This document shows, piece after piece, positions 1-64,000 of a stretch of 64,000 nt of DNA. Origin of the DNA: an uncultured archaeon. GTDB lineage: Archaea; Asgardarchaeota; Thorarchaeia; Thorarchaeales; Thorarchaeaceae. The notes under the pieces are model-generated. The model worked only from the letters and a program-made list of their open reading frames with translations. It had not been told where the DNA came from and did no database searches. The translations under genes were made by a program, and so were the position numbers. Where the stretch lies: NCBI GenBank assembly GCA_964473825.1, contig CAYYQL010000002.1, forward strand, positions 192,001 to 256,000, given 5' to 3'. Numbering within the stretch: position 1 is the first letter of the stretch; each line of letters begins with the position of its first letter.

Positions 1-1
1 C

Positions 2-1003
2 ATCAACTTCCTGTCTGATGCACTACATCATATCAGGCATCTGATTGATGTGCCCAGACCTGATTTTGTTGCGTGTGACCTGAACCCGCAGTTTCTCACC
101 ACCGAATTAGGCGAAGAGATGAGTAAAGACCTTGATGCTCCATTGGTCAGAGTTCAGCATCATCATGCACATCTAGCGGGACTGATTGCAGAGCATAATC
201 TGCCCCCTGATACTCGTATTGTGTGTATTACGGTTGATGGGTACGGATATGCACCAACAGGAGAAGCTTGGGGTGGTGATATCCTTCTAGGAAACTATGA
301 TGAATACCAACGAGTCGGAGGGCTTAGACATAGTGTCCTTCCCGGAGGAGATTTGTCAGCACGATATGCAGCAAGGTCTCTGTTGGGGATCTTAGATGAT
401 GAGATTGATCTGTCGCAGATACTAGAATTGTCAAGGGGTTATGATATTGCACTTGGAACCCCAACCGATCCCAATACTATTGCTATGGTGTATGAGTCAT
501 TAAGAAAAGGTATCAATACTGTCGATACGACGAGTGCCGGCAGATTTCTGGATGCGGTTTCATTAGCTATAGGCGTGTGTGGAGAGAATACATACGATGG
601 AGAATGTCCAATGCGTCTTGAAGCTATAGCACACGATAGGGGACTCCAACTCGAAGCTCACTTCCTCGAGGCTCACGATGGTCTGAATCTGGATACAAGA
701 GACTTGTTATTACAAGTAATACAACTGAGGAAATCAGAAGTGCCACAAGAGGGGCTTGCATACACAGCCCTACATACCTTAGGTGCAAGCCTAGCTGATG
801 CAAGTTGTGATATCGCGGAACAACATGGGCTTCAACATATCGGTCTCTCAGGAGGAGTCGCACTGAATAGGATTGTAACACGATCTGTGATTAATCAGGT
901 TAACAAGAGAGGATTAACGCCGCTTATCCACAAGCAAGTACCACCTGGCGACGGAGGAATCTCTCTCGGACAGCTTGCTATTGGGGCAAAGAAGCTTTCT
1001 TGA
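2..1003 (+). CDS. hypF: Hydrogenase maturation carbamoyltransferase HypF, C-terminal part (5'-truncated by window)
   Basis: VQHHHAH, DGYGY..G..WGG, TTSAGRFLDA, LSGGVALN and VPPGDGGISLGQ motifs of the HypF Kae1-like domain. The frame is open from position 2. Confidence 0.95.
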   Translation: MNFLSDALHHIRHLIDVPRPDFVACDLNPQFLTTELGEEMSKDLDAPLVRVQHHHAHLAGLIAEHNLPPDTRIVCITVDGYGYAPTGEAWGGDILLGNYDEYQRVGGLRHSVLPGGDLSARYAARSLLGILDDEIDLSQILELSRGYDIALGTPTDPNTIAMVYESLRKGINTVDTTSAGRFLDAVSLAIGVCGENTYDGECPMRLEAIAHDRGLQLEAHFLEAHDGLNLDTRDLLLQVIQLRKSEVPQEGLAYTALHTLGASLADASCDIAEQHGLQHIGLSGGVALNRIVTRSVINQVNKRGLTPLIHKQVPPGDGGISLGQLAIGAKKLS

Positions 1004-1038
1004 GTGTGTATTATCTATAATACACATCTAACTTTGGG

Positions 1039-1653
1039 TCAGATGTATTTCCTAACTTCTTCCAGGCCTCTCTTGAAAGCAGCCTTGTTTATGGATTCAA
1101 ACCTACCGGGAAAGGATGACGCGATGGTCTCTAAGGCAGTCTTCTCGCTAATCGGTGTAATTGACGAAGCTATAACTGCCCCCAACATGACCATGTTCAT
1201 CGACCGGGGACTGCCGGCATCCTTTGCGAACTTCATAGCATCAAATTTGATTATCTTTTCAGTGAAATTCCGCAAGGAGGATTCTATGATTTCTTCAGAA
1301 GGATATTCTGCTTTTCCCATAGAAACTGCAACAGGATAAACAACATGCGAGTTCATGAGTACTTGACCGCTTGGTTTGATCACGGAAATCTCTCTTAGAG
1401 TTTCAGCCGGTTCAAATCCGACAAGGATGTCTGCGGTTCCGGTATCGACAATCGGCCCTCTAACGTCTGAACCAATTCGTACAGTACAGACTACGTGACC
1501 CCCTCTCTGTGCCATCCCATGAATCTCGCCCACTCGGACGTTGAGTCCATCTGCCAGTGCAGCCTTGGCCATTATCTCAGCTAGCGTGAGAACGCCCTGA
1601 CCTCCAACTCCTGAAATCACTATGTTCAAAATATCAGCTGAGTCTTCACTCAC
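1039..1653 (-). CDS. iorB: Indolepyruvate:ferredoxin oxidoreductase beta subunit
   Basis: GVGGQGVL, EIHGMAQRGGHV and NMVMLGA motifs. The GTG start at 1653 follows a GGAGG RBS (the ORF track extends to 1722). Directly downstream of iorA. Confidence 0.95.
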   Translation of the reverse strand: MSEDSADILNIVISGVGGQGVLTLAEIMAKAALADGLNVRVGEIHGMAQRGGHVVCTVRIGSDVRGPIVDTGTADILVGFEPAETLREISVIKPSGQVLMNSHVVYPVAVSMGKAEYPSEEIIESSLRNFTEKIIKFDAMKFAKDAGSPRSMNMVMLGAVIASSITPISEKTALETIASSFPGRFESINKAAFKRGLEEVRKYI

Positions 1654-1655
1654 AT

Positions 1656-3548
1656 CTATTCCTCCTTCTGCTTGATTGCACCCTGCGGACATACTTCTAC
1701 ACAGGTGCCACAGAGATTGCATAATGTTTCGTCTATCACAGCCTTGCCTGTTTCAGGATCTTCATACATGGCTGGGCATGACAACCGATTGAGACAGCGT
1801 TTGCATGCGTTACAGATCTCGGGATCGACATAGTATTGAGACGGGTACTCTTCCGTCCTTCGTCTTTCTGCTGCCGTGAGCAAGGCACATGGTTCTCTCG
1901 ATACGAGAACTGCAGGTGCCTGGTTCTCACGTACCCAGTTCACCATCTCTCGAACCTCCTTGACCATATCTGCAACAGAATCGAATGGCCGAATAGTCTT
2001 GACATACTCTACTCCAAGACCTTGGCAGACCTTGGCTATATCTAGGGGTTCAACTTGTTTTTGCATGCCGGTTAGACCCGTACCCGGATGTGGCTGATGA
2101 CCAGTCATTGCTGTAGTGCGATTGTCTAATACAACAAGAGAAACAGGATGCTGATTGTAGACTGCATTTGCAACACCGGCGAGGCCAGATGCGAAGAACG
2201 TACTATCCCCAATTGTTGCAACCACATCTTGATCGGTTACCTGTGCAAGCCCACAGGCAGTTGTTATAGAGGATCCCATATCAAAGAGTATGTCTGCGGT
2301 TTCAAGTGGAGGGGCGATACTCAGCGTATAACATCCAATATCTGAGGGGTAGATTGCCTTTCCGCGAGTTGCCGTCTTTATGGCATAATAGCTTGCCCGA
2401 TGAGGACATCCAGCACAGAGGAGAGGAGGTCGTGGTGGAATGTCAGGGAGCTCTGCTGCCTTCTCTTCAAGTGCTTCCCAGAGAGTTGGTGTATTACGAT
2501 TAATAGCCTCTGATATTCCCTTCATGACGATCCGAGGACTGTACTCATATGTTCTAGAGAAGTATCCTTGTTCCTTTCCCAGAATGTCAACATCGACTTC
2601 TCTCAGTTGAGCAATCCTGCGAGTGTGTGTTTCCAAGAAGGGTTCAAGCTCCTCTACAATGACTACTTTCGAATGACGCCTCAAGAAATCGGAAATCTTG
2701 TCTTCTGGGACAGGATGGGTCATACCAAGTTTCAGTACTTCAGCATTAAGATTCATGATTGAGAGAGATTCCACGACGTAGTTGTATGCTACGCCGCTTG
2801 TGATTATGCCCAGTTCGCCCTCACCCTCAGTGAAGTTGAGATTGCTGGATTCTGAAATGCTCTTGGCTTTCTCAATCTGTTGGAGCAACCAAGGATGACG
2901 TGTTCTTGCAACTGATGGAACCGGGACAAATCGGAACGGTTCCTTTTCGAATTCTACATGCTTGGGACGATCTTGAATGGGCCCGAAAGTAACAGGGGAT
3001 CGCGAGTGATTTACTCGCGTAGTTGTTCGAAGAACCACTGGAAGCTCCAGTTTCTCGGAGATTTCATAGATTTCCAATAGCATACTCTTTGCTTCTGCAG
3101 GGTCAGCGGGCTCTACCATAGGCATATTTGCCATCAGTGAGTAGTATCTGGAATCATTCTCGTTCTGAGAACTCCACATGCTGGGGTCATCGGCTACCAC
3201 AATGATCATGCCTCCCCGCACACCAACATATGCTAGGGTCATGAAAGGGTCTGCGGCCACATTCAGTCCTGGCCCCTTGCATACCATCATTGATCGCACT
3301 CCTGCAACAGCAGCCGCTCCTGCTACCTCCATTGCAACCTTTTCATTGCTACTGAACTCAAAATAGAAATTGGGAATGTGAGGAGCCATTGAAAACAAGT
3401 TGTTTCCTATCTCACTACTCGGCGTTCCTGGATAGAGAGCCACAAGGCGAACACCTGCCTCCAGGGTACCCCGGGCAATCGCCTCATTAGCAAGTAAGAG
3501 GTGAGTGGCCCCAACACAATCCGCCAGAAGTTCGTTCCTTTTGGTCAT
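1656..3548 (-). CDS. iorA: Indolepyruvate:ferredoxin oxidoreductase alpha subunit
   Basis: YPGTPSSEI, NEKVAME, ADDP, LCAGCPHR, DIGCY, IGDSTF and LDNRTTAMTGHQPHP motifs, plus a C-terminal 2x[4Fe-4S] ferredoxin domain. Confidence 0.96.
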   Translation of the reverse strand: MTKRNELLADCVGATHLLLANEAIARGTLEAGVRLVALYPGTPSSEIGNNLFSMAPHIPNFYFEFSSNEKVAMEVAGAAAVAGVRSMMVCKGPGLNVAADPFMTLAYVGVRGGMIIVVADDPSMWSSQNENDSRYYSLMANMPMVEPADPAEAKSMLLEIYEISEKLELPVVLRTTTRVNHSRSPVTFGPIQDRPKHVEFEKEPFRFVPVPSVARTRHPWLLQQIEKAKSISESSNLNFTEGEGELGIITSGVAYNYVVESLSIMNLNAEVLKLGMTHPVPEDKISDFLRRHSKVVIVEELEPFLETHTRRIAQLREVDVDILGKEQGYFSRTYEYSPRIVMKGISEAINRNTPTLWEALEEKAAELPDIPPRPPLLCAGCPHRASYYAIKTATRGKAIYPSDIGCYTLSIAPPLETADILFDMGSSITTACGLAQVTDQDVVATIGDSTFFASGLAGVANAVYNQHPVSLVVLDNRTTAMTGHQPHPGTGLTGMQKQVEPLDIAKVCQGLGVEYVKTIRPFDSVADMVKEVREMVNWVRENQAPAVLVSREPCALLTAAERRRTEEYPSQYYVDPEICNACKRCLNRLSCPAMYEDPETGKAVIDETLCNLCGTCVEVCPQGAIKQKEE

Positions 3549-3643
3549 TTCAGTGCCTCACTAGGACGATCATCCACAAAGACGAACGAGCAACAATAGG
3601 AAATGTGTATCAGTCTTTTGGTTCGTGATATACTAACGTCTTC

Positions 3644-3661
3644 TTAGAACATGTGTTCCAA
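3644..3661. promoter_or_regulatory. Palindromic operator-like box (GAAC-N4-GTTC), copy 1, left of the ORB pair
   Basis: TTAGAACATGTGTTCCAA. Its reverse complement matches copy 2 at 17/18 positions. Confidence 0.6.
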
Positions 3662-3670
3662 GCGATTCTA

Positions 3671-3841
3671 GACCCCTTTATTTCCAGTAGAGCTTCGTGT
3701 CGATCGGTTCCCGTTCGCTTAATTAACCAAAACTATAAATAGCTATTAGGTCAGCTGTCCTTATCTCCATTTTAATACAATACACTACTACCCGCTGTTG
3801 TAGTACCCCATTTTTTAAACTCTAGTGGAAACGAAGGGGTG
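3671..3841. other. oriC: Putative replication origin (oriC): two inverted ORB elements flanking an AT-rich unwinding element
   Basis: Minus-strand CTCTACTGGAAATAAAGGGGTC (3671-3692) and plus-strand CTCTAGTGGAAACGAAGGGGTG (3820-3841) are 18/22 identical. Both fit the archaeal ORB pattern (TCCAnTGGAAA-N-G-string). The 127-bp spacer has an AT-rich core at about 3719-3790. Confidence 0.75.
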
Positions 3842-3877
3842 AACCGGGAGATTCCGGATCTACTCATTCATTATAGT

Positions 3878-3895
3878 TTGGAACACATGTTCCAA
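3878..3895. promoter_or_regulatory. Palindromic operator-like box, copy 2, right of the ORB pair
   Basis: TTGGAACACATGTTCCAA, a near-perfect 18-bp palindrome. Confidence 0.6.
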
Positions 3896-3897
3896 TT

Positions 3898-4188
3898 CTA
3901 CACTTTATCGAATTGGACAACTTCAAAAACAACAGTGGAGAGAATATCGTTGTATTTCTTGAAAAGCTGGTCAAACATACTCTTACAAGTGTCAGGTACG
4001 AGAATAGCAGAGTTGGCAACTGCTTCGGAAGCTGAGCATTGATCTAGCAATCCAGGTTTCCGCTTCTCCTTCTTACCACTCTTTGTCTTCCAAGAATAGA
4101 CAAAACCGTACAATTCCTTAGTAAAGGCTACTCTTCTTGCATTTGTCTGACGTGCCTTCTCACAGTCATAGACATACAGATAGACCAT
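3898..4188 (-). CDS. Small basic protein with a Cas2/VapD-like (ferredoxin-fold) signature, not CRISPR-linked
   Basis: N-terminal YLYVYD followed by RR..F.KEL.G and a later SAILVP strand resembles the Cas2 pattern (hhhYD...RR..L...G...Q.SVF). It has a Lys-rich insertion (WKTKSGKKEKRK). Confidence 0.55.
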   Translation of the reverse strand: MVYLYVYDCEKARQTNARRVAFTKELYGFVYSWKTKSGKKEKRKPGLLDQCSASEAVANSAILVPDTCKSMFDQLFKKYNDILSTVVFEVVQFDKV

Positions 4189-4206
4189 GCTACTATCCCA
4201 AGACTA

Positions 4207-4221
4207 AGAACACATGTTCCA
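4207..4221. promoter_or_regulatory. Palindromic operator-like box, copy 3, in the promoter of the 96-aa gene
   Basis: AAGAACACATGTTCCA lies about 20-35 bp upstream of the ATG at 4188. Confidence 0.55.
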
Positions 4222-4331
4222 GTATTCAAACAGTGTATTACCGGCATAATCTCTCAGACGGAAAGATTAATGCAGGGGAAAAAACGCAAGTGGTTCTCGT
4301 GGCTACCTAAACATTATGAGGTGACTTTCGA

Positions 4332-5636
4332 GTGAATAAGATTGGTATTAGAAAAGAAGAGAAAGCATTTGAAAGACGTGTGCCGCTTGTGCCATCTCAT
4401 GTATCACAATTGGTCAAGGATTACGATATAGATGTCGTTTTAGAACCTAATGAACAACGCGTCTTTCCTGAAAGTGCATACTCACAAGTAGGTGCATCCA
4501 TCTCCTCGTTGAAGGGAGATAGAGCGGATGTAATCCTTGGGATCAAGGAGATGCCATTAGGCTTCTTTGAGAAGGACAAGGTGTACGTTTTCTTCAGCCA
4601 CACAATCAAGGGCCAAGAACACAACATGGACATGCTGCAAGACTTGATAGATTCTGGAGCCACACTTATTGACTATGAATGCGTCACTAACGAAAGAGGG
4701 ACCCGTCTCATCTACTTCGGAAACTGGGCAGGGATGGCAGGAATGTCGGACACCTTACGAGTTTTCGGAGAACTCCTTGACAGGAAACGAATTGCTCCAA
4801 ACCCCTTCTCGGACATGAAGCCAACCCTAGATTGTGATGGTCTCGACGGTCTTCGTGAGGTCTTCCAACAAGTTGCACAACGCATTAAGGAAGATGGACT
4901 TCCTGCTTCATTGGTTCCATTGGTAGTTGGGTTTGCTGGCTACGGTAATGTTTCTCGTGGTGCTCAAGAGATGTTTGACATCCTGCCTCACGAAGCCGTG
5001 GATCCTAGAAGTCTCTCTACCTTAGAATCTCGAAGTGACATCATCTACAAATGTGTGTTCAAAGAGAAGGACATGGTGGAGCCCAGGAGCCCAGACATTC
5101 AATTCGATTTACAGGACTACTACAAGTACGGCAGCGAGAAATACTCGGGATTATTCCATAGATACGCTCCATATCTCACCATTCTAATGAACTGTATATA
5201 CTGGACAAAGAAATATCCACGACTTCTGACTAGGGAACAGATTCGCGACATCTGGCAAAGATCTAACAACCGTCTCTTAGTCATCGGTGACATATCCTGT
5301 GATATTCGGGGCGCAATAGAGTTCACTGTTCGGACTACAAAGCCCGACAAACCTGCCTTCACATACTTAATAGACAAGGATGAGGCGAAGCTAGAGATTA
5401 CTGAGGAGGGACCGGTTGTCATGGCCATTGACAATCTGCCTTGTGAACTTCCTCGTGAATCATCAACATCTTTTAGTGAAACATTACTCGAGTTCATACC
5501 GCCCCTTGCAAAGGCCGATTTCACAGCTGACTTTCAACAACTAGAACTCCCAAATGAGCTAAAGAAGGCTGTTATCGTCTATCGTGGAGAACTGACGGAA
5601 GAATATGAACATCTGAAGAAATACTTAGAGAAGTGA
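4332..5636 (+). CDS. Lysine-ketoglutarate reductase / saccharopine dehydrogenase (lysine-forming), AlaDH/PNT fold
   Basis: GIRKE..ERRVPL.P, GIKE, FFSHTIKGQ, LIDYE, GYGNVSRGA, DISCD.RGAIEF and IDNLPCELPRESS motifs of the AASS LKR domain. Confidence 0.9.
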   Translation: MNKIGIRKEEKAFERRVPLVPSHVSQLVKDYDIDVVLEPNEQRVFPESAYSQVGASISSLKGDRADVILGIKEMPLGFFEKDKVYVFFSHTIKGQEHNMDMLQDLIDSGATLIDYECVTNERGTRLIYFGNWAGMAGMSDTLRVFGELLDRKRIAPNPFSDMKPTLDCDGLDGLREVFQQVAQRIKEDGLPASLVPLVVGFAGYGNVSRGAQEMFDILPHEAVDPRSLSTLESRSDIIYKCVFKEKDMVEPRSPDIQFDLQDYYKYGSEKYSGLFHRYAPYLTILMNCIYWTKKYPRLLTREQIRDIWQRSNNRLLVIGDISCDIRGAIEFTVRTTKPDKPAFTYLIDKDEAKLEITEEGPVVMAIDNLPCELPRESSTSFSETLLEFIPPLAKADFTADFQQLELPNELKKAVIVYRGELTEEYEHLKKYLEK

Positions 5637-6979
5637 CTACAATGAAACGAGTGTTATGCCTAGGTGCTGGACTGGTTGCAAAACCCTATGTACAGTATCT
5701 TTCTGATAGGGGATATCATGTAACCGTGGCCAGTCGGACTGAGAAAAAAGCACAGAAGCTCATACGTGAATGTGCCAGCGCAGAAGCTGTGAGATTTGAC
5801 ATAAGTAAAGATGACGAGCTCCTAAACAAACTGATATCAGAGGCTGACTTGGTCTGCTCACTCCTTCCCTACACATTCCATGTCAAAGCTGCCAAGGTCG
5901 CATTGAAATTTGGAAAGCATTTCTGTACAACCTCTTACATTTCCGATGACATGCAGGATCTTGATGCCGCTGCTAAAGCGGCTAGAGTGCTACTTCTTAA
6001 TGAATGTGGGGTCGATCCCGGAATTGATCACATGAGTGCTATGAAGATTATTGACGAAGCTCATGAGAATGGCGGTAAAATAGTCAGTTTCACTTCGTTC
6101 ACAGGGGGTCTTCCCGCACCAGATGCCAATAACAATCCCTTCGGGTACAAGCTATCGTGGAGTCCGCGAGGAGTTTTACTTGCCGGAAGAAACGATGCAC
6201 ACTTTCTGAAAGATGGAGAAGAGGTGACCATTTCGGGCAAGGATCTCTTTGACAACTGCAGGATTATGGAAGTTCCAGGCATGGGCCAATTCGAAGGATA
6301 TCCCAATCGTGACAGTATGTCATACATTCGTATCTATGACATCCCAGAAACACAGACTATGCTACGTGGCACTTACCGGAATGTGGGCTGGTGTTCTACA
6401 CTCAAGAAGATTGCAGACCTCGGTCTACTCTCTCTCAACGAAGAGTCGTTCAAAGGAATGACATACTCTCAAATGCTTCGCGATGCAATAGGGTCTGAGG
6501 GGGGCAACATACGGCTAGTGGTAGCCAAAGAGATTGATGTTGAATCCGATAGCCCCATCCTAGACCGACTTGAATGGTTGGGGCTATTCTCGGACATTGA
6601 AATACCTGAGGACATTGACACCAGACTTGATGCTCTTTGCCATCTCTTTGTAGAAAAGATGCAATATGCACCTGGAGAACGTGATATGATTGTAATGCAT
6701 CACGAGTTTGTAATCCAATATCCAGATAGGAAGGAGAAAGTCACGTCGACATTGGTTGACTATGGAATCCCTGACGGAAACAGTTCCATGTCCAGAACTG
6801 TTGCATTGCCCGTCGCAATTGCCAGCCGTATGATTCTCGAAGGAACAATCAATGTCACAGGGGTACACAGACCAATCATTCCCAAGATTTACAATCCAAT
6901 ATTGGATGAGCTTGAGGAATTAGGCATCAAGTTCGAAGAAAAACGGACTGTATTGGATACTGATACACAGAGCATTTAG
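5633..6979 (+). CDS. Saccharopine dehydrogenase (glutamate-forming) / saccharopine reductase
   Basis: LGAGLVA, SLLPYTFH, TTSY, NECGVDPGIDHM, GGLPAP..NNNPFGYKLSWSPRG, EGYPNRDS and MSRTVALP motifs. Overlaps the upstream stop (GTGA). Confidence 0.93.
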   Translation: MTTMKRVLCLGAGLVAKPYVQYLSDRGYHVTVASRTEKKAQKLIRECASAEAVRFDISKDDELLNKLISEADLVCSLLPYTFHVKAAKVALKFGKHFCTTSYISDDMQDLDAAAKAARVLLLNECGVDPGIDHMSAMKIIDEAHENGGKIVSFTSFTGGLPAPDANNNPFGYKLSWSPRGVLLAGRNDAHFLKDGEEVTISGKDLFDNCRIMEVPGMGQFEGYPNRDSMSYIRIYDIPETQTMLRGTYRNVGWCSTLKKIADLGLLSLNEESFKGMTYSQMLRDAIGSEGGNIRLVVAKEIDVESDSPILDRLEWLGLFSDIEIPEDIDTRLDALCHLFVEKMQYAPGERDMIVMHHEFVIQYPDRKEKVTSTLVDYGIPDGNSSMSRTVALPVAIASRMILEGTINVTGVHRPIIPKIYNPILDELEELGIKFEEKRTVLDTDTQSI

Positions 6980-6998
6980 AGTGATTGCGTAGCATATA

Positions 6999-7631
6999 CT
7001 ACTCAAATTGAATCTCAATAGCTGCAAGGATCTCTTCAGCCCGTTGAGTTTCACTCTGCACTTCGTCCAGCTCAGTTCTTAGTCTATAGGTATAACCGGA
7101 CCTATTGCCGAATCTCTCAAGATGACCCTTACCCCTGTCCCACATTCTTGCTAAGTATGTAGAGGCTGTACTTTTTGGCAAATCTTCGCCAAATGTCCCC
7201 TCATATATCTCTGTAACATCTAATGAGGAGAACTTGCCATGCTTGAATGAGGCATAAATTATCATCTGCATCTTCTCGAAATTACTCATAGATTCGGGGA
7301 TTACCTTCTCAAACGAAAGCGTCTGTTTTTCCTGAGAAACAGGTGATAGCGTCTGGCCAGTTGTTGTTTCAAGAAAAACACGGAACTTTGCAAGCATCTC
7401 ATCCACGGTGCCTTTCACCTGAAAGCTCGACTCTTCTCGTGTGGCTTCATTAGAGATTACGATTTTGAAATCAAATGGCGACTCGGTCATTGCAAGGATC
7501 TTCTTGAATCTCATCAATGCCTCATCCGGTGTAACATACTTGCATTGGAAGATCTCGTCCAGGCCTGGAGCTGAGCTATAAGTGAATTCATAGATGAAAC
7601 CAGTTCGTTCACTTCCCAAAGTATATTCCAC
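6999..7631 (-). CDS. Hypothetical protein with a C-terminal winged-helix DNA-binding domain
   Basis: C-terminal FSSLDVTEIYE..FGEDLPKSTASTYLARM...G.LER.G...GYTYRL has wHTH helix-turn-helix-wing spacing. Confidence 0.6.
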   Translation of the reverse strand: MEYTLGSERTGFIYEFTYSSAPGLDEIFQCKYVTPDEALMRFKKILAMTESPFDFKIVISNEATREESSFQVKGTVDEMLAKFRVFLETTTGQTLSPVSQEKQTLSFEKVIPESMSNFEKMQMIIYASFKHGKFSSLDVTEIYEGTFGEDLPKSTASTYLARMWDRGKGHLERFGNRSGYTYRLRTELDEVQSETQRAEEILAAIEIQFE

Positions 7632-7641
7632 TCCAGTCTTC

Positions 7642-8055
7642 TATTCACAAGGACATAGCATTGGAAGCTAGATAAGTGTGAGTATGTGAATCGCGCATAT
7701 CGGGATAATGGCAATATATCCTCCAAGTATCCATATCAAGCTTGTCAGCCCCTTGCATTAATGAATTAGATACTAAGAACCCTCTGACACAACATAACGA
7801 GATTATTAGGCCTTTAAATCCAAATTAAGAGGTTTCTTCCATGCTCTCCGATATTCACAGCAATTATAATGCTGTGAATAACCATAGGCGTTATAAGAAT
7901 TCTCCTACCGAATCTCCACTGGAAACGAAGGGGTGTCGCTATTCACAATAGCTAGCGCACTTATGGGCTCCGTTTGCCTCTTAGATGACAATATGACTAG
8001 TCTTTGTCATAGAACATTCACAAATATGGCGCCATTCACAAATTCGTATTGTGAA
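7642..8055. repeat. Array of (T/C)ATTCACA repeats in both orientations, including a perfect 11-bp inverted repeat
   Basis: Copies at 7642, 7685 (rc), 7852, 7873 (rc), 7940, 8016, 8034 and 8049 (rc, TTGTGAA). TATTCACAGCA-N7-TGCTGTGAATA occupies 7852-7880. Confidence 0.65.
7914..7935 (+). promoter_or_regulatory. ORB element (third copy)
   Basis: CTCCACTGGAAACGAAGGGGTG is 20/22 identical to the ORB at 3820-3841 and is preceded by AT-rich DNA. Confidence 0.7.
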
Positions 8056-8096
8056 CAAGTTTCTTCGTGAGGATCTCAGTGATGATGATACGATTC

Positions 8097-9104
8097 TTAT
8101 GTCGCATATTCAAGTGGAATCATGTAGTCCGTGCTTCTTTCTCCAAGAACAAACTGACTGTACTCCTTACCACTATCTAGCTCGCTAACCAGTTCAACTG
8201 CTCCACTCACTTCAACAGTGCTACTCACACTAGCTTGTTCTGCAAATCTTCCTCGAAAACTCACAATTCTCTCAACTGCTGAACACGAATCGCAGTCAAC
8301 AAGATACATAGAGGGTGTGAATATAGAATCAGAGTTGTCTGTTATTCTGCAGATTTCACTTCGCAGTCCCAACTGCCTATAGATCCTGTCTTCATACTCA
8401 TAATCTAACTCCGATGGAAGTTTGACCAGCTTGATGTAGAACTCCCTATCTCTGAAGATCCCCTGCAGGTGCTTCTTCTCCTCGATTCTTCCTGAAACTG
8501 CTGAATTAGAACCTATTCCTCCCCAACGGAAATTCACATGTTCACACAGACGTCCTCCGCTGTATCTTTCAACGATTCCATCTCTGAAAAGGCCATCCAT
8601 TGTTGAATACACCTTTCTTGCAGCTTCAGAACCATAGACAACTATGTCGATATCTGACGAATCGATACTAAGACTCAGCAGTTGAGATCCCGTGATACCT
8701 ACCTCTTCCAACTCTATATCCGCCGATTCGACTATTCTGCTCACAAGTGCTAGCGAATCCGACTCCAAAGCAGTCATATGATGTCCAAGGTCCCTTAATT
8801 CTCCAAGTGCGTCGGTAGCTTCTAGTATGCAGGCGATATCTTTCCGATCTACAGCCTGTAATCTGCGTCCGTGGTTTTCATCATACCGTAGATACCTGGG
8901 AAATCTCTTCTCTAGATATTTCTCTCGTTCCCTTAGATCGTATATCTTCCGGTACCTCTTCCCAGAACGAGTCATTCGGTCTCCTCTTTCTGACGGTACA
9001 TATCTTAGATATGCAATCACTCTGTCTTTCGGATGCACTATCCCTTTTACCTCAAAAATGAGGTCCTCCCTTGTAACAAGAAAAGATCCCTCAACTAGTA
9101 GCAT
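8097..9104 (-). CDS. Archaeal predicted nucleotidyltransferase (COG1665-like)
   Basis: VKG..HP.DR.IAYLRYVP, and GITGS.L.......SDIDIVVYG (pol-beta NTase GS...DxD motif). Confidence 0.8.
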   Translation of the reverse strand: MLLVEGSFLVTREDLIFEVKGIVHPKDRVIAYLRYVPSERGDRMTRSGKRYRKIYDLREREKYLEKRFPRYLRYDENHGRRLQAVDRKDIACILEATDALGELRDLGHHMTALESDSLALVSRIVESADIELEEVGITGSQLLSLSIDSSDIDIVVYGSEAARKVYSTMDGLFRDGIVERYSGGRLCEHVNFRWGGIGSNSAVSGRIEEKKHLQGIFRDREFYIKLVKLPSELDYEYEDRIYRQLGLRSEICRITDNSDSIFTPSMYLVDCDSCSAVERIVSFRGRFAEQASVSSTVEVSGAVELVSELDSGKEYSQFVLGERSTDYMIPLEYAT

Positions 9105-9145
9105 AGTATCGCTGTCATCGATTCAGATTAAAAGGACTATGTCGT

Positions 9146-10369
9146 TTGTTCCAAACAATGAACCCAAAATTGAATGTTCGCTCTGATTTCCCAATTCTCA
9201 TGAAATACCCCGATCTAGTATATCTCGACTCGACCAGTACGTCTTTAGTCCCCCAAGTGACTATCGAAGCAACAGAGAGATTCATGAAACACACACTTGT
9301 ATCTTCTAGGCGTGGTGCCTATGGACTGGCAGTCGATGGTAGTAGAATGGTGGACGATACTCGGAGATCACTTGCACAAATCCTAAATACCAATGACTCT
9401 CAACTCTCTTTTCAGAAATCTATCGCATCGGCTTGTGCGTCATTTGCATACGGGTACGACTGGGAATCCTCGGGAAAGAACAAGGTCGTTGTTGCACAAA
9501 GCGAGGAACATAACATCTTCGTATCACTTCTGCGTGTTTGTCAAATACTAGACCTTGAGTTCGAAATGATACCTGTTGATAGCAGCGATGTCCTGAATCT
9601 TGATGAGCTGACGAATGCGATAGACGATAGAACCGGCATTGTAGCCATCAGTCATGTCACTACGGGTCTTGGAATCGTTAATCCTCTTCATGAAGCATCA
9701 GAGATTGCTAGAGAACACAATGCTCTTCTCCTGACAGATGCCTCTCGCTCCATCGGATTCACGGAATTCGACATAACAACCATCCCTGCAGATATCATCT
9801 TGTTCTCGGCGAATATCGGTCTACTTGCTCCTCCTGGTCTTGCACTTCAATGGCATGCCATCAATATCCTGGACGATTTCTTGCCCGGCATACTGGGTGG
9901 CTCGGCAGTCACAGAAGTCGGAAGAGAATCATTCCAGATATCTAGAATACCCTACAGATTCGAATCTGATACTCTGAATCTTCCTGCAATTGCAGGTCTC
10001 GGTTCTTCCATTCAATACTTGGAGAGAATAGGCGTTGACAATGTTGTCGAATCTAATCGAAGGCTCTCAACCAGAGTTTCAAGAGAGCTAACCGAAAAAG
10101 AGAATATCACTCTATATGGAGAAAATCATGATCAGAGAACAATCTTTGGCTTCAACATCTTTGACGGTGACGAGCTCAACTGTCATGATGCAGCTCTCCT
10201 TCTTGATCAGGCCGGTATTGCCGTAAGGACTGGATTTCTCTGTGCTCATCCATCAATTCAAACAATTGCATCAAATGGTTTGATACAGATTTCCACTCAT
10301 TTCTACAATACGATTGAAGACATCGATTATGTCGGAGAAACACTCTCTTCAATCAGCAGAATGCTTTGA
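9146..10369 (+). CDS. SufS/CsdA-like class V aminotransferase-fold protein lacking the PLP lysine
   Basis: VRSDFPIL, VYLDSTST, DASRS, RFESDT.N and AVRTGFLCAHP motifs. The SGHK motif reads SANI. Confidence 0.8.
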   Translation: MFQTMNPKLNVRSDFPILMKYPDLVYLDSTSTSLVPQVTIEATERFMKHTLVSSRRGAYGLAVDGSRMVDDTRRSLAQILNTNDSQLSFQKSIASACASFAYGYDWESSGKNKVVVAQSEEHNIFVSLLRVCQILDLEFEMIPVDSSDVLNLDELTNAIDDRTGIVAISHVTTGLGIVNPLHEASEIAREHNALLLTDASRSIGFTEFDITTIPADIILFSANIGLLAPPGLALQWHAINILDDFLPGILGGSAVTEVGRESFQISRIPYRFESDTLNLPAIAGLGSSIQYLERIGVDNVVESNRRLSTRVSRELTEKENITLYGENHDQRTIFGFNIFDGDELNCHDAALLLDQAGIAVRTGFLCAHPSIQTIASNGLIQISTHFYNTIEDIDYVGETLSSISRML

Positions 10370-10372
10370 CCA

Positions 10373-10669
10373 TCAAAAAGTGAACGTTGGGGGATACATC
10401 ACAAAGTACTGTACCACCAATGACAACAGGATTCCACTCAAGACCAGCCCCTTTCCCTTTTTACCGTTGATATCAGTAAACCAGAGTATTGCCCCGACAA
10501 GCACCACTATGAACCCTGATACCCTGCCGATAAAAATTAGAAAGTCCCATATCTCTCCAAAATAACCTGCAATGAGAGCTGCAAAGTCCGACAGTACACT
10601 TGCCACCCAAAATGACCGAATCATCATCATTCGATGATAAGTAAAGACAATCTGATTTAAGCCCCTCAC
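10373..10669 (-). CDS. Small two-helix membrane protein, VirB2/TrbC (CedA1/TedC-type) pilin-like
   Basis: Two hydrophobic segments (GFIVVLVGAILWF and GLVLSGILLSLVVQYF) are joined by a basic loop (NGKKGKG). The real start may be ATG at 10630. Confidence 0.5.
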   Translation of the reverse strand: MRGLNQIVFTYHRMMMIRSFWVASVLSDFAALIAGYFGEIWDFLIFIGRVSGFIVVLVGAILWFTDINGKKGKGLVLSGILLSLVVQYFVMYPPTFTF

Positions 10670-12489
10670 AAGACAGTAACAGATTTCGCAAGATTTCTCG
10701 GTCGATCCGGGTCATAACCCTTCTTTCTGGCCATGTAATAGCTGAATATCTGAAGGGGCACAACATATGGCATCACAGAGAATTGTGATGGTACCCCCGG
10801 AGGAATCTCGAACACATAATCCGCCAGTCCTGCAATCTCAGTGTCGCCTTTTTCGATAACCGCGATAATCTCTGCTCCCCTAGCCTTCATCTCCATGATA
10901 TTCCCAATCAATCTACTTCTAGTATCATCTTTTGGAGCAACAAAAACCACAGGAAATCCCTTTTCTACCAGTGCAATGGGTCCATGTTTTGATTCTCCTG
11001 CAGAATAGCCTTCTGCATGATTGTATGCTATCTCTTTCAGCTTCAATGCTCCTTCGAATGCAGTCGCTATGGAGATCCCTCGACCTAGGAACAGGAAACT
11101 AGGCTTCTGGTAGTATATGCCTGCGAGTCTCCTTGCCATTTCTTCGTTCCGAGTTATTACCTCCGACACAGTGTTCGGAAGTTCCTTCAAAAATTCTTCT
11201 AGCCTCTTTAGCGAGTCCTTATTCATCACCTGTCTAATTCTTGCAGTAGATAGAGAGATTTGAGCAAGCGCAGTCAACTGCACCATGAAAGTCTTGGTTG
11301 CTGCCACTCCTATTTCAGGTCCGGCTTGGGTTAGCACAGTATGATCTGCAATCCGAGTAATCGAACTACCTAAGACATTCGTTACTGCAACAACTCGTGC
11401 CCCATTGGACTTCGCATACTTCACGGCCGAAATGGTATCTGTGGTTTCACCTGACTGTGTTATTGCTATCACACAAGTATTATCAGATATCGATTCATAT
11501 ACCGTATCTTCAAAGTCGCTTGCAATCTCAAATGTAGACAAGACACCAGAAATTGACGCTAACATATGACGCCCCGCCATTGCAGCATGTCCCGATGTTC
11601 CCATGGCAAGCAGAAAGATGTGTTTGGCGTTTGCTATAATCTGGGCTGCCCCGTCAATCATTTCCCTTCCAATGTGCAGTGTACTTCTTATTGCATCAGG
11701 TTGTTCGTGAATCTCCTTGAGCATAAAATGAGGATATCCACCTTTCTGTGCCTGATCAGCAGTCCAACTTATCTCAATCGTATCTCGTTCAACAGTTTCT
11801 CCAGACTCCAACTCTCGTATCTCAACACCATCTGTTTCGAGTACGGCGATTTCACCATCTAGTAGTAGAATCATGTCTTTAGTCATGGGGAGGAACGCAG
11901 GAATGTCTGAAGACACATACGAGGCCCCTTCCTTTCGACCTATAACCAGAGGGTTCCCATTTCTTGTACATACTATCTTGTTGGGTTCCTTGACATGCAT
12001 CGCCACAATAGCATAAGTCCCCTCAATTCGCTTTGTAACTTCAACGAGTGCCTGTTCCAAGCCTATCCCCTGTCTTATGGCATCTTCAATCAGATGAGGT
12101 ATCACCTCGGTATCGGTTTCAGATTCAAATGAATGCCCCTTATCCCTCAGATGCTGCCTTAATTCTAGGAAGTTGTCTATGACTCCATTGTGTACAACTG
12201 CTATGTTCCCACTGCAATCGAAGTGTGGATGTGCATTAAATAAAGAAGGAATACCATGTGTGGCCCACCTAGTATGACCAATGCCGATTTCTCCAGGCAG
12301 ATTATCCAGATCAAGACGCTTGTGAACCTCGTCAATTTTGCCCTCATCCTTCTTCGTGTGCAGTTCTCCATCCGCAATAGTGGTTATGCCCACCGAATCA
12401 TAACCCCGATACTCGAGACGTTTCAGAGCTTGATGTAGAAAGGGAGCTACTTGACCGCGTTTTTGCACTACACCAATTATGCCACACAC
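10666..12489 (-). CDS. glmS: Glutamine--fructose-6-phosphate transaminase (isomerizing)
   Basis: MCGIIG, LEYRGYDS, GHTRWATHG, SQSGET-like and AATKT motifs, with C-terminal PRNLAKSVTV. Confidence 0.98.
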   Translation of the reverse strand: MCGIIGVVQKRGQVAPFLHQALKRLEYRGYDSVGITTIADGELHTKKDEGKIDEVHKRLDLDNLPGEIGIGHTRWATHGIPSLFNAHPHFDCSGNIAVVHNGVIDNFLELRQHLRDKGHSFESETDTEVIPHLIEDAIRQGIGLEQALVEVTKRIEGTYAIVAMHVKEPNKIVCTRNGNPLVIGRKEGASYVSSDIPAFLPMTKDMILLLDGEIAVLETDGVEIRELESGETVERDTIEISWTADQAQKGGYPHFMLKEIHEQPDAIRSTLHIGREMIDGAAQIIANAKHIFLLAMGTSGHAAMAGRHMLASISGVLSTFEIASDFEDTVYESISDNTCVIAITQSGETTDTISAVKYAKSNGARVVAVTNVLGSSITRIADHTVLTQAGPEIGVAATKTFMVQLTALAQISLSTARIRQVMNKDSLKRLEEFLKELPNTVSEVITRNEEMARRLAGIYYQKPSFLFLGRGISIATAFEGALKLKEIAYNHAEGYSAGESKHGPIALVEKGFPVVFVAPKDDTRSRLIGNIMEMKARGAEIIAVIEKGDTEIAGLADYVFEIPPGVPSQFSVMPYVVPLQIFSYYMARKKGYDPDRPRNLAKSVTVL

Positions 12490-12585
12490 TATCGAGCACC
12501 TCAGATTAACCGGACCTATTCACCATCTAATATACTCCAAGGCCCGAGTACAAAAGGAGTTTGCGATTAGTACTCTGTCCGTTTT

Positions 12586-12897
12586 CTAACCGGTAAGCTC
12601 GATTTCGATATATACCGAATCAGGAATTCTCACACGCATTATCTGGCGGATGGCCCTTTCGTCTGCGTCTATGTCTATCAGTCTCTTATGAATACGCATT
12701 TCCCACTTATCCCAAGACTGAGAGCCCTGTCCACAAGGAGTCTTTCTTGTTGGAACAACCATTCTACGAGTAGGTAATGGGATAGGACCTGCCATCCTAA
12801 CACCAGTCTTTCGAGTAATCCGTTTAATCTGATTACATACTCCGTCAAGATGCTCAGTGCTTGTACTCGACAGTCTGATTCTCGCCTTCTGAGTCAT
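12586..12897 (-). CDS. rps10: 30S ribosomal protein S10 (uS10)
   Basis: [37 protein letters not shown]. Confidence 0.98.
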
Positions 12898-13030
12898 ATG
12901 GTGTTTCTACTCCTTCGAATGGGTATCCACGGGGGTCAGAAGTGGTTTGGATAAAAAGGTTGTCTTATGTGTGAATGGAAGTAACTAAGGACAACAACTT
13001 CCATATAGGACGGGCCTTTCTATAGCGAAA

Positions 13031-13834
13031 GTGCCACTATTGAAAAACATCTCCATAGTCAAACTGGGTGGCTCGGCCATTACGTTCAAGAATCTTACAC
13101 CTCCGAAAACTAATGCTTCCTTACTCGAACGTGTGGCCAGAGAGCTTGCTTCATACAAAGGTACGTTAGTGATCGTTCTTGGTGGCGGCGCACATGGTCA
13201 TCAAGCGGCACACAGATTCGGGTATGGAAGCCCAGATGCATCAACCACAGACATTCTATCAGGCATTTCTCATATCAGACACAACATGTCTGTTCTTTCT
13301 CAAGAAGTGGAAACTCACATCAACAAATACGGTCTAAATGCAGTTGTACACCCGCCGTTTTGCAGCGTCTTGTTACGAAACGGAAGAATCAAAGAATATC
13401 CGCTCTATCATTATACGAAATCTATGGAGTCCGGCCTCACTGTTCTAACTCATGGCGACGTCTGTTTCGATATGCAAGAGGGTGCTTCTATCCTTAGTGG
13501 GGACACGATAGTGACTCATTTGACAAGAAACCTGAAACCCAAGAGCGTACTTATCGGAACGGACGTCGATGGAGTGTACAAAGGAGATCCCAAGACCAAT
13601 CCAGATGCACTCTTTGTTCCGGAGCTCGACAGCTCGAATTTAGATGAAATTGTTCGGTTTGCTGGCCCATCAGGAAGTACTGATGTCACTGGTGGTATGA
13701 AGAGAAAACTAGAAGGGCTGGTTGATGTTGCGAAGTACACTGAGAAGATTGCAATATTTAATTTGACAATATCGGGCCGTCTTCAGGCTCTACTTCAACA
13801 CAAACAGACACGATGCACCACAGTTATCGAATGA
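13031..13834 (+). CDS. ipk: Isopentenyl phosphate kinase (amino-acid kinase family)
   Basis: KLGGSAITFK, GGGAHGH, HGDV, ILSGD, TDVDGVY..DP and DVTGGMKRK motifs. Confidence 0.88.
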   Translation: MPLLKNISIVKLGGSAITFKNLTPPKTNASLLERVARELASYKGTLVIVLGGGAHGHQAAHRFGYGSPDASTTDILSGISHIRHNMSVLSQEVETHINKYGLNAVVHPPFCSVLLRNGRIKEYPLYHYTKSMESGLTVLTHGDVCFDMQEGASILSGDTIVTHLTRNLKPKSVLIGTDVDGVYKGDPKTNPDALFVPELDSSNLDEIVRFAGPSGSTDVTGGMKRKLEGLVDVAKYTEKIAIFNLTISGRLQALLQHKQTRCTTVIE

Positions 13835-13836
13835 AA

Positions 13837-16800
13837 CTAGTTTCGAATCGTGTTCAAACTCTTATCCAGTGTGACCAATTCCAAGTTCTTAGGATTGACA
13901 ATGCTCTCATCCATGTACTCTGCAGCCGAGAGAATACATACTATCTTCGTGGATTTGCATTTCCTACACGCAATGTCACCATGCATTCGTTGAAGGGTTG
14001 TCAACTGCTGCTGAGTTGGAAACAATACATAGGACGTATCTCCAGAACAAAGGTCATAAAACTCATGACCAACATGTATAGGATTAGACTTCGCTAGATG
14101 ATTTCTCAGAAACTCCAACGTTTCTTTTCGGAATCTCTCAAGTACCCGAGTATTGACAATCCAAAGCCCTTCTTCCATCTCAATCCATGTATCATTGGTT
14201 TCATTTCTTATTGCAGTCAGCATCTCATCAGCAAGTAATTCTGTCAAGGCCTGTTTTCCAATTTCTTTGCGAAGGGGAACCGACCTAGATTGAGAGCTTT
14301 GGAGAGAGGTAGTTTCAATGAAGTTGATAATATCATCCCACGAAACTAGACCACTCTTAAGTTCAACAAAGTCTTGCAGCAGTCCCAACCATATTCGTTT
14401 TTGCACACGATCTGTGGATCTTCGATGCAAACCATCGTACTTCTCTGCTGCACCTTTCTCAAAAACAGATTCCGATTTCTCTACGACGTCAAGATTCTCT
14501 CCTAATTCGGCAGGATTTCCTATTGGGCGTTCCAGAGTTTCTAGGAGTCCATCAAGAGAGCTTGGAAAGGCTGAAACGACACTGACATTCTCAAATCCAT
14601 TAATATCACTTATGAATTCTCTCAGTCTTGCCGCAGCAAGACTGCCCCTTACGACCACATGCATTGTCTGTACATTGTTGCCAAGACTAGTCATCTGCTG
14701 ACGGATAGTTTGCAGTATGCTATCAATAGACGACGACTTGAGATGCTGTGCAAAAATCAACACTGCTGTTTCATCCAACAGAATCCTGCACCCGGCTAGA
14801 CCAACATCTTCGACACTTAGGTTACTACTGGAATCCACTCTACTAATGATGTAGTCTTTAATCACCCTCTTAATCGACTCTAATCCTTTTCCCGGCAATG
14901 CAAAGATAAAACCACCGGGCATTAATGATATCGACTCTCGCTCTATTATGGACCTAGAGATTAGTGTTTGAACTAGACTTTCGGCTTCATCCTCGGTGAA
15001 ATCGGGTTTGACTTTGGCAATTAGCCTAGTCAAATCCTCCAGTATCACGGTTTTCTCTGACGCAAGGAAAGCCACGATATGACTAGTCACTTCTGAGATG
15101 CTTGACTCTAAGGTTTCTTCCTTTGACGGGAAATCTTCAGACTCGTTTATGCTTTCGTCTACAGCAATCACCTTAGAGTCAAAGATCCTGTCTTCATTAT
15201 CGAAAGATGTTGATGGCTGCAAAGTTGCTATTTCAAAGGTGCGACACTTGGGGATAGATATTAGAGCTCTACCCACTTCGAGACCGCGGAGATATTTTTC
15301 CTGTTCTTCATCAAGAGAAAGAAACCTAGCTCCTACTTCGCTGTCATAGGGCAGACGGAAAACCACTTTTGTTGCAGTATTGGCAAGAATGTTTGATGAA
15401 ATCGTCGGCCTCGTTGAAACAACAACTACACCTTGCCCCGTTGCTCTCTGAAGCAATACCATTGATTCCCCGGTTGTAACATCGGCAGCCGTATTCCTTG
15501 TGTAGCTCTCAGGTACAAGATTACTCGCTTCTTCCAAGACAACTACATGTTCTAGGTCCGAACTAAGCCCACGTTTCATTGCATTTTCAAAAATGCGTTT
15601 AGCTACCAGATTGTACAGTAATCTCGCTGCATCCATACCACCCACCCTTGCAACATACCTTAGGTCAAATATCACCCTGCTCTTCAGCAAATCCGAAATC
15701 CGAATCTTCTTTCCTTTATTGCCAAATACAGACTTCAGTGGCTCTCTCGTAAGGATTTCTAATCTATTGAGTAGCGCATCTCTAGTCATCTGACCCGAAC
15801 GATCGTTTCCGGCCAACTCCTCAATCTTCTCTACAAGGATGGAAACAGAATCCAGCTCACTCTTTATGCTCACTGTTTCAATGACTGCATCCCTGAGAAG
15901 CTTTTCCATCGCTGGAGACAAATCAGATGAGGTTCCTCTTTCTCTTAGAAGCTCACGCAGAATCACAAAGGTTGTATGAGCAGTTTCCTTCGAATCTGTT
16001 TCACTATCGATTAGCTCAATCACGAAGTTGGGATCAAGGCCAGGTCGCAACATCAATACCGGGGTATTCCCACAATTCGTAAGATCACTATATTCAGAGC
16101 CTTTTACATCAAATATCCACCAAGGCATTTCTGTCTTCTGACTCAATTGGGCTATCAACTGCCTCACAAGAGTTGTCTTGCCGGTTCCGGTTGCTCCTAG
16201 AACCGCCATGTGTTCCACCAACCAGTTCCTTCTGAGACCCACCGGGCTGAGGTTTCTTTCCTCATAGATGGCCCAGCCAAGCTTCAATTCATGATCTATC
16301 TTCTCTCGTGAAGGAATCTCAAATACGGGTGTATATGACTTAGAAATGACAGGCAATCTTTGAACAGGGAGATTGACGTAAGCAACTAAGTCATTTGTAT
16401 GTATGCGCTGTTTCTTGATGTGCCCTCTAGTTATCATTCGATAGAGTGTAGGGCGATCAATCTTGTGGCTCCCCATCTCAAAGCTTTCATCATTCCCCCA
16501 CAGCGATGCAACTATTCCATCCAAGCTATTCATTGTCGAACGAGATTCATCATCGGTCTCATATTGCACTTGAATGTAGACGGTGGAATCATACCAGCCT
16601 CCGTCACTCTGTATGTTTCTATACTGGCCTAACAGTTCTTGTTTTTCGGCTTGTTCTGCAAGCGAATCATCCTTTCTCTTCTCCTTTGTTCTAATCTTCC
16701 GCCATCTTGACTCCAACTTCTTTCTCTCTCTTCCAGGTCTTGCAGCAGAAAGGGTACAAACCAACAAAGCATTGGCCTTCTGTTTCAGAAGAGTTGACAT

Positions 16801-17550
16801 AAACCTACCAATCTGAGTTGCATTGGATTTTGGTGAACATCTTGGCCTGCCCTTTAATAGAAGAAGCACTTTTCCCACATTAGAAGACCAGCTCGCATCT
16901 CCACTCAAGTTACTCCTTGTTACAGCCTGTTCCAACTCGATGCCCTTTAATTGTCGAAGCTCGATCTTCTGCAACGAGGACATGATGATCGCTTCGCACC
17001 TTGTGGCTTCTCTTTGTAGAATTCTCTTCAGTGCATTCACAGAGTTAGCCGTTGTTGTAACGAACAGTCGAACAATCGGTTGGTTGTTTTCGATACCTGC
17101 CTCAAATGTGACTCTAACTTCGTCTTCCAAACCAGCTCGTATAGCTAATAACATCGATGTATCATATACTGCCTCCCCCTCTTCATCTCTTAGCGCCGAT
17201 ATCGAAGTGGAATCTATCTGAAGACAGCATGTTCCTACATGATGATCTCCCATTGATACAATAACCAAATCATCATCAGTTCCAACGACAACATCCTCTA
17301 AGGCTACTCGTATGGCCGTCCCCATAAGTACGGCCAATACTGGAATCGAACACAGCATCAACTCAACTGCAAGCTTGAAGGGATAACTAGGTGCATTGAC
17401 CATCCCAAGAATAGGAAGAAAGTAAAAGGCAATCGCATATACACTTGTCAATATGGCCCCTGCTGGCCAAACATATCTGACTAGCTTGTCGGCCGTTTGT
17501 CGAAGATGCTGATCTGCTTTCCCACTCGCGAACTCCACTATCCGATTCAC
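13837..17550 (-). CDS. Large membrane-anchored HerA/VirB4-like (FtsK-HerA superfamily) ATPase with extended C-terminal domains
   Basis: Two N-terminal hydrophobic helices, Walker A HMAVLGATGTGKTT, IFDVKGSEY, Walker B VVLEEA and RATGQGVVVVSTRP...ILANTATKVVF. Confidence 0.8.
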   Translation of the reverse strand: MNRIVEFASGKADQHLRQTADKLVRYVWPAGAILTSVYAIAFYFLPILGMVNAPSYPFKLAVELMLCSIPVLAVLMGTAIRVALEDVVVGTDDDLVIVSMGDHHVGTCCLQIDSTSISALRDEEGEAVYDTSMLLAIRAGLEDEVRVTFEAGIENNQPIVRLFVTTTANSVNALKRILQREATRCEAIIMSSLQKIELRQLKGIELEQAVTRSNLSGDASWSSNVGKVLLLLKGRPRCSPKSNATQIGRFMSTLLKQKANALLVCTLSAARPGRERKKLESRWRKIRTKEKRKDDSLAEQAEKQELLGQYRNIQSDGGWYDSTVYIQVQYETDDESRSTMNSLDGIVASLWGNDESFEMGSHKIDRPTLYRMITRGHIKKQRIHTNDLVAYVNLPVQRLPVISKSYTPVFEIPSREKIDHELKLGWAIYEERNLSPVGLRRNWLVEHMAVLGATGTGKTTLVRQLIAQLSQKTEMPWWIFDVKGSEYSDLTNCGNTPVLMLRPGLDPNFVIELIDSETDSKETAHTTFVILRELLRERGTSSDLSPAMEKLLRDAVIETVSIKSELDSVSILVEKIEELAGNDRSGQMTRDALLNRLEILTREPLKSVFGNKGKKIRISDLLKSRVIFDLRYVARVGGMDAARLLYNLVAKRIFENAMKRGLSSDLEHVVVLEEASNLVPESYTRNTAADVTTGESMVLLQRATGQGVVVVSTRPTISSNILANTATKVVFRLPYDSEVGARFLSLDEEQEKYLRGLEVGRALISIPKCRTFEIATLQPSTSFDNEDRIFDSKVIAVDESINESEDFPSKEETLESSISEVTSHIVAFLASEKTVILEDLTRLIAKVKPDFTEDEAESLVQTLISRSIIERESISLMPGGFIFALPGKGLESIKRVIKDYIISRVDSSSNLSVEDVGLAGCRILLDETAVLIFAQHLKSSSIDSILQTIRQQMTSLGNNVQTMHVVVRGSLAAARLREFISDINGFENVSVVSAFPSSLDGLLETLERPIGNPAELGENLDVVEKSESVFEKGAAEKYDGLHRRSTDRVQKRIWLGLLQDFVELKSGLVSWDDIINFIETTSLQSSQSRSVPLRKEIGKQALTELLADEMLTAIRNETNDTWIEMEEGLWIVNTRVLERFRKETLEFLRNHLAKSNPIHVGHEFYDLCSGDTSYVLFPTQQQLTTLQRMHGDIACRKCKSTKIVCILSAAEYMDESIVNPKNLELVTLDKSLNTIRN

Positions 17551-17881
17551 ATCCTTCTTAATTCAAGCCTATAGAAGCATACTCTCAACTCAGAGACTGA
17601 TTCAGTACGATTCAATATGAACACCCCCGAGAATTCCAGGAACCGGTTCATTGGAACTTCAGATTGCCAACCAACAGCAACCATCTGGAATGGAGAGACA
17701 CAGACCGCGCCTCTATTGAAGAGAAATTACCATATTATCCCAGAGGAACGAAAAGAGGGGGTTAAATTCTCTGCTCGTGAGAGATTTGTGAGAAAGCCGG
17801 CCAGTTCCCAGAAACAAGTCGGGATCATTTCCAGTTTCTGAAGGGGCACTCTATAGTCTGCTTACTCAAGACCAGCTGCAG

Positions 17882-19852
17882 GTGAATACAAGTATGGGAA
17901 ACCTAAGAATCCTTACCATATCGATGATCTTGATTGTAGTCGGGATGATATATTCGTCGCCCATGGAAGAGGCAGATGGGGGCATCCAAGTTGCCTATCG
18001 GGGAGAGTACACGAATCTAACAGCGCAACTGCTACAGAACGGTACATACGGCGACCCGGTGATAGGGGAGCCAATCGAATTCTATGAGGAAACAACAGAC
18101 ACTTTGTTGGGAATCAGTCTGACAGATTTCCAAGGCTACGCAACTCTTGAATGGCACGTTCCATTGAATCACACATTAGGGACAACACTTGTAAACGCAA
18201 CATACCGAGGTAATGAAACCATCTTTCTTGCTCCCTCCTGTCAATGGTTAGAAGTCACTATCTATATGCGCACTAAGTTGAAAGCCAGCGTATCTGATAC
18301 GCATCTAGCACCAGGTGACCTACTGTTCATCTCTGCAGAGTTACGAAATCAACAAAACGAAACATTAGGAAACGAAATACTGGAGTTACGTTATGGAAAC
18401 AACACAATGGCCACGACTTACACCAATTCCTCTGGTCTGGCTAGATTCCTAATTCATGTTAACAATTCTTGGGCGTATCTTGGCGAGAACACACTCACAA
18501 TCAATCATCCCCAGAATCCTGATACCTATACCTCACAATCCTGGGATCTCATAACAGTTACTGTCAATAAAGTGACATCTTGGATAGATTGTACCCATAA
18601 TCACCTAGAAACGCTATCTCTTGGGGATTCCTTGAATCTTCACATTAGACTCAATTCCACAGAAGGACATCTGATTCACAAGAATCTACGATTTTACTTG
18701 AATGGGGGTCTCTATACCAGTCTGCAAACAAACTCAACAGGTAACGCCGAACTACTCCTAATAATGGATGAATCATTCACCATTGGACCCCAACACTTGG
18801 AGGTACGTTTCGAGGGCACTGACAGATATACCTCATGCCAAGAAGTCATCAGCTTCGATATACTCACATCAGTACTTGTTTCAGTACAACAGCCCAATTT
18901 GCCAATTATTGCGATGAATACTACCTTGAAGATCCACGCGCATGACCTTTTCAGACGGCCGATTTCCAATGTTGTTGTCCAATTCTATGACAGAACAAGT
19001 AATTTGCAAATATCTATGAATTATGAGCCGCCATTTATCACCATCGAGTTTCCTGTTCTTCCACCCAAAGGTCCTCACGATATCCACATTAACTTCGCAG
19101 GAAATCCATACCTTTCCAATGGGTCCTTGAATTATACCATCTATTGCTGGTCTTGTCCTGACTTCAGTAGGTTAAACTATAGCATAGAGGGCTATGCTTT
19201 TCCTGGTCAGGAAATTATAGTGGAAGCTCAACTACGGGATTTTAACAGTTCTCTCTCTCGGCACCCCGTAGATTTGCTAGTAGATGGAGTGCACACACTA
19301 ACCACAAGAACAGACAGTGGTGGGGATTTCAAAGCCAGTCTTGCGGTTCCATTGCATCAAGGCGCCCACAATATGACTCTTATCTCCCATAGGATGGAGC
19401 CAAACTACATAGCAGAATCATTGGTTTCATACAGCTTCATAGTCACAAACAGAATCCCTGTAAGGGTTGTTCTGATTGAGCAGCATATCATCCCCCCTCT
19501 GAAGAGCATTGACGTTACATTAGAAGCCAAGGCGCTCAACGGCAGTTACCCCAATGGTCTGATTATTCAATATAGATGGTTAGATATCGTCCAGACGAGC
19601 CAGTCCGACCACTGGGGAATATTCCAATTACAGCTGCCGCTGCCTAGCCTCCCCGGGCTATATCATCTGACAATAGGCCTTCTACCGACATCCTATACTA
19701 GAGCTCTTAATGACTCGATTCTGATTAGTATTTCTGAAGACCAAATCCTTGCTGCCCAAGGAGTCGGAATTCCTATCTTAACTCTTAGTCTAACTAGCTC
19801 GTCGGTATTGGCCATGATACCCTTTCTAAGAAGAAAATACCTTATCGGATAA
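17882..19852 (+). CDS. Secreted Ig-like repeat cell-surface protein with a C-terminal membrane anchor
   Basis: N-terminal signal helix, repeated TD..G.A / TN.SG.A beta-sandwich motifs, many N-x-S/T sequons, and a hydrophobic C-terminal helix followed by RRK. Confidence 0.75.
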   Translation: MNTSMGNLRILTISMILIVVGMIYSSPMEEADGGIQVAYRGEYTNLTAQLLQNGTYGDPVIGEPIEFYEETTDTLLGISLTDFQGYATLEWHVPLNHTLGTTLVNATYRGNETIFLAPSCQWLEVTIYMRTKLKASVSDTHLAPGDLLFISAELRNQQNETLGNEILELRYGNNTMATTYTNSSGLARFLIHVNNSWAYLGENTLTINHPQNPDTYTSQSWDLITVTVNKVTSWIDCTHNHLETLSLGDSLNLHIRLNSTEGHLIHKNLRFYLNGGLYTSLQTNSTGNAELLLIMDESFTIGPQHLEVRFEGTDRYTSCQEVISFDILTSVLVSVQQPNLPIIAMNTTLKIHAHDLFRRPISNVVVQFYDRTSNLQISMNYEPPFITIEFPVLPPKGPHDIHINFAGNPYLSNGSLNYTIYCWSCPDFSRLNYSIEGYAFPGQEIIVEAQLRDFNSSLSRHPVDLLVDGVHTLTTRTDSGGDFKASLAVPLHQGAHNMTLISHRMEPNYIAESLVSYSFIVTNRIPVRVVLIEQHIIPPLKSIDVTLEAKALNGSYPNGLIIQYRWLDIVQTSQSDHWGIFQLQLPLPSLPGLYHLTIGLLPTSYTRALNDSILISISEDQILAAQGVGIPILTLSLTSSSVLAMIPFLRRKYLIG

Positions 19853-19856
19853 GAAT

Positions 19857-19965
19857 TGGTGCTCCGGCCGGGATTCGAACCCGGGTCGAGGGATCGAGAG
19901 TCCCTCATGCTGGGCCGGACTACACTCGGTTGATTCATGCACATTCATGAAACATCTACCGGAGC
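19857..19965 (-). tRNA. tRNA-Glu(CTC) with a 31-nt non-canonical intron at position 10/11 (19925-19955)
   Basis: Spliced sequence GCTCCGG TA GTGT AGTCCGGCCCA GCAT G AGGGA CTCTCGA TCCCT CGAC CCGGG TTCGAAT CCCGG CCGGAGC A CCA. The junctions form a BHB (CGGT/ACCG helix, bulges AG|A and AG|T). Confidence 0.9.
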
Positions 19966-20040
19966 TTTGGCAAGCCAGTTCGGAGCGATGTTTCACCACA
20001 TAGTATCCAAAATAAGGCTTTCCGTCCGAAAACAATCGGA

Positions 20041-20244
20041 TTACGGAAGAAGGTCTGTAAGTCCACTCCAACTGTCTTCCAATAGATGAAGTAATCCATT
20101 CACGACTTCTTGTGCCCACCCAGTGGCCTGCAATATCACCGCAATCACAATGGAAACAGTGACAACGGCGATACCAAGAAGCAGACTCTCTTCTACAAGA
20201 GGCCCGCCATTCTCATCAGAGAGCAATTTTCCCTTATCGCACAC
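20041..20244 (-). CDS. Flp/class III signal peptide pilin-like small protein
   Basis: LLSDENG|GPLVEE followed by a hydrophobic helix (LLLGIAVVTVSIVIAVIL). Lies downstream of a TadA-like ATPase. Confidence 0.65.
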   Translation of the reverse strand: MCDKGKLLSDENGGPLVEESLLLGIAVVTVSIVIAVILQATGWAQEVVNGLLHLLEDSWSGLTDLLP

Positions 20245-20315
20245 GGTCTTTTCACCCTGAACTCTCTTCTTCCCAGGGATATTTTAACTCCCCTAGAATC
20301 AAGACTCACTAGGTA

Positions 20316-22028
20316 TCAACAGGCACGACTTGATGATTCAAGGCAAGAAACTGTCTGTTCCTGCAGGTGCTCTGTGGCTTCATGTGGTTCCATGAATCTC
20401 ATTGTCCCTATCCTTGCAACTAGATTCTCGTACATGAAATTGAAATCCTCTAACCCATCTTCCTCGCATCGCAACCAAACCGCCCCATCCTTAATCATTC
20501 TGTTCGGAAGATCCGCATTGGAATCGTTAGAGTATAGTATGTTGAGTCCTCGAAATTCAATGCAACCATCCTTTCTTCCTCTCCTGACCTCAACAATCTC
20601 GCTCACGTATCTGCGAGAATCTCCCGGGTTCGGTCTTCTCATTGTTACAATAAGGTCGAGCATCGCAAGGCTAGTATTGACAATATGGTGATTCACCCGG
20701 AATCTCGAAATCAAAGATGATGCAGAATCACTATGACAGGTATTAGCACATCTCAGTCCGGCAGACAGAGCATGAAATAGCGCATGACTATGTTCTTTCG
20801 TTTGAATCTCTCCGAGGATGACATAATCTGGGGAGCGGTGTAGGGATTTGATTATCTCCCGAGTCTTATCGGAAACCCCTTCCATCTCATCAAGAGGATC
20901 CACTTGAATCCTAGTTTGATGCTGATTCGGATGAACCCGACTTTCGATAGCATCTTCAATATAGATCTTCCTCCATACTGAAGGTGTTATCTGGTCTAGA
21001 GCGTTTAGTAGGGTAGACTTACCTGTTCCTGGTCCTCCTGTAATAACAATATTCTGGCGTAGACGCAATGCAAGGATAAGGAGAGCTGCCCCCTCAGCCG
21101 AGATTGTTTCATTATGAATCAGATGAAACAACGTCATTATCTCCCTTCTTGCTCTTCTTATCTGCATCTGAAAACCATCGGGACACAGGGGCATAACAGC
21201 CATCGAAACCCGGAGGTTTGCATCTAAGAAGCCCACTCTACTCTTGAAAGAAGGGTTTCTCCTGTCGAGGTGGTGATTACTCTCCAGCCTAGCAAGTGTC
21301 ACCATCGGCTTGATTGCGCTTCTTGGAAAAACCCAATCTGATTTGCACCGTCCCAGACGAGCATGATCGAAATAGACTTGAGAACCCGGGCTGTCAATGA
21401 ATATCTCCTCAATTTCGTCGTCTAGTAATAATGGAATTATTGGAAATAGTACAGTTGAGCTATGACTTGCAATTTGGGAAATAGTATCTCTCGTCGGTAT
21501 GCTTATCTCTGGCAGTGATTCTTCCAGTTCTTCACACACTTTGTGTTGCAGATATCTAACTCTCTGCGTCAAAGATTCTGTACAACGCAACAGGCCTCTA
21601 GAGAACTCTGGGATCCTACTTGTCATCTTATCTAAGAGAACACTTTCAAGGTTAGACCTGAGTTTGGGAAGTGCAAAATAACACATCTCATTCTCACAAC
21701 CCGCCTGTGTGAATATTGATACGTAAGGTCCTATAATATAGGCATCAATGACCCCATCTGTTTCCAAATTCTTTCCCATAGTATTGTCTATCCAGACCTG
21801 CTCCCAATCTCCAGAACACCAAGGCGGATTTGGTGGGACCGCGTTGTAGTCGGTAGGAATATACATGAAACCCCTCTCTCTCTCCACAATGATGGGCGTC
21901 AGCTGTTCAGCGCTTTCCCTAGCAAAAGCTAGTACAGAACACTTACCATTTCGACTATTATGACAGTTATCGCATCTTTCCGGCGAACACATCACCAGAT
22001 TCACATATTGTTTCGTCATGCTAATCAA
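20316..22028 (-). CDS. Type II/IV secretion (TadA/CpaF/VirB11-like) ATPase with an N-terminal Cys cluster
   Basis: LLDDEIEEIFID, Walker A GGPGTGKSTLLNAL, Asp box IEDAIE, Walker B PDYVILGEI, His box TCHSDS and RRYVSEIVEV. Confidence 0.88.
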   Translation of the reverse strand: MISMTKQYVNLVMCSPERCDNCHNSRNGKCSVLAFARESAEQLTPIIVERERGFMYIPTDYNAVPPNPPWCSGDWEQVWIDNTMGKNLETDGVIDAYIIGPYVSIFTQAGCENEMCYFALPKLRSNLESVLLDKMTSRIPEFSRGLLRCTESLTQRVRYLQHKVCEELEESLPEISIPTRDTISQIASHSSTVLFPIIPLLLDDEIEEIFIDSPGSQVYFDHARLGRCKSDWVFPRSAIKPMVTLARLESNHHLDRRNPSFKSRVGFLDANLRVSMAVMPLCPDGFQMQIRRARREIMTLFHLIHNETISAEGAALLILALRLRQNIVITGGPGTGKSTLLNALDQITPSVWRKIYIEDAIESRVHPNQHQTRIQVDPLDEMEGVSDKTREIIKSLHRSPDYVILGEIQTKEHSHALFHALSAGLRCANTCHSDSASSLISRFRVNHHIVNTSLAMLDLIVTMRRPNPGDSRRYVSEIVEVRRGRKDGCIEFRGLNILYSNDSNADLPNRMIKDGAVWLRCEEDGLEDFNFMYENLVARIGTMRFMEPHEATEHLQEQTVSCLESSSRAC

Positions 22029-22160
22029 TCCGGATGAGATATCCTCTCACTTTGTACAATACTCATATCGTGTCCAAGCTCGAAATCAGGACACAATAAT
22101 GATAATGGGGTAGTTTCACATTGGTGTTGAATATATGCAATATAATCTCCAACCAATCAG

Positions 22161-23189
22161 CTAACTTCTTCCGATTATGGTCTTCATCATTCCATAATGG
22201 TCTCTAATACTGTATTCAGCGACTTCAGTCGCTCTAGATGCCAACTTCTGCGTTAACACTGAACGTTTGCCAAAATCACTGGCTACTAAACGGTCTCCTG
22301 CGTATGCAGCTGAAACTGTGAAAATGAATGGATTACGTCCTCCTCGTGCTGTGGCCGGAATTCTATCAATTACTTCTAACATCTTAAGTCGGAGTCTGCT
22401 TTCATAATCTCTCAAATCCCATCCTCTTGCTTCTATCTTTTTCACAATCTTGGTGTTATTCATCAACATGGAGATGACCCGCGGAACATAGTCTTCCGGT
22501 TGGCGAATTTTGGGTGCATACCCTGTCACCGACCGAAGCCTAAGTGCTTCTCTGACCATTGCCCGTACACTGACTCTATGACCACACTTGTCAAAAACAT
22601 CGGCAATTTCATCCAACGTAATTGGTGCCTCCTCTTTGAACTCTCGAACTGCCATCAGAAGACAGACTGCTATCAGAAGGATATTATTGGTTACTTCCAC
22701 TTCTTCTTCTGTTAGGACTTTTTTGTAGAGATAGGCAGTACGATCTCGAACTTGCTCACTTAGCATAAGAAGTTTGGATGCCCGATTCAATGTTCTTAAT
22801 GCTCGATATTTTGCCTCATCTTTGCCAATCCTGATTCTGGTACTATAGACTGTTTTCAGTCGCTTGAACTTTCTCTGATTTCGACCCGACAATGGATGGC
22901 CGGCAACATCACGAAAGTATCTATCTCTATGAAAGCCAATGTAGCTCCCTAAACCATCTACAATATGCATCCTGTTCCCTAAGGAAACATACATTGTAGC
23001 ATCTGGTGTTTCTGCTCCACTTTCCTCTCCCATTTGGTAAGTTGGATACACATATTCTCGAGAAATCACCAATCCACAACTCGTACAAACAACATGCCCA
23101 CGATTTACCAGTAGAGGTCCATTACAGTCAGGACACGAATTCATCGTATTTCTGTGTTCATTGTTTGATCTATTCGCCAAAGACCACAC
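22161..23189 (-). CDS. tfb: Divergent transcription factor IIB (TFB) paralogue
   Basis: Zn ribbon CPDC..CTSCGLVI and two cyclin-like repeats with GRNP and TQ..ASRA.EV.E.SIRD.Y motifs. Confidence 0.75.
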   Translation of the reverse strand: MWSLANRSNNEHRNTMNSCPDCNGPLLVNRGHVVCTSCGLVISREYVYPTYQMGEESGAETPDATMYVSLGNRMHIVDGLGSYIGFHRDRYFRDVAGHPLSGRNQRKFKRLKTVYSTRIRIGKDEAKYRALRTLNRASKLLMLSEQVRDRTAYLYKKVLTEEEVEVTNNILLIAVCLLMAVREFKEEAPITLDEIADVFDKCGHRVSVRAMVREALRLRSVTGYAPKIRQPEDYVPRVISMLMNNTKIVKKIEARGWDLRDYESRLRLKMLEVIDRIPATARGGRNPFIFTVSAAYAGDRLVASDFGKRSVLTQKLASRATEVAEYSIRDHYGMMKTIIGRS

Positions 23190-23367
23190 CCAGTGTTCCT
23201 AGTAGCCCTATTACCTAACATTCTTTCAGAAGGCGAGTTTCCTACTATCAGGCTGAACTGTCTACTGGATAGGACTAGCTAGTTGATTGAAGGGGCATGA
23301 TAATACCACCCTGAATGAGGGTTAACCGAAAGTAATGTGTGTTTCTTCCACCTGACTGACGAATCTG

Positions 23368-23733
23368 CTAGAAGATTGCTATGTAAATCCGATTCCCAGT
23401 GAAGATTCGTTTCTTTGCTGCAGTGACCTTTTCCATTTCTAGTACTAATCTGAGTCCACCAAAAGTTCCTACAGCCTGTATCCCTTCTTCTAGTCTTGCC
23501 TTAAACACATTACCTTCAGCATAGAATTTCGCTTCATCTCCATTGGAGATTGGGCTATCATCAATAACAATATCAAGATTCTCTTTTGCATCAAACTGAT
23601 TTGCCAAGGCTTCTGGGACTTCTAAGGTCATCTCTAATCCCTCACTCTTCTCGGTAATACTTAGCATCATCAGGCCTTTGGTCTCGGTTTCTTCAATCGA
23701 GTCCAATTTGCTCCCTTTAATTCGAATAGCCAT
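23368..23733 (-). CDS. rpo8: DNA-directed RNA polymerase subunit Rpo8 (RpoG/Rpb8-like)
   Basis: OB-fold size (121 aa), with G.VFK and FGGL (Rpb8 SFGGL motif) and a C-terminal IYIAI. Confidence 0.7.
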   Translation of the reverse strand: MAIRIKGSKLDSIEETETKGLMMLSITEKSEGLEMTLEVPEALANQFDAKENLDIVIDDSPISNGDEAKFYAEGNVFKARLEEGIQAVGTFGGLRLVLEMEKVTAAKKRIFTGNRIYIAIF

Positions 23734-23853
23734 GGGTCTTTCAATTCTCCTCTAAGAGGTCTATCATTCTCGACTTGGAAGGATGAATTAAACCTGTCGT
23801 TGTCCTGGTGTGACTTTTTTAGGCATAGGTTTCACAGATTCTTGGTGAACTAG

Positions 23854-26469
23854 GTGAATCATCACACCAAAGCAAGCACGATAATCCCTGTGGCCCTCAT
23901 TCTATGTCTAATCGTGCCCGTCGACGCCTACTACTTCCAGTTCCAGTATTTTGAAACCGACCGAGCCGTCTATGAGGTCGGACAAACAATCAACATGGTT
24001 GCAAAACTCATAGCAGAATTCAGTGACGAAGGATGGTGTTTTGTTTCATTTGGAGTCGTAACAGACGTAGGCCCAATTTTTCAAGATGGGTACTACATTG
24101 AGTCTTCGTTAGACCCACAGTTCACAACAAGCTATTACACTATCCTCCCCAACGAAACGTACCCTGGTCTAAGCGGTACTATAGCCCACGTGATTTTCAA
24201 TGCAGAGATCTACGATGGATACTCTCAGAGCATTACCGAAACAATAGAAGTAAACATAACACGCGGCCATCTCTCTGTCCTCCCTCTAAGCGAACTGGAA
24301 CTCCCACATGGAATAGACTCAAACATCTCGCTGAAGATAGCAAGTACTCACAATGAGGACGTGGTTCTCCAAGAGCAAGTTCTCTCCTACCAAGTCAATG
24401 GCATAGACTCTTCATATACGGTCGAGGGTAATGAGAGCATCAATTCTCAAGGAATCGCTACTATACCTTTGAATTCTTCCAGCATCAATCCCGGGCACTA
24501 TGATCTGACTGTAAGCACAGAGGGAACAGACTCGTTTCTTCCTCTGGTGGACACACTTCCTATATACATCACCCCTCCCAACTCATCTTTATTGGTAAGG
24601 TCTAGTCCTGATGAAATTCATTGCCCAGACCATGAAGGAGTCGACATAGGAAGTGTTAACCTCCTTGTCGATCACCTCGGAGAAGATGGCGAAAGAATCA
24701 AGAACAGCACCATATCGTGGGAAACGGTCTTTTCACAGTCTAACTTCACGAATCACTTCAATGGAACTTATAGTGCTTCAGTGCAGTTTCCAGTTTCTCC
24801 CGGAAACTACACCATTCTCATCATTGCCAAGAATGAAATATATGCTTCAGTCAACATAACCAAGACAATATTGGTAACCAAACGTACGCCAGCAATTACT
24901 GTATCCTTTCCCAGTGGCTTGATAGCAGGCAACGAAACTTCATTACAACTGACTCTTACGGATTCACTCTTAGAAAGCCCTATACCAAGTCTTGAATTCA
25001 ATGTCACCATTTCCCTTAGTGACCAAGTCCTTTACAACAATGCTACCTCAGTTAATACAGATGGTTCCTTCAAAGCAGAATTCGAGATCTCTTCCGATTT
25101 ATGGGGTTTGGCAGACATTCGCGTTGAAACTTACGAAAATGAGAATTATACTGGTATGATTCTAATAGATACTCAAAGTGTCGAATTCGTACCAGAAGTT
25201 TGCTGGGTTCAAAACACGCCTTCTAACATTGGTCAGAACACAAGCATGTCAGTTACACTACTCAAGCCCGATGGCCAGAGTCTAGTAGGAATCACTGTTT
25301 CGCTATTTGATTCCTATGCGCAATTGATAGGCTCTACGCACACCGATGCAAATGGCACCGGTGAGTTTGTCTGGACCGTTCCAAGTGATCTTCCTTCTGG
25401 TTCTTATGAATACACAATTGTTACCACAGAAATGCCTTCTCAATTCGCTTTGGCAACCTTTCTGGCATTTCAGCTGTCACATTATGATCTATTGTCGGTG
25501 AGCCTTCAAGGAGAGGACTTTGACTGTCTGCGAGGAGAAAACTTCACACTGAATTTCCGGGTTGACTCCAATTGGAACGAAACTCAAAACCTACTATTGC
25601 AGCTTTCGTTTTCCACACTAATAACAATCAATCAGACTATCAAATCTGATACAGTATACTCTATTCAGATTCCGGTTCCAGCCGACTCTTCCCTTGGAAC
25701 GCATTCACTTACTATTGGCACACTAAATAATACATGCGTCCTCTCAGGGTCAGTCTTAGTTGACATCAACATCTTGGGGCGCATCATAGTGGCCATTGAA
25801 TCGGCTGAGGCCTTTTACGCCGAGAATCTTTCCATGACTCTCTCACTAATGGACGAATTCGGTCTTTCGGTTGACGAGTTCTCCATCACTGTATTCCTAG
25901 ACGGGCGGTTCGTAGATGTGATTCACAGATCGAATCAAACAATAGAAGCCATTGCAATATCTAATGCATTTTCCCCGGGAATTCACAATCTGACCGTAAC
26001 GATAAATGGAACATACTACAAATCAGCTGAGGATGAGGCTTTTCTGACAATCTGGATGAGAACGTCACTTTCTCTAGCCCTCAACCGAAACCAATTCAAC
26101 TTCTCCTGCAGTCAGGGCGATGAAATGACCTCAATCATTTCTTCTGGTTCTATCATCAGCCCCCCGCCAATCTTGTTTAATGGGACCACTTCTACACAAT
26201 CTCCAACCACTCGTTCTATCTCCCGGGATAATTGCCCCAAACTGAGTTCTGGAACCAATAATCGCTCAACTGATTCAGAGAAGGCTTTTACTTCTCTATC
26301 GGGGAACGGCCAGACGGTTCTAAGCCTCAGCGACTTCATTGACAGCATGGATGAGGCCGTAAACATGACTTCTTCGACTGTTCGAGAGGTGCAACCATAC
26401 GATACAATTCCCCATTCTGCCTTTTCAGGTCCTTTGATGATTGTATCAGTAAGAAGGCTTCGCCTCTGA
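23854..26469 (+). CDS. Large secreted Ig-like repeat surface protein; the last ~119 codons overlap korA antisense
   Basis: Signal peptide, ETDRAVYEVGQ, repeated PG.Y.L/I and TD.NG motifs, and many sequons. Confidence 0.7.
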   Translation: MNHHTKASTIIPVALILCLIVPVDAYYFQFQYFETDRAVYEVGQTINMVAKLIAEFSDEGWCFVSFGVVTDVGPIFQDGYYIESSLDPQFTTSYYTILPNETYPGLSGTIAHVIFNAEIYDGYSQSITETIEVNITRGHLSVLPLSELELPHGIDSNISLKIASTHNEDVVLQEQVLSYQVNGIDSSYTVEGNESINSQGIATIPLNSSSINPGHYDLTVSTEGTDSFLPLVDTLPIYITPPNSSLLVRSSPDEIHCPDHEGVDIGSVNLLVDHLGEDGERIKNSTISWETVFSQSNFTNHFNGTYSASVQFPVSPGNYTILIIAKNEIYASVNITKTILVTKRTPAITVSFPSGLIAGNETSLQLTLTDSLLESPIPSLEFNVTISLSDQVLYNNATSVNTDGSFKAEFEISSDLWGLADIRVETYENENYTGMILIDTQSVEFVPEVCWVQNTPSNIGQNTSMSVTLLKPDGQSLVGITVSLFDSYAQLIGSTHTDANGTGEFVWTVPSDLPSGSYEYTIVTTEMPSQFALATFLAFQLSHYDLLSVSLQGEDFDCLRGENFTLNFRVDSNWNETQNLLLQLSFSTLITINQTIKSDTVYSIQIPVPADSSLGTHSLTIGTLNNTCVLSGSVLVDINILGRIIVAIESAEAFYAENLSMTLSLMDEFGLSVDEFSITVFLDGRFVDVIHRSNQTIEAIAISNAFSPGIHNLTVTINGTYYKSAEDEAFLTIWMRTSLSLALNRNQFNFSCSQGDEMTSIISSGSIISPPPILFNGTTSTQSPTTRSISRDNCPKLSSGTNNRSTDSEKAFTSLSGNGQTVLSLSDFIDSMDEAVNMTSSTVREVQPYDTIPHSAFSGPLMIVSVRRLRL

Positions 26470-27245
26470 AGGATTTTATCGCGAAGTCTTTCAACTAATC
26501 TACGATGGACCTCGGAATCCGAAGTCTTTCTGTAGCCTCTCTCATCGTGCGTGGAACCTGTTACCAAGAGATTATGCCCATCACCAAAACGCGGCATTAT
26601 CGCATGTCCGTTGCCATCAATCTCTCCATACGGCTTCTTGCCCTTTCTGGCGAATCTTCTCTTTATAGAATAGTCTGTGCCCGAGTCTATGACTACTCTC
26701 TCACGGGAGTGACCTACTACTTCATCAGAAAGCAGTATGACCGGATGCCGAAAACACTCTGACAAAACAAAGGCCCTTCTAGTGAGTTCGAACGCTTCTT
26801 GTGCCGAATTAGGCGACAGTACTATGCTCTCATGATCTCCGTGAGTTCCCCATCTCGACTGCAGAAAATCTCCCTGTGCACATTTGGTAGCCTGACCGGT
26901 ACTCGGACCCACTCTCTGCACATCAACTACCACACAGGGTGTTTCGGTCATGACTGCATATCCTATGTTTTCTTGCATAAGGCTAAAACCAGGCCCCGAC
27001 GTGGCAGTCATGGCGAGATGTCCGCCCCACGAAGCGCCCACTACAGCTGATATCGCTCCGATTTCATCTTCCATCTGAAGATATCTCCCATTCATCTCCG
27101 GCAGTTTCTCTGCCATGATTTCGGCTATCTCAGATGCAGGGGTAATTGGATATCCTGCAAAGAACCTACACCCGGCCGCCAGTGCACCTTCTGCGCATGC
27201 CTGATTCCCTTGCCAGAAATGGACATGCGTTGTTCTATTAGACAA
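26112..27245 (-). CDS. korA: 2-oxoacid:ferredoxin oxidoreductase alpha subunit
   Basis: GNQACAEGA, FFAGYPITPASEI, QMEDEI, TATSGPGFSLMQE and QRVGPSTG motifs. Confidence 0.92.
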   Translation of the reverse strand: MSNRTTHVHFWQGNQACAEGALAAGCRFFAGYPITPASEIAEIMAEKLPEMNGRYLQMEDEIGAISAVVGASWGGHLAMTATSGPGFSLMQENIGYAVMTETPCVVVDVQRVGPSTGQATKCAQGDFLQSRWGTHGDHESIVLSPNSAQEAFELTRRAFVLSECFRHPVILLSDEVVGHSRERVVIDSGTDYSIKRRFARKGKKPYGEIDGNGHAIMPRFGDGHNLLVTGSTHDERGYRKTSDSEVHRRLVERLRDKILQRRSLLTDTIIKGPEKAEWGIVSYGCTSRTVEEVMFTASSMLSMKSLRLRTVWPFPDREVKAFSESVERLLVPELSLGQLSREIERVVGDCVEVVPLNKIGGGLMIEPEEMIEVISSP

Positions 27246-27495
27246 TCTTAAGACACTCAGTACTCTCGCCAGCTTGCCGAATAAAATAAGCCTTCAGTTT
27301 GGGCAACAGCTTCTCCGATAGTCTTTTATCGAAATCACCTGATTTTCCCTTCAGGCGGCCGTGGTCTAGTTTGGTTAGGACGGAAGCTTCCCAAGCTTCC
27401 AACCCGTGACGGTCGTATGACCGCGGGACTTCAAATCCCGGCGGCCGCACCATATCTTTGGTCATGTTTAAGAACCCATTTCCAGAATAGGCCAT
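27238..27495 (-). CDS. Small hypothetical protein, translationally coupled to korA
   Basis: 85-aa ORF whose stop overlaps the korA start. No recognisable motif. Confidence 0.45.
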   Translation of the reverse strand: MAYSGNGFLNMTKDMVRPPGFEVPRSYDRHGLEAWEASVLTKLDHGRLKGKSGDFDKRLSEKLLPKLKAYFIRQAGESTECLKIV

Positions 27496-27496
27496 T

Positions 27497-27570
27497 TGGC
27501 GAGTGATGAGTACAATGACCCCGATGAGTCAAGAAGACGATGATTTAGATCTTGAGTGACGAGCTCGCCA
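27497..27570 (+). ncRNA. Candidate box C/D sRNA
   Basis: Terminal stem TGGCGAG/CTCGCCA, then C box GTGATGA, 11 nt, D'-like CCGA, a GTC/GAC hairpin, C'-like ACGATGA, a guide-length spacer and a degenerate D box. Confidence 0.35.
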
Positions 27571-27667
27571 CCATTACTTTCGCTTACCTGTGCTCCTGGT
27601 GTACGATTAAGTGAACAGAGCGCAGAACGCTTTTAAGCATCTGCGTGACCTTCCATACTGGTCTGCA

Positions 27668-28867
27668 ATGTCACATGACTTCGTTGAAGACGAGCTGAGT
27701 CGACATAGTGTTTTCAAATCTGAACATTTCTTGTCAATCGATTATGTGCCAGAAGGCCTTCCTCATCGCGAAAAGGAGCTCCGAATGCTCGCTCAGACAT
27801 TCAAGACTCTCATCACTTCGCCTGGCCGAACAAGCATCAGACTCCTGATTGAGGGGCCCGTGGGCACGGGTAAGACAGCAGTGGCCAAGCGCTTCTCTGA
27901 GCAACTTGTACAAGCAGCCGATAGAAGAGACATAAGATTACACAAAGTTCACATCAATTGTCGTGTCAGTAAGAGTGTATATTTGGTGTACCTACGAATG
28001 CTTCGTGAGTTTAAACCTCGATTTCCAAAACGGGGCCACTCACCGCAGGAAATCCTTCAGATGCTTGTCGAGGTACTAGATAGGGAAGACAGGTATGTCC
28101 TCGTCATATTGGACGAACTAGACTATTTCATGAAGCAGCAGGGTGCGGACATTCTCTACGATCTGACTCGGTTAATGGATGACCGCTTGAACGCTCCTCA
28201 ACGAATTTCCATTATTGGCGTTGGTCGTCGAATTCCATTAGATAGTGATCTTCTTGATCAGAGTACCCGAAGCACTCTACAACGAAATATGCTACGATTT
28301 GACAAATACGACTTTTCCGCTCTTCTTGACATTCTAAGAGAACGAGTTTCCATGGCGTTTAAACCAGGTGCAATTATGAATGACACACTAGAATTGATAT
28401 GCAATATTGCATCTGAACGAGGCGATGCCCGATATGCAATCGAACTCCTGTGGCGTGCCGGCAAACAAGCAGACCGCGTTGAATCGGATGTGGTCATCCC
28501 TGACTATGCTCGCCAAGCAAAGGCCGATACTCACCCAGAACTCAGGAAAGAAGTCCTCACTACACTACCACTTCACAACAAACTGCTTCTTCTTGCTGCC
28601 ACTCGAAAACTGAAAGAGAATCGAGGGGCTTATGCAACTATAGGTGAAGTGGAAGAAATGTATGGTTCTATATGCGAGGAGTACGGGAAAGAACCCCGAG
28701 CACACACACAGGTGTGGGAGTGGGTTCAGGACCTGACTGCCCATGGTGTCATAGACACTCAACGTTCGGGTGCGGGTCAAAGGGGGCAGACCACAATGGT
28801 CGGCCTCTCAGATGTTCCAGCGCAAATGCTAGAACGCTTTCTAATTGAATTACTCGATAAGCGATAG
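27668..28867 (+). CDS. cdc6: Orc1/Cdc6 replication initiator
   Basis: LSIDYVP..LPHRE, GPVGTGKT, VHINC, ILDELD and GDARYAIELL motifs, plus a C-terminal wH domain (GQRGQT). The ORF track starts at 27611; ATG at 27668 is more likely. Confidence 0.96.
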   Translation: MSHDFVEDELSRHSVFKSEHFLSIDYVPEGLPHREKELRMLAQTFKTLITSPGRTSIRLLIEGPVGTGKTAVAKRFSEQLVQAADRRDIRLHKVHINCRVSKSVYLVYLRMLREFKPRFPKRGHSPQEILQMLVEVLDREDRYVLVILDELDYFMKQQGADILYDLTRLMDDRLNAPQRISIIGVGRRIPLDSDLLDQSTRSTLQRNMLRFDKYDFSALLDILRERVSMAFKPGAIMNDTLELICNIASERGDARYAIELLWRAGKQADRVESDVVIPDYARQAKADTHPELRKEVLTTLPLHNKLLLLAATRKLKENRGAYATIGEVEEMYGSICEEYGKEPRAHTQVWEWVQDLTAHGVIDTQRSGAGQRGQTTMVGLSDVPAQMLERFLIELLDKR

Positions 28868-28880
28868 GTTGCGATACTTG

Positions 28881-29168
28881 ATGACTGATGAAACCACCAC
28901 TTACATCCCCATTGAGGAGATTTTTTCGTCGAAAGGACGAATCAAGATACTGAAAGAATTGGCCCTTTCCCGCGAACTCAATATATCAGAACTATGCCGA
29001 AGAGTCAGCCTCAACCATACCACAACCAAGAAGCATCTCAATGCCCTCATGGATTCAGGACTCGTCGAAGAAAAGACATTCGGGCGGATTAAGATCTATA
29101 GATATAGAATCGAAGATTTGCGTGCTAGGTCTCTCAAGAACATGCTTGACCTTTGGCGTTCGACCTGA
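28881..29168 (+). CDS. ArsR-like winged-helix protein downstream of cdc6
   Basis: IFSSKGRIKILKEL...ELNISELCRRVSLNH.TT.KHL..L...GLVEEK.FGRIKIY. Confidence 0.85.
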   Translation: MTDETTTYIPIEEIFSSKGRIKILKELALSRELNISELCRRVSLNHTTTKKHLNALMDSGLVEEKTFGRIKIYRYRIEDLRARSLKNMLDLWRST

Positions 29169-29186
29169 GGGGGTTGTCAGTATACC

Positions 29187-30017
29187 GTGCCAATCTATGC
29201 AGTTCGATTGTTCTATCTTGGAACCCATTATCACGGATCTCAATATCAGCCTGGGCTTGACACGGTTCAAGGTCGATTGATAGAGGCCGTGGCCCAGTGG
29301 GAAGGGTTACCACATGATACCAAGACTGTTAGATTCTCAGGAAGAACCGATAGGGGCGTCCATAGTTTGGGGCAGCTGGTCACAATCGAAACAAATACTC
29401 CCTTGAATCTAAATGAAGTGAACAGACACCTACCTCAAGACATCGTCCTTTGGGCTCATACGCAGGTCGATGACTTGTTTAATCCTCGTCACAATGCACT
29501 TCTACGCCACTACCGATACTACCTACCGGCAGAAGACGCATCGCTATCATTATCCTTGATGAAAAAAGCTGCGCAGGAACTTGTCGGCACAAATAACTAT
29601 ATCCAACTCTCAAAGCCTAACGGTGATAGGACAACCTATGCAACACTTCTTGATATATCAATTTCCAGAAAAAGAAATGTGGTCTGTTTCGATGTATATG
29701 GAACCAACTTCCTTTGGAAACAAGTCCGCAAGATGGTTACACTGCTGTCTAACATTGGAAACGGACAGATTGAACCTGAGTTATCCCGAGAACTGGTAGA
29801 ATGCACTTGGAAACCACCCGGCGGGATACGTCCAGCTCCAGAGGAGGGTCTAGTGTTAATAGAAGTCATGGTCAACTTCAACATCAAACCCAATAGATAC
29901 GCACTGAATAGGGTCAGAAAGTGCCTGAATCATAGACTAGGTTTCTTTAGCAGAACACTGATAGCACTGAATGGCTTGACTAATGACGTCCAATCTTATC
30001 GATATCCCTTTTACTAG
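29187..30017 (+). CDS. truA: tRNA pseudouridine(38-40) synthase
   Basis: YLGT.YHGSQYQP, GRTDRGVHSLGQ, R.YRY and FLWKQVRKMV motifs. Confidence 0.93.
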   Translation: MPIYAVRLFYLGTHYHGSQYQPGLDTVQGRLIEAVAQWEGLPHDTKTVRFSGRTDRGVHSLGQLVTIETNTPLNLNEVNRHLPQDIVLWAHTQVDDLFNPRHNALLRHYRYYLPAEDASLSLSLMKKAAQELVGTNNYIQLSKPNGDRTTYATLLDISISRKRNVVCFDVYGTNFLWKQVRKMVTLLSNIGNGQIEPELSRELVECTWKPPGGIRPAPEEGLVLIEVMVNFNIKPNRYALNRVRKCLNHRLGFFSRTLIALNGLTNDVQSYRYPFY

Positions 30018-31209
30018 CTTTCAACCAGTCCGCAAACTCAGACTTCATGGCAGGCTCTCTTTGAACTATTGTCCCAATGACCTCTTGGTGTGTCTTAGCA
30101 ACGCGTTGTTGTGAGATCCCAGATACTTGTGACAGCTTGGCCATTGTCTTCGCTCTCTTATCTGTGGTTCTCCTTCCTCGCCAGACAAGAAGCGGCCAAG
30201 TTGGCCTGTCATAATGAACGGAACGAAATGCTGTCCGGGTGCGACTCGTGCTCGTACCTACAGAGAGAAAGTCGTAGACATATGACAGAAGCTTCCAATT
30301 CTGTTGCTTCATTATTCTACCCAAGTTCAAATCGGCAATTGAGAGAGCATCCATCCCAGAAGAGAGTTCCTTCATTGTCTTCAAATGATGATGCATATTC
30401 TCATCAAGCCATAGTAGAATCTCGTCATGATTCGAATCTGTTTCTGATATTACTCTTCTTGCGACCGAGGGATCTGTAGTAGCAAAGAGCTTCCTGATTG
30501 CAGTATCAATCCTTCGGCGTTCATTACGGGCAGCAAGTCCCATCTTCTTCCCCGTGACGCCGCCTCTGATTGCCTTCTCCAGATCCGAGATTGCTGCCCT
30601 CATATCGCCCCCTGATTGTTCGACTATCGTCATCAAATCTTCTAGTTCGACGCGATGGCCAGAGTCATTCAAGATTCCTCTTAGCACATCAACCATGTTC
30701 TCTGATGCAATAGCACGAAACTCCAAGACTACAGACCGTTTCTTGATGTCTTTCAGTCTTGGACTATCGGGGTCATTCGCCGTCATCACGATCGGATGGA
30801 CTGTCTTCTCTACAACTTGTAAGATAGCTCGTACTCCACCTCTGTCGCTAGTCCCAGAGAGCCCATCAACCTCATCAAGTAGGATGATTCTCATTCTCCC
30901 ATCTATTGTCTGTTGAGTGGCTGCCCTCCAGACCTGTCTTTCTATCGCACCCTTATTGCGCTTGTCACTAGCATTGAACTCCACTAGTTCGGCGTCTAAG
31001 TCATTGACCAACGCACCCACAGATGCAGTCTTTCCCACACCAGGGGGGCCAATAAGAAGAACCGCCCTACTATCAGGCGCTCCATCTTTCCAAGACTCTA
31101 ACCATAGCTTCAATTTGTTTACAGAAACGGTGTTCCCAACTACCTGTGAGATAGAAGTTGGTCTGTATTTCTCCGGCCAAGGAAGTGACTCGTGAGAACG
31201 CAAATTCAA
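29980..31209 (-). CDS. rfcL: Replication factor C large subunit
   Basis: PWPEKYRP, GPPGVGKT, EFNASD, LLDEVDG and GDMRAAI motifs with an RfcL-type C-terminus. Confidence 0.93.
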   Translation of the reverse strand: MNLRSHESLPWPEKYRPTSISQVVGNTVSVNKLKLWLESWKDGAPDSRAVLLIGPPGVGKTASVGALVNDLDAELVEFNASDKRNKGAIERQVWRAATQQTIDGRMRIILLDEVDGLSGTSDRGGVRAILQVVEKTVHPIVMTANDPDSPRLKDIKKRSVVLEFRAIASENMVDVLRGILNDSGHRVELEDLMTIVEQSGGDMRAAISDLEKAIRGGVTGKKMGLAARNERRRIDTAIRKLFATTDPSVARRVISETDSNHDEILLWLDENMHHHLKTMKELSSGMDALSIADLNLGRIMKQQNWKLLSYVYDFLSVGTSTSRTRTAFRSVHYDRPTWPLLVWRGRRTTDKRAKTMAKLSQVSGISQQRVAKTHQEVIGTIVQREPAMKSEFADWLKASKRDIDKIGRH

Positions 31210-32156
31210 TCCTCCATTCCAAGGTACGCTAGTAATGCAGTAATCTGTACTTCTCCATTTGCCCCCTCGGACACTCTGAATTCTGCCTCTGCATTTCTCT
31301 CAAGAATTCGCACCAGCCTATGGGATGCAAGTTCGAAACTCTTCAACTCTCGGTGAATCTGTCTTACCAAATCCACTGGTGAAACTCCCGAGCTATAAAT
31401 CAGCTCTTCAAGTATTTCTATGGCCCCCATCTGGTTTCCCAACAGAGCCTTGTCAAGCATATCTCTGACTAGATCTGGATTCGCTCGTCCAGAGATACTA
31501 TACACTATTTCTTCAGAGATTGTCTGACCGGTTGAGGATGCTGCCTGAAGCAAGTTGACTGCCGCTCGCATGTCACCATCAGCAAGGTACAGTATTGCGT
31601 CTATCCCTGTGCTGTCAATGGACACAGTTTCATGTTTTGCTATGTATCTCAGTCGATCAGCTATATCATCATTAGGAAGTCTGGAGAACCTGAACACTGC
31701 ACATCTTGACTGAATAGGGGGGATAATCCGACTCGAGTAATTGCATATCAGAATCATCCTGCAAGACTTGGCATAGGCTTCCATTGTTCGTCTTAGAGCG
31801 TGTTGTGCATCTGCTGTGAGATGGTCTGCTTCGTCTAGAACAAGAATCTTGAATGGCGCGGTTCCTGACGGAACAGTACGCGCAAAGTTCTTCACTTGAT
31901 TTCTAACAACATCGATACCCCTTTCATCGCTGGCATTCAATTCCATGAAATTGCGGTCGAATGAGTCGCCAAACAGATCTCGAGCCATAGCCATGGCTGC
32001 CGTAGTCTTGCTGGTACCGGGTGGGCCACTGAATAGACAATGTGGAACCGCCCTTTTCTGTACGAATTTCTTCAGGCTCTCAATAACAGATTCTTGGCCG
32101 ATTATTTCATCTAGCGTGGGCGGTCTGTACTTCTCGGTCCAGAGGTCTATCTCCAT
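31206..32156 (-). CDS. rfcS: Replication factor C small subunit
   Basis: LWTEKYRP, GPPGTSKT, ELNASDERG, LDEAD, AQHALRRTME and IQSRC motifs. No intein. Confidence 0.97.
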   Translation of the reverse strand: MEIDLWTEKYRPPTLDEIIGQESVIESLKKFVQKRAVPHCLFSGPPGTSKTTAAMAMARDLFGDSFDRNFMELNASDERGIDVVRNQVKNFARTVPSGTAPFKILVLDEADHLTADAQHALRRTMEAYAKSCRMILICNYSSRIIPPIQSRCAVFRFSRLPNDDIADRLRYIAKHETVSIDSTGIDAILYLADGDMRAAVNLLQAASSTGQTISEEIVYSISGRANPDLVRDMLDKALLGNQMGAIEILEELIYSSGVSPVDLVRQIHRELKSFELASHRLVRILERNAEAEFRVSEGANGEVQITALLAYLGMED

Positions 32157-32343
32157 TCTAGATTTCCATCCATCATTTCACTGGTCACATGAAACTGGTG
32201 TTTCTATGTCATGCTATTCGCAACCACAAACTGGAACCTTAATAGGTTCTCCTACAAAACACGATTAGTCATGAACCGAGTTCTTCATTCAGTTCATTTA
32301 TGATACCACTAATAGACGACAAAGTGTACCAAGGTGAGGCGAA

Positions 32344-32901
32344 ATGGCACTGGCTACCGAAACAGCTACAATAATCCAGCGATTCCAAATACAGTTCCTT
32401 AATGACATAAGAACCTGCATCTGCCTGCGAGACATTCCAGAGGTTGTTGTGGGTGGTCGGAAGTATGGCCCCTTCCAATCCGATACTCGCATCGGTCTCC
32501 CAAACTGGGCCATTGATGTCCTATCTAAACATGGGCTGGTTGAGGTAGTGCCAGAGGAAACTTTCGAGTCCTTAAGGAGGCTTCAAAACATATACAATGC
32601 AGAGAAGACAAGTCCCTACAGTCTCCAGACACTTCATCCCATGCTATATGCCGCATTACGACAGAAACTAAACCGCCTCCAGAGCGACAAAACATCACTC
32701 GATTCTAGAAGCTATGAAACAATCGAACGAATTCAGACCATGATACCATTGCTTGTAGAAACTCGCCTATCTAGTATAATCAGGGCTGCAAAATCCGGGA
32801 TGTACAAAGACATGAGAAAGCATATGACGAATGAGGAACGATGGCTATGTGAGAAACTCAGCCATATACTCTCAGTTTGGCGCGAAACCGTATCGGAATG
32901 A
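32344..32901 (+). CDS. GINS complex subunit, Gins23 (Psf2/Psf3-like)
   Basis: N-terminal B domain (YGPF....I.LP.W...L) followed by a helical A domain (RL..I..AA, MTNEE). Directly upstream of mcm. Confidence 0.82.
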   Translation: MALATETATIIQRFQIQFLNDIRTCICLRDIPEVVVGGRKYGPFQSDTRIGLPNWAIDVLSKHGLVEVVPEETFESLRRLQNIYNAEKTSPYSLQTLHPMLYAALRQKLNRLQSDKTSLDSRSYETIERIQTMIPLLVETRLSSIIRAAKSGMYKDMRKHMTNEERWLCEKLSHILSVWRETVSE

Positions 32902-33007
32902 ATATCGGTCAATACACGAGCTTAAATATGTACGAACCGAACACCGGTTTGGGCTCTGAGCAGAAAGCCGACCAGCTGACATACAAGTAACTTAGGGGCG
33001 TGATCTA

Positions 33008-35080
33008 GTGACTTTTGATGAAGATCCACAAGAAAGATTCGAGGAATTTCTGCGTACCTACAAGAATGAGCAGGGCAACTTGGTCTACTGGACCCGAATC
33101 CAAAGCATGGGGCTCAACGATGAGACCTCCCTTTCAGTGGATTTCCAAGACCTTGTGAGTTTCAGCAATGTATTCATGGCCGAAGCTGCAGACGACCCTG
33201 AGGAGTTTCTCAATACGGCGAGCAACGCGTTGATATCGCTCTTGAGAACAGAAGATCCCGACTATGTTTCTCATTTCAATCCGCCACTCCCATTTAAGGT
33301 CAGAATCACGAACTATACAAATCACGTTCCTCTTCGTGCTCTTCGATCAATACACATCGGCAAAATCATCCATATAAGCGGGATTATGATGCGTGCGAGC
33401 GAAGTAAAACCGCTTCTTGTCACTGCGATATTTCAATGTAGAGAATGCGAAACTGAGATACCTCAGACGCAAATTGACGGGCGCTATACAGAACCCCTCA
33501 TATGCTCCCAATGTGGTAAGAAGACCTCTATGCGGCTCATTCCAGAAAAATCATCATTCATTGACTGGCAGAAAGTTCGAATACAAGAAAGCCCCGAGGA
33601 GCTACCACCAGGTCAGATGCCACGTTCAGTCGATGTGATTCTGGAAGGGGACATTGTCGACACTTCTCGTCCAGGAGACATGGTGAAAATAACAGGCATC
33701 TTAAAGACCTCTCCTGACTTTTCCAGACGGGGTGGGAGGCTAGCGACTTTTAGAATATTCATCCAAGCCAATGGTGTTGAGATAACAGAAAAAGAGTACG
33801 AACAGATAGAAATATCCGAGGAAGACGAAAAGGAGATTCACAAGCTTGCAGAAGATCCATATGTTCATGAGAGAATATACTCTTCAATTGCACCCTCGAT
33901 TAAAGGGCATGATTTAATCAAAGAATCTATCGCTCTACTGCTCTTTGGAGGCGTTGGCAAGACCCTTCCCGATGGAACAAGGTTAAGGGGCCGATCAAAC
34001 ATACTCATGATTGGCGATCCTGGAACAGGGAAAAGCCAGATTCTGAAGTTTGTGGCAGGTCTTGCATCCCGTGCTCTCTATACATCTGGCAAGGGAACCA
34101 CCGCAGCTGGTCTTACAGCTGCTGTTATGCACGACACCGATACGGGGACAATGACATTGGAGGCTGGAGCTCTTGTTCTTGCAGATCAGGGCATTGCATG
34201 CATTGACGAGTTTGATAAGATGGATCCAAACGACCGAACGGCGATTCATGAAGCGATGGAGCAACACACGGTGAGCATTGCAAAGGCAGGAATCGTTGCT
34301 ACGCTGAATGCAAGAACATCAATACTTGCAGCAGCTAATCCCACACTTGGCAGATACGAACCATCCAACTCTGTGCAGGACAACATCAAACTACCTTTTA
34401 CAATTCTTTCCCGATTCGATCTCATTTGGATACTAGTTGATACAGTCGAGGAAACAAAGGATCGGGAACTAGCCCGATTCATTCTTGGAATGCATCAGAG
34501 AATGAAAACACCCGTTGAGGGCGATATGTCGCCTATTAGAGCAGCTTTTCTGAAGAAGTACATTGGTTTTGCTAATAGGTACGTCATTCCACGACTTACT
34601 ACTGAAGCTGCCGAAGTTATTGAGCGTTTCTATGTGGGTCTTCGAAAGGGTGCTGAGGGCGGAGCAGCACCTGTTCCCATAACGGCAAGGCAGCTTGAGG
34701 CTCTTGTCCGTCTTGCCGAAGCCCGCGCGAAAATGGCACTGAAATCAAGGGTGACAGAAGAAGATGCTAAAGCGGCCGTTTCCCTCATGGAGGAGTCCCT
34801 CAGAATGGTTGCCCTCGACAGGACAACAGGAAAAATAGACATCGACAGCGTTGTTTCCACAATGAGCGCCTCGCAGAGAAGCTCATCAGACATCATTATC
34901 AAGGCCATGAAGGACCTTGAAGCAGAGGGGTCCTCTACTGTGAGTGAAGATGCACTGTTTGAAAGAGTGGCCAACATGGGTCTTGCAAAAGAAAGGGCAC
35001 AAGAGGTTATACGGAAGCTTCTTGCTCAAGGTATCCTCTTCAATCCACGTGAAGGCAAAATAAGACGTGCACAGAGCTAA
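33008..35080 (+). CDS. mcm: Replicative helicase MCM
   Basis: C4 Zn finger, QESPE..PPGQMPR, GDPGTGKSQ, CIDEFDKM, SRFD and ITARQLE motifs. No intein. Confidence 0.98.
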   Translation: MTFDEDPQERFEEFLRTYKNEQGNLVYWTRIQSMGLNDETSLSVDFQDLVSFSNVFMAEAADDPEEFLNTASNALISLLRTEDPDYVSHFNPPLPFKVRITNYTNHVPLRALRSIHIGKIIHISGIMMRASEVKPLLVTAIFQCRECETEIPQTQIDGRYTEPLICSQCGKKTSMRLIPEKSSFIDWQKVRIQESPEELPPGQMPRSVDVILEGDIVDTSRPGDMVKITGILKTSPDFSRRGGRLATFRIFIQANGVEITEKEYEQIEISEEDEKEIHKLAEDPYVHERIYSSIAPSIKGHDLIKESIALLLFGGVGKTLPDGTRLRGRSNILMIGDPGTGKSQILKFVAGLASRALYTSGKGTTAAGLTAAVMHDTDTGTMTLEAGALVLADQGIACIDEFDKMDPNDRTAIHEAMEQHTVSIAKAGIVATLNARTSILAAANPTLGRYEPSNSVQDNIKLPFTILSRFDLIWILVDTVEETKDRELARFILGMHQRMKTPVEGDMSPIRAAFLKKYIGFANRYVIPRLTTEAAEVIERFYVGLRKGAEGGAAPVPITARQLEALVRLAEARAKMALKSRVTEEDAKAAVSLMEESLRMVALDRTTGKIDIDSVVSTMSASQRSSSDIIIKAMKDLEAEGSSTVSEDALFERVANMGLAKERAQEVIRKLLAQGILFNPREGKIRRAQS

Positions 35081-35118
35081 TCTGCAATCGGGAGTGGAAG
35101 CTAACGCAAGTCAGAGAT

Positions 35119-37326
35119 TTGCCATTGAATGAAAAGATTCTGGAGATTCTGGAGAAGGACGGCATCTCCAAGCTTTTTCCACCACAAGCTGAGGCTTTCA
35201 AGACTGATGTCTTAGACGGATGCAACTTGGTACTAGCTATCCCAACCAGCTCCGGAAAGACACTCGTTGCTGAGGTGGCGATTCTAAAGGCGATATCTGA
35301 GGGCCTAGGCAAAGCTCTCTATCTCGTTCCTCTAAAGTCACTTGCCAGAGAGAAGTACTTGGAATTCCAAAAATATAATTCGTTGGGCATCAGAACAGCT
35401 ATGTCAGTTGGAGACTATGATTCTCCCGGCACTCGTCTGGACGACGCAGATATCCTGATTCTCACAACAGAACGTGCTGATTCATTGATCAGACATCAGG
35501 CTTCATGGCTTTCAGAGATCTGTATTGTGATTGCAGACGAAATACATCTTGTCAATGACTCTTCAAGAGGCCCTACACTCGAAATGGTTATGGCCAAAAT
35601 AATGCAGATGTCGTCGCATACTCAGATTATCGCTCTAAGTGCAACGATATCCAACTCGGGTGAAATAGCCGGGTGGCTCAGAGCACAACTTGTGAAGAGC
35701 AACTGGAGACCTGTACCCCTTCGTGAAGGAGTGTTTCTTGATGACTCCATCCGATTTGATGATGGTAATATCAAGGAAATTGAGCGAAAGCGGGAATATC
35801 CCATAAATGACCTCATAGCTGACACTCTTGAAGAGGGAGGACAGGTACTGATTTTCGTGTCAAGTCGCCGTTCTACTATTGCGGTAGCCAAGAGGGCGGC
35901 CCCGTCTGTTCGCCCCTTTCTGAATAGAAATGAAACATCAAAGCTGGCTGACATTCGCAAGACCATATTGCAGAAGCCCTCCCTACCAGAAACAATCCGA
36001 ACACTTGCCCGAGTCATGGGGAATGGCGTTGCATTTCATCATGCAGGCCTAACGAATAATGAGCGTACTAGAATTGAGGATGCTTTCAGAAACAACTTGC
36101 TGAAGGCAATTGTTGCAACTCCGACACTAGCAGCAGGCGTCAATCTCCCTGCGAGACGTGCCATCATACGGGACTATCGTAGATTTGAATATGGACGAGG
36201 CAGTTATCCTATCCCCATCCTTGAGTACAAACAGATGGCTGGACGCGCCGGCCGCCCCAAATACGATGATTACGGGGAGGCCCTTCTAGTAGCCAAGACA
36301 TTCGAGGAATATGAGCAGCTCTATGACAACTATGTCCTTTCGGAGCCAGAAGACGTTTCCTCCAAACTTGCATCAGAACGAGCTCTACGGTTTCATCTTC
36401 TTTCTTCAATATCTGCGGGTATGACCCACAGCAGAAACGATATTGACACTCTCATTGAGGGCACTTTCTTCTCTGTTCAATTCAAAAGGAGCCATATTGA
36501 CGCCTACGTTGATTCCGCGTTGATGTTTCTAGAGGAGGGGCTTCTAGTAGACCGCGAGGATAATAACAGATACAACGCAACAGCGCTTGGCCATAGAACC
36601 TCACAACTCTACATAGATCCAGAAACCGCTGTCGTACTAAAAGACACGTTGCCAGAAATCGAGGACCCTACTACATTCGCCCTCTTACACCTCCTATGCC
36701 ATACACCGAACCAATCTTTGACCTATGTAAATCAATCTGAGGCTGAGAACTATGAATTCTTTCTCCAAGAAATCTCAGAGAACCTTCTCTTTGGCTCCCC
36801 TGACCCTTGGGAAGACCCCCAAGCATACTCCCAGTTTCTGGCCGAAATAAAGACTGCACGGTTGTTAGATGATTGGATATCTGAGCGGACGGAACGAGAC
36901 ATTACGGATGAATATCGGGTTGGCATGGGTGATGTACACAGATACGTGCGTACGGCCGAATGGTTGATGTACTCAACAAGTGAAATATCTCGTGTAATTG
37001 GTGTAGGCAATCTGGTGCCCGTTCTACGCCGCTTACGTTCCAGATTAAAATACGGGGTGGAGGAACCCCTTCTCGAACTTGTAAAACTAAGAGGAATAGG
37101 ACGTGTTAGAGGTCGCATGCTTTTCAATCATGGTTACAAAGACCTCAAGGAACTTTATAGTGCACCCGTTGAGGCTATAGCTCGAGTCCCCTCTATTGGC
37201 ACAACAATTGCGCAATCCATAAAGAAACAGTTGGGTATCGAGGTTAACGAGATTCCGCCTTTGACAGAGGGCCAAGAAGAAACCCAAGGCAAACCCGGTG
37301 TTCAGACCCTACTCGACGACTTCTAA
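35119..37326 (+). CDS. hel308: Ski2-like DNA helicase Hel308
   Basis: PTSSGKT, DEIH, LSATI, FHHAGL, TPTLAAGVNLPA and QMAGRAGRP motifs with a C-terminal HhH. Confidence 0.95.
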   Translation: MPLNEKILEILEKDGISKLFPPQAEAFKTDVLDGCNLVLAIPTSSGKTLVAEVAILKAISEGLGKALYLVPLKSLAREKYLEFQKYNSLGIRTAMSVGDYDSPGTRLDDADILILTTERADSLIRHQASWLSEICIVIADEIHLVNDSSRGPTLEMVMAKIMQMSSHTQIIALSATISNSGEIAGWLRAQLVKSNWRPVPLREGVFLDDSIRFDDGNIKEIERKREYPINDLIADTLEEGGQVLIFVSSRRSTIAVAKRAAPSVRPFLNRNETSKLADIRKTILQKPSLPETIRTLARVMGNGVAFHHAGLTNNERTRIEDAFRNNLLKAIVATPTLAAGVNLPARRAIIRDYRRFEYGRGSYPIPILEYKQMAGRAGRPKYDDYGEALLVAKTFEEYEQLYDNYVLSEPEDVSSKLASERALRFHLLSSISAGMTHSRNDIDTLIEGTFFSVQFKRSHIDAYVDSALMFLEEGLLVDREDNNRYNATALGHRTSQLYIDPETAVVLKDTLPEIEDPTTFALLHLLCHTPNQSLTYVNQSEAENYEFFLQEISENLLFGSPDPWEDPQAYSQFLAEIKTARLLDDWISERTERDITDEYRVGMGDVHRYVRTAEWLMYSTSEISRVIGVGNLVPVLRRLRSRLKYGVEEPLLELVKLRGIGRVRGRMLFNHGYKDLKELYSAPVEAIARVPSIGTTIAQSIKKQLGIEVNEIPPLTEGQEETQGKPGVQTLLDDF

Positions 37327-37327
37327 T

Positions 37328-38383
37328 CTACAGTAGCTTACCTCTCAGACGTTCCTTGATTGTCCTCACGAGATTAAGTGTTCCCTCTGTGCAGCGTCTT
37401 GGCTCCTGTCCAAGGTCTTCGTATACTGTGACTTCCAATCCTAGTAGTTCCTGAAGCACATTGAGAACGCCATTGCCTAGAACCTCAAGTTCGTAACCGC
37501 CCTCCAGGAAATACAGACATCGCCCTTGACTGAATCTCTTAGCTATGGCCTGAATTCGTCGATTCAATAGCGCAAGTCCTGCAAGAGTGATGCCCAGATT
37601 CGTCAGAGGATCCCGATGATGAGCATCGAAACCTGCAGAAACAAGAACAAACTCGGGTTCATAAATCCCCGCCAAAGGCTCGATGATTTCATCAACTAAC
37701 ACGCTATACGATGGATCTCCCGAACCAGGAACTAAGGGCAGATTCACTGTATAACCCTCTCCCTCGCCAACTCCTAACTCATCACTGAATCCCGAACCGG
37801 GAAAGAGAGTACGACCATGTTGATGAAGCCCAACATAAAGAACTCTGTCTGTGGAGTAGAATGCATTCTGTGTACCATTTCCGTGATGTGCATCATAATC
37901 GATTATCATCACTCGACTCAGATTCCATTTTCGAATGAGACGTATTGCTGCCACAGCTATGTTATTGACGAAACAGAAGCCGAAAGCCTTTTCGAATTCT
38001 GCATGGTGCCCTGGGGGTCTACAGAGAACAAGACCATTCTGACTGGTTTCTTGCATTATGCGGTCAATACCTAACGTTGAAGCACCAGCAGCAAGCATTG
38101 CTGCAACATAGGTATGCTCGTTTGCCATCGTATCTAACGTGAAGTATCCCCCACCAAGTTCGGACTTTTCCCTAAGCATTGAAAGATACTCACGACTATG
38201 AATAGGGTAGATGTCTTCGTGCTCAGCCTGTTCTGGACTGACGATTTGGAGGCCGCATTGGTCAAGCAGTCCTTTGCATCGAAGTAGATTTAGTGTATAG
38301 CGTAGCCGTTCAGGGCGTTCTGGATGACCCGGCGACATGGCGTGTTTCAGAAAGTTCTCATGATAGAGAAGATCTGTCTGCAT
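37328..38383 (-). CDS. Histone deacetylase family protein
   Basis: HPERPERL, RPPGHHA, GFC..NN, DYDAHHGNGTQ, SAGFDAH..DPL and LEGGY motifs. Confidence 0.93.
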   Translation of the reverse strand: MQTDLLYHENFLKHAMSPGHPERPERLRYTLNLLRCKGLLDQCGLQIVSPEQAEHEDIYPIHSREYLSMLREKSELGGGYFTLDTMANEHTYVAAMLAAGASTLGIDRIMQETSQNGLVLCRPPGHHAEFEKAFGFCFVNNIAVAAIRLIRKWNLSRVMIIDYDAHHGNGTQNAFYSTDRVLYVGLHQHGRTLFPGSGFSDELGVGEGEGYTVNLPLVPGSGDPSYSVLVDEIIEPLAGIYEPEFVLVSAGFDAHHRDPLTNLGITLAGLALLNRRIQAIAKRFSQGRCLYFLEGGYELEVLGNGVLNVLQELLGLEVTVYEDLGQEPRRCTEGTLNLVRTIKERLRGKLL

Positions 38384-38476
38384 GGCAACTCTATTCCTTG
38401 ATTGCTTTGTCCTCAAGAAGTAACTGTATTGATACTCATAAGTCTAGATGCTGGACAGCCATACTCAAACTAGAGA

Positions 38477-38496
38477 TTTAGAACACGTGTTCTAAA
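38477..38496. promoter_or_regulatory. Perfect 20-bp palindrome, same family as the oriC-flanking boxes
   Basis: TTTAGAACACGTGTTCTAAA lies in the divergent HDAC / tRNA-Pro promoter region. Confidence 0.55.
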
Positions 38497-38553
38497 CACT
38501 ATGGTTCAGTGATAACCTTTATCTTATGTATGAGATAGGCTGACCACACTCAT

Positions 38554-38692
38554 GGGTCGGTAGTCTAGCTTGGTATGATTCTTGCTTGGGGTGATTCTGG
38601 TCGTGAGGCCAGGCGTCACAGAATGCAAGAGATCGGGCGTTCAAGTACATGTTGGATTTTCCAGTATGTTGAAAATCGCCCCCGGCCCACCA
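38554..38692 (+). tRNA. tRNA-Pro(GGG) with two introns: 37/38 (38592-38623) and 59/60 (38646-38675)
   Basis: GGGTCGG acceptor pairs with CCGGCCC-A-CCA. Spliced anticodon arm CTTGC TTGGGGT GCAAG and T arm GGGCG TTCAAGT CGCCC. The T-loop BHB is TTCA/TGAA with AG|T and AA|T bulges. Confidence 0.9.
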
Positions 38693-38701
38693 TTCTATTT
38701 T

Positions 38702-39277
38702 TCATCCACCATTTTCAATCAACGGCAGTTTCCACACGGTTTCATACACTGCCCCTCTAGGGGTAAGTGTACTCTTCGTCATGCAATACGACTCAACAGT
38801 AATTAGACCTATCTCTTCATCTGACAGATTCTCAATGGTCTCTATCAATGGCCGCCGATTCTGTACACTCTTGACACGGGCAATTGTTGCATGAGGAGTG
38901 AATTTTCTATCCTGACTGTATCCCACTTCTCTTAGTCCTTCATCAACTCTCTTCTTCAGTTCTATCATTTTCTCTCCGTTTTTGGTGACGCCCACCCAGA
39001 TAACACTGGGGCGTGTTATTCTTGGAAAGGCCCCCACCCCGGAAACCTCAATTTCGAAAGGAGGCAGATTAATGGACGAAAGCTTGTCCCTGATCTCCTC
39101 AATCTTCTTCAAGCTAGTATCACCTAGAAACCGTAAGGTGAAATGGATGTTTTCTCTCTCCACCATCTTCACACGAGCAGATCTGACATCTAGGTGCGAT
39201 TGAATTCGAGTAATCCGGTCGAGGAGTGAATCATCATCAATATCAACGCTCAGAAATGCCCTTACTTTTTCTGTCAA
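38702..39277 (-). CDS. thpR: RNA 2',3'-cyclic phosphodiesterase / 2'-5' RNA ligase (2H family)
   Basis: RAFLSVD, HFTLRFLG, PHATIARVK and STLTPRGAVY motifs (two HxT motifs). Confidence 0.93.
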   Translation of the reverse strand: MTEKVRAFLSVDIDDDSLLDRITRIQSHLDVRSARVKMVERENIHFTLRFLGDTSLKKIEEIRDKLSSINLPPFEIEVSGVGAFPRITRPSVIWVGVTKNGEKMIELKKRVDEGLREVGYSQDRKFTPHATIARVKSVQNRRPLIETIENLSDEEIGLITVESYCMTKSTLTPRGAVYETVWKLPLIENGG

Positions 39278-39400
39278 TTTCGCTCATCCATAGGTGCTAT
39301 CTGAAACCCAACTATTCAATCTTTGTTAACAAAACGGAGCTGGACAGAAAGGAACTCTTAAAGCATCAGTTCTAATGAAAGACTTGGTGATAGGAATCAA

Positions 39401-40528
39401 TTGACAAGGCGAAAAGACTCACCAGTTGACCTCCCTACTTCATCTCGCGAATCTTCCAAGAAGCCAAGTCGCCGCCGTGGAAGGGATGTTCCAAACACTC
39501 AACTACTTGTTTTACAGCCAATCGGTTATCCTTTCAGATTAAAGGGAGATCCAAAGGCCATTGGTGTAGAAACCGAAAACACTGAGCTTTTCTCAGACTA
39601 TGCAAGAGAGCAATGGTTAGGCCTTTTCGTACACGAAGGAATGTTTCTCTTTGATAGATATGTAATGCCCGATTTCGCTTTCCAAGCTAAGAGGGTGATT
39701 CCCAATGACTCGATAGTCGCAAAGAGCACAAAAGTACGTCTAGAAAAAGAAGAAACTAGCCCGCCTTCACTATACTCTAAACCTCGGCTGGACGACATTA
39801 TTGGCCATGAAGACGCAAAGCGCAAATGCAGACTTCTCCTCAAGTATTTAGAAGCACCACACAAGTTCGGCGAATGGGCGCCGCGTGCTGTCTTATTTCA
39901 AGGTCCACCGGGTACTGGAAAGACCTTGACTGCGAGGGCCGTTGCAAATGAGGCCGAGGCCGAGATATTCATCGCGAAAGCATCTGACCTAATTGGGGTA
40001 CATGTTGGTGATGGTGGCAGAAGAATCGCCACCTTGTTTGAGAGTGCAAGAGAATCTGCTCCTAGCATAATCTTCATCGACGAATTAGATGCGATAGGTC
40101 TTTCACGGTCTTTTCAGTCCATAAGGGGAGATGTTTCCGAGGTGGTGACTGCACTACTCGGCGAGATGGATCAGACAGTTGAAGAGTCCGGTGTCATTAT
40201 CATCGGAGCGACGAACGCAGTCAATATGATTGATTCTGCACTCAGAAGTAGGTTTGATACTGTATTTGAGTTTGGCCTTCCAGACGAATCAGATAGACTA
40301 GATATTCTTCAACTCTATTCATCGCGCCTCCCCATCAAGATGGAATTCAACATTCGCCAACTTGCAGCTCTAACAGATGGTTTCTCAGGACGAGACCTCC
40401 GTGATCGACTTCTCAAGGAATCATTGCACGTGGCGATCTCTGAGGATTTGGATAAAATTCCCAAGGAAGTAGTTATGGACATACTAAGCAAGCTGAAGAA
40501 GAAGACATCCATTGACTATGCGATTTAG
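39401..40528 (+). CDS. Archaeal AAA+ ATPase (COG1223-like)
   Basis: LQPIGYP, YAREQW.G, DDIIGHE.AKRKC, FGEWAPR.VLF.GPPGTGKT and FIDELDA motifs. Confidence 0.88.
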   Translation: MTRRKDSPVDLPTSSRESSKKPSRRRGRDVPNTQLLVLQPIGYPFRLKGDPKAIGVETENTELFSDYAREQWLGLFVHEGMFLFDRYVMPDFAFQAKRVIPNDSIVAKSTKVRLEKEETSPPSLYSKPRLDDIIGHEDAKRKCRLLLKYLEAPHKFGEWAPRAVLFQGPPGTGKTLTARAVANEAEAEIFIAKASDLIGVHVGDGGRRIATLFESARESAPSIIFIDELDAIGLSRSFQSIRGDVSEVVTALLGEMDQTVEESGVIIIGATNAVNMIDSALRSRFDTVFEFGLPDESDRLDILQLYSSRLPIKMEFNIRQLAALTDGFSGRDLRDRLLKESLHVAISEDLDKIPKEVVMDILSKLKKKTSIDYAI

Positions 40529-40696
40529 TTGCCATCGGGCAAGAGGCGATTACATAACAATGTCGGAGTTTGCCACCGAACGCCCGAGGGAAGCGATATG
40601 CTTCTTGAGGTAAGTCCGTAAATTTGTCAATGATGGTTTATTCAGAGACAAGAGTGATATGCAGTCTATTTCCACACGGAATCTTGGGGCCTTACA

Positions 40697-41242
40697 ATGC
40701 ATATAGTGTTAATTACTGGCATGCCCGGTGCAGGAAAAAGCGAGATAGCCGATAGATTTCGATTCCACAATCAACCAGTAGTTGTCATGGGGGATATCGT
40801 ACGTGAGGTGGCCAAAAAGAGAGGCCTAGAGCCAGATCCCAAGAATACAAGAAGCATCATGCTCGAACTCAGGGCGAATCGTGGACCCGGTGCAGTTGCA
40901 GAGTATTGCTTAGACGAGTTGGAGACTCTCAACTATAGTCTGCTTGTAATTGAGGGATGTCGGAGTATTGCCGAAATGGAGGTCTTTCGAAAAAGAGCAA
41001 CTGAAGTCACCACTATATGCGTCCACGCTTCTCCCAGAACTCGATTTCTCCGTCTAGGAGCTCGAAATCGAAAGGATGCACCAACAGATTGGGAATCCTT
41101 TAGGGAACGTGATATGCGAGAGATAGATGTAGGTCTTGGTGGAGTCATTGCCTTGAGTGACATAATGCTCGTCAATGAAGGAACTAAGGAGGAACTATTT
41201 CAGAAGGTTCAATTCGTAGTAGATAGGTTCGTGAATCCATGA
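40697..41242 (+). CDS. P-loop nucleotide kinase-like protein (UPF0200 / dephospho-CoA kinase-like)
   Basis: ITGMPGAGKS, MGDIVRE, EG.RS.AE and RDMRE...GLGGVIA.SD motifs. Confidence 0.8.
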   Translation: MHIVLITGMPGAGKSEIADRFRFHNQPVVVMGDIVREVAKKRGLEPDPKNTRSIMLELRANRGPGAVAEYCLDELETLNYSLLVIEGCRSIAEMEVFRKRATEVTTICVHASPRTRFLRLGARNRKDAPTDWESFRERDMREIDVGLGGVIALSDIMLVNEGTKEELFQKVQFVVDRFVNP

Positions 41243-41664
41243 TTATTAGTGTACAAGCCCCAGTTTATTCCACCGAGTCAGCAGAAAAGGTGCATGACTG
41301 TCTTTTGCGCCTATTTCCCGACGCGAAATTCACAAGAGAGGAGTTCAATGGTATTTTGATGATTCGAGCCGAATCTGACAAGCGGAAGTCAATCGAGTGG
41401 ATGAGAACGAGAATTCGTGAAATCAGAATAATAGATGCGGTTCGTCGAAGATTAGTGTCTAACTGGAATGGAACTGAAACTTCCATCCTGCTAGACAAAC
41501 AGGCAGCATGTTCTAGCCGCTTTCGAATCCTAGACGATGCAGAAGAGCGTCCCCCACTTGGATGCATTCAAGTGGTATTGAAATTTGAAAACGAGATTGA
41601 GTTTCAGAACACTATGAACTGGCTAGTTCCTCCCACGGAAAACGGGCGGATAGTGCATCCTTAG
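41239..41664 (+). CDS. UPF0201/DUF54 putative RNA-binding protein
   Basis: APVYSTES.EKV..CL..LFP, RIIDAVR, KQAA and PPLG.I motifs. Coupled to the kinase gene. Confidence 0.8.
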   Translation: MIISVQAPVYSTESAEKVHDCLLRLFPDAKFTREEFNGILMIRAESDKRKSIEWMRTRIREIRIIDAVRRRLVSNWNGTETSILLDKQAACSSRFRILDDAEERPPLGCIQVVLKFENEIEFQNTMNWLVPPTENGRIVHP

Positions 41665-42677
41665 ACAACCAGAGAAAATACTTGTCTAGTCAATCCACTA
41701 TGCACTCTCAAATCAATCACGGTTTCAATCATAATGTCTAAGTCACTAATGACATCACGCAACTTCATATCACTACTTGCACACAGACACATTCTTCCTC
41801 CCTTGTCCAGTATTCGGTGCACATCATTTAAGAAGACCTCAACAAGTTTTTCAGCTTGACTTCCTCTGGTTGAGCTTGCTCTTCCATAAGGCGGATCGGT
41901 GACAATACAGTCACAAGAATCCACAGGACAATACCTTGCATCTCCTTGTACAAGGCTAGCTCTTATGCCTGCTTCATCTGCTAGGTTGATTTGTGCACCC
42001 CTCAAGAGCCTCCAGTTTACATCTAATCCTATGCCTCTTGCACCAATGAATACTGCCTCACAGAGAATCCCACCTGCACCACAGAACGGGTCTAATACTA
42101 GGCTATCTGGCATTACTTGAGCAAGGTTGACCATAGCTCTCGCAAGCTTGGCATTCATCATCGAGGGATGGAAAAACTTCTTCCTACCGGGTTCACGAAG
42201 TTCTAACAGTTTTCTCACCTTTGAATTCTGTGAAACCGTGAGCAGTTTTTTCTCCTCAGAGCATATGACTAAGAATAGAATATCAGGGCCTTCTAGTGAA
42301 ACTTCTGCTTGGTTGTGTTTCAGAAGCAGATGGCCAACTTGGGCGGATAGATTGCTAGTTTCTCTTCTCTCTGCCCACTCTCCAAGATGCAGGGCTCTGA
42401 CAGCAAAAGTTTCTGATTCAGGAATCAAGCCTACCAGTTTCTCTTGTGGAATGTCCCCAATCTGATGAAACTCGGCAATCACTCTTCCACTCTTCTTGAC
42501 AAAAGCTGCCCTGTGAAGCAGGAAATCTGTCAGATCAGATTCGAAACGGAACCTTCCTAGTTGTCCTGTCCATTCTACATGTATTCCCTTGCAGTGTATT
42601 TCCAAGAGTGATTCTGTTTCTGCTTTGCCAAGCGGAATGACCTCCCCGGAAACATATACAAAATAGTCCTGAATCAA
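41661..42677 (-). CDS. trm11: tRNA (guanine(10)-N2)-methyltransferase, THUMP + SAM domains
   Basis: FFHPSMM..KLARAMVNLA, LDPFCGAGG and TDPPYGR motifs. Likely TTG start at 42677 (the ORF track gives 42749). Confidence 0.88.
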   Translation of the reverse strand: MIQDYFVYVSGEVIPLGKAETESLLEIHCKGIHVEWTGQLGRFRFESDLTDFLLHRAAFVKKSGRVIAEFHQIGDIPQEKLVGLIPESETFAVRALHLGEWAERRETSNLSAQVGHLLLKHNQAEVSLEGPDILFLVICSEEKKLLTVSQNSKVRKLLELREPGRKKFFHPSMMNAKLARAMVNLAQVMPDSLVLDPFCGAGGILCEAVFIGARGIGLDVNWRLLRGAQINLADEAGIRASLVQGDARYCPVDSCDCIVTDPPYGRASSTRGSQAEKLVEVFLNDVHRILDKGGRMCLCASSDMKLRDVISDLDIMIETVIDLRVHSGLTRQVFSLVV

Positions 42678-42687
42678 TCCAGTAACC

Positions 42688-43452
42688 TCAATCGTATACG
42701 TTATCTCCACCCATGAATAACCGCTGCATGTGACCATAGAGCATATCAAGTCCCATACGCGTTTTTGCGGAAACCGGTGTCAGGCTAGTGGCTCCACCCA
42801 AATCCTCTAGCATGCGAATAATTGACTGGGAATACTCTCTTGTGAGCCCCGAGGCTGAATTGTACAGCGCATCCTCCAACATGAAGGTATCCTCCGACCA
42901 TGTTACGATTTTCTCAATGGTTGCTTCTTCTAGTATGTCACATTTGCTTAGGATGTTTAGCTGAGGGAGATTAAACCGGATTGAAATGGAGAGACCTAAG
43001 AGAGTCGAAGAAAGATAACCCTCTGGTGTTTGTGCAATATTCGAGTCGAGAAGGTATACGGAGAGGGCGGGCTCAGTCCCAGTGAGACCAGTCACAAAAA
43101 GTGGCCCAGAGTTTCGATATGCAAAAAGCTCCATCTGCCCTGGGCAATCAACGATAACATAATCTGTTTCGCGTTCTAGTATATCATCACGGATATCTGG
43201 GAGATACCCGATTGCCATATCCATGGACGCAACCAGCGCTCCATTCGGCCCTAGACCGAACTTAGTAATCACTTCTCCATAGTCAACATATTCTCTAATG
43301 TCAACATCGCTTGTATAGGGTGGAGCATCAACACCAGGATCAAGATTCACAACGGTTGTGCTGATTTCTGTATCCACAAGCCACTTCTCAAGGGCCGCAG
43401 CAAGAAGCGACTTACCGGAGCCAGCAGTTCCAACTAGAAACACCAAGAACAT
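42688..43452 (-). CDS. GPN-loop GTPase
   Basis: GTAGSGKS, VNLDPG, GLGPNGA, DCPGQMELF and SKCD motifs. Confidence 0.95.
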   Translation of the reverse strand: MFLVFLVGTAGSGKSLLAAALEKWLVDTEISTTVVNLDPGVDAPPYTSDVDIREYVDYGEVITKFGLGPNGALVASMDMAIGYLPDIRDDILERETDYVIVDCPGQMELFAYRNSGPLFVTGLTGTEPALSVYLLDSNIAQTPEGYLSSTLLGLSISIRFNLPQLNILSKCDILEEATIEKIVTWSEDTFMLEDALYNSASGLTREYSQSIIRMLEDLGGATSLTPVSAKTRMGLDMLYGHMQRLFMGGDNVYD

Positions 43453-43578
43453 ATCGCTAATCTAGAACACAGAAACACGAGCACTCTTTGAGTCCTTCGG
43501 TCCGGTGAGTAACAAGGGGATATCATTCAAAATTGGGAAAAGACAAGTCTTATCTGTAATACATTCGGGGGTTGAATC

Positions 43579-44322
43579 ATGGAACAGAATGAGGCGCGAA
43601 GACGGCTTGCAGAGGCAATGGCAGGAGAAATCTGTCTTGCTGAAAATAATCCCGGTTCGCTGATGCGACGGTGGCGTGACCATTTCCAAATCTCCCAGAA
43701 GGACTTGGCAGAGCATCTTGACGTTTCTCCTTCAGTAATCAGTGACTATGAGAGCGGTCGAAGGAAGTCGCCTCGTGTGGATACCATAAGACGTTTTGTT
43801 GAGGGTCTGATTGAGATGGATGCAGCAAACGGGGGAAGGATTGCCATGGCTCTTGAGAAGCTCGTAGCTCCAGAAATTGCTTCAGATGCTATTCTTGATA
43901 GCCGAGAATTCGGATTTCCCGTTCCCGCCAGATTACTTGTAGAGAGGCTAGATTGCAAAGTGCTTACTCACAACAGTCTTCTCGATCGGGATATCTGCGG
44001 TTACACTGCACTGGATAGCGTAAAGGCAATAGTATCCCTCACTCCTCAGCAGCTATTGAAACTCTACGGCGGCACAACTCAGCGCGCCGCCATATTGACA
44101 CATGTTTCCACTGGCAGATCTCCAATGGTTGCAATAAAGGCCAGCCAAATCGGAACCTCCATTGCCGTCAAGCCTGCTGTGGTAATCATCCACGGTGTCA
44201 AAGAGCTGGATCCTCTGGCCATAAGAATCGCTGACAGCATCCATATTCCTCTATGCGTATCAGGGATAGAGTCCGCTGATGACTTGGTGCGCGAAATCAG
44301 ATCGTTTAATCCCGTGATGTAA
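43579..44322 (+). CDS. Archaeal XRE-HTH transcriptional regulator (COG1709-like)
   Basis: AGEI...NPG..MRRWR..F.ISQ.DLA..L.VSPSVISDYESGRRKSP and VSTGRSPMVAIK motifs. Confidence 0.88.
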   Translation: MEQNEARRRLAEAMAGEICLAENNPGSLMRRWRDHFQISQKDLAEHLDVSPSVISDYESGRRKSPRVDTIRRFVEGLIEMDAANGGRIAMALEKLVAPEIASDAILDSREFGFPVPARLLVERLDCKVLTHNSLLDRDICGYTALDSVKAIVSLTPQQLLKLYGGTTQRAAILTHVSTGRSPMVAIKASQIGTSIAVKPAVVIIHGVKELDPLAIRIADSIHIPLCVSGIESADDLVREIRSFNPVM

Positions 44323-44327
44323 AGAAT

Positions 44328-45638
44328 ATGAAGGCGTTTCAGATGGAATATTCAATCGAAGTCAACGATCCCATACATGGTTTCGTTGGTTTGACGGAAC
44401 TAGAATCAAAGATAATCGATTCCAGACCATACCAACGACTTAGGAGAATAAAGCAACTCTCCGGTGGCCATTTTGTCTATCCAACCGCCGAGCACACTCG
44501 GTTCGGCCACTGTATCGGCGCGATGTTTCTTGCAGGACTAATGGGAAATCAACTACTCCCCATGATTGACCTAGGAGAAGAAGCATTGCAGGAAATCCGC
44601 GTTGCCGCTCTCTTGCATGACATAGGACATGGCCCTTTCAGCCATGTTTTTGAGGAGGTTCTCGTAGAAAGTCGTAATCTCAATCACGAAGATGTTACCG
44701 AGTGGATTATTCGAGAAAGCGAGATTGGTGACCTACTAGAAGACGCAACTATCTCAAAGGCCCGTGTTGCAGACTTAGTGCGAGGTCGCCGTCTTACAAA
44801 GACTGATGCAATAGTGAGTGGAATTGTGGCGGGCCAAGTCGACGTAGACAAGATGGACTATCTGATTCGTGATTCTTTCTATTGCGGTGTCAGCTATGGT
44901 TTGGTTGATATTCATCGCCTCATCAAGAGTGTAGAGGTTTCAGATGACTATACAATCCAGTTCGATATCGCTGCACGAGGTGCACTAGAGTCTTTCTTGG
45001 TCGCTCGCTATGAGATGTTTCTCAATGTCTACTATCACAAGACAGTACGAAGTGTTGAGGTTATGCTTGTCAAGCTCATGACATCAGCAGACGCTGTTCT
45101 ATCATTAACCGCCTTTGAAGAACCGGAGGACTTCTTGGTTCTCGATGACATCTCTTTAATATCCCGTGTTAGACAATTGGACCCTTCTATATCTCCTGAG
45201 GCTGGAGAAGCAGTCCGGATGGTGAATATGCTCGACTCTCGTACACTTTACAAATCTGCATTCGAGAAGGTGCTTCACACACAAGACAGATTCGTTTCAA
45301 AAATTCTTACGAAGAAAAAAGTTCGAGCCAGTATCGAGGAAGAAATTGCAGAGAGTGCGGATGTTCCAGTAGAAGACGTCATTGTAGATGTTCCTACGTT
45401 ACCATCAGTGCCTTATAATCCACATCAACTAGATCCGATGGAAATTGGCATATTCGAGATAATAGATGGAAAGAAAGTACCGCAGAATCTATCAGATTAT
45501 TCGAATATAGCTGAAATGATGAAGGGCTACTTGGACGTAATCAGAGTATACACTTCGGATGCAAATCGACACAAGGTTGGACGGGCATCTCGCGAAATCT
45601 TCCAAGAGGTGCCTACAGCAGCTTTGATTCATATGTAA
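44328..45638 (+). CDS. HD-domain phosphohydrolase (COG1078, SAMHD1/dNTPase-like)
   Basis: DPIHG, QRLRRIKQL, HTRFGH, LLHDIGHGPFSH, DVDKMDYLIRD and VYYHKT motifs. Confidence 0.92.
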   Translation: MKAFQMEYSIEVNDPIHGFVGLTELESKIIDSRPYQRLRRIKQLSGGHFVYPTAEHTRFGHCIGAMFLAGLMGNQLLPMIDLGEEALQEIRVAALLHDIGHGPFSHVFEEVLVESRNLNHEDVTEWIIRESEIGDLLEDATISKARVADLVRGRRLTKTDAIVSGIVAGQVDVDKMDYLIRDSFYCGVSYGLVDIHRLIKSVEVSDDYTIQFDIAARGALESFLVARYEMFLNVYYHKTVRSVEVMLVKLMTSADAVLSLTAFEEPEDFLVLDDISLISRVRQLDPSISPEAGEAVRMVNMLDSRTLYKSAFEKVLHTQDRFVSKILTKKKVRASIEEEIAESADVPVEDVIVDVPTLPSVPYNPHQLDPMEIGIFEIIDGKKVPQNLSDYSNIAEMMKGYLDVIRVYTSDANRHKVGRASREIFQEVPTAALIHM

Positions 45639-45786
45639 GTAATTAGGCTGCTGCCCACTTCCTCCACTTATTCGTCTGTATTCAAGTTAATGCGATACAG
45701 CATATTCTCTCACGTCCTGTGTGGAGATTAAATAGTATCAGCAAGGATTCTAGGATAGCATACAAATCTCCCCAAGAGGCCATCCG

Positions 45787-46734
45787 ATGAATGATGAACT
45801 GAATGAAACTCTCCAAGACATCAAGATGATAAGTGGAGTTGAGAATGTCGTCCTCGTACAACGTGATGGGCTGCCCGTTGCCAGTGCTGGGGTCTGGTTC
45901 AGCAAGGACGAAGTATTTGCAGTTGCATCATCAACCTGTGCTATCTTTGGGGTGGCACGTCTAGTACATGGGAATTTCAAGTATCTTCTTATGGAATCTG
46001 ATACATCCAAAGTCTTTCTTGCTTCTTTGCCTAACGACGAAAATTACTTCCTCACAATTACAACAGCGCCTAGGGTCAACCTCGCCGCGCTTTTCATTGA
46101 GATGAGGGCTAATCTATCCCAAATCTCGTACTTACTGAGACAGAGTGTGAACGGTCATCTTCCACCACTGAGATCTTACAGCAACAACGAAACACAACAG
46201 ATTCTCCAAGGATTTGCTGTATCTGATGATGTAGCTACATCCTATTCCACCTCTCGATCAATAATATCTCTGGACAGGTCACAAGCATTGACTCTACGAA
46301 GTGTCCTTAGACAGGTACATGATAGTATTCCTGGAGTTGATTCCGTCTTCTTGGCACTAAATGGAGGCGTTAGGGTTTCTTTGAACGGTTTTACGAATGA
46401 TCGGTTAGCTGCCATGTCATTTGCACTACATGACGCATCAGAGAGAGTCGTGAGAACCCTGAGAAATAGCTCACTTCAGACTGTGCTCTGTGAAACTGAT
46501 AAGACACGCCACTTCATCTATTCAGTTCCAAATGGTGTCTTCTCTCTCTGGGTAGACCGAGATAGTCAAAAACTGGGCCTCATGCGTCTGTTACTTAAAC
46601 ACTATATCTCCGAAGCCAGAAGAATCCTAGAAACTGCAACCATACGCCAGCCTTCTATTCCTGATGACCTGAAAGAGCTTCTTCTCTCTGCTGGTCCTGA
46701 GAGAAGTCTTCTGTTTGCGGGGCGAGAACCGTGA
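45787..46734 (+). CDS. Tandem roadblock/LC7 (MglB-like) domain protein
   Basis: Domain 1: L.D...ISGVENVVLVQRDGLPVAS...AVASS. Domain 2: LRQV..SIPGVDSVFLA.NGG...RLAAMS.ALH, ending LGLMRL. Confidence 0.8.
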   Translation: MNDELNETLQDIKMISGVENVVLVQRDGLPVASAGVWFSKDEVFAVASSTCAIFGVARLVHGNFKYLLMESDTSKVFLASLPNDENYFLTITTAPRVNLAALFIEMRANLSQISYLLRQSVNGHLPPLRSYSNNETQQILQGFAVSDDVATSYSTSRSIISLDRSQALTLRSVLRQVHDSIPGVDSVFLALNGGVRVSLNGFTNDRLAAMSFALHDASERVVRTLRNSSLQTVLCETDKTRHFIYSVPNGVFSLWVDRDSQKLGLMRLLLKHYISEARRILETATIRQPSIPDDLKELLLSAGPERSLLFAGREP

Positions 46735-47651
46735 CCTATTCAATCCTCAAAATGATTGAAATCATGGGGAATGAGTTTTCGCTTCTATTGAACTCTATTC
46801 TCATCCGTATTCCTGTAGTTGTCGTTGGACAAGACATAGAGTTGATTGATGATGTTTCTAATAGCCTTACAAGTCTCTGTCCACATAGACACAAAATCAT
46901 GTTTTGGCGGGACTTCACATCAGAAGACGCGATATCTGCTGTTTGGGAAGAGGAAAGACATAACCACGAAGTTAGTAGAACTGTTGTATGCTCCTTGGCT
47001 TCAAACTTACGGCTTGCTCTAGACAGAATCGGAAAATTTAGTGGTTGGATTTTATCGCTGCCTTTGGGTTCCAAGATATTCGGGGCCACAATCAACGAAC
47101 GCGAAATTGGAAATATAATAGAGCAAATTCGTTCAGACTCTAAGAACTGTGGTATTCTGAGAGTCCATTCACCTTCAGCTCTAAGCTTTCATACTTCAGA
47201 ATCTCCCGCCAGCAGTCTTGCTCTCGAGAAGGGGATTGTAGACAAGATACTGGCACGAAAGCGACAATCTCTGGAGCGAATCAAGAGGCTTCTCCGAAAA
47301 TCACTACGTGCAGTGGATGGTGCTGCAGGACTGGTGTCCACAGTACTTGCTCTCGATGACGAGTCCGATAAGATAACTCAAGATGTGTTCAGGGAGGAGA
47401 TAAGCAGTTATGTGCATGCCGCTCGAAGGGCAGTTACAATCCTGTCCAGAATTCGATTAGCAAGAGAACTAGGTGCTCCTACAACCCTTACAGAACGCAA
47501 TCTCTTGGAGGCTGTGGGCTGGGAATCGGGAAACCTAGGCGATATGATTCAGCTCATTCGGGCAGAATGGCATGAAGATTTCTCAGATTGTGTCAAGACC
47601 GGCACGCTCTCTGGACTTGGAGCTTGGGTGGACAGCATGTGGGGAACATAA
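46731..47651 (+). CDS. Putative DENN/folliculin-C-terminal-like protein
   Basis: N-terminal G.EFSLLLNSIL.RIPVVVVG.D.ELI..V..SL.SLCP resembles the core helix-strand-helix of DENN modules. Coupled (GTGA overlap) to the roadblock gene. Confidence 0.5.
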   Translation: MTYSILKMIEIMGNEFSLLLNSILIRIPVVVVGQDIELIDDVSNSLTSLCPHRHKIMFWRDFTSEDAISAVWEEERHNHEVSRTVVCSLASNLRLALDRIGKFSGWILSLPLGSKIFGATINEREIGNIIEQIRSDSKNCGILRVHSPSALSFHTSESPASSLALEKGIVDKILARKRQSLERIKRLLRKSLRAVDGAAGLVSTVLALDDESDKITQDVFREEISSYVHAARRAVTILSRIRLARELGAPTTLTERNLLEAVGWESGNLGDMIQLIRAEWHEDFSDCVKTGTLSGLGAWVDSMWGT

Positions 47652-47667
47652 TTTTGAGGTGAAACGA

Positions 47668-48249
47668 GTGATAATCGACTATGGCAACAAGACGATTGGC
47701 TTAAAAATAGTCTTCTTTGGGCCAGCAATGAGTGGGAAAACTACATCTGTTCGGTGGCTCTTTTCAGCTCTAGAATGTGCAGACCGATTGACTTCAATCG
47801 AGAACACTGTTGGACGGACCATGTTCTGTGATTTTGGAACTATTCCCATACCACTAGATGATGTCTGGAATCTGAATGCACATGTTTGGTCTGCCACCGG
47901 GCAAGATTTTTACCGATCCACTAGGGAGGTTGTTTTAGTGGGCGCAGACGGAGTGATTTTTGTTGCTGATGCTCAACGTCATCTCCTCGATGATAATCTT
48001 GCAAGCTGGAACGAGCTTATGACTCTAGTTGATGAAGGAACCGACCCCCTTCCGGTGGTCGTCTGCCTCAACAAACAGGATTTGTCTAATGTTGTTGGTG
48101 AGGAAGAAATCAGACACTACTTGAGGATACCTAGTTCTATCACAGTATTTGAGAGCATCGCAAAAGAGGGATATAACATAATTGAGGCTTTTCGCTTACT
48201 ATTCCAGAATGCCATGCGAGCAAGTGTCGTAGCACAACAGATGCAATGA
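47668..48249 (+). CDS. MglA-type small GTPase
   Basis: KIVFFGPAMSGKTT, GRTMFCDF, WSATGQ (no Asp in G3), GADGVIFVAD, NKQD and SIAK motifs. GTG start at 47668 follows GAGGTG. Confidence 0.9.
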   Translation: MIIDYGNKTIGLKIVFFGPAMSGKTTSVRWLFSALECADRLTSIENTVGRTMFCDFGTIPIPLDDVWNLNAHVWSATGQDFYRSTREVVLVGADGVIFVADAQRHLLDDNLASWNELMTLVDEGTDPLPVVVCLNKQDLSNVVGEEEIRHYLRIPSSITVFESIAKEGYNIIEAFRLLFQNAMRASVVAQQMQ

Positions 48250-48377
48250 CACTATGCAACCCATGTTACAGCTGCCAATAGTTCCGACACTGTAGACAAG
48301 AGCACTGACATAGCAAATTTGGCACTGTTTCAGTACATTGTTCACTTTGATATTCAGCAGGCGCAGCAAGGGGGATC

Positions 48378-48439
48378 ACACATTTCTTACATATGGAAAC
48401 TTGGTTCCTTTAGAGATATGTAAGATTCTGGTCTTCTGG
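48378..48439. repeat. 62-bp dispersed direct repeat with internal dyad, copy 1
   Basis: 57/62 identical to 53597-53658. Contains TCTTACATAT-N21-ATATGTAAGA. Confidence 0.85.
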
Positions 48440-48649
48440 AGTTTGATTCACCCCCTCGTACCGGTTCGCTGATGAAGGGTTGCAGAGAGCAGTCTGTGCC
48501 CTTTCCAGAAGCAGTGATTAGAACATGATTTGTTCTAGGAAACCCCGGCACGTTTCCATGAGAGCCTTAGTTGAAAATAAAGGCACGCATCTATAAGGCG
48601 ATTCAATGTTAGAGATATAATCTTACCTAGTAGTCCATCTGCAGAAATG

Positions 48650-50053
48650 CTACGACTTTTCGTTTTCGATCTCATTCAGCACGTTGGTCATTGTCTTCTT
48701 AGCGGTCGCCGCCAGTGTATCAACTGACTGCTTGGTTCTGGCCCCCACATAGAACCTTGCCTTCGGTTCTGTTCCTGATACTCGGACCAAGAGATAAGAG
48801 CCATCGTTTCTTTCAATCCGTACACCATCCACCTCGAGAATCTGGTCGATATTGGAAACCTTCTCGGGTAGAGCCTTACGGACTCCTTGCATGAAGTTCT
48901 GCTTCAGAGAATCAGGGCATGTGATGAAGTCCCGTACCATAGGATACTCTGGTATCTGTTTCATTAGTTCAATGCAGCTTCCATCCCCCTCATTGACAAC
49001 AAGCTGAGCAAGACGAGCCGCTCCTGCGATACCGTCCATCCACCCTCCAAGCTCCGTGAATATTGGCTTCCAGGGCTCGGAGGCGAATACAATCTCGTCA
49101 TAGCGGAGTGCAAGTTCCTCCTGAAGCGAACCTAAGGAGCGGCGCACCAACTCGCCACCATGAGATTTCACAATCTCATCTATGACATTGGAGGTATCAA
49201 TGGATACAACGACCAGACCACCATCTTGTTCCTCTAGCTCGTACTTTGCAAACAGAGCGATGACTCGATTCTGATCTATGAAGCGTCCCTCTTCGTCAAT
49301 GACTGCCAAACGGTCGCCGTCGCCGTCATGACATACTGTGACTGCAAAGTCCGACTGTGCAGCCATATTCATTGTGAACTCCAGATTACGAGGTGACGGT
49401 TCAGCTGGCCTACCCGGGAAATAGCCGTCTTGGTGGGAGTTGATTGTCAGAACTGAGAAACCCAAATCACGAAGAAGGTGTGGTGTATAATTAGATGCAG
49501 CGCCGTTTGCCGCATCGACAAGAATCTTACAGCTTCCCTTGACATCACCTCTGTTGAGTATCATGTTCCTGATTCGCTGCATGTATGATATGCGCGTATC
49601 GTGAGAAGACTTCGTCCCCAGCAGATTCCAATCTGCGACAAGAAAGCCCTCATCGAAATAATGCGTTTCTATTTCTACCTCTTCTGACCTCAGGAACTCG
49701 CGCCCTTGCTTGAAGAACTTGAACCCATTATCTGAAGCAGGATTGTGACTCGCCGTAATTACGACGCCTATGTCAATACCGTCAATAGAACTCTGGAAAC
49801 CAACTGCAGGCATTGGGACTATGCCGAGGTCGACTACATCAACACCCGTGGACAGCAGGCCTGATACGAAGGCGTGATGGAGCATCACACGTGAGGTTCG
49901 TGCATCAGTGCCCACCGCAACGACCCCACTTCCTTTGAGGGTACTGCCAAGTGCGCGGCCTAGATTCATCGAGCTGACCGGATTCACTTTTTCGAATCCC
50001 CCTCTGATTCCTGATGTTCCAAAGAGCTTCTGTTTATCGTCTGTGTGGACCAT
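48650..50053 (-). CDS. glmM: Phosphoglucosamine mutase / phosphomannomutase family
   Basis: LFGTSGIRG, ITASHNP, DGDGDR and RVSGTEP motifs. Confidence 0.85.
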   Translation of the reverse strand: MVHTDDKQKLFGTSGIRGGFEKVNPVSSMNLGRALGSTLKGSGVVAVGTDARTSRVMLHHAFVSGLLSTGVDVVDLGIVPMPAVGFQSSIDGIDIGVVITASHNPASDNGFKFFKQGREFLRSEEVEIETHYFDEGFLVADWNLLGTKSSHDTRISYMQRIRNMILNRGDVKGSCKILVDAANGAASNYTPHLLRDLGFSVLTINSHQDGYFPGRPAEPSPRNLEFTMNMAAQSDFAVTVCHDGDGDRLAVIDEEGRFIDQNRVIALFAKYELEEQDGGLVVVSIDTSNVIDEIVKSHGGELVRRSLGSLQEELALRYDEIVFASEPWKPIFTELGGWMDGIAGAARLAQLVVNEGDGSCIELMKQIPEYPMVRDFITCPDSLKQNFMQGVRKALPEKVSNIDQILEVDGVRIERNDGSYLLVRVSGTEPKARFYVGARTKQSVDTLAATAKKTMTNVLNEIENEKS

Positions 50054-50165
50054 ATCCTAGCCTCCGCATCTTCTGTATCTCGTTTCTTGTTCGTGACCGT
50101 TGTCAATCAACCTTGTCCTAGCATAGACTGTTGAAGGAGAATAGATTCTACGACCTTAATAACTG

Positions 50166-50756
50166 GTGTCCACACTGAACTACATGCACTGCCAACATCT
50201 ATGTTTGATCTCAAGGGCGATTCCAGACACAACCTCGTATAAGCAAGGAGAGCATCATCTTGAAAGCCGGCGGTTGTGGTCAATAGCCAAGAACGAACAA
50301 GCCCATTCTCTTCTTCGGGAACCGGCAATAATTGAGCTGAGTAGAAGAAGAGAAACCGGGGCAATAGAACTGTGTGATGCCTTGCTCAATTCCCAGAATG
50401 TAGAAGATTGGTTTGTTGCAGTCCACGCTTTGGTTGCAATGGACACACCCGATGCGATTGAACGGCTGATCCTCCTTTATGCCAATTCAAAAAACTGGAA
50501 GCGACGATATGTCTTCATGTCGATTGGGAGGGTTCTCACATTGGAGTTTATCCGACCTTTCCGGCAAATGGCAAAAGACTTTTTGATGGCTGAGATGCTG
50601 GATGTGACAGGGTGGACTAGAACCGCCATCTTTGCAATGAAATCGATATGTGATTGCTATGGCATTAGAATATTAGAGAGAATGCAACCGAGCTGTCAAG
50701 CAGCACATCGTCAACTCCCGGAAACCGAAAATACTGTTGTTATTCAGAAAGCATAG
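50166..50756 (+). CDS. Hypothetical protein with a HEAT-like helical repeat
   Basis: DALLNS...W..AVHAL..M....AIERLI.L pattern. Start uncertain. Confidence 0.45.
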   Translation: MSTLNYMHCQHLCLISRAIPDTTSYKQGEHHLESRRLWSIAKNEQAHSLLREPAIIELSRRRETGAIELCDALLNSQNVEDWFVAVHALVAMDTPDAIERLILLYANSKNWKRRYVFMSIGRVLTLEFIRPFRQMAKDFLMAEMLDVTGWTRTAIFAMKSICDCYGIRILERMQPSCQAAHRQLPETENTVVIQKA

Positions 50757-50757
50757 A

Positions 50758-51732
50758 TTAGTTTCTAGGTAGAGCGAGATCCGCTATGTCTTTTGCAGAT
50801 TCTCCAATTCGTGCCAATATATCCAAGATTTGAGTATGACGCTGAGATAGCTGCTCTTCCTTAGATACGAGATGGTGACGAACTGTATCTATAAGCACCA
50901 ACATCTCTTTCTCGGCATCCATGACCCACGCAACCTTATCAGAATCAAACCTGAATAGATTGGAGAGAGATCTTGCCAGCATTTCCTTGATAATCTCGCT
51001 GATAGATTCAATATCCTTCACCAGTTGCTTGGGAACAGGTTGGCTCGTTAGACCGGCTATATCCACTGCAAGATCCGCAATTCGTTCAATGTACTGGACC
51101 ACAAGACGATAATCCAATGCCTCGACAGGAGCAATCCCCATCTTGTCCGCCATGCTAGGATACTGAATTGCAGATCGTAGCTCTCGAACTATCAAGAAGA
51201 ATAGGCGATCAACTTCCTCATCCCGATTTGCAACATCTTTGGCAAGCTTACTATCCCCTTCGAAATATGCCTGTAGAGCATCACGAAGCATTCTGGTCGC
51301 TATCAGATTTGTTCGCTTCATTGCTTTTTGAACAGGGATTGTAGACGGATCCACAAGGCACTGAATGAGCAGCATCTGATCTTCTTCATCAGTGACTTCC
51401 AGAGCAACGAAGCGCTTGATGATACGTTTCAGTTCTTCTCTTTGTTCGTTTGTAATGGGTTTATCGCTTACAACACGAATCTCATCAAATCCGAGTAAAT
51501 ATTTGCTCGTAATGCCCCACCTCAAATTTGATTGGATTCGAATCTCCGTCTTTCTGCTTTCATCCGACTCACGCATTCTTGGATCGATAATCAGACAACC
51601 ATCTTCCTTCTCAGACACAATAACAGTGTCGCCTTTTTCGAGTTTCTGCCGCAAGACCCAGTCTTTTGGTAGCACTACAAGGTAGGAACTACCTGTTCTC
51701 CCGCCAGTTTGCTGAAGTTTCCTAGTTTCCAT
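50758..51732 (-). CDS. phoU: Phosphate uptake regulator (AbrB + PhoU domains)
   Basis: ETRKLQ.TGG..SY.V.LPK.W (AbrB), and DEEVDRLFFL and ERIADLA (PhoU). Confidence 0.9.
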   Translation of the reverse strand: METRKLQQTGGRTGSSYLVVLPKDWVLRQKLEKGDTVIVSEKEDGCLIIDPRMRESDESRKTEIRIQSNLRWGITSKYLLGFDEIRVVSDKPITNEQREELKRIIKRFVALEVTDEEDQMLLIQCLVDPSTIPVQKAMKRTNLIATRMLRDALQAYFEGDSKLAKDVANRDEEVDRLFFLIVRELRSAIQYPSMADKMGIAPVEALDYRLVVQYIERIADLAVDIAGLTSQPVPKQLVKDIESISEIIKEMLARSLSNLFRFDSDKVAWVMDAEKEMLVLIDTVRHHLVSKEEQLSQRHTQILDILARIGESAKDIADLALPRN

Positions 51733-51864
51733 GTAATTTTCACCGCAGAATGATGGCTCCAAAGAATAGTCATGATGTAGTCTTATTATGATTTTCAGCC
51801 GAGCACATAATCTGTTCGGTTCAATTTTAAAGGAGATAGAGATGACTACGAAAGCGATGAAACA

Positions 51865-53463
51865 TTGACGCCCCCGGATAGACGCAAGGTACTACGCAGA
51901 CTTCTTGATGCCGGCCTACAGGTGACACCAGATGCGTTGGACTATGTCGTCACTTGTGCATCATCATATGGGATGGTTGATGAAATAATACGAAGAAGAG
52001 AGGTATTCGAAGACGTTCCAGTTGTTCGTACCGAGGATTTCGTCCGCTTCTTCTCCAAGATGGATGATAATTCCGACAGAGGAGTAGATGCTGGTCAATC
52101 AGATCAATTGATGCAGGAGATTTCACCACAATCAAATAATCGGGATTTGAAATGGGATTATGAGATCACCAAGAACCCGACAAGCGACTCGTATGGGTCC
52201 TCTGGTGATATTGAAGACTTTCTGATGCTCTTCTTGGACAGATATCGAGCAATTGAAAGGATTTACAGAAAGAGGTTAGATACTCGTGGGGCAGTATCAC
52301 CCAGCAAAGCAAAACAAGCGAAGCACATCGCCAGTCGGAACCGAGCTCTCAGAAGGGGGGGAGAGCGAACTCAGAAAGCACCCACTCAAATAGTAATGGG
52401 AATCGTTAAGACCAAGACCATATCGAAATCCCGGAATGTTGTGATTGAGCTGGAGGACAAGGAGGGCTCAATAATTTGCGTCATTCCTGCTGCTATGAGA
52501 AGGAGTAATGGAGAGGCTCTAGTAGAAAGGGGGAATGCATTACTACTCGATGAAATCGTTTGTGTGTCAGGAAGAGTCGACTCAGAAGGCAGGCTCATTG
52601 CAGAAGACGTTTTGTTCCCCGACATCCCAACAGCTCGCATCATTCGGAGATCTAGAAGAGATGTCAATGCAGTATTCATATCTGACCTTCATTGTGGCAG
52701 TACAGAATTTCTAGATGATGATTTTGATAGATTCATCAACTGGCTGAGAGGAAAAGATGTGGACAGTTCGGAGAAGGGCGTAGTTGAGAATGTAAGGTAT
52801 CTCTTCATAGCGGGCGATCTTTGTGACGGAATAGGAGTGTATCCAGGTCAAAGAAACAACCTTCTAATTGATGACATAGTAGAGCAGTACTCCTATCTAG
52901 CTGAGAAGTTGAAGAAGCTTCCTGATAGGATTAAGATATTTTGCATCCCAGGAAATCACGATGCTTGCAGGCAGGCCCTTCCAAGACCTCCAATCCCCAA
53001 GGAGTTTTCACCAGCATTGTACGCCCTTGAAGACAGACTAACAATGTTAGGAGATCCAAGCCAGCTTATCGTTGAGGGAGTCAATATCCTTGTCACACAT
53101 GGCGATTCCTTAGATGACCTTGTCACTCAGATTCCCGGAGCCTCTTACAAGAATCCAGAGATTTCTATGATAGAACTGCTGAGAAAGCGTCATTTGGCGC
53201 CGCTCTATGGAGGTAAGACAGAATTGGCGCCGCTTCACAAAGATTGGATGGTCATTGATGAGCCACCAGACATAGTTCATTTCGGGCATGCCCATCATAA
53301 TGCTGTTGATAGCTATCGGGGAGTCCGAATCATCAACTCGGGAACCTTTCAAGATCAGACTGATTTCATGAAAAAGCAAGGTGTGGAACCTACGCCAGGA
53401 ATTGTTACCATTGTGAATCTTAAGACGCTTGCACCAGAAATCAAAATCTTTCATCGGTATTGA
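51865..53463 (+). CDS. polB: DNA polymerase D small subunit DP1 (proofreading exonuclease)
   Basis: OB fold, then ISDLH.GS, AGD..DGIGVYPGQ, PGNHD, HG, RHLAP.YG, GHAH and NSGTFQ.QT.F motifs. Confidence 0.95.
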   Translation: MTPPDRRKVLRRLLDAGLQVTPDALDYVVTCASSYGMVDEIIRRREVFEDVPVVRTEDFVRFFSKMDDNSDRGVDAGQSDQLMQEISPQSNNRDLKWDYEITKNPTSDSYGSSGDIEDFLMLFLDRYRAIERIYRKRLDTRGAVSPSKAKQAKHIASRNRALRRGGERTQKAPTQIVMGIVKTKTISKSRNVVIELEDKEGSIICVIPAAMRRSNGEALVERGNALLLDEIVCVSGRVDSEGRLIAEDVLFPDIPTARIIRRSRRDVNAVFISDLHCGSTEFLDDDFDRFINWLRGKDVDSSEKGVVENVRYLFIAGDLCDGIGVYPGQRNNLLIDDIVEQYSYLAEKLKKLPDRIKIFCIPGNHDACRQALPRPPIPKEFSPALYALEDRLTMLGDPSQLIVEGVNILVTHGDSLDDLVTQIPGASYKNPEISMIELLRKRHLAPLYGGKTELAPLHKDWMVIDEPPDIVHFGHAHHNAVDSYRGVRIINSGTFQDQTDFMKKQGVEPTPGIVTIVNLKTLAPEIKIFHRY

Positions 53464-53596
53464 GACTGCTTCATAGTGGGCATCTGGATAATCTGTTTCT
53501 TACAATTTGGTAAGTCAACTTCACCTCTAGGAAACTTCTGCGTTCTACCTCTCCACTATCATGACCGACATAACTTATCAAAAGGGAGGAAATCTT

Positions 53597-53658
53597 ACAC
53601 ATTTCTTACATATGAGGACTTGATTCCTTTAGATATATGTAAGATTCTGGTCTTCTGG
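53597..53658. repeat. 62-bp dispersed direct repeat with internal dyad, copy 2
   Basis: 57/62 identical to 48378-48439. Confidence 0.85.
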
Positions 53659-53797
53659 TTTCATGTTCACATATGTCCAATTAAAACCCCCGGCTTCCTA
53701 GCGGCTCGGAAAACGATTCAAGTCAGGAGCTGTAATCTAGTGGAGAATCAAGACGATGCTTCTCAAGTACAGCCTGTCAAATTTTGCATTTAAGAAT

Positions 53798-53941
53798 TGG
53801 CGCCGGGGATGGGATTTTCGAATTGAGCCGAAGAGGTTCAATCGTTCGAACCCATGAGCCTCAAGGGCAATGGCTTTCGAGACCATCTCCGTGTGTGTTG
53901 CAACAAGAGGCCTTATCACAAAACCACTTAGATACCCCGGC
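53798..53941 (-). tRNA. tRNA-Ser(CGA) with two non-canonical introns: D-loop ~20a/21 (53893-53921) and 59/60 (53815-53844)
   Basis: Spliced 85 nt: GCCGGGG TA TCT AAGTGGTTAC GGA G ATGGT CTCGAAA GCCAT TGCCCTTGAGGCTC ATGGG TTCGAAT CCCAT CCCCGGC G CCA. The T-loop BHB is TTCG/CGAA with AA|C and AA|T bulges. Confidence 0.88.
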
Positions 53942-54117
53942 TGTGAGAGGTCTTAGTTGCTTCCGATATAACGTTAATGTATTGTCTTCTTGTTATTCGC
54001 CCAGTTGTTCCGCAGAGTTGATGGTAGATCATTCGTGAAACCGAATGGTCGGAGGTCAACCAGATACAAGGAAATATGCTTGCACCTAGTTCATGCAGGC
54101 GCCAAATCCCCTCAAAT

Positions 54118-54462
54118 CTAGAAAGTGATTATATCAAACCCTTTTGTACTGAACCCTAGAAGGTCGGAATGTCCGGCTAGTTCTCCCTTCAGCGGAACAC
54201 GAAGTTTCTCTGCAGCTTCTGTAGCAGAGAAATTGGCAGTACACGCTCTACAGGCGTGATCGATGATTCCCTTCTCCATCGCCTTTTCGAATGCAGGCAG
54301 TCTAATCGACTTGTCAGCAATCCCAATCAACAGTCTCGGCGACCCGCACTCAAGAACTACGGCCACTTCATGTCCGTGCTCATGGTAGTTATTGGCATTC
54401 AACAGGATATGCATTAGGTGCATATTGTTGTCTTCGGTAGCAAGAAACATGACCTTCATCAT
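54118..54462 (-). CDS. DsrE/DsrF-like small protein
   Basis: H.LLNA...H..GHEVAVVLE, ACRAC, GHSDL and GFDIITF pattern. Confidence 0.7.
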   Translation of the reverse strand: MMKVMFLATEDNNMHLMHILLNANNYHEHGHEVAVVLECGSPRLLIGIADKSIRLPAFEKAMEKGIIDHACRACTANFSATEAAEKLRVPLKGELAGHSDLLGFSTKGFDIITF

Positions 54463-54531
54463 TATCGTTGGAGCCTACAAAGAACGATGTATTGAGGATT
54501 TTGCCTCTGACCAAATACAGTTTCAAGAAGA

Positions 54532-54619
54532 TGGTGCGGAGGACGAGATTTGAACTCGTGAACTCCTACGAGACAAGGACCTAAACCTTGCGCCTTTAAC
54601 CTAGCTTGGCAACCTCCGC
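54532..54619 (-). tRNA. tRNA-Leu(TAG), intronless
   Basis: GCGGAGG...CAAGG TTTAGGT CCTTG, a long variable arm, then ACGAG TTCAAAT CTCGT CCTCCGC A CCA. Confidence 0.96.
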
Positions 54620-54845
54620 GTAATTCGAATTGGCAGTGAGTTTCGATATAACGATTTTGGCGTCACAACATCGACAGAATGACCCGCTCATTATTCTCAA
54701 GATTTGCACACATACGTAACCCATGTCACAATGTTTTTATTCACCTCAGAAGTCGTTCGCGAAGTTACCCTGCTGAGAGTGGGATAAATCACAAGTCTTA
54801 ATGGCATCCCATTTTTGAAATCAGGTAAGAGCGTGATGAATAGAT

Positions 54846-55496
54846 ATGTCATCTAGAAGTCGACAGGCAGCCGCAAGAACCAGAGACAAATGGCGTGAGA
54901 AAACATGGTATCAGATTCTTGCACCCGACTATTTCGACAACAAAGAGATTGGCCGAACTCCAGCTGGAAACCCTGACCTTCTAATTGGTCGAACACTACA
55001 ACCCACGCTCTATGATCTGACTGGAGACTTCGACCAGATCCATGTAAAGCTCAGATTCAAGATATTTGAGGTCAAGGGCCAGCAGGCGAACACAGTCTTC
55101 CATGGTCACGAATGGAGTTCAGATTACCTTCGTGGGCTTGTCAGAAGAGGCACAACAAGAATAGATTGGATTGGGCCCATACTCACAAAAGACGATTATC
55201 TCATGCGAATTTCCGTGATAGTGTTCACCACAACCCGTGCTAAGACCAGTCAAGAGCATTCAGTCCGAAAGGCAATAGAAAAGGTCATCCGCACTCATGC
55301 GAAGAAGCATACCTTTGAAGAGCTAGTGCAGAAGGTTGTTCTAGGCGAACTTGCAGGGGAGGTAAATGACGTTGTTAGGGTCATTATACCCATTCGCCAG
55401 TGCGAGATTCGGAAGAGTAAGGTGCTAAAAGGTCCTGAGGAAGTCAAAGCAAGAAGGACAAGGCTACGAAGGAACTCGTCAGACAAGGGCAAGTGA
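54846..55496 (+). CDS. rps3ae: 30S ribosomal protein S3Ae (eS1)
   Basis: RDKW.EK.WY.I.AP, L.GR, TLYDLTGD, DYLRGLVRR and EIRKSKVL motifs. Confidence 0.96.
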   Translation: MSSRSRQAAARTRDKWREKTWYQILAPDYFDNKEIGRTPAGNPDLLIGRTLQPTLYDLTGDFDQIHVKLRFKIFEVKGQQANTVFHGHEWSSDYLRGLVRRGTTRIDWIGPILTKDDYLMRISVIVFTTTRAKTSQEHSVRKAIEKVIRTHAKKHTFEELVQKVVLGELAGEVNDVVRVIIPIRQCEIRKSKVLKGPEEVKARRTRLRRNSSDKGK

Positions 55497-55533
55497 CCAC
55501 CGATTAGATACTTTCGCAGTCTCATGCCATCAA

Positions 55534-55893
55534 TCAGTATCTCTCAAGCTTTTCGAGGGATTTTAGTAGCATAAGAAGAAGATTAGCAAGGCGGGTCAGT
55601 GTATCAACATCATTCTCCCCCTCAAGGGCCTCATTCAGGGCGCTCAGCTTCCTAATTATGCTGACCTGTAAGGCTGAGAACACAGAGCCATTGATCTTCT
55701 TCTCCAGAGAAACATTATCTGTTCTCTCCTTGCCCACACGGCGATTACATGTGGTGCAGAATACTTCGTTGCCTGCTTTCATGAGTGGAGAACCGCAGTT
55801 AGGACATGGTTGTGCGAGCATGGTGGCTCCCCTACGCAATAAATCTGCCATTCTCTTGACTGAGAGATTGTCCTTGTCGTTCATTTGATACAC
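55534..55893 (-). CDS. UPF0148 / SSSCA1-like Zn-ribbon protein
   Basis: MADLLRRGATML...CPNCGSPL......FC..C. Confidence 0.88.
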   Translation of the reverse strand: MYQMNDKDNLSVKRMADLLRRGATMLAQPCPNCGSPLMKAGNEVFCTTCNRRVGKERTDNVSLEKKINGSVFSALQVSIIRKLSALNEALEGENDVDTLTRLANLLLMLLKSLEKLERY

Positions 55894-56065
55894 AAAGATA
55901 CATTATGCAGGAACTGAGATATAAGGAGTAATGCCGGGCCAATCTCAAACTCCCTCCCAATACTGAAGGGGCCATGCCAAAATGCCTATATGCCAATGAG
56001 AGTTGAGGGTCCTTCGTTATTCGCACTCCATCAGTGCGCAGAGACAATTCCGAGGTGAGTCCAAA

Positions 56066-56329
56066 ATGGACCCCGAAATACAGAAGAACATTGACCAGTC
56101 TAAGCACCTACTAAAGCAAATATCCGAGGATTCTTCGGTTCCCAGAAACATACGGCGCGCGGCGAATGAAGCAATAGCCATTCTCGAAAACGAAGGTGAT
56201 TCGCCAGCTGCAAGGGCGCAGAATGCAATATCCATGCTTGACGAGCCCAGCCAAGACCCTAACTGTCCAAATCACGCTCGGACAAAGATATGGCATGTTT
56301 CCAGTCTTCTGGAACCCATACGGGACTAG
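56066..56329 (+). CDS. UPF0147 family protein
   Basis: I.EDSSVPRNIRRAA and DPN.P.HART.IW...S.LE motifs. ATG at 56066 follows GAGGTG. Confidence 0.9.
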   Translation: MDPEIQKNIDQSKHLLKQISEDSSVPRNIRRAANEAIAILENEGDSPAARAQNAISMLDEPSQDPNCPNHARTKIWHVSSLLEPIRD

Positions 56330-56410
56330 AGAGGGTATCTCTCTTTGACAGGGGCTGTTGGTTTCTGTTAGAGGAAAAAAAGGAGCCGTTCATTTGAGGA
56401 TCAGTGTTCA

Positions 56411-57880
56411 TTGATGATAAAGGCGAGAATCAGAGGTATCTATTCGCACTCATTGACCCAGATAATGCTACAAAATCATTTTGAAATGGCCCAACCTACA
56501 CCTGAAGTTGCAAGACGGTTTGGCCTACCTTTTAGAAAAGAAATCCCAGATATCGACATCTGGGACCGAAGCGATCTGCAGGGTATTGTTGCAATCGCGT
56601 ACGAATCGATACTTGAACGTCTGACGGAAGTACTGAGGAGAAGACTAGGATGGGTTGTCATTCGAACCCCCAGAGTTGCAAAGAGCTCGATCTATCGAGG
56701 CATTATTCTGGGTAGAGACGAGAAGACCGGCCAAACGCGGGTAGATCTGGGTTCAGTTTCTGGTCTTCTTCCTGAGAGAGGGCTACGGCGCGGTGCTATA
56801 ATCATGGTTCAAGTAAAGGCTCATGACTATGGACGAAAGTCTCCCGTACTCTCTTCGAGTATCACTATTCCTGGTCGCGCAGCAGTTCTTCTTCCGGAGC
56901 CTGTTGTCAGACTCAGCACAAAAATCAAGGATTCTGAGATGCGCAGAGAACTCACTGCTCTGGGCAAGAACCTGAAACGATACACAGATGGATGGGGAAT
57001 TCTTTGGCGTACTGCAGCTAGGAATCTCACTCAGGAGGAACTCCGTCTAGAGGTTGAAGACCTTCTTGACGTAACTCGCCAGATATATAGCAACTATAAT
57101 GATGGAGAGCGCCCAGGACTGCTTTTCGAGGGTACAAGTAATGCAGACATAGAATTTCCTGCAGAAGTGAAGCAAGCTTTGGACGAAACAAGGTCCAAAA
57201 TAAGACCAACAATCGATAGACATCATTATTACAAAAGTGCCGGTTATGCATCCTTGGTTGATTTTGCAGAATCAATAATTGAGGAGCGGCCGGAGGAACG
57301 GAGATACATAACATCCAAACTGGAACGAGTTGTCGAACTTGACTTGCCTAGAAAAGGTGATCCAGTAAACATAGAACACGTGAAACTCGATGGACGCAAC
57401 ATTATTCTATCTCGTGGACGAGTTGTTAGTTCAGATTCATCAGGATTCTCTATCAAACGGCAGTTCCGTTATACTAATCGGAAGCTAAAACTCAATGAGG
57501 ATGTTCCCGACGGGGTAGATGTGCCACGAGATGAAGGTGACTATGCCATAGCCAAAGTAGTGCCTGGTTCTCTCACACTTGTAACTGAATATTACTCACG
57601 CAAAGGCACACTGAAAGGTACGTATATCAATATGAACACGGGTGTTGAGGTCTATCCAAACAACGGAACAAACCCAAGTCGTGTAAGATATCTGGATCTT
57701 GAGATTGACGTAATCAGTCTTCCCGGGGATGGCAACGTACGGATAATAGATCAACACCTGCTCAAGCGAGCAGTTCAGAGAGGGTTTATCACTAAAGATA
57801 TGGCTCAAATGGCTAGAGAAAAGGCCCAATCAATCTACAAAGAAGTTGGTGGCCTACCAGAAGAGCAGCATGAGCCGTAA
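56411..57880 (+). CDS. fau-1: RNA-binding ribonuclease FAU-1 (RNase E/G-like N-terminus + DUF402)
   Basis: RIRGIYS..LT, GWGILWRTAA, HH..K, IEHVK.DG, YINMNT.VE and YLDLEIDV motifs. Confidence 0.85.
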   Translation: MMIKARIRGIYSHSLTQIMLQNHFEMAQPTPEVARRFGLPFRKEIPDIDIWDRSDLQGIVAIAYESILERLTEVLRRRLGWVVIRTPRVAKSSIYRGIILGRDEKTGQTRVDLGSVSGLLPERGLRRGAIIMVQVKAHDYGRKSPVLSSSITIPGRAAVLLPEPVVRLSTKIKDSEMRRELTALGKNLKRYTDGWGILWRTAARNLTQEELRLEVEDLLDVTRQIYSNYNDGERPGLLFEGTSNADIEFPAEVKQALDETRSKIRPTIDRHHYYKSAGYASLVDFAESIIEERPEERRYITSKLERVVELDLPRKGDPVNIEHVKLDGRNIILSRGRVVSSDSSGFSIKRQFRYTNRKLKLNEDVPDGVDVPRDEGDYAIAKVVPGSLTLVTEYYSRKGTLKGTYINMNTGVEVYPNNGTNPSRVRYLDLEIDVISLPGDGNVRIIDQHLLKRAVQRGFITKDMAQMAREKAQSIYKEVGGLPEEQHEP

Positions 57881-57881
57881 T

Positions 57882-58133
57882 CTACCGTTCATTTTCAGCA
57901 AGAGTCTCAATCATTCTTACAGACAAGTCCACAGCGCCCATCAAGTCTTCAATGGTAGCCATGAAGGACTCGATATTTCTATGACAACTGACCCCCAGTA
58001 TCAATTGTTTACCTTTCCTTTGTGATTTCACCATCAAACCGTCTGGAAGTGGTACATTGTCCGGTTCAACTGAAGAAAGGACCGTTTCTGCATCCTCCTT
58101 GGACTTTAGATTTAGTCTGATTTCTGCTCTCAA
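57882..58133 (-). CDS. pcc1: KEOPS complex subunit Pcc1
   Basis: AE.V..SVEPDN and SF.AT..DL motifs, matching size and synteny after the DHH gene. Confidence 0.8.
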   Translation of the reverse strand: MRAEIRLNLKSKEDAETVLSSVEPDNVPLPDGLMVKSQRKGKQLILGVSCHRNIESFMATIEDLMGAVDLSVRMIETLAENER

Positions 58134-59446
58134 TCCGTTTCCTCACTCCCGGACGCCGAGTTCAACAACACCTCTCCTACAGCACGTCCAATAATGGAGA
58201 TTTTTTCATCTATCCGTAAGGACCGGTAGGATGTAGATACAGACTCTATAGCCGCCTCATGCAGCATTTTCATAATCATCTGGAGACTATGCTCTTCTCT
58301 CTTCCATACCAAGTGGGTTTCATTACTGTTTCCCAACAATAAGAAATCATCGTGAAGCATTCCATTCTGAGATGCAATAATGCCAAGCGTCGGAAGCAGA
58401 TCAGATCCAACATTCACCTCCAGCTCTACCACGCGACTATCAGCAATATTGGATTCTTTGTCGATGGCTGCGAACATCTGTGGTAGTGCATCCAATGATC
58501 GCTTGCTTAGTGATAGGGATTCATCAATCAGCGTTCTCAATTGCTGAGCTCTGTCCCCAAAGCACATCGCTGCGCTCAGGCCGTACTTGTTCCGTATCCA
58601 TGCTACCTTGAAAAGAACCATCATGTTCGAGAAGAATCTCATGGGACCATTGCCTTTCTCATCGGGGAACACCAAATCCTGCCCGAACACCTCGGAAATC
58701 AGTCGCGAATCAAGCAGAGGGATCAGATTCTCACTAAGGCTCTGCTGTTCCTTTGTGTCTAGGTCAAGAATCGGATTTCCTCTCTTGCTGAAAGGAATGT
58801 CCGCCTCGTCTAGCAGTTCTTCACATGCCACTCTATCACCACTAAGATTGGAAAGATATGGAAACATGCTATACTCGAGCGATTCAATGAGGGGCAGAAA
58901 ATTACTCCCGAACAACAAGAAACCCTTTCGAATATCAGCAACTCCGTGTTCTCTACAATAGCCAAGAATATCCTCGGCAGTTTCCTCTTTCCGACTACCC
59001 GCCAAGGTCCCAGCCAGTGCCAGTTTCAATTCGTTGCTACCAACGCGCAGTTTTTCTGATGCCAGAGCATAGGCTGCTAGTGTTTCTTCTCCCTGCCGGC
59101 CAAGTGTAATTGATGAAGAATCTGCGTCTGAAACCCCCATGACAAAAACCTGATTGCCTAGGTCCAGATTCTCGTCAGGATTTACCCCCACAATTGCCAA
59201 TCTGCAGCGAGGATGCGCCTCAAGAATCTCTTCAATCCTCTTTGCGGAATAGACGGGTTCGCCATACTTAATATGAAAAGTGCCCTTCACTCTCAGCATT
59301 GCCATAGAAAGCAGCACGCTCGCCATAATACACTCGGGCATAGGTGCTGTCAGAATTACTAAATACGAGTCTCCACTCAAGTCTACTTCATCACAAGCCT
59401 GCCTAATGGCTTTCAATCTTGGAACGTCAAATGCAGCCTCTTTCAT
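58130..59446 (-). CDS. Degenerate DHH/RecJ-family protein (rps15-linked type)
   Basis: L.LFG....PL.ESLEYS..PY...LSGD...C..LL and AMC.GDR motifs, in rps15-DHH-pcc1 synteny. The catalytic DxD and DHH motifs are absent. Confidence 0.65.
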   Translation of the reverse strand: MKEAAFDVPRLKAIRQACDEVDLSGDSYLVILTAPMPECIMASVLLSMAMLRVKGTFHIKYGEPVYSAKRIEEILEAHPRCRLAIVGVNPDENLDLGNQVFVMGVSDADSSSITLGRQGEETLAAYALASEKLRVGSNELKLALAGTLAGSRKEETAEDILGYCREHGVADIRKGFLLFGSNFLPLIESLEYSMFPYLSNLSGDRVACEELLDEADIPFSKRGNPILDLDTKEQQSLSENLIPLLDSRLISEVFGQDLVFPDEKGNGPMRFFSNMMVLFKVAWIRNKYGLSAAMCFGDRAQQLRTLIDESLSLSKRSLDALPQMFAAIDKESNIADSRVVELEVNVGSDLLPTLGIIASQNGMLHDDFLLLGNSNETHLVWKREEHSLQMIMKMLHEAAIESVSTSYRSLRIDEKISIIGRAVGEVLLNSASGSEETD

Positions 59447-59480
59447 CTTGAGGCCGGAAAGCTCGGCGGTTATGATAAAA

Positions 59481-59936
59481 CTATCTCAGCAAGACTGCGG
59501 CTTGTTCTGGAGAGTACTTCCAGTCAGCTGGAAGAATCTTTCTTCTCCTGTAGTACTTGGAGAGTCTATGGATCTTGCTTTCAGTCAACTTCAGACCGCG
59601 TTTGGAGACGTAATCTTTCCTATTCTCCTCCAAGTGTCTTCGAATAACTGCAGCCTTCGCAATCAGATTCCTAAGGTCTTCAGGTACTCTTCTTTCGAGC
59701 TCATTTTCCCTGATTATCTGAAGAATTCTCTTGCCAGTGACAACCTTGACAAGAGGAACACCATACTGATCACGAAGGATCATCCCAATCATACTTGGCG
59801 TATTGCCTTCTTTGGCAAGTTCGAGAACCTTCTCCTCAACCCAATCTGCATCCTTGTCCATCCACTCTGGGACACGAAGTGTTGAAGGTCGCTTGCTTCC
59901 GGATTGGCCTTTGCGTCTTGTGTGCATTCTTGCCAT
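59481..59936 (-). CDS. rps15: 30S ribosomal protein S15 (uS15)
   Basis: MARMHTRRKGQSGS.RP, S.IGMILRDQYG and ESKIHRL.KYY motifs. Confidence 0.98.
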   Translation of the reverse strand: MARMHTRRKGQSGSKRPSTLRVPEWMDKDADWVEEKVLELAKEGNTPSMIGMILRDQYGVPLVKVVTGKRILQIIRENELERRVPEDLRNLIAKAAVIRRHLEENRKDYVSKRGLKLTESKIHRLSKYYRRRKILPADWKYSPEQAAVLLR

Positions 59937-60207
59937 AAGAACGGCTCCTGTTTCTTGAGATTCCATGTACTGCTCGTTGGGCGAAAGTGAGCACGGGATT
60001 CTTAGTTCACCGTCAATAGTTTCAGGAACGAACTAAGTGAAACGTGATTCACATTATGATGCTTCAAGATAGTTGCTGAATTCTGTGGTCTTCAAGCATT
60101 CACAGCTTGCCGTCCAGACTCTTCCACTTCTATAGCATCAGTAGGTCGCCCTAAACATCGGCTCCTTTCCTCCGCTCTTGACAGCGGATATAAACATTCC
60201 CTTGTGT

Positions 60208-60852
60208 CTAGTGATACCTTCCTCTCTCGCGAATCTCTTCCATTCTGGATATTGCTTCTTCAGCATCTTCTCGTGCAGTGACTGCATATCCCTTCAGAAT
60301 CCTTTCCAGCAATTCATCTTGATGAGCCCAATGTGTAGTTTCAAGGGCTCGTCTGATTAGATGGAGATCAACTCCTTTCATTTCCACATCCGCATTCCAT
60401 TCTGCCAATCCAAAGTCAACGAGCCAGATCTTGTCCGAATCATCAACTATCACGTTACTTGTGGTAGGATCACCATGTACCACTCCCCCCTTATGCATCA
60501 AGGCTATGAGCTTCCCGAATTTCTCGAATAGCTTTTCTGAGTAGTTCAGGGGTTTCTCATCAACTATCGACTTCAACTGGCTTCCCTTGATGTAATCCAT
60601 AGTTATCGAATAGTTCAGCAAGTCTATGGAATAGACGGCCGGCGTTGGCACACCCAGTCCACGAACAAATGACAGCATTCTACATTCTCGAATCGTCCTT
60701 GATCTTCTGAGTGCAATGTCAATCTCTTCGAAAAGATACGGCTTCGCAGGTCTGGTCTTCACAATCAAGGAGCGACCCCACTTCTTCACAAGAAAGATGC
60801 ACGACTCTGCCCCCAGAGCCCATATCTCCTGCTTCACCTCGTCCCTCTCCAC
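60208..60852 (-). CDS. bud32: KEOPS kinase Bud32
   Basis: GAES, K.Y...ID..LR..RT..E, GVPTP, HGDPTTSN, VDFGL, GVDL and RGRY motifs. Confidence 0.94.
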   Translation of the reverse strand: MERDEVKQEIWALGAESCIFLVKKWGRSLIVKTRPAKPYLFEEIDIALRRSRTIRECRMLSFVRGLGVPTPAVYSIDLLNYSITMDYIKGSQLKSIVDEKPLNYSEKLFEKFGKLIALMHKGGVVHGDPTTSNVIVDDSDKIWLVDFGLAEWNADVEMKGVDLHLIRRALETTHWAHQDELLERILKGYAVTAREDAEEAISRMEEIRERGRYH

Positions 60853-61823
60853 AGAATGTCTTGCTCATCGGTTCTCCACTTGGGCAGCACAGAAGATTCT
60901 GCTATTGGAAGTCCTCCTCCGGCTTGATACTGGAGAATACCCGTCCAAGCTATCATTGCACCTTGGTCACCAGCAAGAGCAGGGGACACTCTGTGGAATT
61001 CTACTTCATGTCGATTGGCAACACCAGAGAGAATCTCTGCAAGCCTCTTGTTTCTGGCAACGCCACCTGTTAGAAGAAGCTCATTCTTCTTGGTATGCGC
61101 AAGTGCCCGTTCTGCTATCTCCGCTAGCATTCCAAAAGATGTTTCTTGGATGCTATAGCAAATGTCATCGATGTTCTCACCATCTTGGTAGAGTCTTCTA
61201 GCAGCTGTCAACATACCAGAGTAACTCAGATCCATACCCTTCACAGAATATGGTAACAAGTGATACTTATGGCCCAATTGGGCTTTCTTTTCGATATCCG
61301 GTCCTGCAGGAAACCCCATACCCGCCAATCGCCCAAAAGTGTCCAGCATATTTCCAATGGCTATATCCAGGGTTTCTCCAAAAGTACGAAAGCGTGCTCC
61401 TGCATATGCAATTATCTGAGTGTTACCGCCCGATACATACACGGTGACAGGATCTTGAAATCCAGATTCCATGCAGCCAATCTCTATGTGGGCAACACAA
61501 TGGTTCACTCCTACCATTGGAACCGCGAGTTTTGCAGATAATGTTCGGGCTATTGTCGCTGTGGTTCTAAGGCATGGACCCAATCCCGGCCCTCTGGAAA
61601 AAGCGACAATGTCAATCTCTTCGTAACCAACCCCTGCTTGACTCATCGCTTTAGATACTATCTGGGGGCCGAACTCCGAATGGTGTCTACTTGCCTCTCG
61701 TGGGTGAATTCCTCCCTCTTTCGGAGAAAGCATGTCCCATATATTAGCAAGGACCCTGCCTGTGTCATCAACTACACCAGCTCCAAACGAATGAGCAGTA
61801 CCTTCCAGACCTAAGCATATCAT
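60834..61823 (-). CDS. kae1: tRNA N6-adenosine threonylcarbamoyltransferase Kae1
   Basis: LGLEGTAH, GGIHPREA, GPGLGPCL, VNHCVAHIE, YVSGGNTQ and GETLDIA motifs. Confidence 0.97.
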   Translation of the reverse strand: MICLGLEGTAHSFGAGVVDDTGRVLANIWDMLSPKEGGIHPREASRHHSEFGPQIVSKAMSQAGVGYEEIDIVAFSRGPGLGPCLRTTATIARTLSAKLAVPMVGVNHCVAHIEIGCMESGFQDPVTVYVSGGNTQIIAYAGARFRTFGETLDIAIGNMLDTFGRLAGMGFPAGPDIEKKAQLGHKYHLLPYSVKGMDLSYSGMLTAARRLYQDGENIDDICYSIQETSFGMLAEIAERALAHTKKNELLLTGGVARNKRLAEILSGVANRHEVEFHRVSPALAGDQGAMIAWTGILQYQAGGGLPIAESSVLPKWRTDEQDILWRGTR

Positions 61824-61964
61824 TGAGCAGTTCAACCCTGTCTGTTTCTCTCAGCTTCATCCAGAATCTGATTTTCAAGCTCAATTACTCTTGTGTTTTG
61901 TACATTCTTAACAACAAAGGGTTTATAATCGCCTCACAGAGCCTCCACAACGAGGAAACCTAAC

Positions 61965-62195
61965 GTGTCCAGCGAGAAGATGCCAATTAAAGCCCTGGAA
62001 GGCAATCTAAATGAAACCGTGTCTATCAAGCTTAAAGACCAGAGGATCTTCCGAGGAAAATTAACACGTTGTGACATGTACATGAATCTAACACTTGCTG
62101 ATGCAGAAGAAGTTGAAGAAGACACGACCGTTGCTAAGTACGGACAGATTCTAATCAGGGGAAACAATATTCTCTGGATTCAAGTTCCCGCGTGA
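61965..62195 (+). CDS. Sm-like (LSm/SmAP) protein
   Basis: V.IKLKD...FRG.L...D.YMNL.L.DAEE and G.ILIRGNNI motifs. Confidence 0.93.
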   Translation: MSSEKMPIKALEGNLNETVSIKLKDQRIFRGKLTRCDMYMNLTLADAEEVEEDTTVAKYGQILIRGNNILWIQVPA

Positions 62196-62216
62196 ATATC
62201 CTCTCAAGACGCCATC

Positions 62217-63998
62217 TTACCTGTCTATCTCTCTTTGATATCGTTCGACTAGGCGAACTAGTTCTTCCTCTCCCATTTTTCGGGCCTTCTCACGAACTCT
62301 TTTGACAAATTCGTTGAATTTCTGTTCAAACCTCTTTCTGCTTATGAATGCAAATTCATCCACTCTCTGCAATTCGACTGAATTGCCATCAATAACTGGA
62401 ATCATTGCTTTGACGAGTTCTTCTTCAGCCAAATGTGAAAGGGGCGTATCTACTATCACAGCTCTTATTTCTTGCTCTATCAATATTCTAGCAGTTTGTG
62501 GTCCCCCGCCACTGGCATCCTCAAATAAGACGATATCTCCCCGTTTCAGTCCCACCTTTCGTGAGTAGCCCATGATACTCTCACGTGTGAAATGCGGCAA
62601 GGTCTTTATTGCAATCATATCTCCCCGCATTTCAAGCTTCTTGACGCCTTTTAGTCGCCGAAGTCGCTCCTCCAATTTCTTGTATTCGCTACGAAGATGC
62701 CGTACCTCACTCTGTGCCTTTCTGAGTTGAGTTTGTTTCTTTGCAACTTCTCTATCTCTCTTCACTTTCCAATAATTCTGTTTGTTCACAATCTCGAGAC
62801 TGTACGAGAGTTCATCTTCTTTGAATTGAAGATATTCTACAAGCCTTTCCAAGTCTTCTATTCTATCAGTCAGCAATTCGTTCTCTTCTTCCAAGCCCTC
62901 CACTTTCTCTCTAAGAGAATCATATCTCTCTTGAGTAAGAGGCTCTTCTTTCTTTTCCAGAGGAGCTGTAGGCATCTCAACAACTTCTGCTTGCTCTCTC
63001 ACAAGGCCAGCTATTGCCTCATTCATCGGCATTCCCTTCAGAACCAGTGCTTTCAAGTGGTCGCGCTCAACCGAAATCTGCTCTTCCCGTATCTTGTGAT
63101 CTATCTGTTCAAGCTTAGACAGGACACTCCTGTACGCATAGACTGCAGCTGTTAGAGCATCGCGTTCATGAGCATTTCCAATTTTCACATTGTCCGAGTA
63201 CTCTCTTGCTAGCTCTTGCTTATCAGCAACTGCAATGGGCTTGTTTGGCTCATAGATCTCTGCGTTGAGGGTACTTGCAATCTTCTTTACTTGATGCGGA
63301 ACAGGCGTTGTGTCTGTGGCCACAACTATGGGTACCCCATGCTCATACACTTTCCTGATAATGTCTGCCCTAGTCAATGCTCTTTTGCTTTCAAGCAAAT
63401 GCACCTTTCCTCTAAGGTTTAGAAGACATATGGCTGCAGTGGTGCCAGGGTCAACGCCGAGAATGAAGTAACGTGGAGATATCTTACTAGGGACAGGTTT
63501 TGGTTCAAGTGGAACAAACTCGGTACGTTTTCTGATGGGTGAAACTATTACATTGAAGTCCCCGCCACGTTTTGGATCTATCATCCCTCTGATTATTGGC
63601 AAGGGAGCATAGGCAACAATCCTGGCACTGGAGTAGCCGAAATCTGAGTGACGCAGATGAATATCATACTCGATATCGGCCCTCTTTAGTTCAGACTCAA
63701 CATGGCGAGTCATCTGCTGAATTTCTGAATGTATCTTTCGGCGATATCTGTTGGCGCTCTGCCCGCCTTTTCCCATCTTCCTGCCACGGGTGACTTTGAT
63801 CTCAGTCTGTTCGCTAAAACACTCTAGCGCGTAACCTACTCCCATACCAACCAACTTGGCAGCGATGCGAGCTGCTTCCAATGGTCGAAGCTTACCTCTA
63901 ATGGGGATATTATGCTGTCTAGCCAGAGTCTTCAGTTTGACTTGCTTTGGGGGAACTCCTGTTACTTGTACAATCCTTGTCTCGTGAGGAATCCTCTT
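62217..63998 (-). CDS. DUF460 (COG2433) RNase H-fold/coiled-coil protein, 5'-truncated by window
   Basis: VQVTG, GKGGQS..RYRR, GVDPGTT, VATD and HERDAL.AA motifs. The frame is open to the window end. Confidence 0.88.
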   Translation of the reverse strand, partial: KRIPHETRIVQVTGVPPKQVKLKTLARQHNIPIRGKLRPLEAARIAAKLVGMGVGYALECFSEQTEIKVTRGRKMGKGGQSANRYRRKIHSEIQQMTRHVESELKRADIEYDIHLRHSDFGYSSARIVAYAPLPIIRGMIDPKRGGDFNVIVSPIRKRTEFVPLEPKPVPSKISPRYFILGVDPGTTAAICLLNLRGKVHLLESKRALTRADIIRKVYEHGVPIVVATDTTPVPHQVKKIASTLNAEIYEPNKPIAVADKQELAREYSDNVKIGNAHERDALTAAVYAYRSVLSKLEQIDHKIREEQISVERDHLKALVLKGMPMNEAIAGLVREQAEVVEMPTAPLEKKEEPLTQERYDSLREKVEGLEEENELLTDRIEDLERLVEYLQFKEDELSYSLEIVNKQNYWKVKRDREVAKKQTQLRKAQSEVRHLRSEYKKLEERLRRLKGVKKLEMRGDMIAIKTLPHFTRESIMGYSRKVGLKRGDIVLFEDASGGGPQTARILIEQEIRAVIVDTPLSHLAEEELVKAMIPVIDGNSVELQRVDEFAFISRKRFEQKFNEFVKRVREKARKMGEEELVRLVERYQREIDR

Positions 63999-64000
63999 CA

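Follow-up and report, generated by a model that had tools for sequence, protein, structure and literature searches.

A probable Orc1-dependent replication origin, parted from its initiator gene and nested between palindromes, in a Thorarchaeote genome

Introduction

Eukaryotes have no closer known relatives than the Asgard archaea, and among the matches listed by a full-text literature search, no ORB elements were described in them. In a stretch of Thorarchaeote DNA of 64,000 nt (the window), a preliminary description made from the sequence proposed segment 3644-3895 as a replication origin with a nested two-layer architecture, far from cdc6. An adjacent orc1/cdc6 gene is usual at archaeal ORB-type origins, though not obligatory, and none adjoins this segment. 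The locus raises the question of whether it is an origin of chromosome replication in spite of that, and what role the palindromes of its outer layer have.

Results and Discussion

ORB Elements and Spacer

The elements of the inner layer, together with a third ORB of the window, were as follows.

3672..3692, minus strand: ORB1, CTCTACTGGAAATAAAGGGGT, G-string pointing away from the spacer
3693..3819, no strand: spacer of 127 nt, the presumed unwinding element, with an AT-rich core at 3721-3785
3734-3741, 3752-3757 and 3761-3773: asymmetric and conserved spacer motifs, namely TATA-like TATAAATA, CAGCTG and TTATCTCCATTTT
3820..3840, plus strand: ORB2, CTCTAGTGGAAACGAAGGGGT, inverted relative to ORB1, G-string outward
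7914..7934, plus strand: ORB3, CTCCACTGGAAACGAAGGGGT, read as the relic of an orc1-proximal ORB

The two inverted elements with outward G-strings and the 127-bp spacer with an AT-rich core were present as the preliminary description had them. The 22-mers of ORB1 and ORB2 were identical at 18 of 22 positions. The 21-mers of ORB1-3 agreed with the published pan-archaeal ORB consensus CTTCCAGTGGAAACGAAAGGGGT, as quoted in PMC4153887, and the ORB elements of the window also agreed with the euryarchaeal consensus quoted in PMC1868953. The core of the spacer contained 71% AT compared with 54.5% for the window, which was above the 99th percentile of 60-nt windows. At least two inverted ORBs, each with a dyad core and a G-string, and an AT-rich element between them are features of archaeal ORB-type origins, and both were found here. 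The three spacer motifs coincided with invariant columns across 13 polarity-normalised cores. A promoter is one possible meaning of these motifs; a ucm-like site and a loading determinant are others, and TTATCTCCATTTT is a candidate for a ucm-like site.

A genome-wide scan for ORB-like sites, which the preliminary description had suggested, was performed on the 3.27-Mb assembly of 103 contigs. With at most two mismatches, the 21-mer occurred at only three sites, all inside 4.3 kb of this locus. In the shuffled window, no match to the ORB pattern was expected, and together these two results excluded chance. A search with Rfam over positions 1-12000 of the window found nothing.

Orc1 Genes and History of the Locus

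The genes that bear on the history of the locus were as follows.

1039-1722: iorB, next to iorA, left of the origin
1656..3548, minus strand: iorA-type 2-oxoacid:ferredoxin oxidoreductase alpha subunit, left neighbour
3898..4188, minus strand: small96, a basic protein of 96 aa, right neighbour
6999..7631, minus strand: p210, a gene of 210 aa, with its ancestral place between the ORB pair and orc1
27611..28867, plus strand: Orc1/Cdc6 paralogue, read as not the origin-type initiator

To the right of the ORB pair the order was small96, an AlaDH/PNT-like gene, saccharopine dehydrogenase (SDH), p210, ORB3, a gene of 335 aa of unknown function (p335) and an aminotransferase.

The genome (G000) has two clear Orc1/Cdc6 genes, one on contig C30 and one in the window (27611-28867). 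The C30 protein was the best match of the genome to TIGR02928 with 414 bits, compared with 293 bits for the protein of the window. Furthermore, the promoter of the C30 orc1 contained two small ORB-like boxes that form an inverted pair, and no ORB-like repeats were found around the cdc6 of the window. Judged by its lower score, this lack of repeats and the outgroup identities given below, the cdc6 of the window is a paralogue and not the origin-type initiator. The earlier remark that the site lies far from cdc6 was correct, but the cdc6 meant, 24 kb off, is this paralogue, and the origin-type orc1 is on the other contig, at least 73 kb from the ORB pair.

The ORB pattern was searched in G000 and 40 relatives, 24 genomes of the same family included. 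It was present in 35 of the 41 genomes, and the reversed pattern, used as a control, gave no match in any of the 41. The arrangement proved to be kept in related genomes: a minus/plus pair, 142-148 nt from start to start, with a third ORB about 4.1-4.3 kb off, was found in most of the 24 family genomes. Inverted ORB pairs were present in other Asgard families, too. Gene order was compared by tblastn of the window's proteins against 18-kb loci, and the order HypF, iorB, iorA, origin, small96, AlaDH, SDH, p210, ORB3, p335, aminotransferase was kept in 12 family genomes (HypF in 10 of the 12). No orc1 was found inside the 18-kb loci of the 12-13 family genomes examined.

Outside the family, a minus/plus ORB pair was located 1-2 kb from Orc1 in six genomes (G025, G026, G029, G030, G035 and G037), and in G031 and G036 ORB elements that form no clean minus/plus pair lay 1-3 kb from Orc1. 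The origin-linked Orc1 of these eight outgroup genomes shared 48-63% identity with the C30 Orc1 but only 29-32% with the window's cdc6. In seven of the eight, all but G036, p210 and/or small96 was found beside or between the ORBs and orc1. The order was orc1, ORB, p210, small96, palindrome, ORB, ORB, palindrome, iorA in G025, and ORB, ORB, p210, ORB, orc1 in both G029 and G035. Because the ORB pair adjoins an orthologue of the C30 Orc1 in other Asgard families, the locus was read as an ancestral orc1-linked oriC from which orc1 moved away in this family. The ancestral order would have been ORB-DUE-ORB, p210, ORB3, orc1. Relocation of orc1 and insertion of the AlaDH-saccharopine dehydrogenase operon would then have left an origin with no initiator gene next to it.

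The surroundings of ORB3 agreed with this history. The intergenic region 7632..8096 around it contained seven ATTCACA/TGTGAAT boxes; six to seven such boxes occurred at each family locus examined, and seven in G025, where they lie between orc1 and p210. This region would be the one-time orc1-p210 control region, and in our reading ORB3 at 7914 probably marks the old place of orc1.

Flanking Palindromes and Their Dispersed Copies

The outer layer of the segment consists of palindromes, of which three are near the origin.

3644..3661, no strand: PAL1, TTAGAACATGTGTTCCAA, 18 nt, placed about 100 nt upstream of the start codon of iorA and, on the outer side, 14 nt from the C-string end of ORB1
3878..3895, no strand: PAL2, TTGGAACACATGTTCCAA, 18 nt, between ORB2 and the 3' end of small96
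4205..4222, no strand: PAL3, TAAGAACACATGTTCCAG, in the divergent small96 / AlaDH-SDH promoter region

PAL1 and PAL2, read as inverted copies, were identical at 17 of 18 positions, in agreement with the preliminary description. The positions of all three were kept in the family loci of relatives. Of the 13 family cores aligned in full, 12 had palindromes on both sides of the ORB pair, G012 having no right-hand copy; both sides were also occupied in three extra family cores (G001, G014 and G019). A further palindrome was found upstream of small96 in most family loci. Outside the family, G025, which belongs to the same taxonomic order, had the nested PAL-ORB-ORB-PAL arrangement with the palindrome centre CATATG, and G030, from another family, had two tandem palindromes on one side, 16 nt beyond one ORB. 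When the cores were oriented by their internal polarity, 12 of 16 family genomes had a gap of 14 nt between one palindrome and the same ORB, and another had a gap of 13 nt. With the 14-nt gap, the centre of the palindrome is about two helical turns from the G-string end of the ORB. The two-layer architecture that had been proposed is real, old and position-specific, and it is conserved among the family genomes.

The extended form TTRGAACAYRTGTTCYAA was found in 16 copies in G000, 13 of them beyond PAL1-3, compared with 0-5 copies of control palindromes with permuted half-sites. Fifteen of the 16 were intergenic, and their neighbours were mostly metabolic genes, such as those for an HDAC-family amidohydrolase, an enoyl-CoA hydratase, NeuB, an arginine deiminase/DDAH-like enzyme, an ATC hydrolase, a TPP enzyme and an FAD/NAD oxidoreductase. 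The small genes beside palindromes (148, 119, 129, 121 and 88 aa) had no meaningful match in Pfam or NCBIfam. ORB3 (7914-7934), PAL3 (4205-4222), the 13 further palindromes and the reading of the window's cdc6 as not an origin-type Orc1 go beyond the preliminary description.

In the outgroups G025, G030 and G040, seven of nine palindromes were at the origin or probably so: two of two in G025, three of four in G030, and two of three in G040, which were spaced by about 725 nt, the same as the origin copies of G030. No palindrome was found in 11 other genomes of the phylum. Since palindromes outside the family are rare and concentrated at the origin, we read the palindrome as probably linked to the origin first, its wider regulon having been acquired in this Thorarchaeote family. 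In several Asgard families the ORB pair had no palindrome, which indicates that the palindrome is not needed for ORB origins in general.

We read the palindrome as a putative site of a dimeric, sequence-specific DNA-binding protein. Both small96 and p210 were present in all genomes with the palindrome and also in genomes without it, so their distribution neither matches nor excludes a role as its binder. LexA was considered as the binder and rejected: the GAAC-N4-GTTC layout fits, but the best match to PF01726 scored 19.7 bits, below the cut-off of 23.7 bits. A LexA gene and operators upstream of DNA-repair genes, which mark a LexA/SOS regulon, were not found, the neighbours being metabolic or of unknown function.

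The origin call may be right and the palindromes may still be operators of a metabolic transcription factor for iorAB, AlaDH-SDH and small96, close to the ORBs only because they share an intergenic region. We give this explanation almost an even chance. The 16 copies, 15 of them intergenic and beside metabolic genes, are in agreement with it, and so are the places of PAL1 upstream of iorA and of PAL3 in the divergent small96/AlaDH region; G025 also has one palindrome about 90 nt upstream of iorA. As most palindromes of the family are in metabolic promoters, and PAL1 and PAL3 are at operator-like places, a purely transcriptional role is a serious alternative. It is opposed by the copy with the 14-nt gap, which keeps its ORB when the core is flipped, so that its neighbour gene changes. 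Moreover, the palindromes of G030 abut an ORB with no iorA or AlaDH nearby, and the share of seven in nine at or probably at the origin in G025, G030 and G040 also speaks against it. A factor acting on replication through the palindromes is a reasonable hypothesis, though somewhat less likely than not, and the gating of origin firing by them, which the preliminary description put forward, may be regarded as plausible.

Strand Composition

The cumulative GC skew of the contig that contains the window (C2) rose to a plateau top at 189-199 kb and then fell. The ORB pair lies at 195.7 kb and ORB3 at 199.9 kb, and the skew extremum was thus located where the preliminary description had expected one, the plateau top spanning the ORB pair. 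Among contigs of at least 70 kb, this turning point was by far the most prominent. In coding orientation, the GC3 skew left of the site was +0.091 for plus-strand genes and -0.044 for minus-strand genes; right of the site it was -0.102 and +0.145, respectively. Whichever strand is coding, the plus strand is thus rich in G to the left of the site and rich in C to its right, and gene orientation is not the cause. A change in the sign of the strand asymmetry, a feature of ORB-type origins, was therefore found at the site, with a polarity the reverse of the bacterial one, the leading strand being C-rich. By bacterial convention, the cumulative GC-skew maximum marks the terminus. Three relatives shared the polarity of this site, again with the cumulative maximum at their ORB pair: G026, where a single contig of 1,418,269 nt has the pair adjoining orc1 at about 622.7 kb, and G003 and G007, where the pair is at quite different contig positions. 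According to a preprint (10.1101/2023.11.15.567178), archaeal leading strands are G-poor at third codon positions and in non-coding DNA. The reverse polarity was discounted on account of this report and of the orc1-linked ORB pair of G026. Because the plateau is about 10 kb wide and the assembly consists of 103 contigs, further origins are possible. Another maximum of the skew, at about 60 kb of C1, was rejected as an origin, since it had no ORB and the nearby G-string-like match was inside a coding sequence.

It is improbable that the ORB pair no longer fires, being a relic or an Orc1 binding site that serves only the control of transcription, while another origin or recombination-dependent initiation is used. 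Such a loss of function would suit a locus that orc1 no longer adjoins. On C6, moreover, a single ORB adjoins a palindrome in the promoter of a 129-aa gene, with no change of skew there. Orc1-family proteins can regulate transcription (PMC12490963), and origins are dispensable in some archaea (PMC5663688). Against a relic speaks the strong conservation of both ORBs, of the length of the spacer and of its motifs in genera that have long been without orc1 at the locus. In addition, the GC3 skew switches here in four genomes, at what is the most prominent turning point of the assembly.

Inversions of the Core

When G000 was aligned with its congener G002, the flanks were collinear through the palindromes, and the about 215 nt between them (ORB, spacer, ORB) were reverse-complemented. 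Relative to the flanking genes, the core was in the forward polarity in 13 of 16 genomes and in the reverse polarity in G000, G021 and G024, each from a different genus. G000 was flipped recently, as its two congeners, G001 and G002, are forward. The breakpoints were inside the palindromes, and the central bases of both palindromes gave conflicting signals, as expected from recombination within them. Each palindrome is a direct as well as an inverted repeat of the other, and so recombination may invert or delete the core; of these products, only inversions would survive. Recombination between the two palindromes would thus have flipped the whole PAL-ORB-DUE-ORB-PAL cassette at least three times. 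As the spacer is asymmetric, each flip reverses it with respect to the replichores and the neighbouring genes.

Most simply, the flips are a tolerated by-product. A programmed switch, by which a site-specific recombinase or the palindrome-binding protein would flip the cassette within populations so that an internal promoter changes its direction or initiation its asymmetry, is very unlikely. The flips, which arose independently three times among 16 genomes and have their breakpoints in the palindromes, would fit such a switch, as would the conserved, asymmetric TATA-like motif in the spacer. On the other hand, among the genes in the 12 kb around the site none was found with a recombinase domain, and rare homologous recombination between 18-nt palindromes about 220 nt apart suffices to explain the flips. 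Four of nine metagenome runs, all stored as contigs, covered the locus and showed a single orientation, which is uninformative for rare forms, as contigs hide them.

small96 and p210

The preliminary description had named iorA and an orphan small gene as the neighbours. iorA was correct, and the small gene, small96, is no orphan, since it accompanies the origin in several Asgard lineages. Its place next to the origin was seen in Thorarchaeia and, beyond them, in three or more Asgard families, with an identity of 55-93% inside the family and 36-40% in other families. Its conservation indicates that small96 is a real, conserved gene. The model of the protein (pLDDT 92) had a ferredoxin-like fold with an inserted lysine-rich hairpin, and Asp8, at the end of strand 1, was invariant. 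No family match was found in Pfam or NCBIfam. A profile search of 1.84 billion representatives returned about 21 clusters, the weak distant ones being uninformative; none of the clusters checked was annotated as Cas2, and a protein atlas contained only 'hypothetical protein' clusters. A profile search of the PDB gave Cas2 at E = 1.3. Structural comparison with Foldseek and VIA-align indicated a generic ferredoxin-like fold, with Cas2 as one of many matches.

The p210 protein has a C-terminal winged helix of the generic MarR/PadR/RosR/BlaI kind. C-terminal domains of Cdt1 were also among its matches, and they did not stand out.

Origin Call and Proposed Mechanism

On sequence, comparative and compositional evidence, we consider with high confidence that segment 3644-3895 is the core of an ancestral Orc1-dependent chromosomal origin of the oriC1 type. 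The locus is very probably the main chromosome replication origin of this Thorarchaeote. The earlier call of an Asgard oriC is therefore upheld by the ORB consensus, uniqueness in the genome, the phylum-wide locus, the linkage to orc1 in outgroups and the strand-independent GC3 switch. A replication terminus or other chromosome landmark, which the cumulative GC skew maximum would suggest by analogy with bacterial termini, is extremely unlikely given the canonical inverted ORBs around an AT-rich spacer, the orthologous site that adjoins orc1 with the same skew polarity in other Asgard lineages, and the G-poor third codon positions reported for archaeal leading strands (10.1101/2023.11.15.567178).

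In the proposed mechanism, the C30 Orc1 would bind as monomers to both inverted ORBs and to ORB3. It would next load MCM on the AT-rich spacer, and replication would proceed in both directions. One copy of the palindrome would form a composite of fixed spacing with one ORB and travel with it when the core flips. The factor that binds the palindrome would be an accessory origin protein whose regulon has grown to about 16 promoters, mostly of metabolic genes. Taken as a whole, this explanation, with the origin, its history, the palindrome factor and the inversions, is held with good confidence, an action of the palindrome factor on replication being its less likely part.

A more specific proposal, in which palindrome and ORB together make up a regulatory module of Asgard origins, is rather unlikely. 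Here a dimeric factor, possibly small96 or another protein, would sit beside Orc1, two helical turns beyond one ORB at its G-string end, and couple initiation or MCM egress to the metabolic state sensed through its regulon; the cassette so delimited would be mobile and invertible.

The locus offers a testable origin architecture, with three ORBs, spacer motifs, small96 and p210, and a site for a second factor, which can be traced from Odin-like genomes to Thorarchaeia. It suggests that an origin may outlast the loss of its neighbouring initiator gene, as orc1 is gone and the elements are conserved. It also gives a warning on GC skew: the origin here is at the cumulative maximum, and origins assigned to skew minima may be termini. 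In the closed Odinarchaeum chromosome, the origin was placed at the skew minimum (PMC9246712). Should the palindrome factor act on initiation, archaeal origins would have a second example, after UBP, of an accessory protein with sequence-specific binding, and accessory factors of origins may be widespread in archaea.

Comparison with Known Systems

Cas2 resembles small96 in its ferredoxin-like fold of about 90 aa and an invariant Asp that ends strand 1. Cas2 chains ranked with its better matches in structure (TM about 0.5, rmsd 3.2-3.8, Z 6.4-6.8), but many unrelated ferredoxin-like folds scored the same or better. There was also no cas/CRISPR context in the 12 kb examined, and no match in Pfam or NCBIfam.

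The LexA 'Cheo box' (GAAC-N4-GTTC) of Gram-positive bacteria and mycobacteria has an identical half-site layout, and exact 12-mers of the palindrome appear in papers on LexA operators. The Thorarchaeote differs in that no LexA DNA-binding domain reached the Pfam threshold, and the neighbours of its palindromes are mostly metabolic genes rather than DNA-repair genes.

IHF and Fis at the oriC of E. coli are alike in principle, being accessory proteins with genome-wide regulons and fixed sites beside the initiator boxes that modulate initiation (PMC12141716). The proteins and the initiator are unrelated to those considered here, however, and the Thorarchaeote function would be a matter of analogy.

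A further parallel is provided by ucm and UBP at the origins of Sulfolobus. UBP binds ucm sequence-specifically at these origins and at many other sites (Dhanaraju et al. 2025, PMC12141716), and it is a precedent for a non-initiator factor that is required for origin activity (PMC12141716). Like ucm, the palindrome is a second short origin motif, and it too has many, mostly intergenic, sites in the genome. However, ucm is an 11-bp motif within the unwinding element that is bound by a UBP monomer, whereas the Thorarchaeote motif, an 18-nt palindrome, lies outside the ORBs and its symmetry implies a dimer. Structures of UBP were not among the fold matches of small96, an absence that is uninformative.

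The locus may also be compared with the Orc1-1-dependent oriC1 of Sulfolobus/Saccharolobus, together with origins of Aeropyrum, Pyrococcus and haloarchaea (PMC12141716, PMC4153887, PMC3528665). In both, inverted ORBs surround an unwinding element that is rich in AT, and a third ORB lies at a greater distance, towards orc1. The Thorarchaeote ORB is, moreover, almost identical to the pan-archaeal consensus. Compared with the Sulfolobus type, the Thorarchaeote differs in having its initiator gene on another contig, at least 73 kb off, and in having 4 kb of metabolic genes inserted between the ORB pair and the third ORB. Furthermore, a second conserved palindromic site flanks its ORBs, and the whole core is inverted in some species.

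Probable Former orc1 Region and the Relocated orc1

The following features were located to the right of the inverted pair of origin recognition boxes (ORBs) in the window.
7632-8096: cluster of seven ATTCACA/TGTGAAT boxes
8097-9104: p335 gene

The seven boxes surrounded ORB3 (7914-7934), on the upstream side of p210, a gene for a winged-helix protein. The cluster was found with 6-7 boxes in all the loci of this genome's family examined (13/13), and the outgroup G025 possessed seven boxes, placed between orc1 and p210. The boxes probably serve p210 as an operator array, in what used to be the control region of orc1. The p335 gene stood in the place where outgroups have orc1; no family was found for p335, and its sole match was a very weak one to a Rad50 coiled-coil region (E = 0.13).

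The relocated, origin-type orc1 of this genome was located on contig C30.
L001:1380-1450 (G000:C30:15175-15245): orc1 upstream region

An inverted pair of ORB-like boxes (TCCAGTGGAAATG... and CTCCATAGGAAATGGGGG) was retained at most about 100 nt from the start codon of this gene, and a palindrome half-site, ATGTGTTCCAA, was directly upstream. This arrangement suggests that the gene is autoregulated or that a second, minimal origin lies here.

Other Palindrome Loci

A second conserved locus was present on contig C6, and a further palindrome copy was present in the window.
L060:2480-2840 (G000:C6:68480-68840): ORB/palindrome locus
37328-38416, minus strand: histone-deacetylase-family gene
38481-38492: palindrome copy TTAGAACACGTGTTCTAA

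At the C6 locus a single ORB-like box (CTCCATCGGAAATGAAGGGGT, sitting inside a G/C-rich palindrome) was followed by an AT-rich stretch of about 122 nt and then by one 18-nt palindrome, and the locus stood immediately upstream of a 129-aa gene of unassigned function. The pairing of ORB and palindrome, about 140 nt apart, recurred in the relatives G008, G011, and G021, and G002 had the same ORB-like box. No change in skew was found at this locus in G000, the genome under study. The locus may be a promoter that Orc1 controls jointly with the palindrome factor; alternatively, it may be a half-origin that lies dormant. In addition, TTAGAACACGTGTTCTAA was 65 nt upstream of the histone-deacetylase-family gene, which is a member of the predicted palindrome regulon.

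Comparison with Other Archaea

A second organism, more abundant than that of G000, was observed in the same microbial-mat samples. Its contigs matched the window only at the ORB (3820-3841) and where the AlaDH gene begins (4332-4369), and the two matches were about 3.6 kb apart. We conclude from these matches that a further Thorarchaeote, whose origin locus is related, shares the mat samples with the organism of G000.

The relative G026 is a single contig of 1,418,269 nt, which we infer, from the equal size only, to be the closed chromosome of Ca. Odinarchaeum LCB_4. A cumulative GC-skew maximum coincided with its ORB pair next to orc1, near 622.7 kb (loci L050, G026:C1:614000-632000, and L066-L085). 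The start of the published Ca. Odinarchaeum LCB_4 genome was rotated to a skew minimum, which was assumed to be the origin (PMC9246712). The +1 position of that published genome may be the terminus rather than the origin.

Follow-up and report, generated by a model that had tools for sequence, protein, structure and literature searches.

Our analysis revealed that three closely spaced genes at positions 45787-48249 of the window, i.e., the whole 64,000-nucleotide stretch of uncultured thorarchaeal DNA that was analysed, are the Thorarchaeota copy of a conserved Asgard operon combining a Roadblock protein, a DENN protein and a small GTPase. The operon is real, well conserved and already published, and is not presented here as new; the locus offers a clean Thorarchaeota example of it. 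We add a sharper description of its parts: the GTPase is classed by sequence as MglA-type, the Roadblock protein is predicted to be a single-chain pseudo-dimer, and the DENN protein is, according to its model, longin-less and confined to about one-third of the sampled Asgard families. The operon would unite a bacterial-type MglA switch with the DENN fold, which to our knowledge is otherwise known only from eukaryotic regulators of membrane traffic and nutrient sensing. The features of the locus are as follows:

45717-45735, + strand: CTGTGTGGAGATTAAATAG, conserved upstream element, as aligned among 12 Thorarchaeota loci
45787-46734, + strand: g1, open reading frame of 315 aa with two predicted Roadblock/MglB-like domains
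46731-47651, + strand: g2, open reading frame of 306 aa, predicted stand-alone core-DENN and d-DENN protein
47668-48249, + strand: g3, open reading frame of 193 aa, putative MglA-type small GTPase, start codon revised

The three genes follow each other on the + strand in the order g1-g2-g3. A preliminary description of this DNA had called them closely coupled, and the junctions bear this out: the end of g1 and the start of g2 share 4 nt (GTGA), and g2 and g3 are separated by 16 nt once g3 is started at the GTG at 47668. The open reading frame listed for the third gene covers 47572-48249 and opens with the ATG at 47572. The start is most likely GTG 47668 instead, because the N-termini of the g3 orthologues, which open with MI(I/Y)DY, align at this point, and a GAGGTG motif stands 7-13 nt upstream of it. 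The upstream element CTGTGTGGAGATTAAATAG, composed of a TATA-like TTAWATA that is preceded on its 5' side by the fixed block TGTGTGG, lies about 55 nt before the start of g1; it is nearly invariant among the 12 aligned Thorarchaeota loci, where the remaining spacer has diverged, and it probably serves as the promoter of the operon. An Rfam search detected no RNA families at 43000-51000, and a membrane segment was predicted in none of the three proteins.

The proposal that g1 carries two roadblock domains in one chain agrees with family matches, an internal repeat and the predicted fold. Pfam Robl_LC7 matched the whole of g1 with an E value of 2.2e-10; when the domains were taken singly, the first matched with E 1.1e-5 and the second with E 1.4e-3, which is below the cut-off, while NCBIfam returned no matches for g1. 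The two halves share 29% identity over 73 aa (E 2e-5). In the AF2 model (pLDDT 77.5, pTM 0.74), g1 consists of two alpha-beta-beta-alpha-beta-beta-beta-alpha units, i.e., the Roadblock fold, located at residues ~1-121 and 160-286, joined by a low-confidence linker of ~40 aa and followed by a short C-terminal helix (293-300). For a two-domain chain, the pTM of 0.74 hints at a fixed arrangement of the domains. When the model was compared by VIA-align, residues 1-121 matched MK-D1 Roadblock3 and M. xanthus MglB (Z 12.3-12.6), residues 160-286 matched T. thermophilus MglB (Z 11.4), and the domains also resembled LAMTOR2/3 and the Rag C-terminal domains (Z 8-10.6). Both domains are retained in all 23 aligned orthologues, from all families. 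Most probably, g1 is a fused, single-chain Roadblock pseudo-dimer.

Judged by its sequence, g3 is an MglA-type GTPase, with Rab, Arf and Rag all more distant from it than MglA. Searches against the PDB gave E values of 1.4e-27 to 4.4e-27 for MglA, versus 2.5e-10 for Rab7, the best Rab, and 7e-6 for the best Arf; identity to the MglA proteins of M. xanthus and T. thermophilus is about 35-40%. The Pfam families Arf, Ras and Roc exceed their cut-offs on g3, and Gtr1_RagA, with 20.2 bits, stays under its cut-off of 22. The P-loop (GPAMSGKTT) and the G4 motif (NKQD) are conserved in 23 orthologues. The MglA hallmarks that had been noticed beforehand, an intrinsic Arg and an Asp-less G3, were both recovered in alignments with MglA: switch I, GRTMFCDF, which carries the Arg, is matched in M. 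xanthus MglA by DRTLFFDF, and the G3 motif SATGQ aligns with TVPGQ. Residues R53, T54, D58, A79, T80, G81 and Q82 (the numbers of R53 and Q82 count from a start at 47659) are invariant in the 23 orthologues. The 193-aa chain is a G domain alone, and a C-terminal Roadblock domain is absent from it.

The middle gene, g2, had been described as starting with a folliculin/DENN-like pattern, and a comparison by HHpred or Foldseek against FLCN, SMCR8 and DENND1 had been suggested as a check, the lack of a DENN fold being named as a refuting outcome. Structural searches with a predicted model found a DENN fold, with FLCN among the DENN modules matched. The AF2 model (pLDDT 88.1, pTM 0.85) has a core-DENN alpha/beta lobe at residues ~1-160 and a helical d-DENN lobe at ~164-285, which together fill the whole 306-aa chain. 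A wide VIA-align search matched g2 to DENND10 (Z 13.5, 188 residues aligned), the C-terminal domain of FLCN, 345-558 (Z 13.1, 186 of 199 residues, rmsd 3.4), C9orf72 (Z 11.6), SMCR8 (Z 11.3) and DENND1A (Z 9.6). Five DENN-module structures head the all-against-all search, each spanning model residues 1-285, and the top Foldseek match is FLCN. The ESM Atlas neighbours include DENND11, Avl9, PF02141 DENN and a Heimdall 'Folliculin' cluster, with TM-scores of 0.49-0.56. No longin or u-DENN domain is present in g2, residue 1 of the model aligning with FLCN 345 and DENND10 157. Residues R26 and P28 are invariant throughout the g2 family. Its diverse alignment contains no conserved stretch of 7-10 columns.

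The homology of g2 to DENN proteins rests on predicted structure, because sequence similarity to DENN families is not significant. A phmmer search of g2 against PDB sequences returned nothing at E values up to 10, a g2 family profile built from 39 sequences found no DENN chains among PDB sequences, and NCBIfam gave no matches for g2. Ferritin-like helices, which the family profile returned with E values of 0.007-0.65, were judged spurious. The Pfam family Folliculin_C matched residues 4-53 below threshold (E 0.06-0.2, 11.6-13.4 bits, cut-off 27 bits); this weak match points in the same direction as the fold. Based on the model, g2 is a DENN-fold protein consisting of the module without the longin domain.

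Conservation of the operon across Asgard, which the preliminary description had proposed to examine, is extensive in some families. The order g1-g2-g3 is kept at 49 of 50 loci from nine Asgard families, and at conserved loci the junctions overlap or nearly abut. At the single exception (locus L037), a g2 homologue adjoins a pyruvate formate-lyase gene and has neither g1 nor g3 beside it. This pattern in the sequences indicates that joint selection acts on the trio. Of 201 Asgard genomes, 108 carry the g2 family; they belong to 9 of the 27 families sampled, and no g2 member was found in the remaining 18. Nearly every genome of the nine positive families carries it, e.g., 42 of 43 in family f1, 36 of 40 in f9, 15 of 19 in f12, 4/4 in both f3 and f15, and 3/3 in f24. 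A search of 1.84 billion proteins for the g2 family gave 77 matching representatives and no more. The best 80 loci by g3 alignment are all Thorarchaeota-type, a few of them being labelled Promethearchaeota, Hermodarchaeota or uncultured archaeon, and distant members are labelled Baldrarchaeia, Sigynarchaeota and Promethearchaeia. More than 400 genomic copies of the trio are available. In Loki-type strains the operon adjoins the 16S rRNA gene.

A predicted Asgard operon composed of a 'LAMTOR1-like' Roadblock protein, a Rab-like GTPase and a DENN protein was reported by Liu, Makarova et al. (bioRxiv 10.1101/2020.10.19.343400, Fig. 5b; Nature 2021). We identified the present operon with it by gene content, not by accession numbers; the two have the same three components, a putative operon arrangement and conservation across Asgard lineages. 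In the parts of the preprint used here, an analogy to FLCN and Ragulator is drawn, the GTPase is noted as non-Rag, and the operon is said to occur in 'most Asgard archaea'. Our description differs from those parts in three respects: g3 is assigned to the MglA type rather than called 'Rab-like', the g2 family occurs in 9 of 27 sampled families rather than in most Asgard archaea, and the tandem Roadblock arrangement and the missing longin domain go unmentioned in that portion of the text. According to Tran et al. 2024, the pairing of GTPases with their regulators can seldom be read from Asgard genome layout; the operon is one of few Asgard cases in which a small GTPase is matched genetically to candidate regulators.

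Among characterized systems, the MglA-MglB pair of M. xanthus and T. thermophilus (PDB 3t12, 3t1q, 6izw, 6h5b) has in common with the operon the switch-I Arg, the Asp-less G3 and the catalytic Gln of the GTPase, as well as the adjacency of the GTPase to a Roadblock partner (g1 domains versus MglB, Z 11.4-12.3). However, the host is archaeal here and bacterial for MglA-MglB, and MglB chains have one domain each and form a homodimer, whereas g1 is modelled with both of its diverged Roadblock domains in a single chain. We know of no bacterial MglA-MglB system with a DENN-fold third partner; in these systems the third role is taken by RomR/RomX. Ragulator-Rag likewise uses Roadblock pairs as a GTPase platform (LAMTOR2/3 and RagA/C C-terminal domains, with which g1 has the Z scores of 8-10.6 given above), but there the Rag carries a Roadblock C-terminal domain and the platform is a heterodimer, in contrast to g3, which is without such a domain, and to g1, which is a single chain. 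The operon encodes no membrane anchor of the LAMTOR1 type.

On the DENN side, the core-DENN and d-DENN halves of FLCN-FNIP2 and C9orf72-SMCR8 (PDB 6nzd, 6ulg, 8dhb, 7mge, 6lt0, 7o2w) superpose on g2 with Z 11.3-13.1, and the operon resembles these complexes in that a DENN module is combined with a small GTPase and a double platform of the Roadblock/longin type. In the eukaryotic complexes the longin domain is fused to DENN within each chain and two such chains pair, whereas here g1 and g2 are separate genes and the operon has one DENN protein. The client GTPases also differ, being Rag and Arf for the eukaryotic complexes and the MglA-type g3 here. The DENN fold is further common to g2 and to the Rab35 GEFs DENND1A/B (PDB 3tw8, 6ekk), DENND10, DENND11 and Avl9 (Z 9.6-13.5, TM 0.49-0.56). 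These act on a small GTPase; g2 is without significant sequence similarity to them and without their u-DENN/longin lobe.

We consider it likely that the operon encodes a self-contained GTP switch of three parts. MglB dimers act on MglA (Miertzschke 2011), and DENN domains act as Rab GEFs, e.g., DENND1B on Rab35 (PDB 3tw8). In the proposed switch, g3 would be the MglA-type GTPase with both catalytic residues built in, the Arg in switch I and the Gln in G3. The platform would be g1, a single chain supplying the two-Roadblock surface that MglB forms as a homodimer; by analogy, it would dock on the switch regions of g3 and, by bringing the intrinsic Arg and Gln into position, serve as the GTPase-activating partner. 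The single C-terminal helix of g1 may mimic the one C-terminal helix of MglB that binds MglA. Most probably g2 would be either the exchange factor, as DENND1 is for Rab35, or a regulatory scaffold that completes, in trans, a unit of longin/Roadblock platform and DENN. The analysis shows how the genes are arranged, which predicted folds and motifs their products carry and how widely the operon is conserved; that the three proteins form a complex, which of them acts as GAP and which as GEF, and what the switch controls in the cell are our inferences. Eukaryotic DENN GEFs work with a longin domain, as do FLCN-type GAPs, and its absence from g2 counts against the proposed switch. One complex prediction with g1, g3 and g2, in which g2 was the scored partner, gave ipSAE values of 0.01 and 0.00 and bears neither way. 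With the parts defined more sharply, biochemistry becomes straightforward, as there are three small proteins with obvious catalytic residues for mutation.

Two other readings concern the origin of the parts, and neither appears probable. It is very unlikely that g2 descends from secretion or Tad-type ATPases, as a degenerate P-loop ATPase-like domain without nucleotide, and owes its likeness to DENN to convergence. GspE, VirB11, FlaI, PilB and CpaF chains do match g2 with Z 9.1-9.8 over residues 1-160/230, TadA/CpaF clusters are among its ESM Atlas neighbours, and its Foldseek list includes AAA+ and clamp-loader chains. However, the secretion ATPases match just the alpha/beta lobe, whereas the DENN modules span both lobes (1-285) and outscore them by 1.5-4 Z units; the TadA/CpaF clusters reach TM 0.38-0.40, against 0.49-0.56 for the DENN clusters. 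A Walker A motif is absent from the g2 family consensus, and the sole Pfam hint for g2 is Folliculin_C. Improbable too, if less so, is the reading of the operon as a direct forerunner of FLCN-FNIP/Ragulator-Rag or C9orf72-SMCR8/Arf that acts as these do, i.e., as a GAP built on longin/Roadblock domains for a GTPase resembling Rag or Arf. The DENN domains of FLCN, C9orf72 and SMCR8 are among the best structural matches of g2, the Roadblock platforms LAMTOR2/3 and the Rag C-terminal domains are matched by g1, and the analogy was put forward in the part of Liu et al. (bioRxiv 10.1101/2020.10.19.343400) used here. Against it, g3 is MglA-type, has no C-terminal Roadblock domain and falls short of the Gtr1_RagA cut-off (20.2 versus 22 bits). 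The catalytic arginine finger and GP motif of FLCN/NPRL2/SMCR8-type GAPs sit in the longin domain (PMC12290439), and no protein of the operon, g2 included, has one, the g1 domains matching Roadblock structures best. The 18 sampled families in which g2 was not found also argue against this descent, and Heimdall-group archaea have separate longin-DENN 'Folliculin' proteins.

The remaining alternative concerns the neighbourhood of the operon, which includes the following gene:

20316-22028 of the window: single-copy TadA-like ATPase

It is conceivable, albeit on balance doubtful, that the trio is a polarity or assembly switch controlling a neighbouring Tad-like pilus and VirB4/HerA-like apparatus, located within 5-25 kb in at least five Asgard families, with g2 as an effector or adaptor and not a regulator of the nucleotide cycle. 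Whenever the TadA-like ATPase and g2 are on one contig, they lie 5.7-16 kb apart (2 genomes of f3, 10 of f12, 18 of f9 and 1 of f24), and the Thorarchaeota distances range over 5-25 kb. In f9 and f12 the operon also has a VirB4/HerA-like ATPase 5-9 kb away. But for one FtsZ gene, g1 is directly preceded in f12 by a TFB-like gene, TadA, a pair of T2SSF-like genes and a Flp-like gene of 75 aa; one of the Thorarchaeota genomes (L062) has its pilus cluster close to the operon, a single POR-alpha-like gene intervening. A precedent comes from Myxococcus, in which the polarity of type IV pili is under MglA control. However, the replication-origin gene Orc1/Cdc6 and its ArsR-type neighbour lie within the same block in f3, f9, f12 and f24. 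Because Orc1/Cdc6 is in this block, a slowly rearranging, origin-proximal region explains the linkage equally well, and the linkage in five families need not be functional. Three families in which no g2 member was found have TadA-like genes as well, namely f5 (19/21), f19 (6/6) and f16 (5/5), and in f15 and f8 the TadA-like gene and g2 are on different contigs. The 13-mer TGGWGRTTAWATW has exactly two sites in the 3.27-Mb genome, one upstream of g1 and the other in front of the TadA-like gene. It was rejected as a sign that the two belong to one regulon, because ~1.5-2 sites are expected by chance in a genome of this size and because none of 20 further Thorarchaeota genomes has it within the 400 nt preceding TadA, which argues against a promoter common to the two genes. 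If the pilus reading were true, the trio would be an archaeal counterpart of the MglA/MglB control of type IV pili, containing a DENN-fold third component that would later have become a eukaryotic GTPase regulator.

Among the sequencing runs listed as containing the stretch 45600-48400 none is of RNA; all 16 are of DNA, mostly from microbial mats and sediments.

The three genes lie on the + strand, and were delimited from their open reading frames and, for the last, from the starts of its orthologues:

45787-46734, + strand: g1, ORF of 315 aa, tandem Roadblock protein
46731-47651, + strand: g2, ORF of 306 aa, protein with a predicted DENN fold
47572-48249, + strand: g3, ORF with its start placed at GTG 47668 (193 aa), MglA-type GTPase

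They are as tightly coupled as the preliminary description had claimed: g1 and g2 overlap by 4 bases (GTGA), and 16 nt separate the g2 stop from the g3 start. We placed this start at 47668 because the N-terminus MI(I/Y)DY of g3 orthologues in 22 other genomes matches GTG 47668, with GAGGTG just upstream. An HD-domain gene precedes g1 at a distance of 148 nt. When 12 Thorarchaeota loci were aligned, CTGTGTGGAGATTAAATAG (45717-45735) was near-invariant, with the pattern TGTGTGG-N-G-N-TTAWATAG, while the rest of the spacer upstream of g1 had diverged. To judge from its sequence, the block looks like a BRE/TATA-type promoter, which suggests that g1 is the first gene of the unit; its fixed TGTGTGG, which precedes the TATA-like box, could serve as a variant BRE or bind a regulator. 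On the 3' side, a 400-nt gap is followed by a convergent phosphoglucosamine-mutase-like ORF.

The middle gene of the operon is g2, which had been described as folliculin/DENN-like. No sequence search reached significance: Pfam Folliculin_C reached 11.6-13.4 bits (cut-off 27) over residues 4-53 only, no PDB sequence and no NCBIfam model matched g2, and its family profile recovered no DENN chain. An exhaustive profile search found 77 representatives among 1.84 billion proteins and supplied the 39-sequence alignment from which AlphaFold2 built a confident model (pLDDT 88.1, pTM 0.85), in which an alpha/beta domain (about residues 1-160) precedes a helical one (about 164-285). Foldseek placed folliculin (FLCN) first (E 1.3e-3, probability 1.0) and also listed C9orf72/SMCR8, DENND1B, DENND10 and DENND1A. 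The independent VIA-align search against 48,161 chains was clearer, its top five being DENND10 (Z 13.5), two entries of FLCN, C9orf72 (11.6) and SMCR8 (11.3). The C-terminal DENN domain of folliculin aligned at Z 13.1 over 186/199 residues (rmsd 3.4), and DENND1A at 9.6. All DENN matches cover model residues 1-285; secretion-type P-loop ATPases matched the alpha/beta lobe only, at Z <=9.8. Neighbours in the ESM Atlas were the protein's own Thorarchaeota cluster, DENND11, Avl9, a PF02141 DENN cluster and a Heimdall cluster, part of which carries Pfam Folliculin. Residue 1 of the model pairs with FLCN residue 345, which leaves no space for a u-DENN/longin lobe, and the modelled fold is that of a DENN protein without a longin domain. 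The residues invariant across the family alignment, R26 and P28, are immediately N-terminal of the first strand.

Pfam Robl_LC7 matched g1 twice, although the second copy falls below threshold if scanned alone, and the two halves of the protein share 29% identity across 73 residues (E 2e-5). The AlphaFold2 model (pLDDT 77.5, pTM 0.74) contains two alpha-beta-beta-alpha-beta-beta-beta-alpha units (residues 1-121 and 160-286), joined by a low-confidence linker, with a short helix (293-300) after the second. Among 48,161 PDB representatives, the N-terminal domain best matched MK-D1 Roadblock3 (Z 12.6, rmsd 1.5), a Streptomyces Roadblock (12.4) and M. xanthus MglB (12.3), and the C-terminal domain T. 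thermophilus MglB (11.4) and an MK-D1 Roadblock (10.7); LAMTOR and Rag C-terminal domains scored lower (Z 8-10.6). Thus g1 is a tandem Roadblock protein, and both domains are kept in 23/23 aligned orthologues. The two domains would likely pack in the manner of an MglB dimer.

Among solved structures, g3 comes closest to the MglA proteins of Myxococcus xanthus and Thermus thermophilus (E 1.4e-27 to 4.4e-27), compared with E 2.5e-10 for Rab7 and about 7e-6 for Arf. In the alignment, GRTMFCDF pairs with MglA switch I RTLFFDF, intrinsic Arg included, and SATGQ with TVPGQ, an Asp-less G3 with catalytic Gln. Across 23 orthologues representing nine families, there is little or no variation at these residues, in the P-loop GPAMSGKTT or in NKxD. 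The Pfam Rag model scored below its cut-off on g3, which carries no C-terminal Roadblock domain. These motifs bear out the MglA hallmarks reported for the third gene and identify it, at the level of sequence, as an MglA-type GTPase.

By analogy with MglA-MglB, we infer that g1, a pseudo-dimer in one chain, would bind the switch regions of g3 and serve as its GAP by bringing the intrinsic Arg and Gln into order; the lone helix at the C-terminus of g1 could be the counterpart of the one C-terminal helix through which MglB contacts MglA. g2 may be the exchange factor, as DENND1 is for Rab35, or alternatively a scaffold; FLCN-FNIP and C9orf72-SMCR8 have a 'platform + DENN' architecture, which g1 and g2 would then rebuild in trans.

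Among 201 sampled Asgard genomes, a Thorarchaeota-only g2 profile found the family in 103 and a more diverse profile in 108. Its spread over family-level groups (f numbers) is sharply bimodal, nine being near-saturated and the rest empty. Positive genomes per group were:

f1: 42/43
f9 (Loki-type): 36/40
f12: 15/19
f3: 4/4
f15: 4/4
f24: 3/3
f2, f6 and f8 (single-genome groups): 1/1 each
remaining 18 families: 0/84 (f5 0/21 and f22 0/10 among them)

Close homologues are mostly labelled Candidatus Thorarchaeota, as are nearly all of the best 80 g3 loci in a species-level genome collection (Thorarchaeota); distant g2 members are labelled Baldrarchaeia, Sigynarchaeota or Promethearchaeia and always annotated 'hypothetical protein'. 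In 49/50 loci around g2 hits, phmmer recovered g1-g2-g3 in this order and in one orientation, with junctions that overlap by 4-20 nt or leave a gap under about 25 nt. The sole exception (L037:3354-4250, genome G138, f9) is a lone homologue without adjacent g1 or g3; its flanking genes are two unannotated ORFs and a pyruvate formate-lyase gene. Given this conserved order and the g2 distribution, the trio is a unit under joint selection, and its adjacency is not due to chance.

The arrangement was thus confirmed and the earlier reading of its parts supported, and the module is already in print. Liu et al. (bioRxiv 10.1101/2020.10.19.343400; Nature 2021) predicted, in most Asgard archaea, an operon that combines a LAMTOR1-like Roadblock protein, a Rab-like GTPase and a DENN protein; they likened it to FLCN/Ragulator and placed the GTPase outside the Rag family. 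Tran et al. 2024 catalogued MglA-like GTPases along with Roadblock proteins in Asgard genomes, a Thorarchaeota MglA/MglB-like pair was modelled in a 2026 Myxococcus paper, Vargova et al. hold MglA groups separate from Asgard Arf-related GTPases, and a 2025 survey (PMC12290439) links FLCN/SMCR8-type longins to Heimdall proteins. Our analysis adds that the GTPase is MglA-type as opposed to Rab-like, that two Roadblock domains are fused in its partner, and that the DENN protein is predicted to be longin-less and, in the searched sample, restricted to roughly one third of Asgard families.

Pilus-type genes accompany the operon. The region 13837-29168 holds a TFB paralogue, TadA-like, T2SSF-like, Flp-like and VirB4/HerA-like genes, and an Orc1/Cdc6 and ArsR-type HTH gene, including:

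13837-17550: VirB4/HerA-like ATPase
20316-22028: TadA-like ATPase
22161-23189: TFB paralogue

In five Asgard families, the pilus-type set and Orc1/Cdc6 block remain close to the operon (within about 5-25 kb), their internal arrangement varying (loci L051, L054-L056, L058-L059, L062, L143-L145), and the linkage is real. The trio could be functionally coupled to the Tad-like pilus and VirB4-HerA genes: in 31/31 non-Thorarchaeota genomes with both on one contig (f3, f9, f12, f24), 5.7-16 kb separate g2 from the single-copy TadA-like gene, and 5-25 kb do so in Thorarchaeota, a VirB4/HerA-like gene is 5-9 kb from the operon in f9 and f12, and the f12 order is TFB-like, TadA, two T2SSF-like, a 75-aa Flp-like gene, FtsZ (opposite strand) and g1-g2-g3. 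A conserved origin-proximal syntenic block explains the linkage equally well. Several points speak against a functional link: Orc1/Cdc6 and its ArsR-type neighbour are inside the same block in f3, f9, f12 and f24, TadA-like genes also occur widely in families that gave no match to the g2 family, and in f15 and f8 the TadA-like gene and g2 are on separate contigs. A promoter-like 13-mer is common to the g1 and TadA upstream regions of the host genome (a 3.27-Mb MAG, 96% complete, with the window on its contig 2). The sole other match there to the g1 promoter core TGGWGRTTAWATW is TGGAGATTATATT (22139-22155, - strand), which lies upstream of the TadA-like gene. Conservation of this match was not seen in 20 related genomes, and it was set aside as a shared promoter, being probably due to chance.

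The operon is immediately preceded by genes for an HTH_3 protein and an HD/HD_assoc_2 protein (43579-45638), a pair that keeps its synteny with the operon inside Thorarchaeota (L060-L062) and was not found near it in the mapped loci of other families. A 62-bp hairpin element (48378-48439) is located in the gap 3' of g3, and no Rfam family was detected in 43000-51000, hairpin included. In f9, a stretch of about 270-350 nt upstream of g1 leads to a 16S rRNA gene on the other strand (L053:11130-12621, L059:9261-10752), and this probably accounts for the many MAG contigs that stop 1.5-2.5 kb from g2. Just past g3, f9 loci encode a second small GTPase, Arf-like by Pfam (E 3e-18) and only distantly similar to g3, on the strand opposite to g3:

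L051:6170-6823
L042:1684-2439
L046:1308-1997
L047:1641-2330
L048:1118-1798
L050:1705-2400
L058:17926-18681
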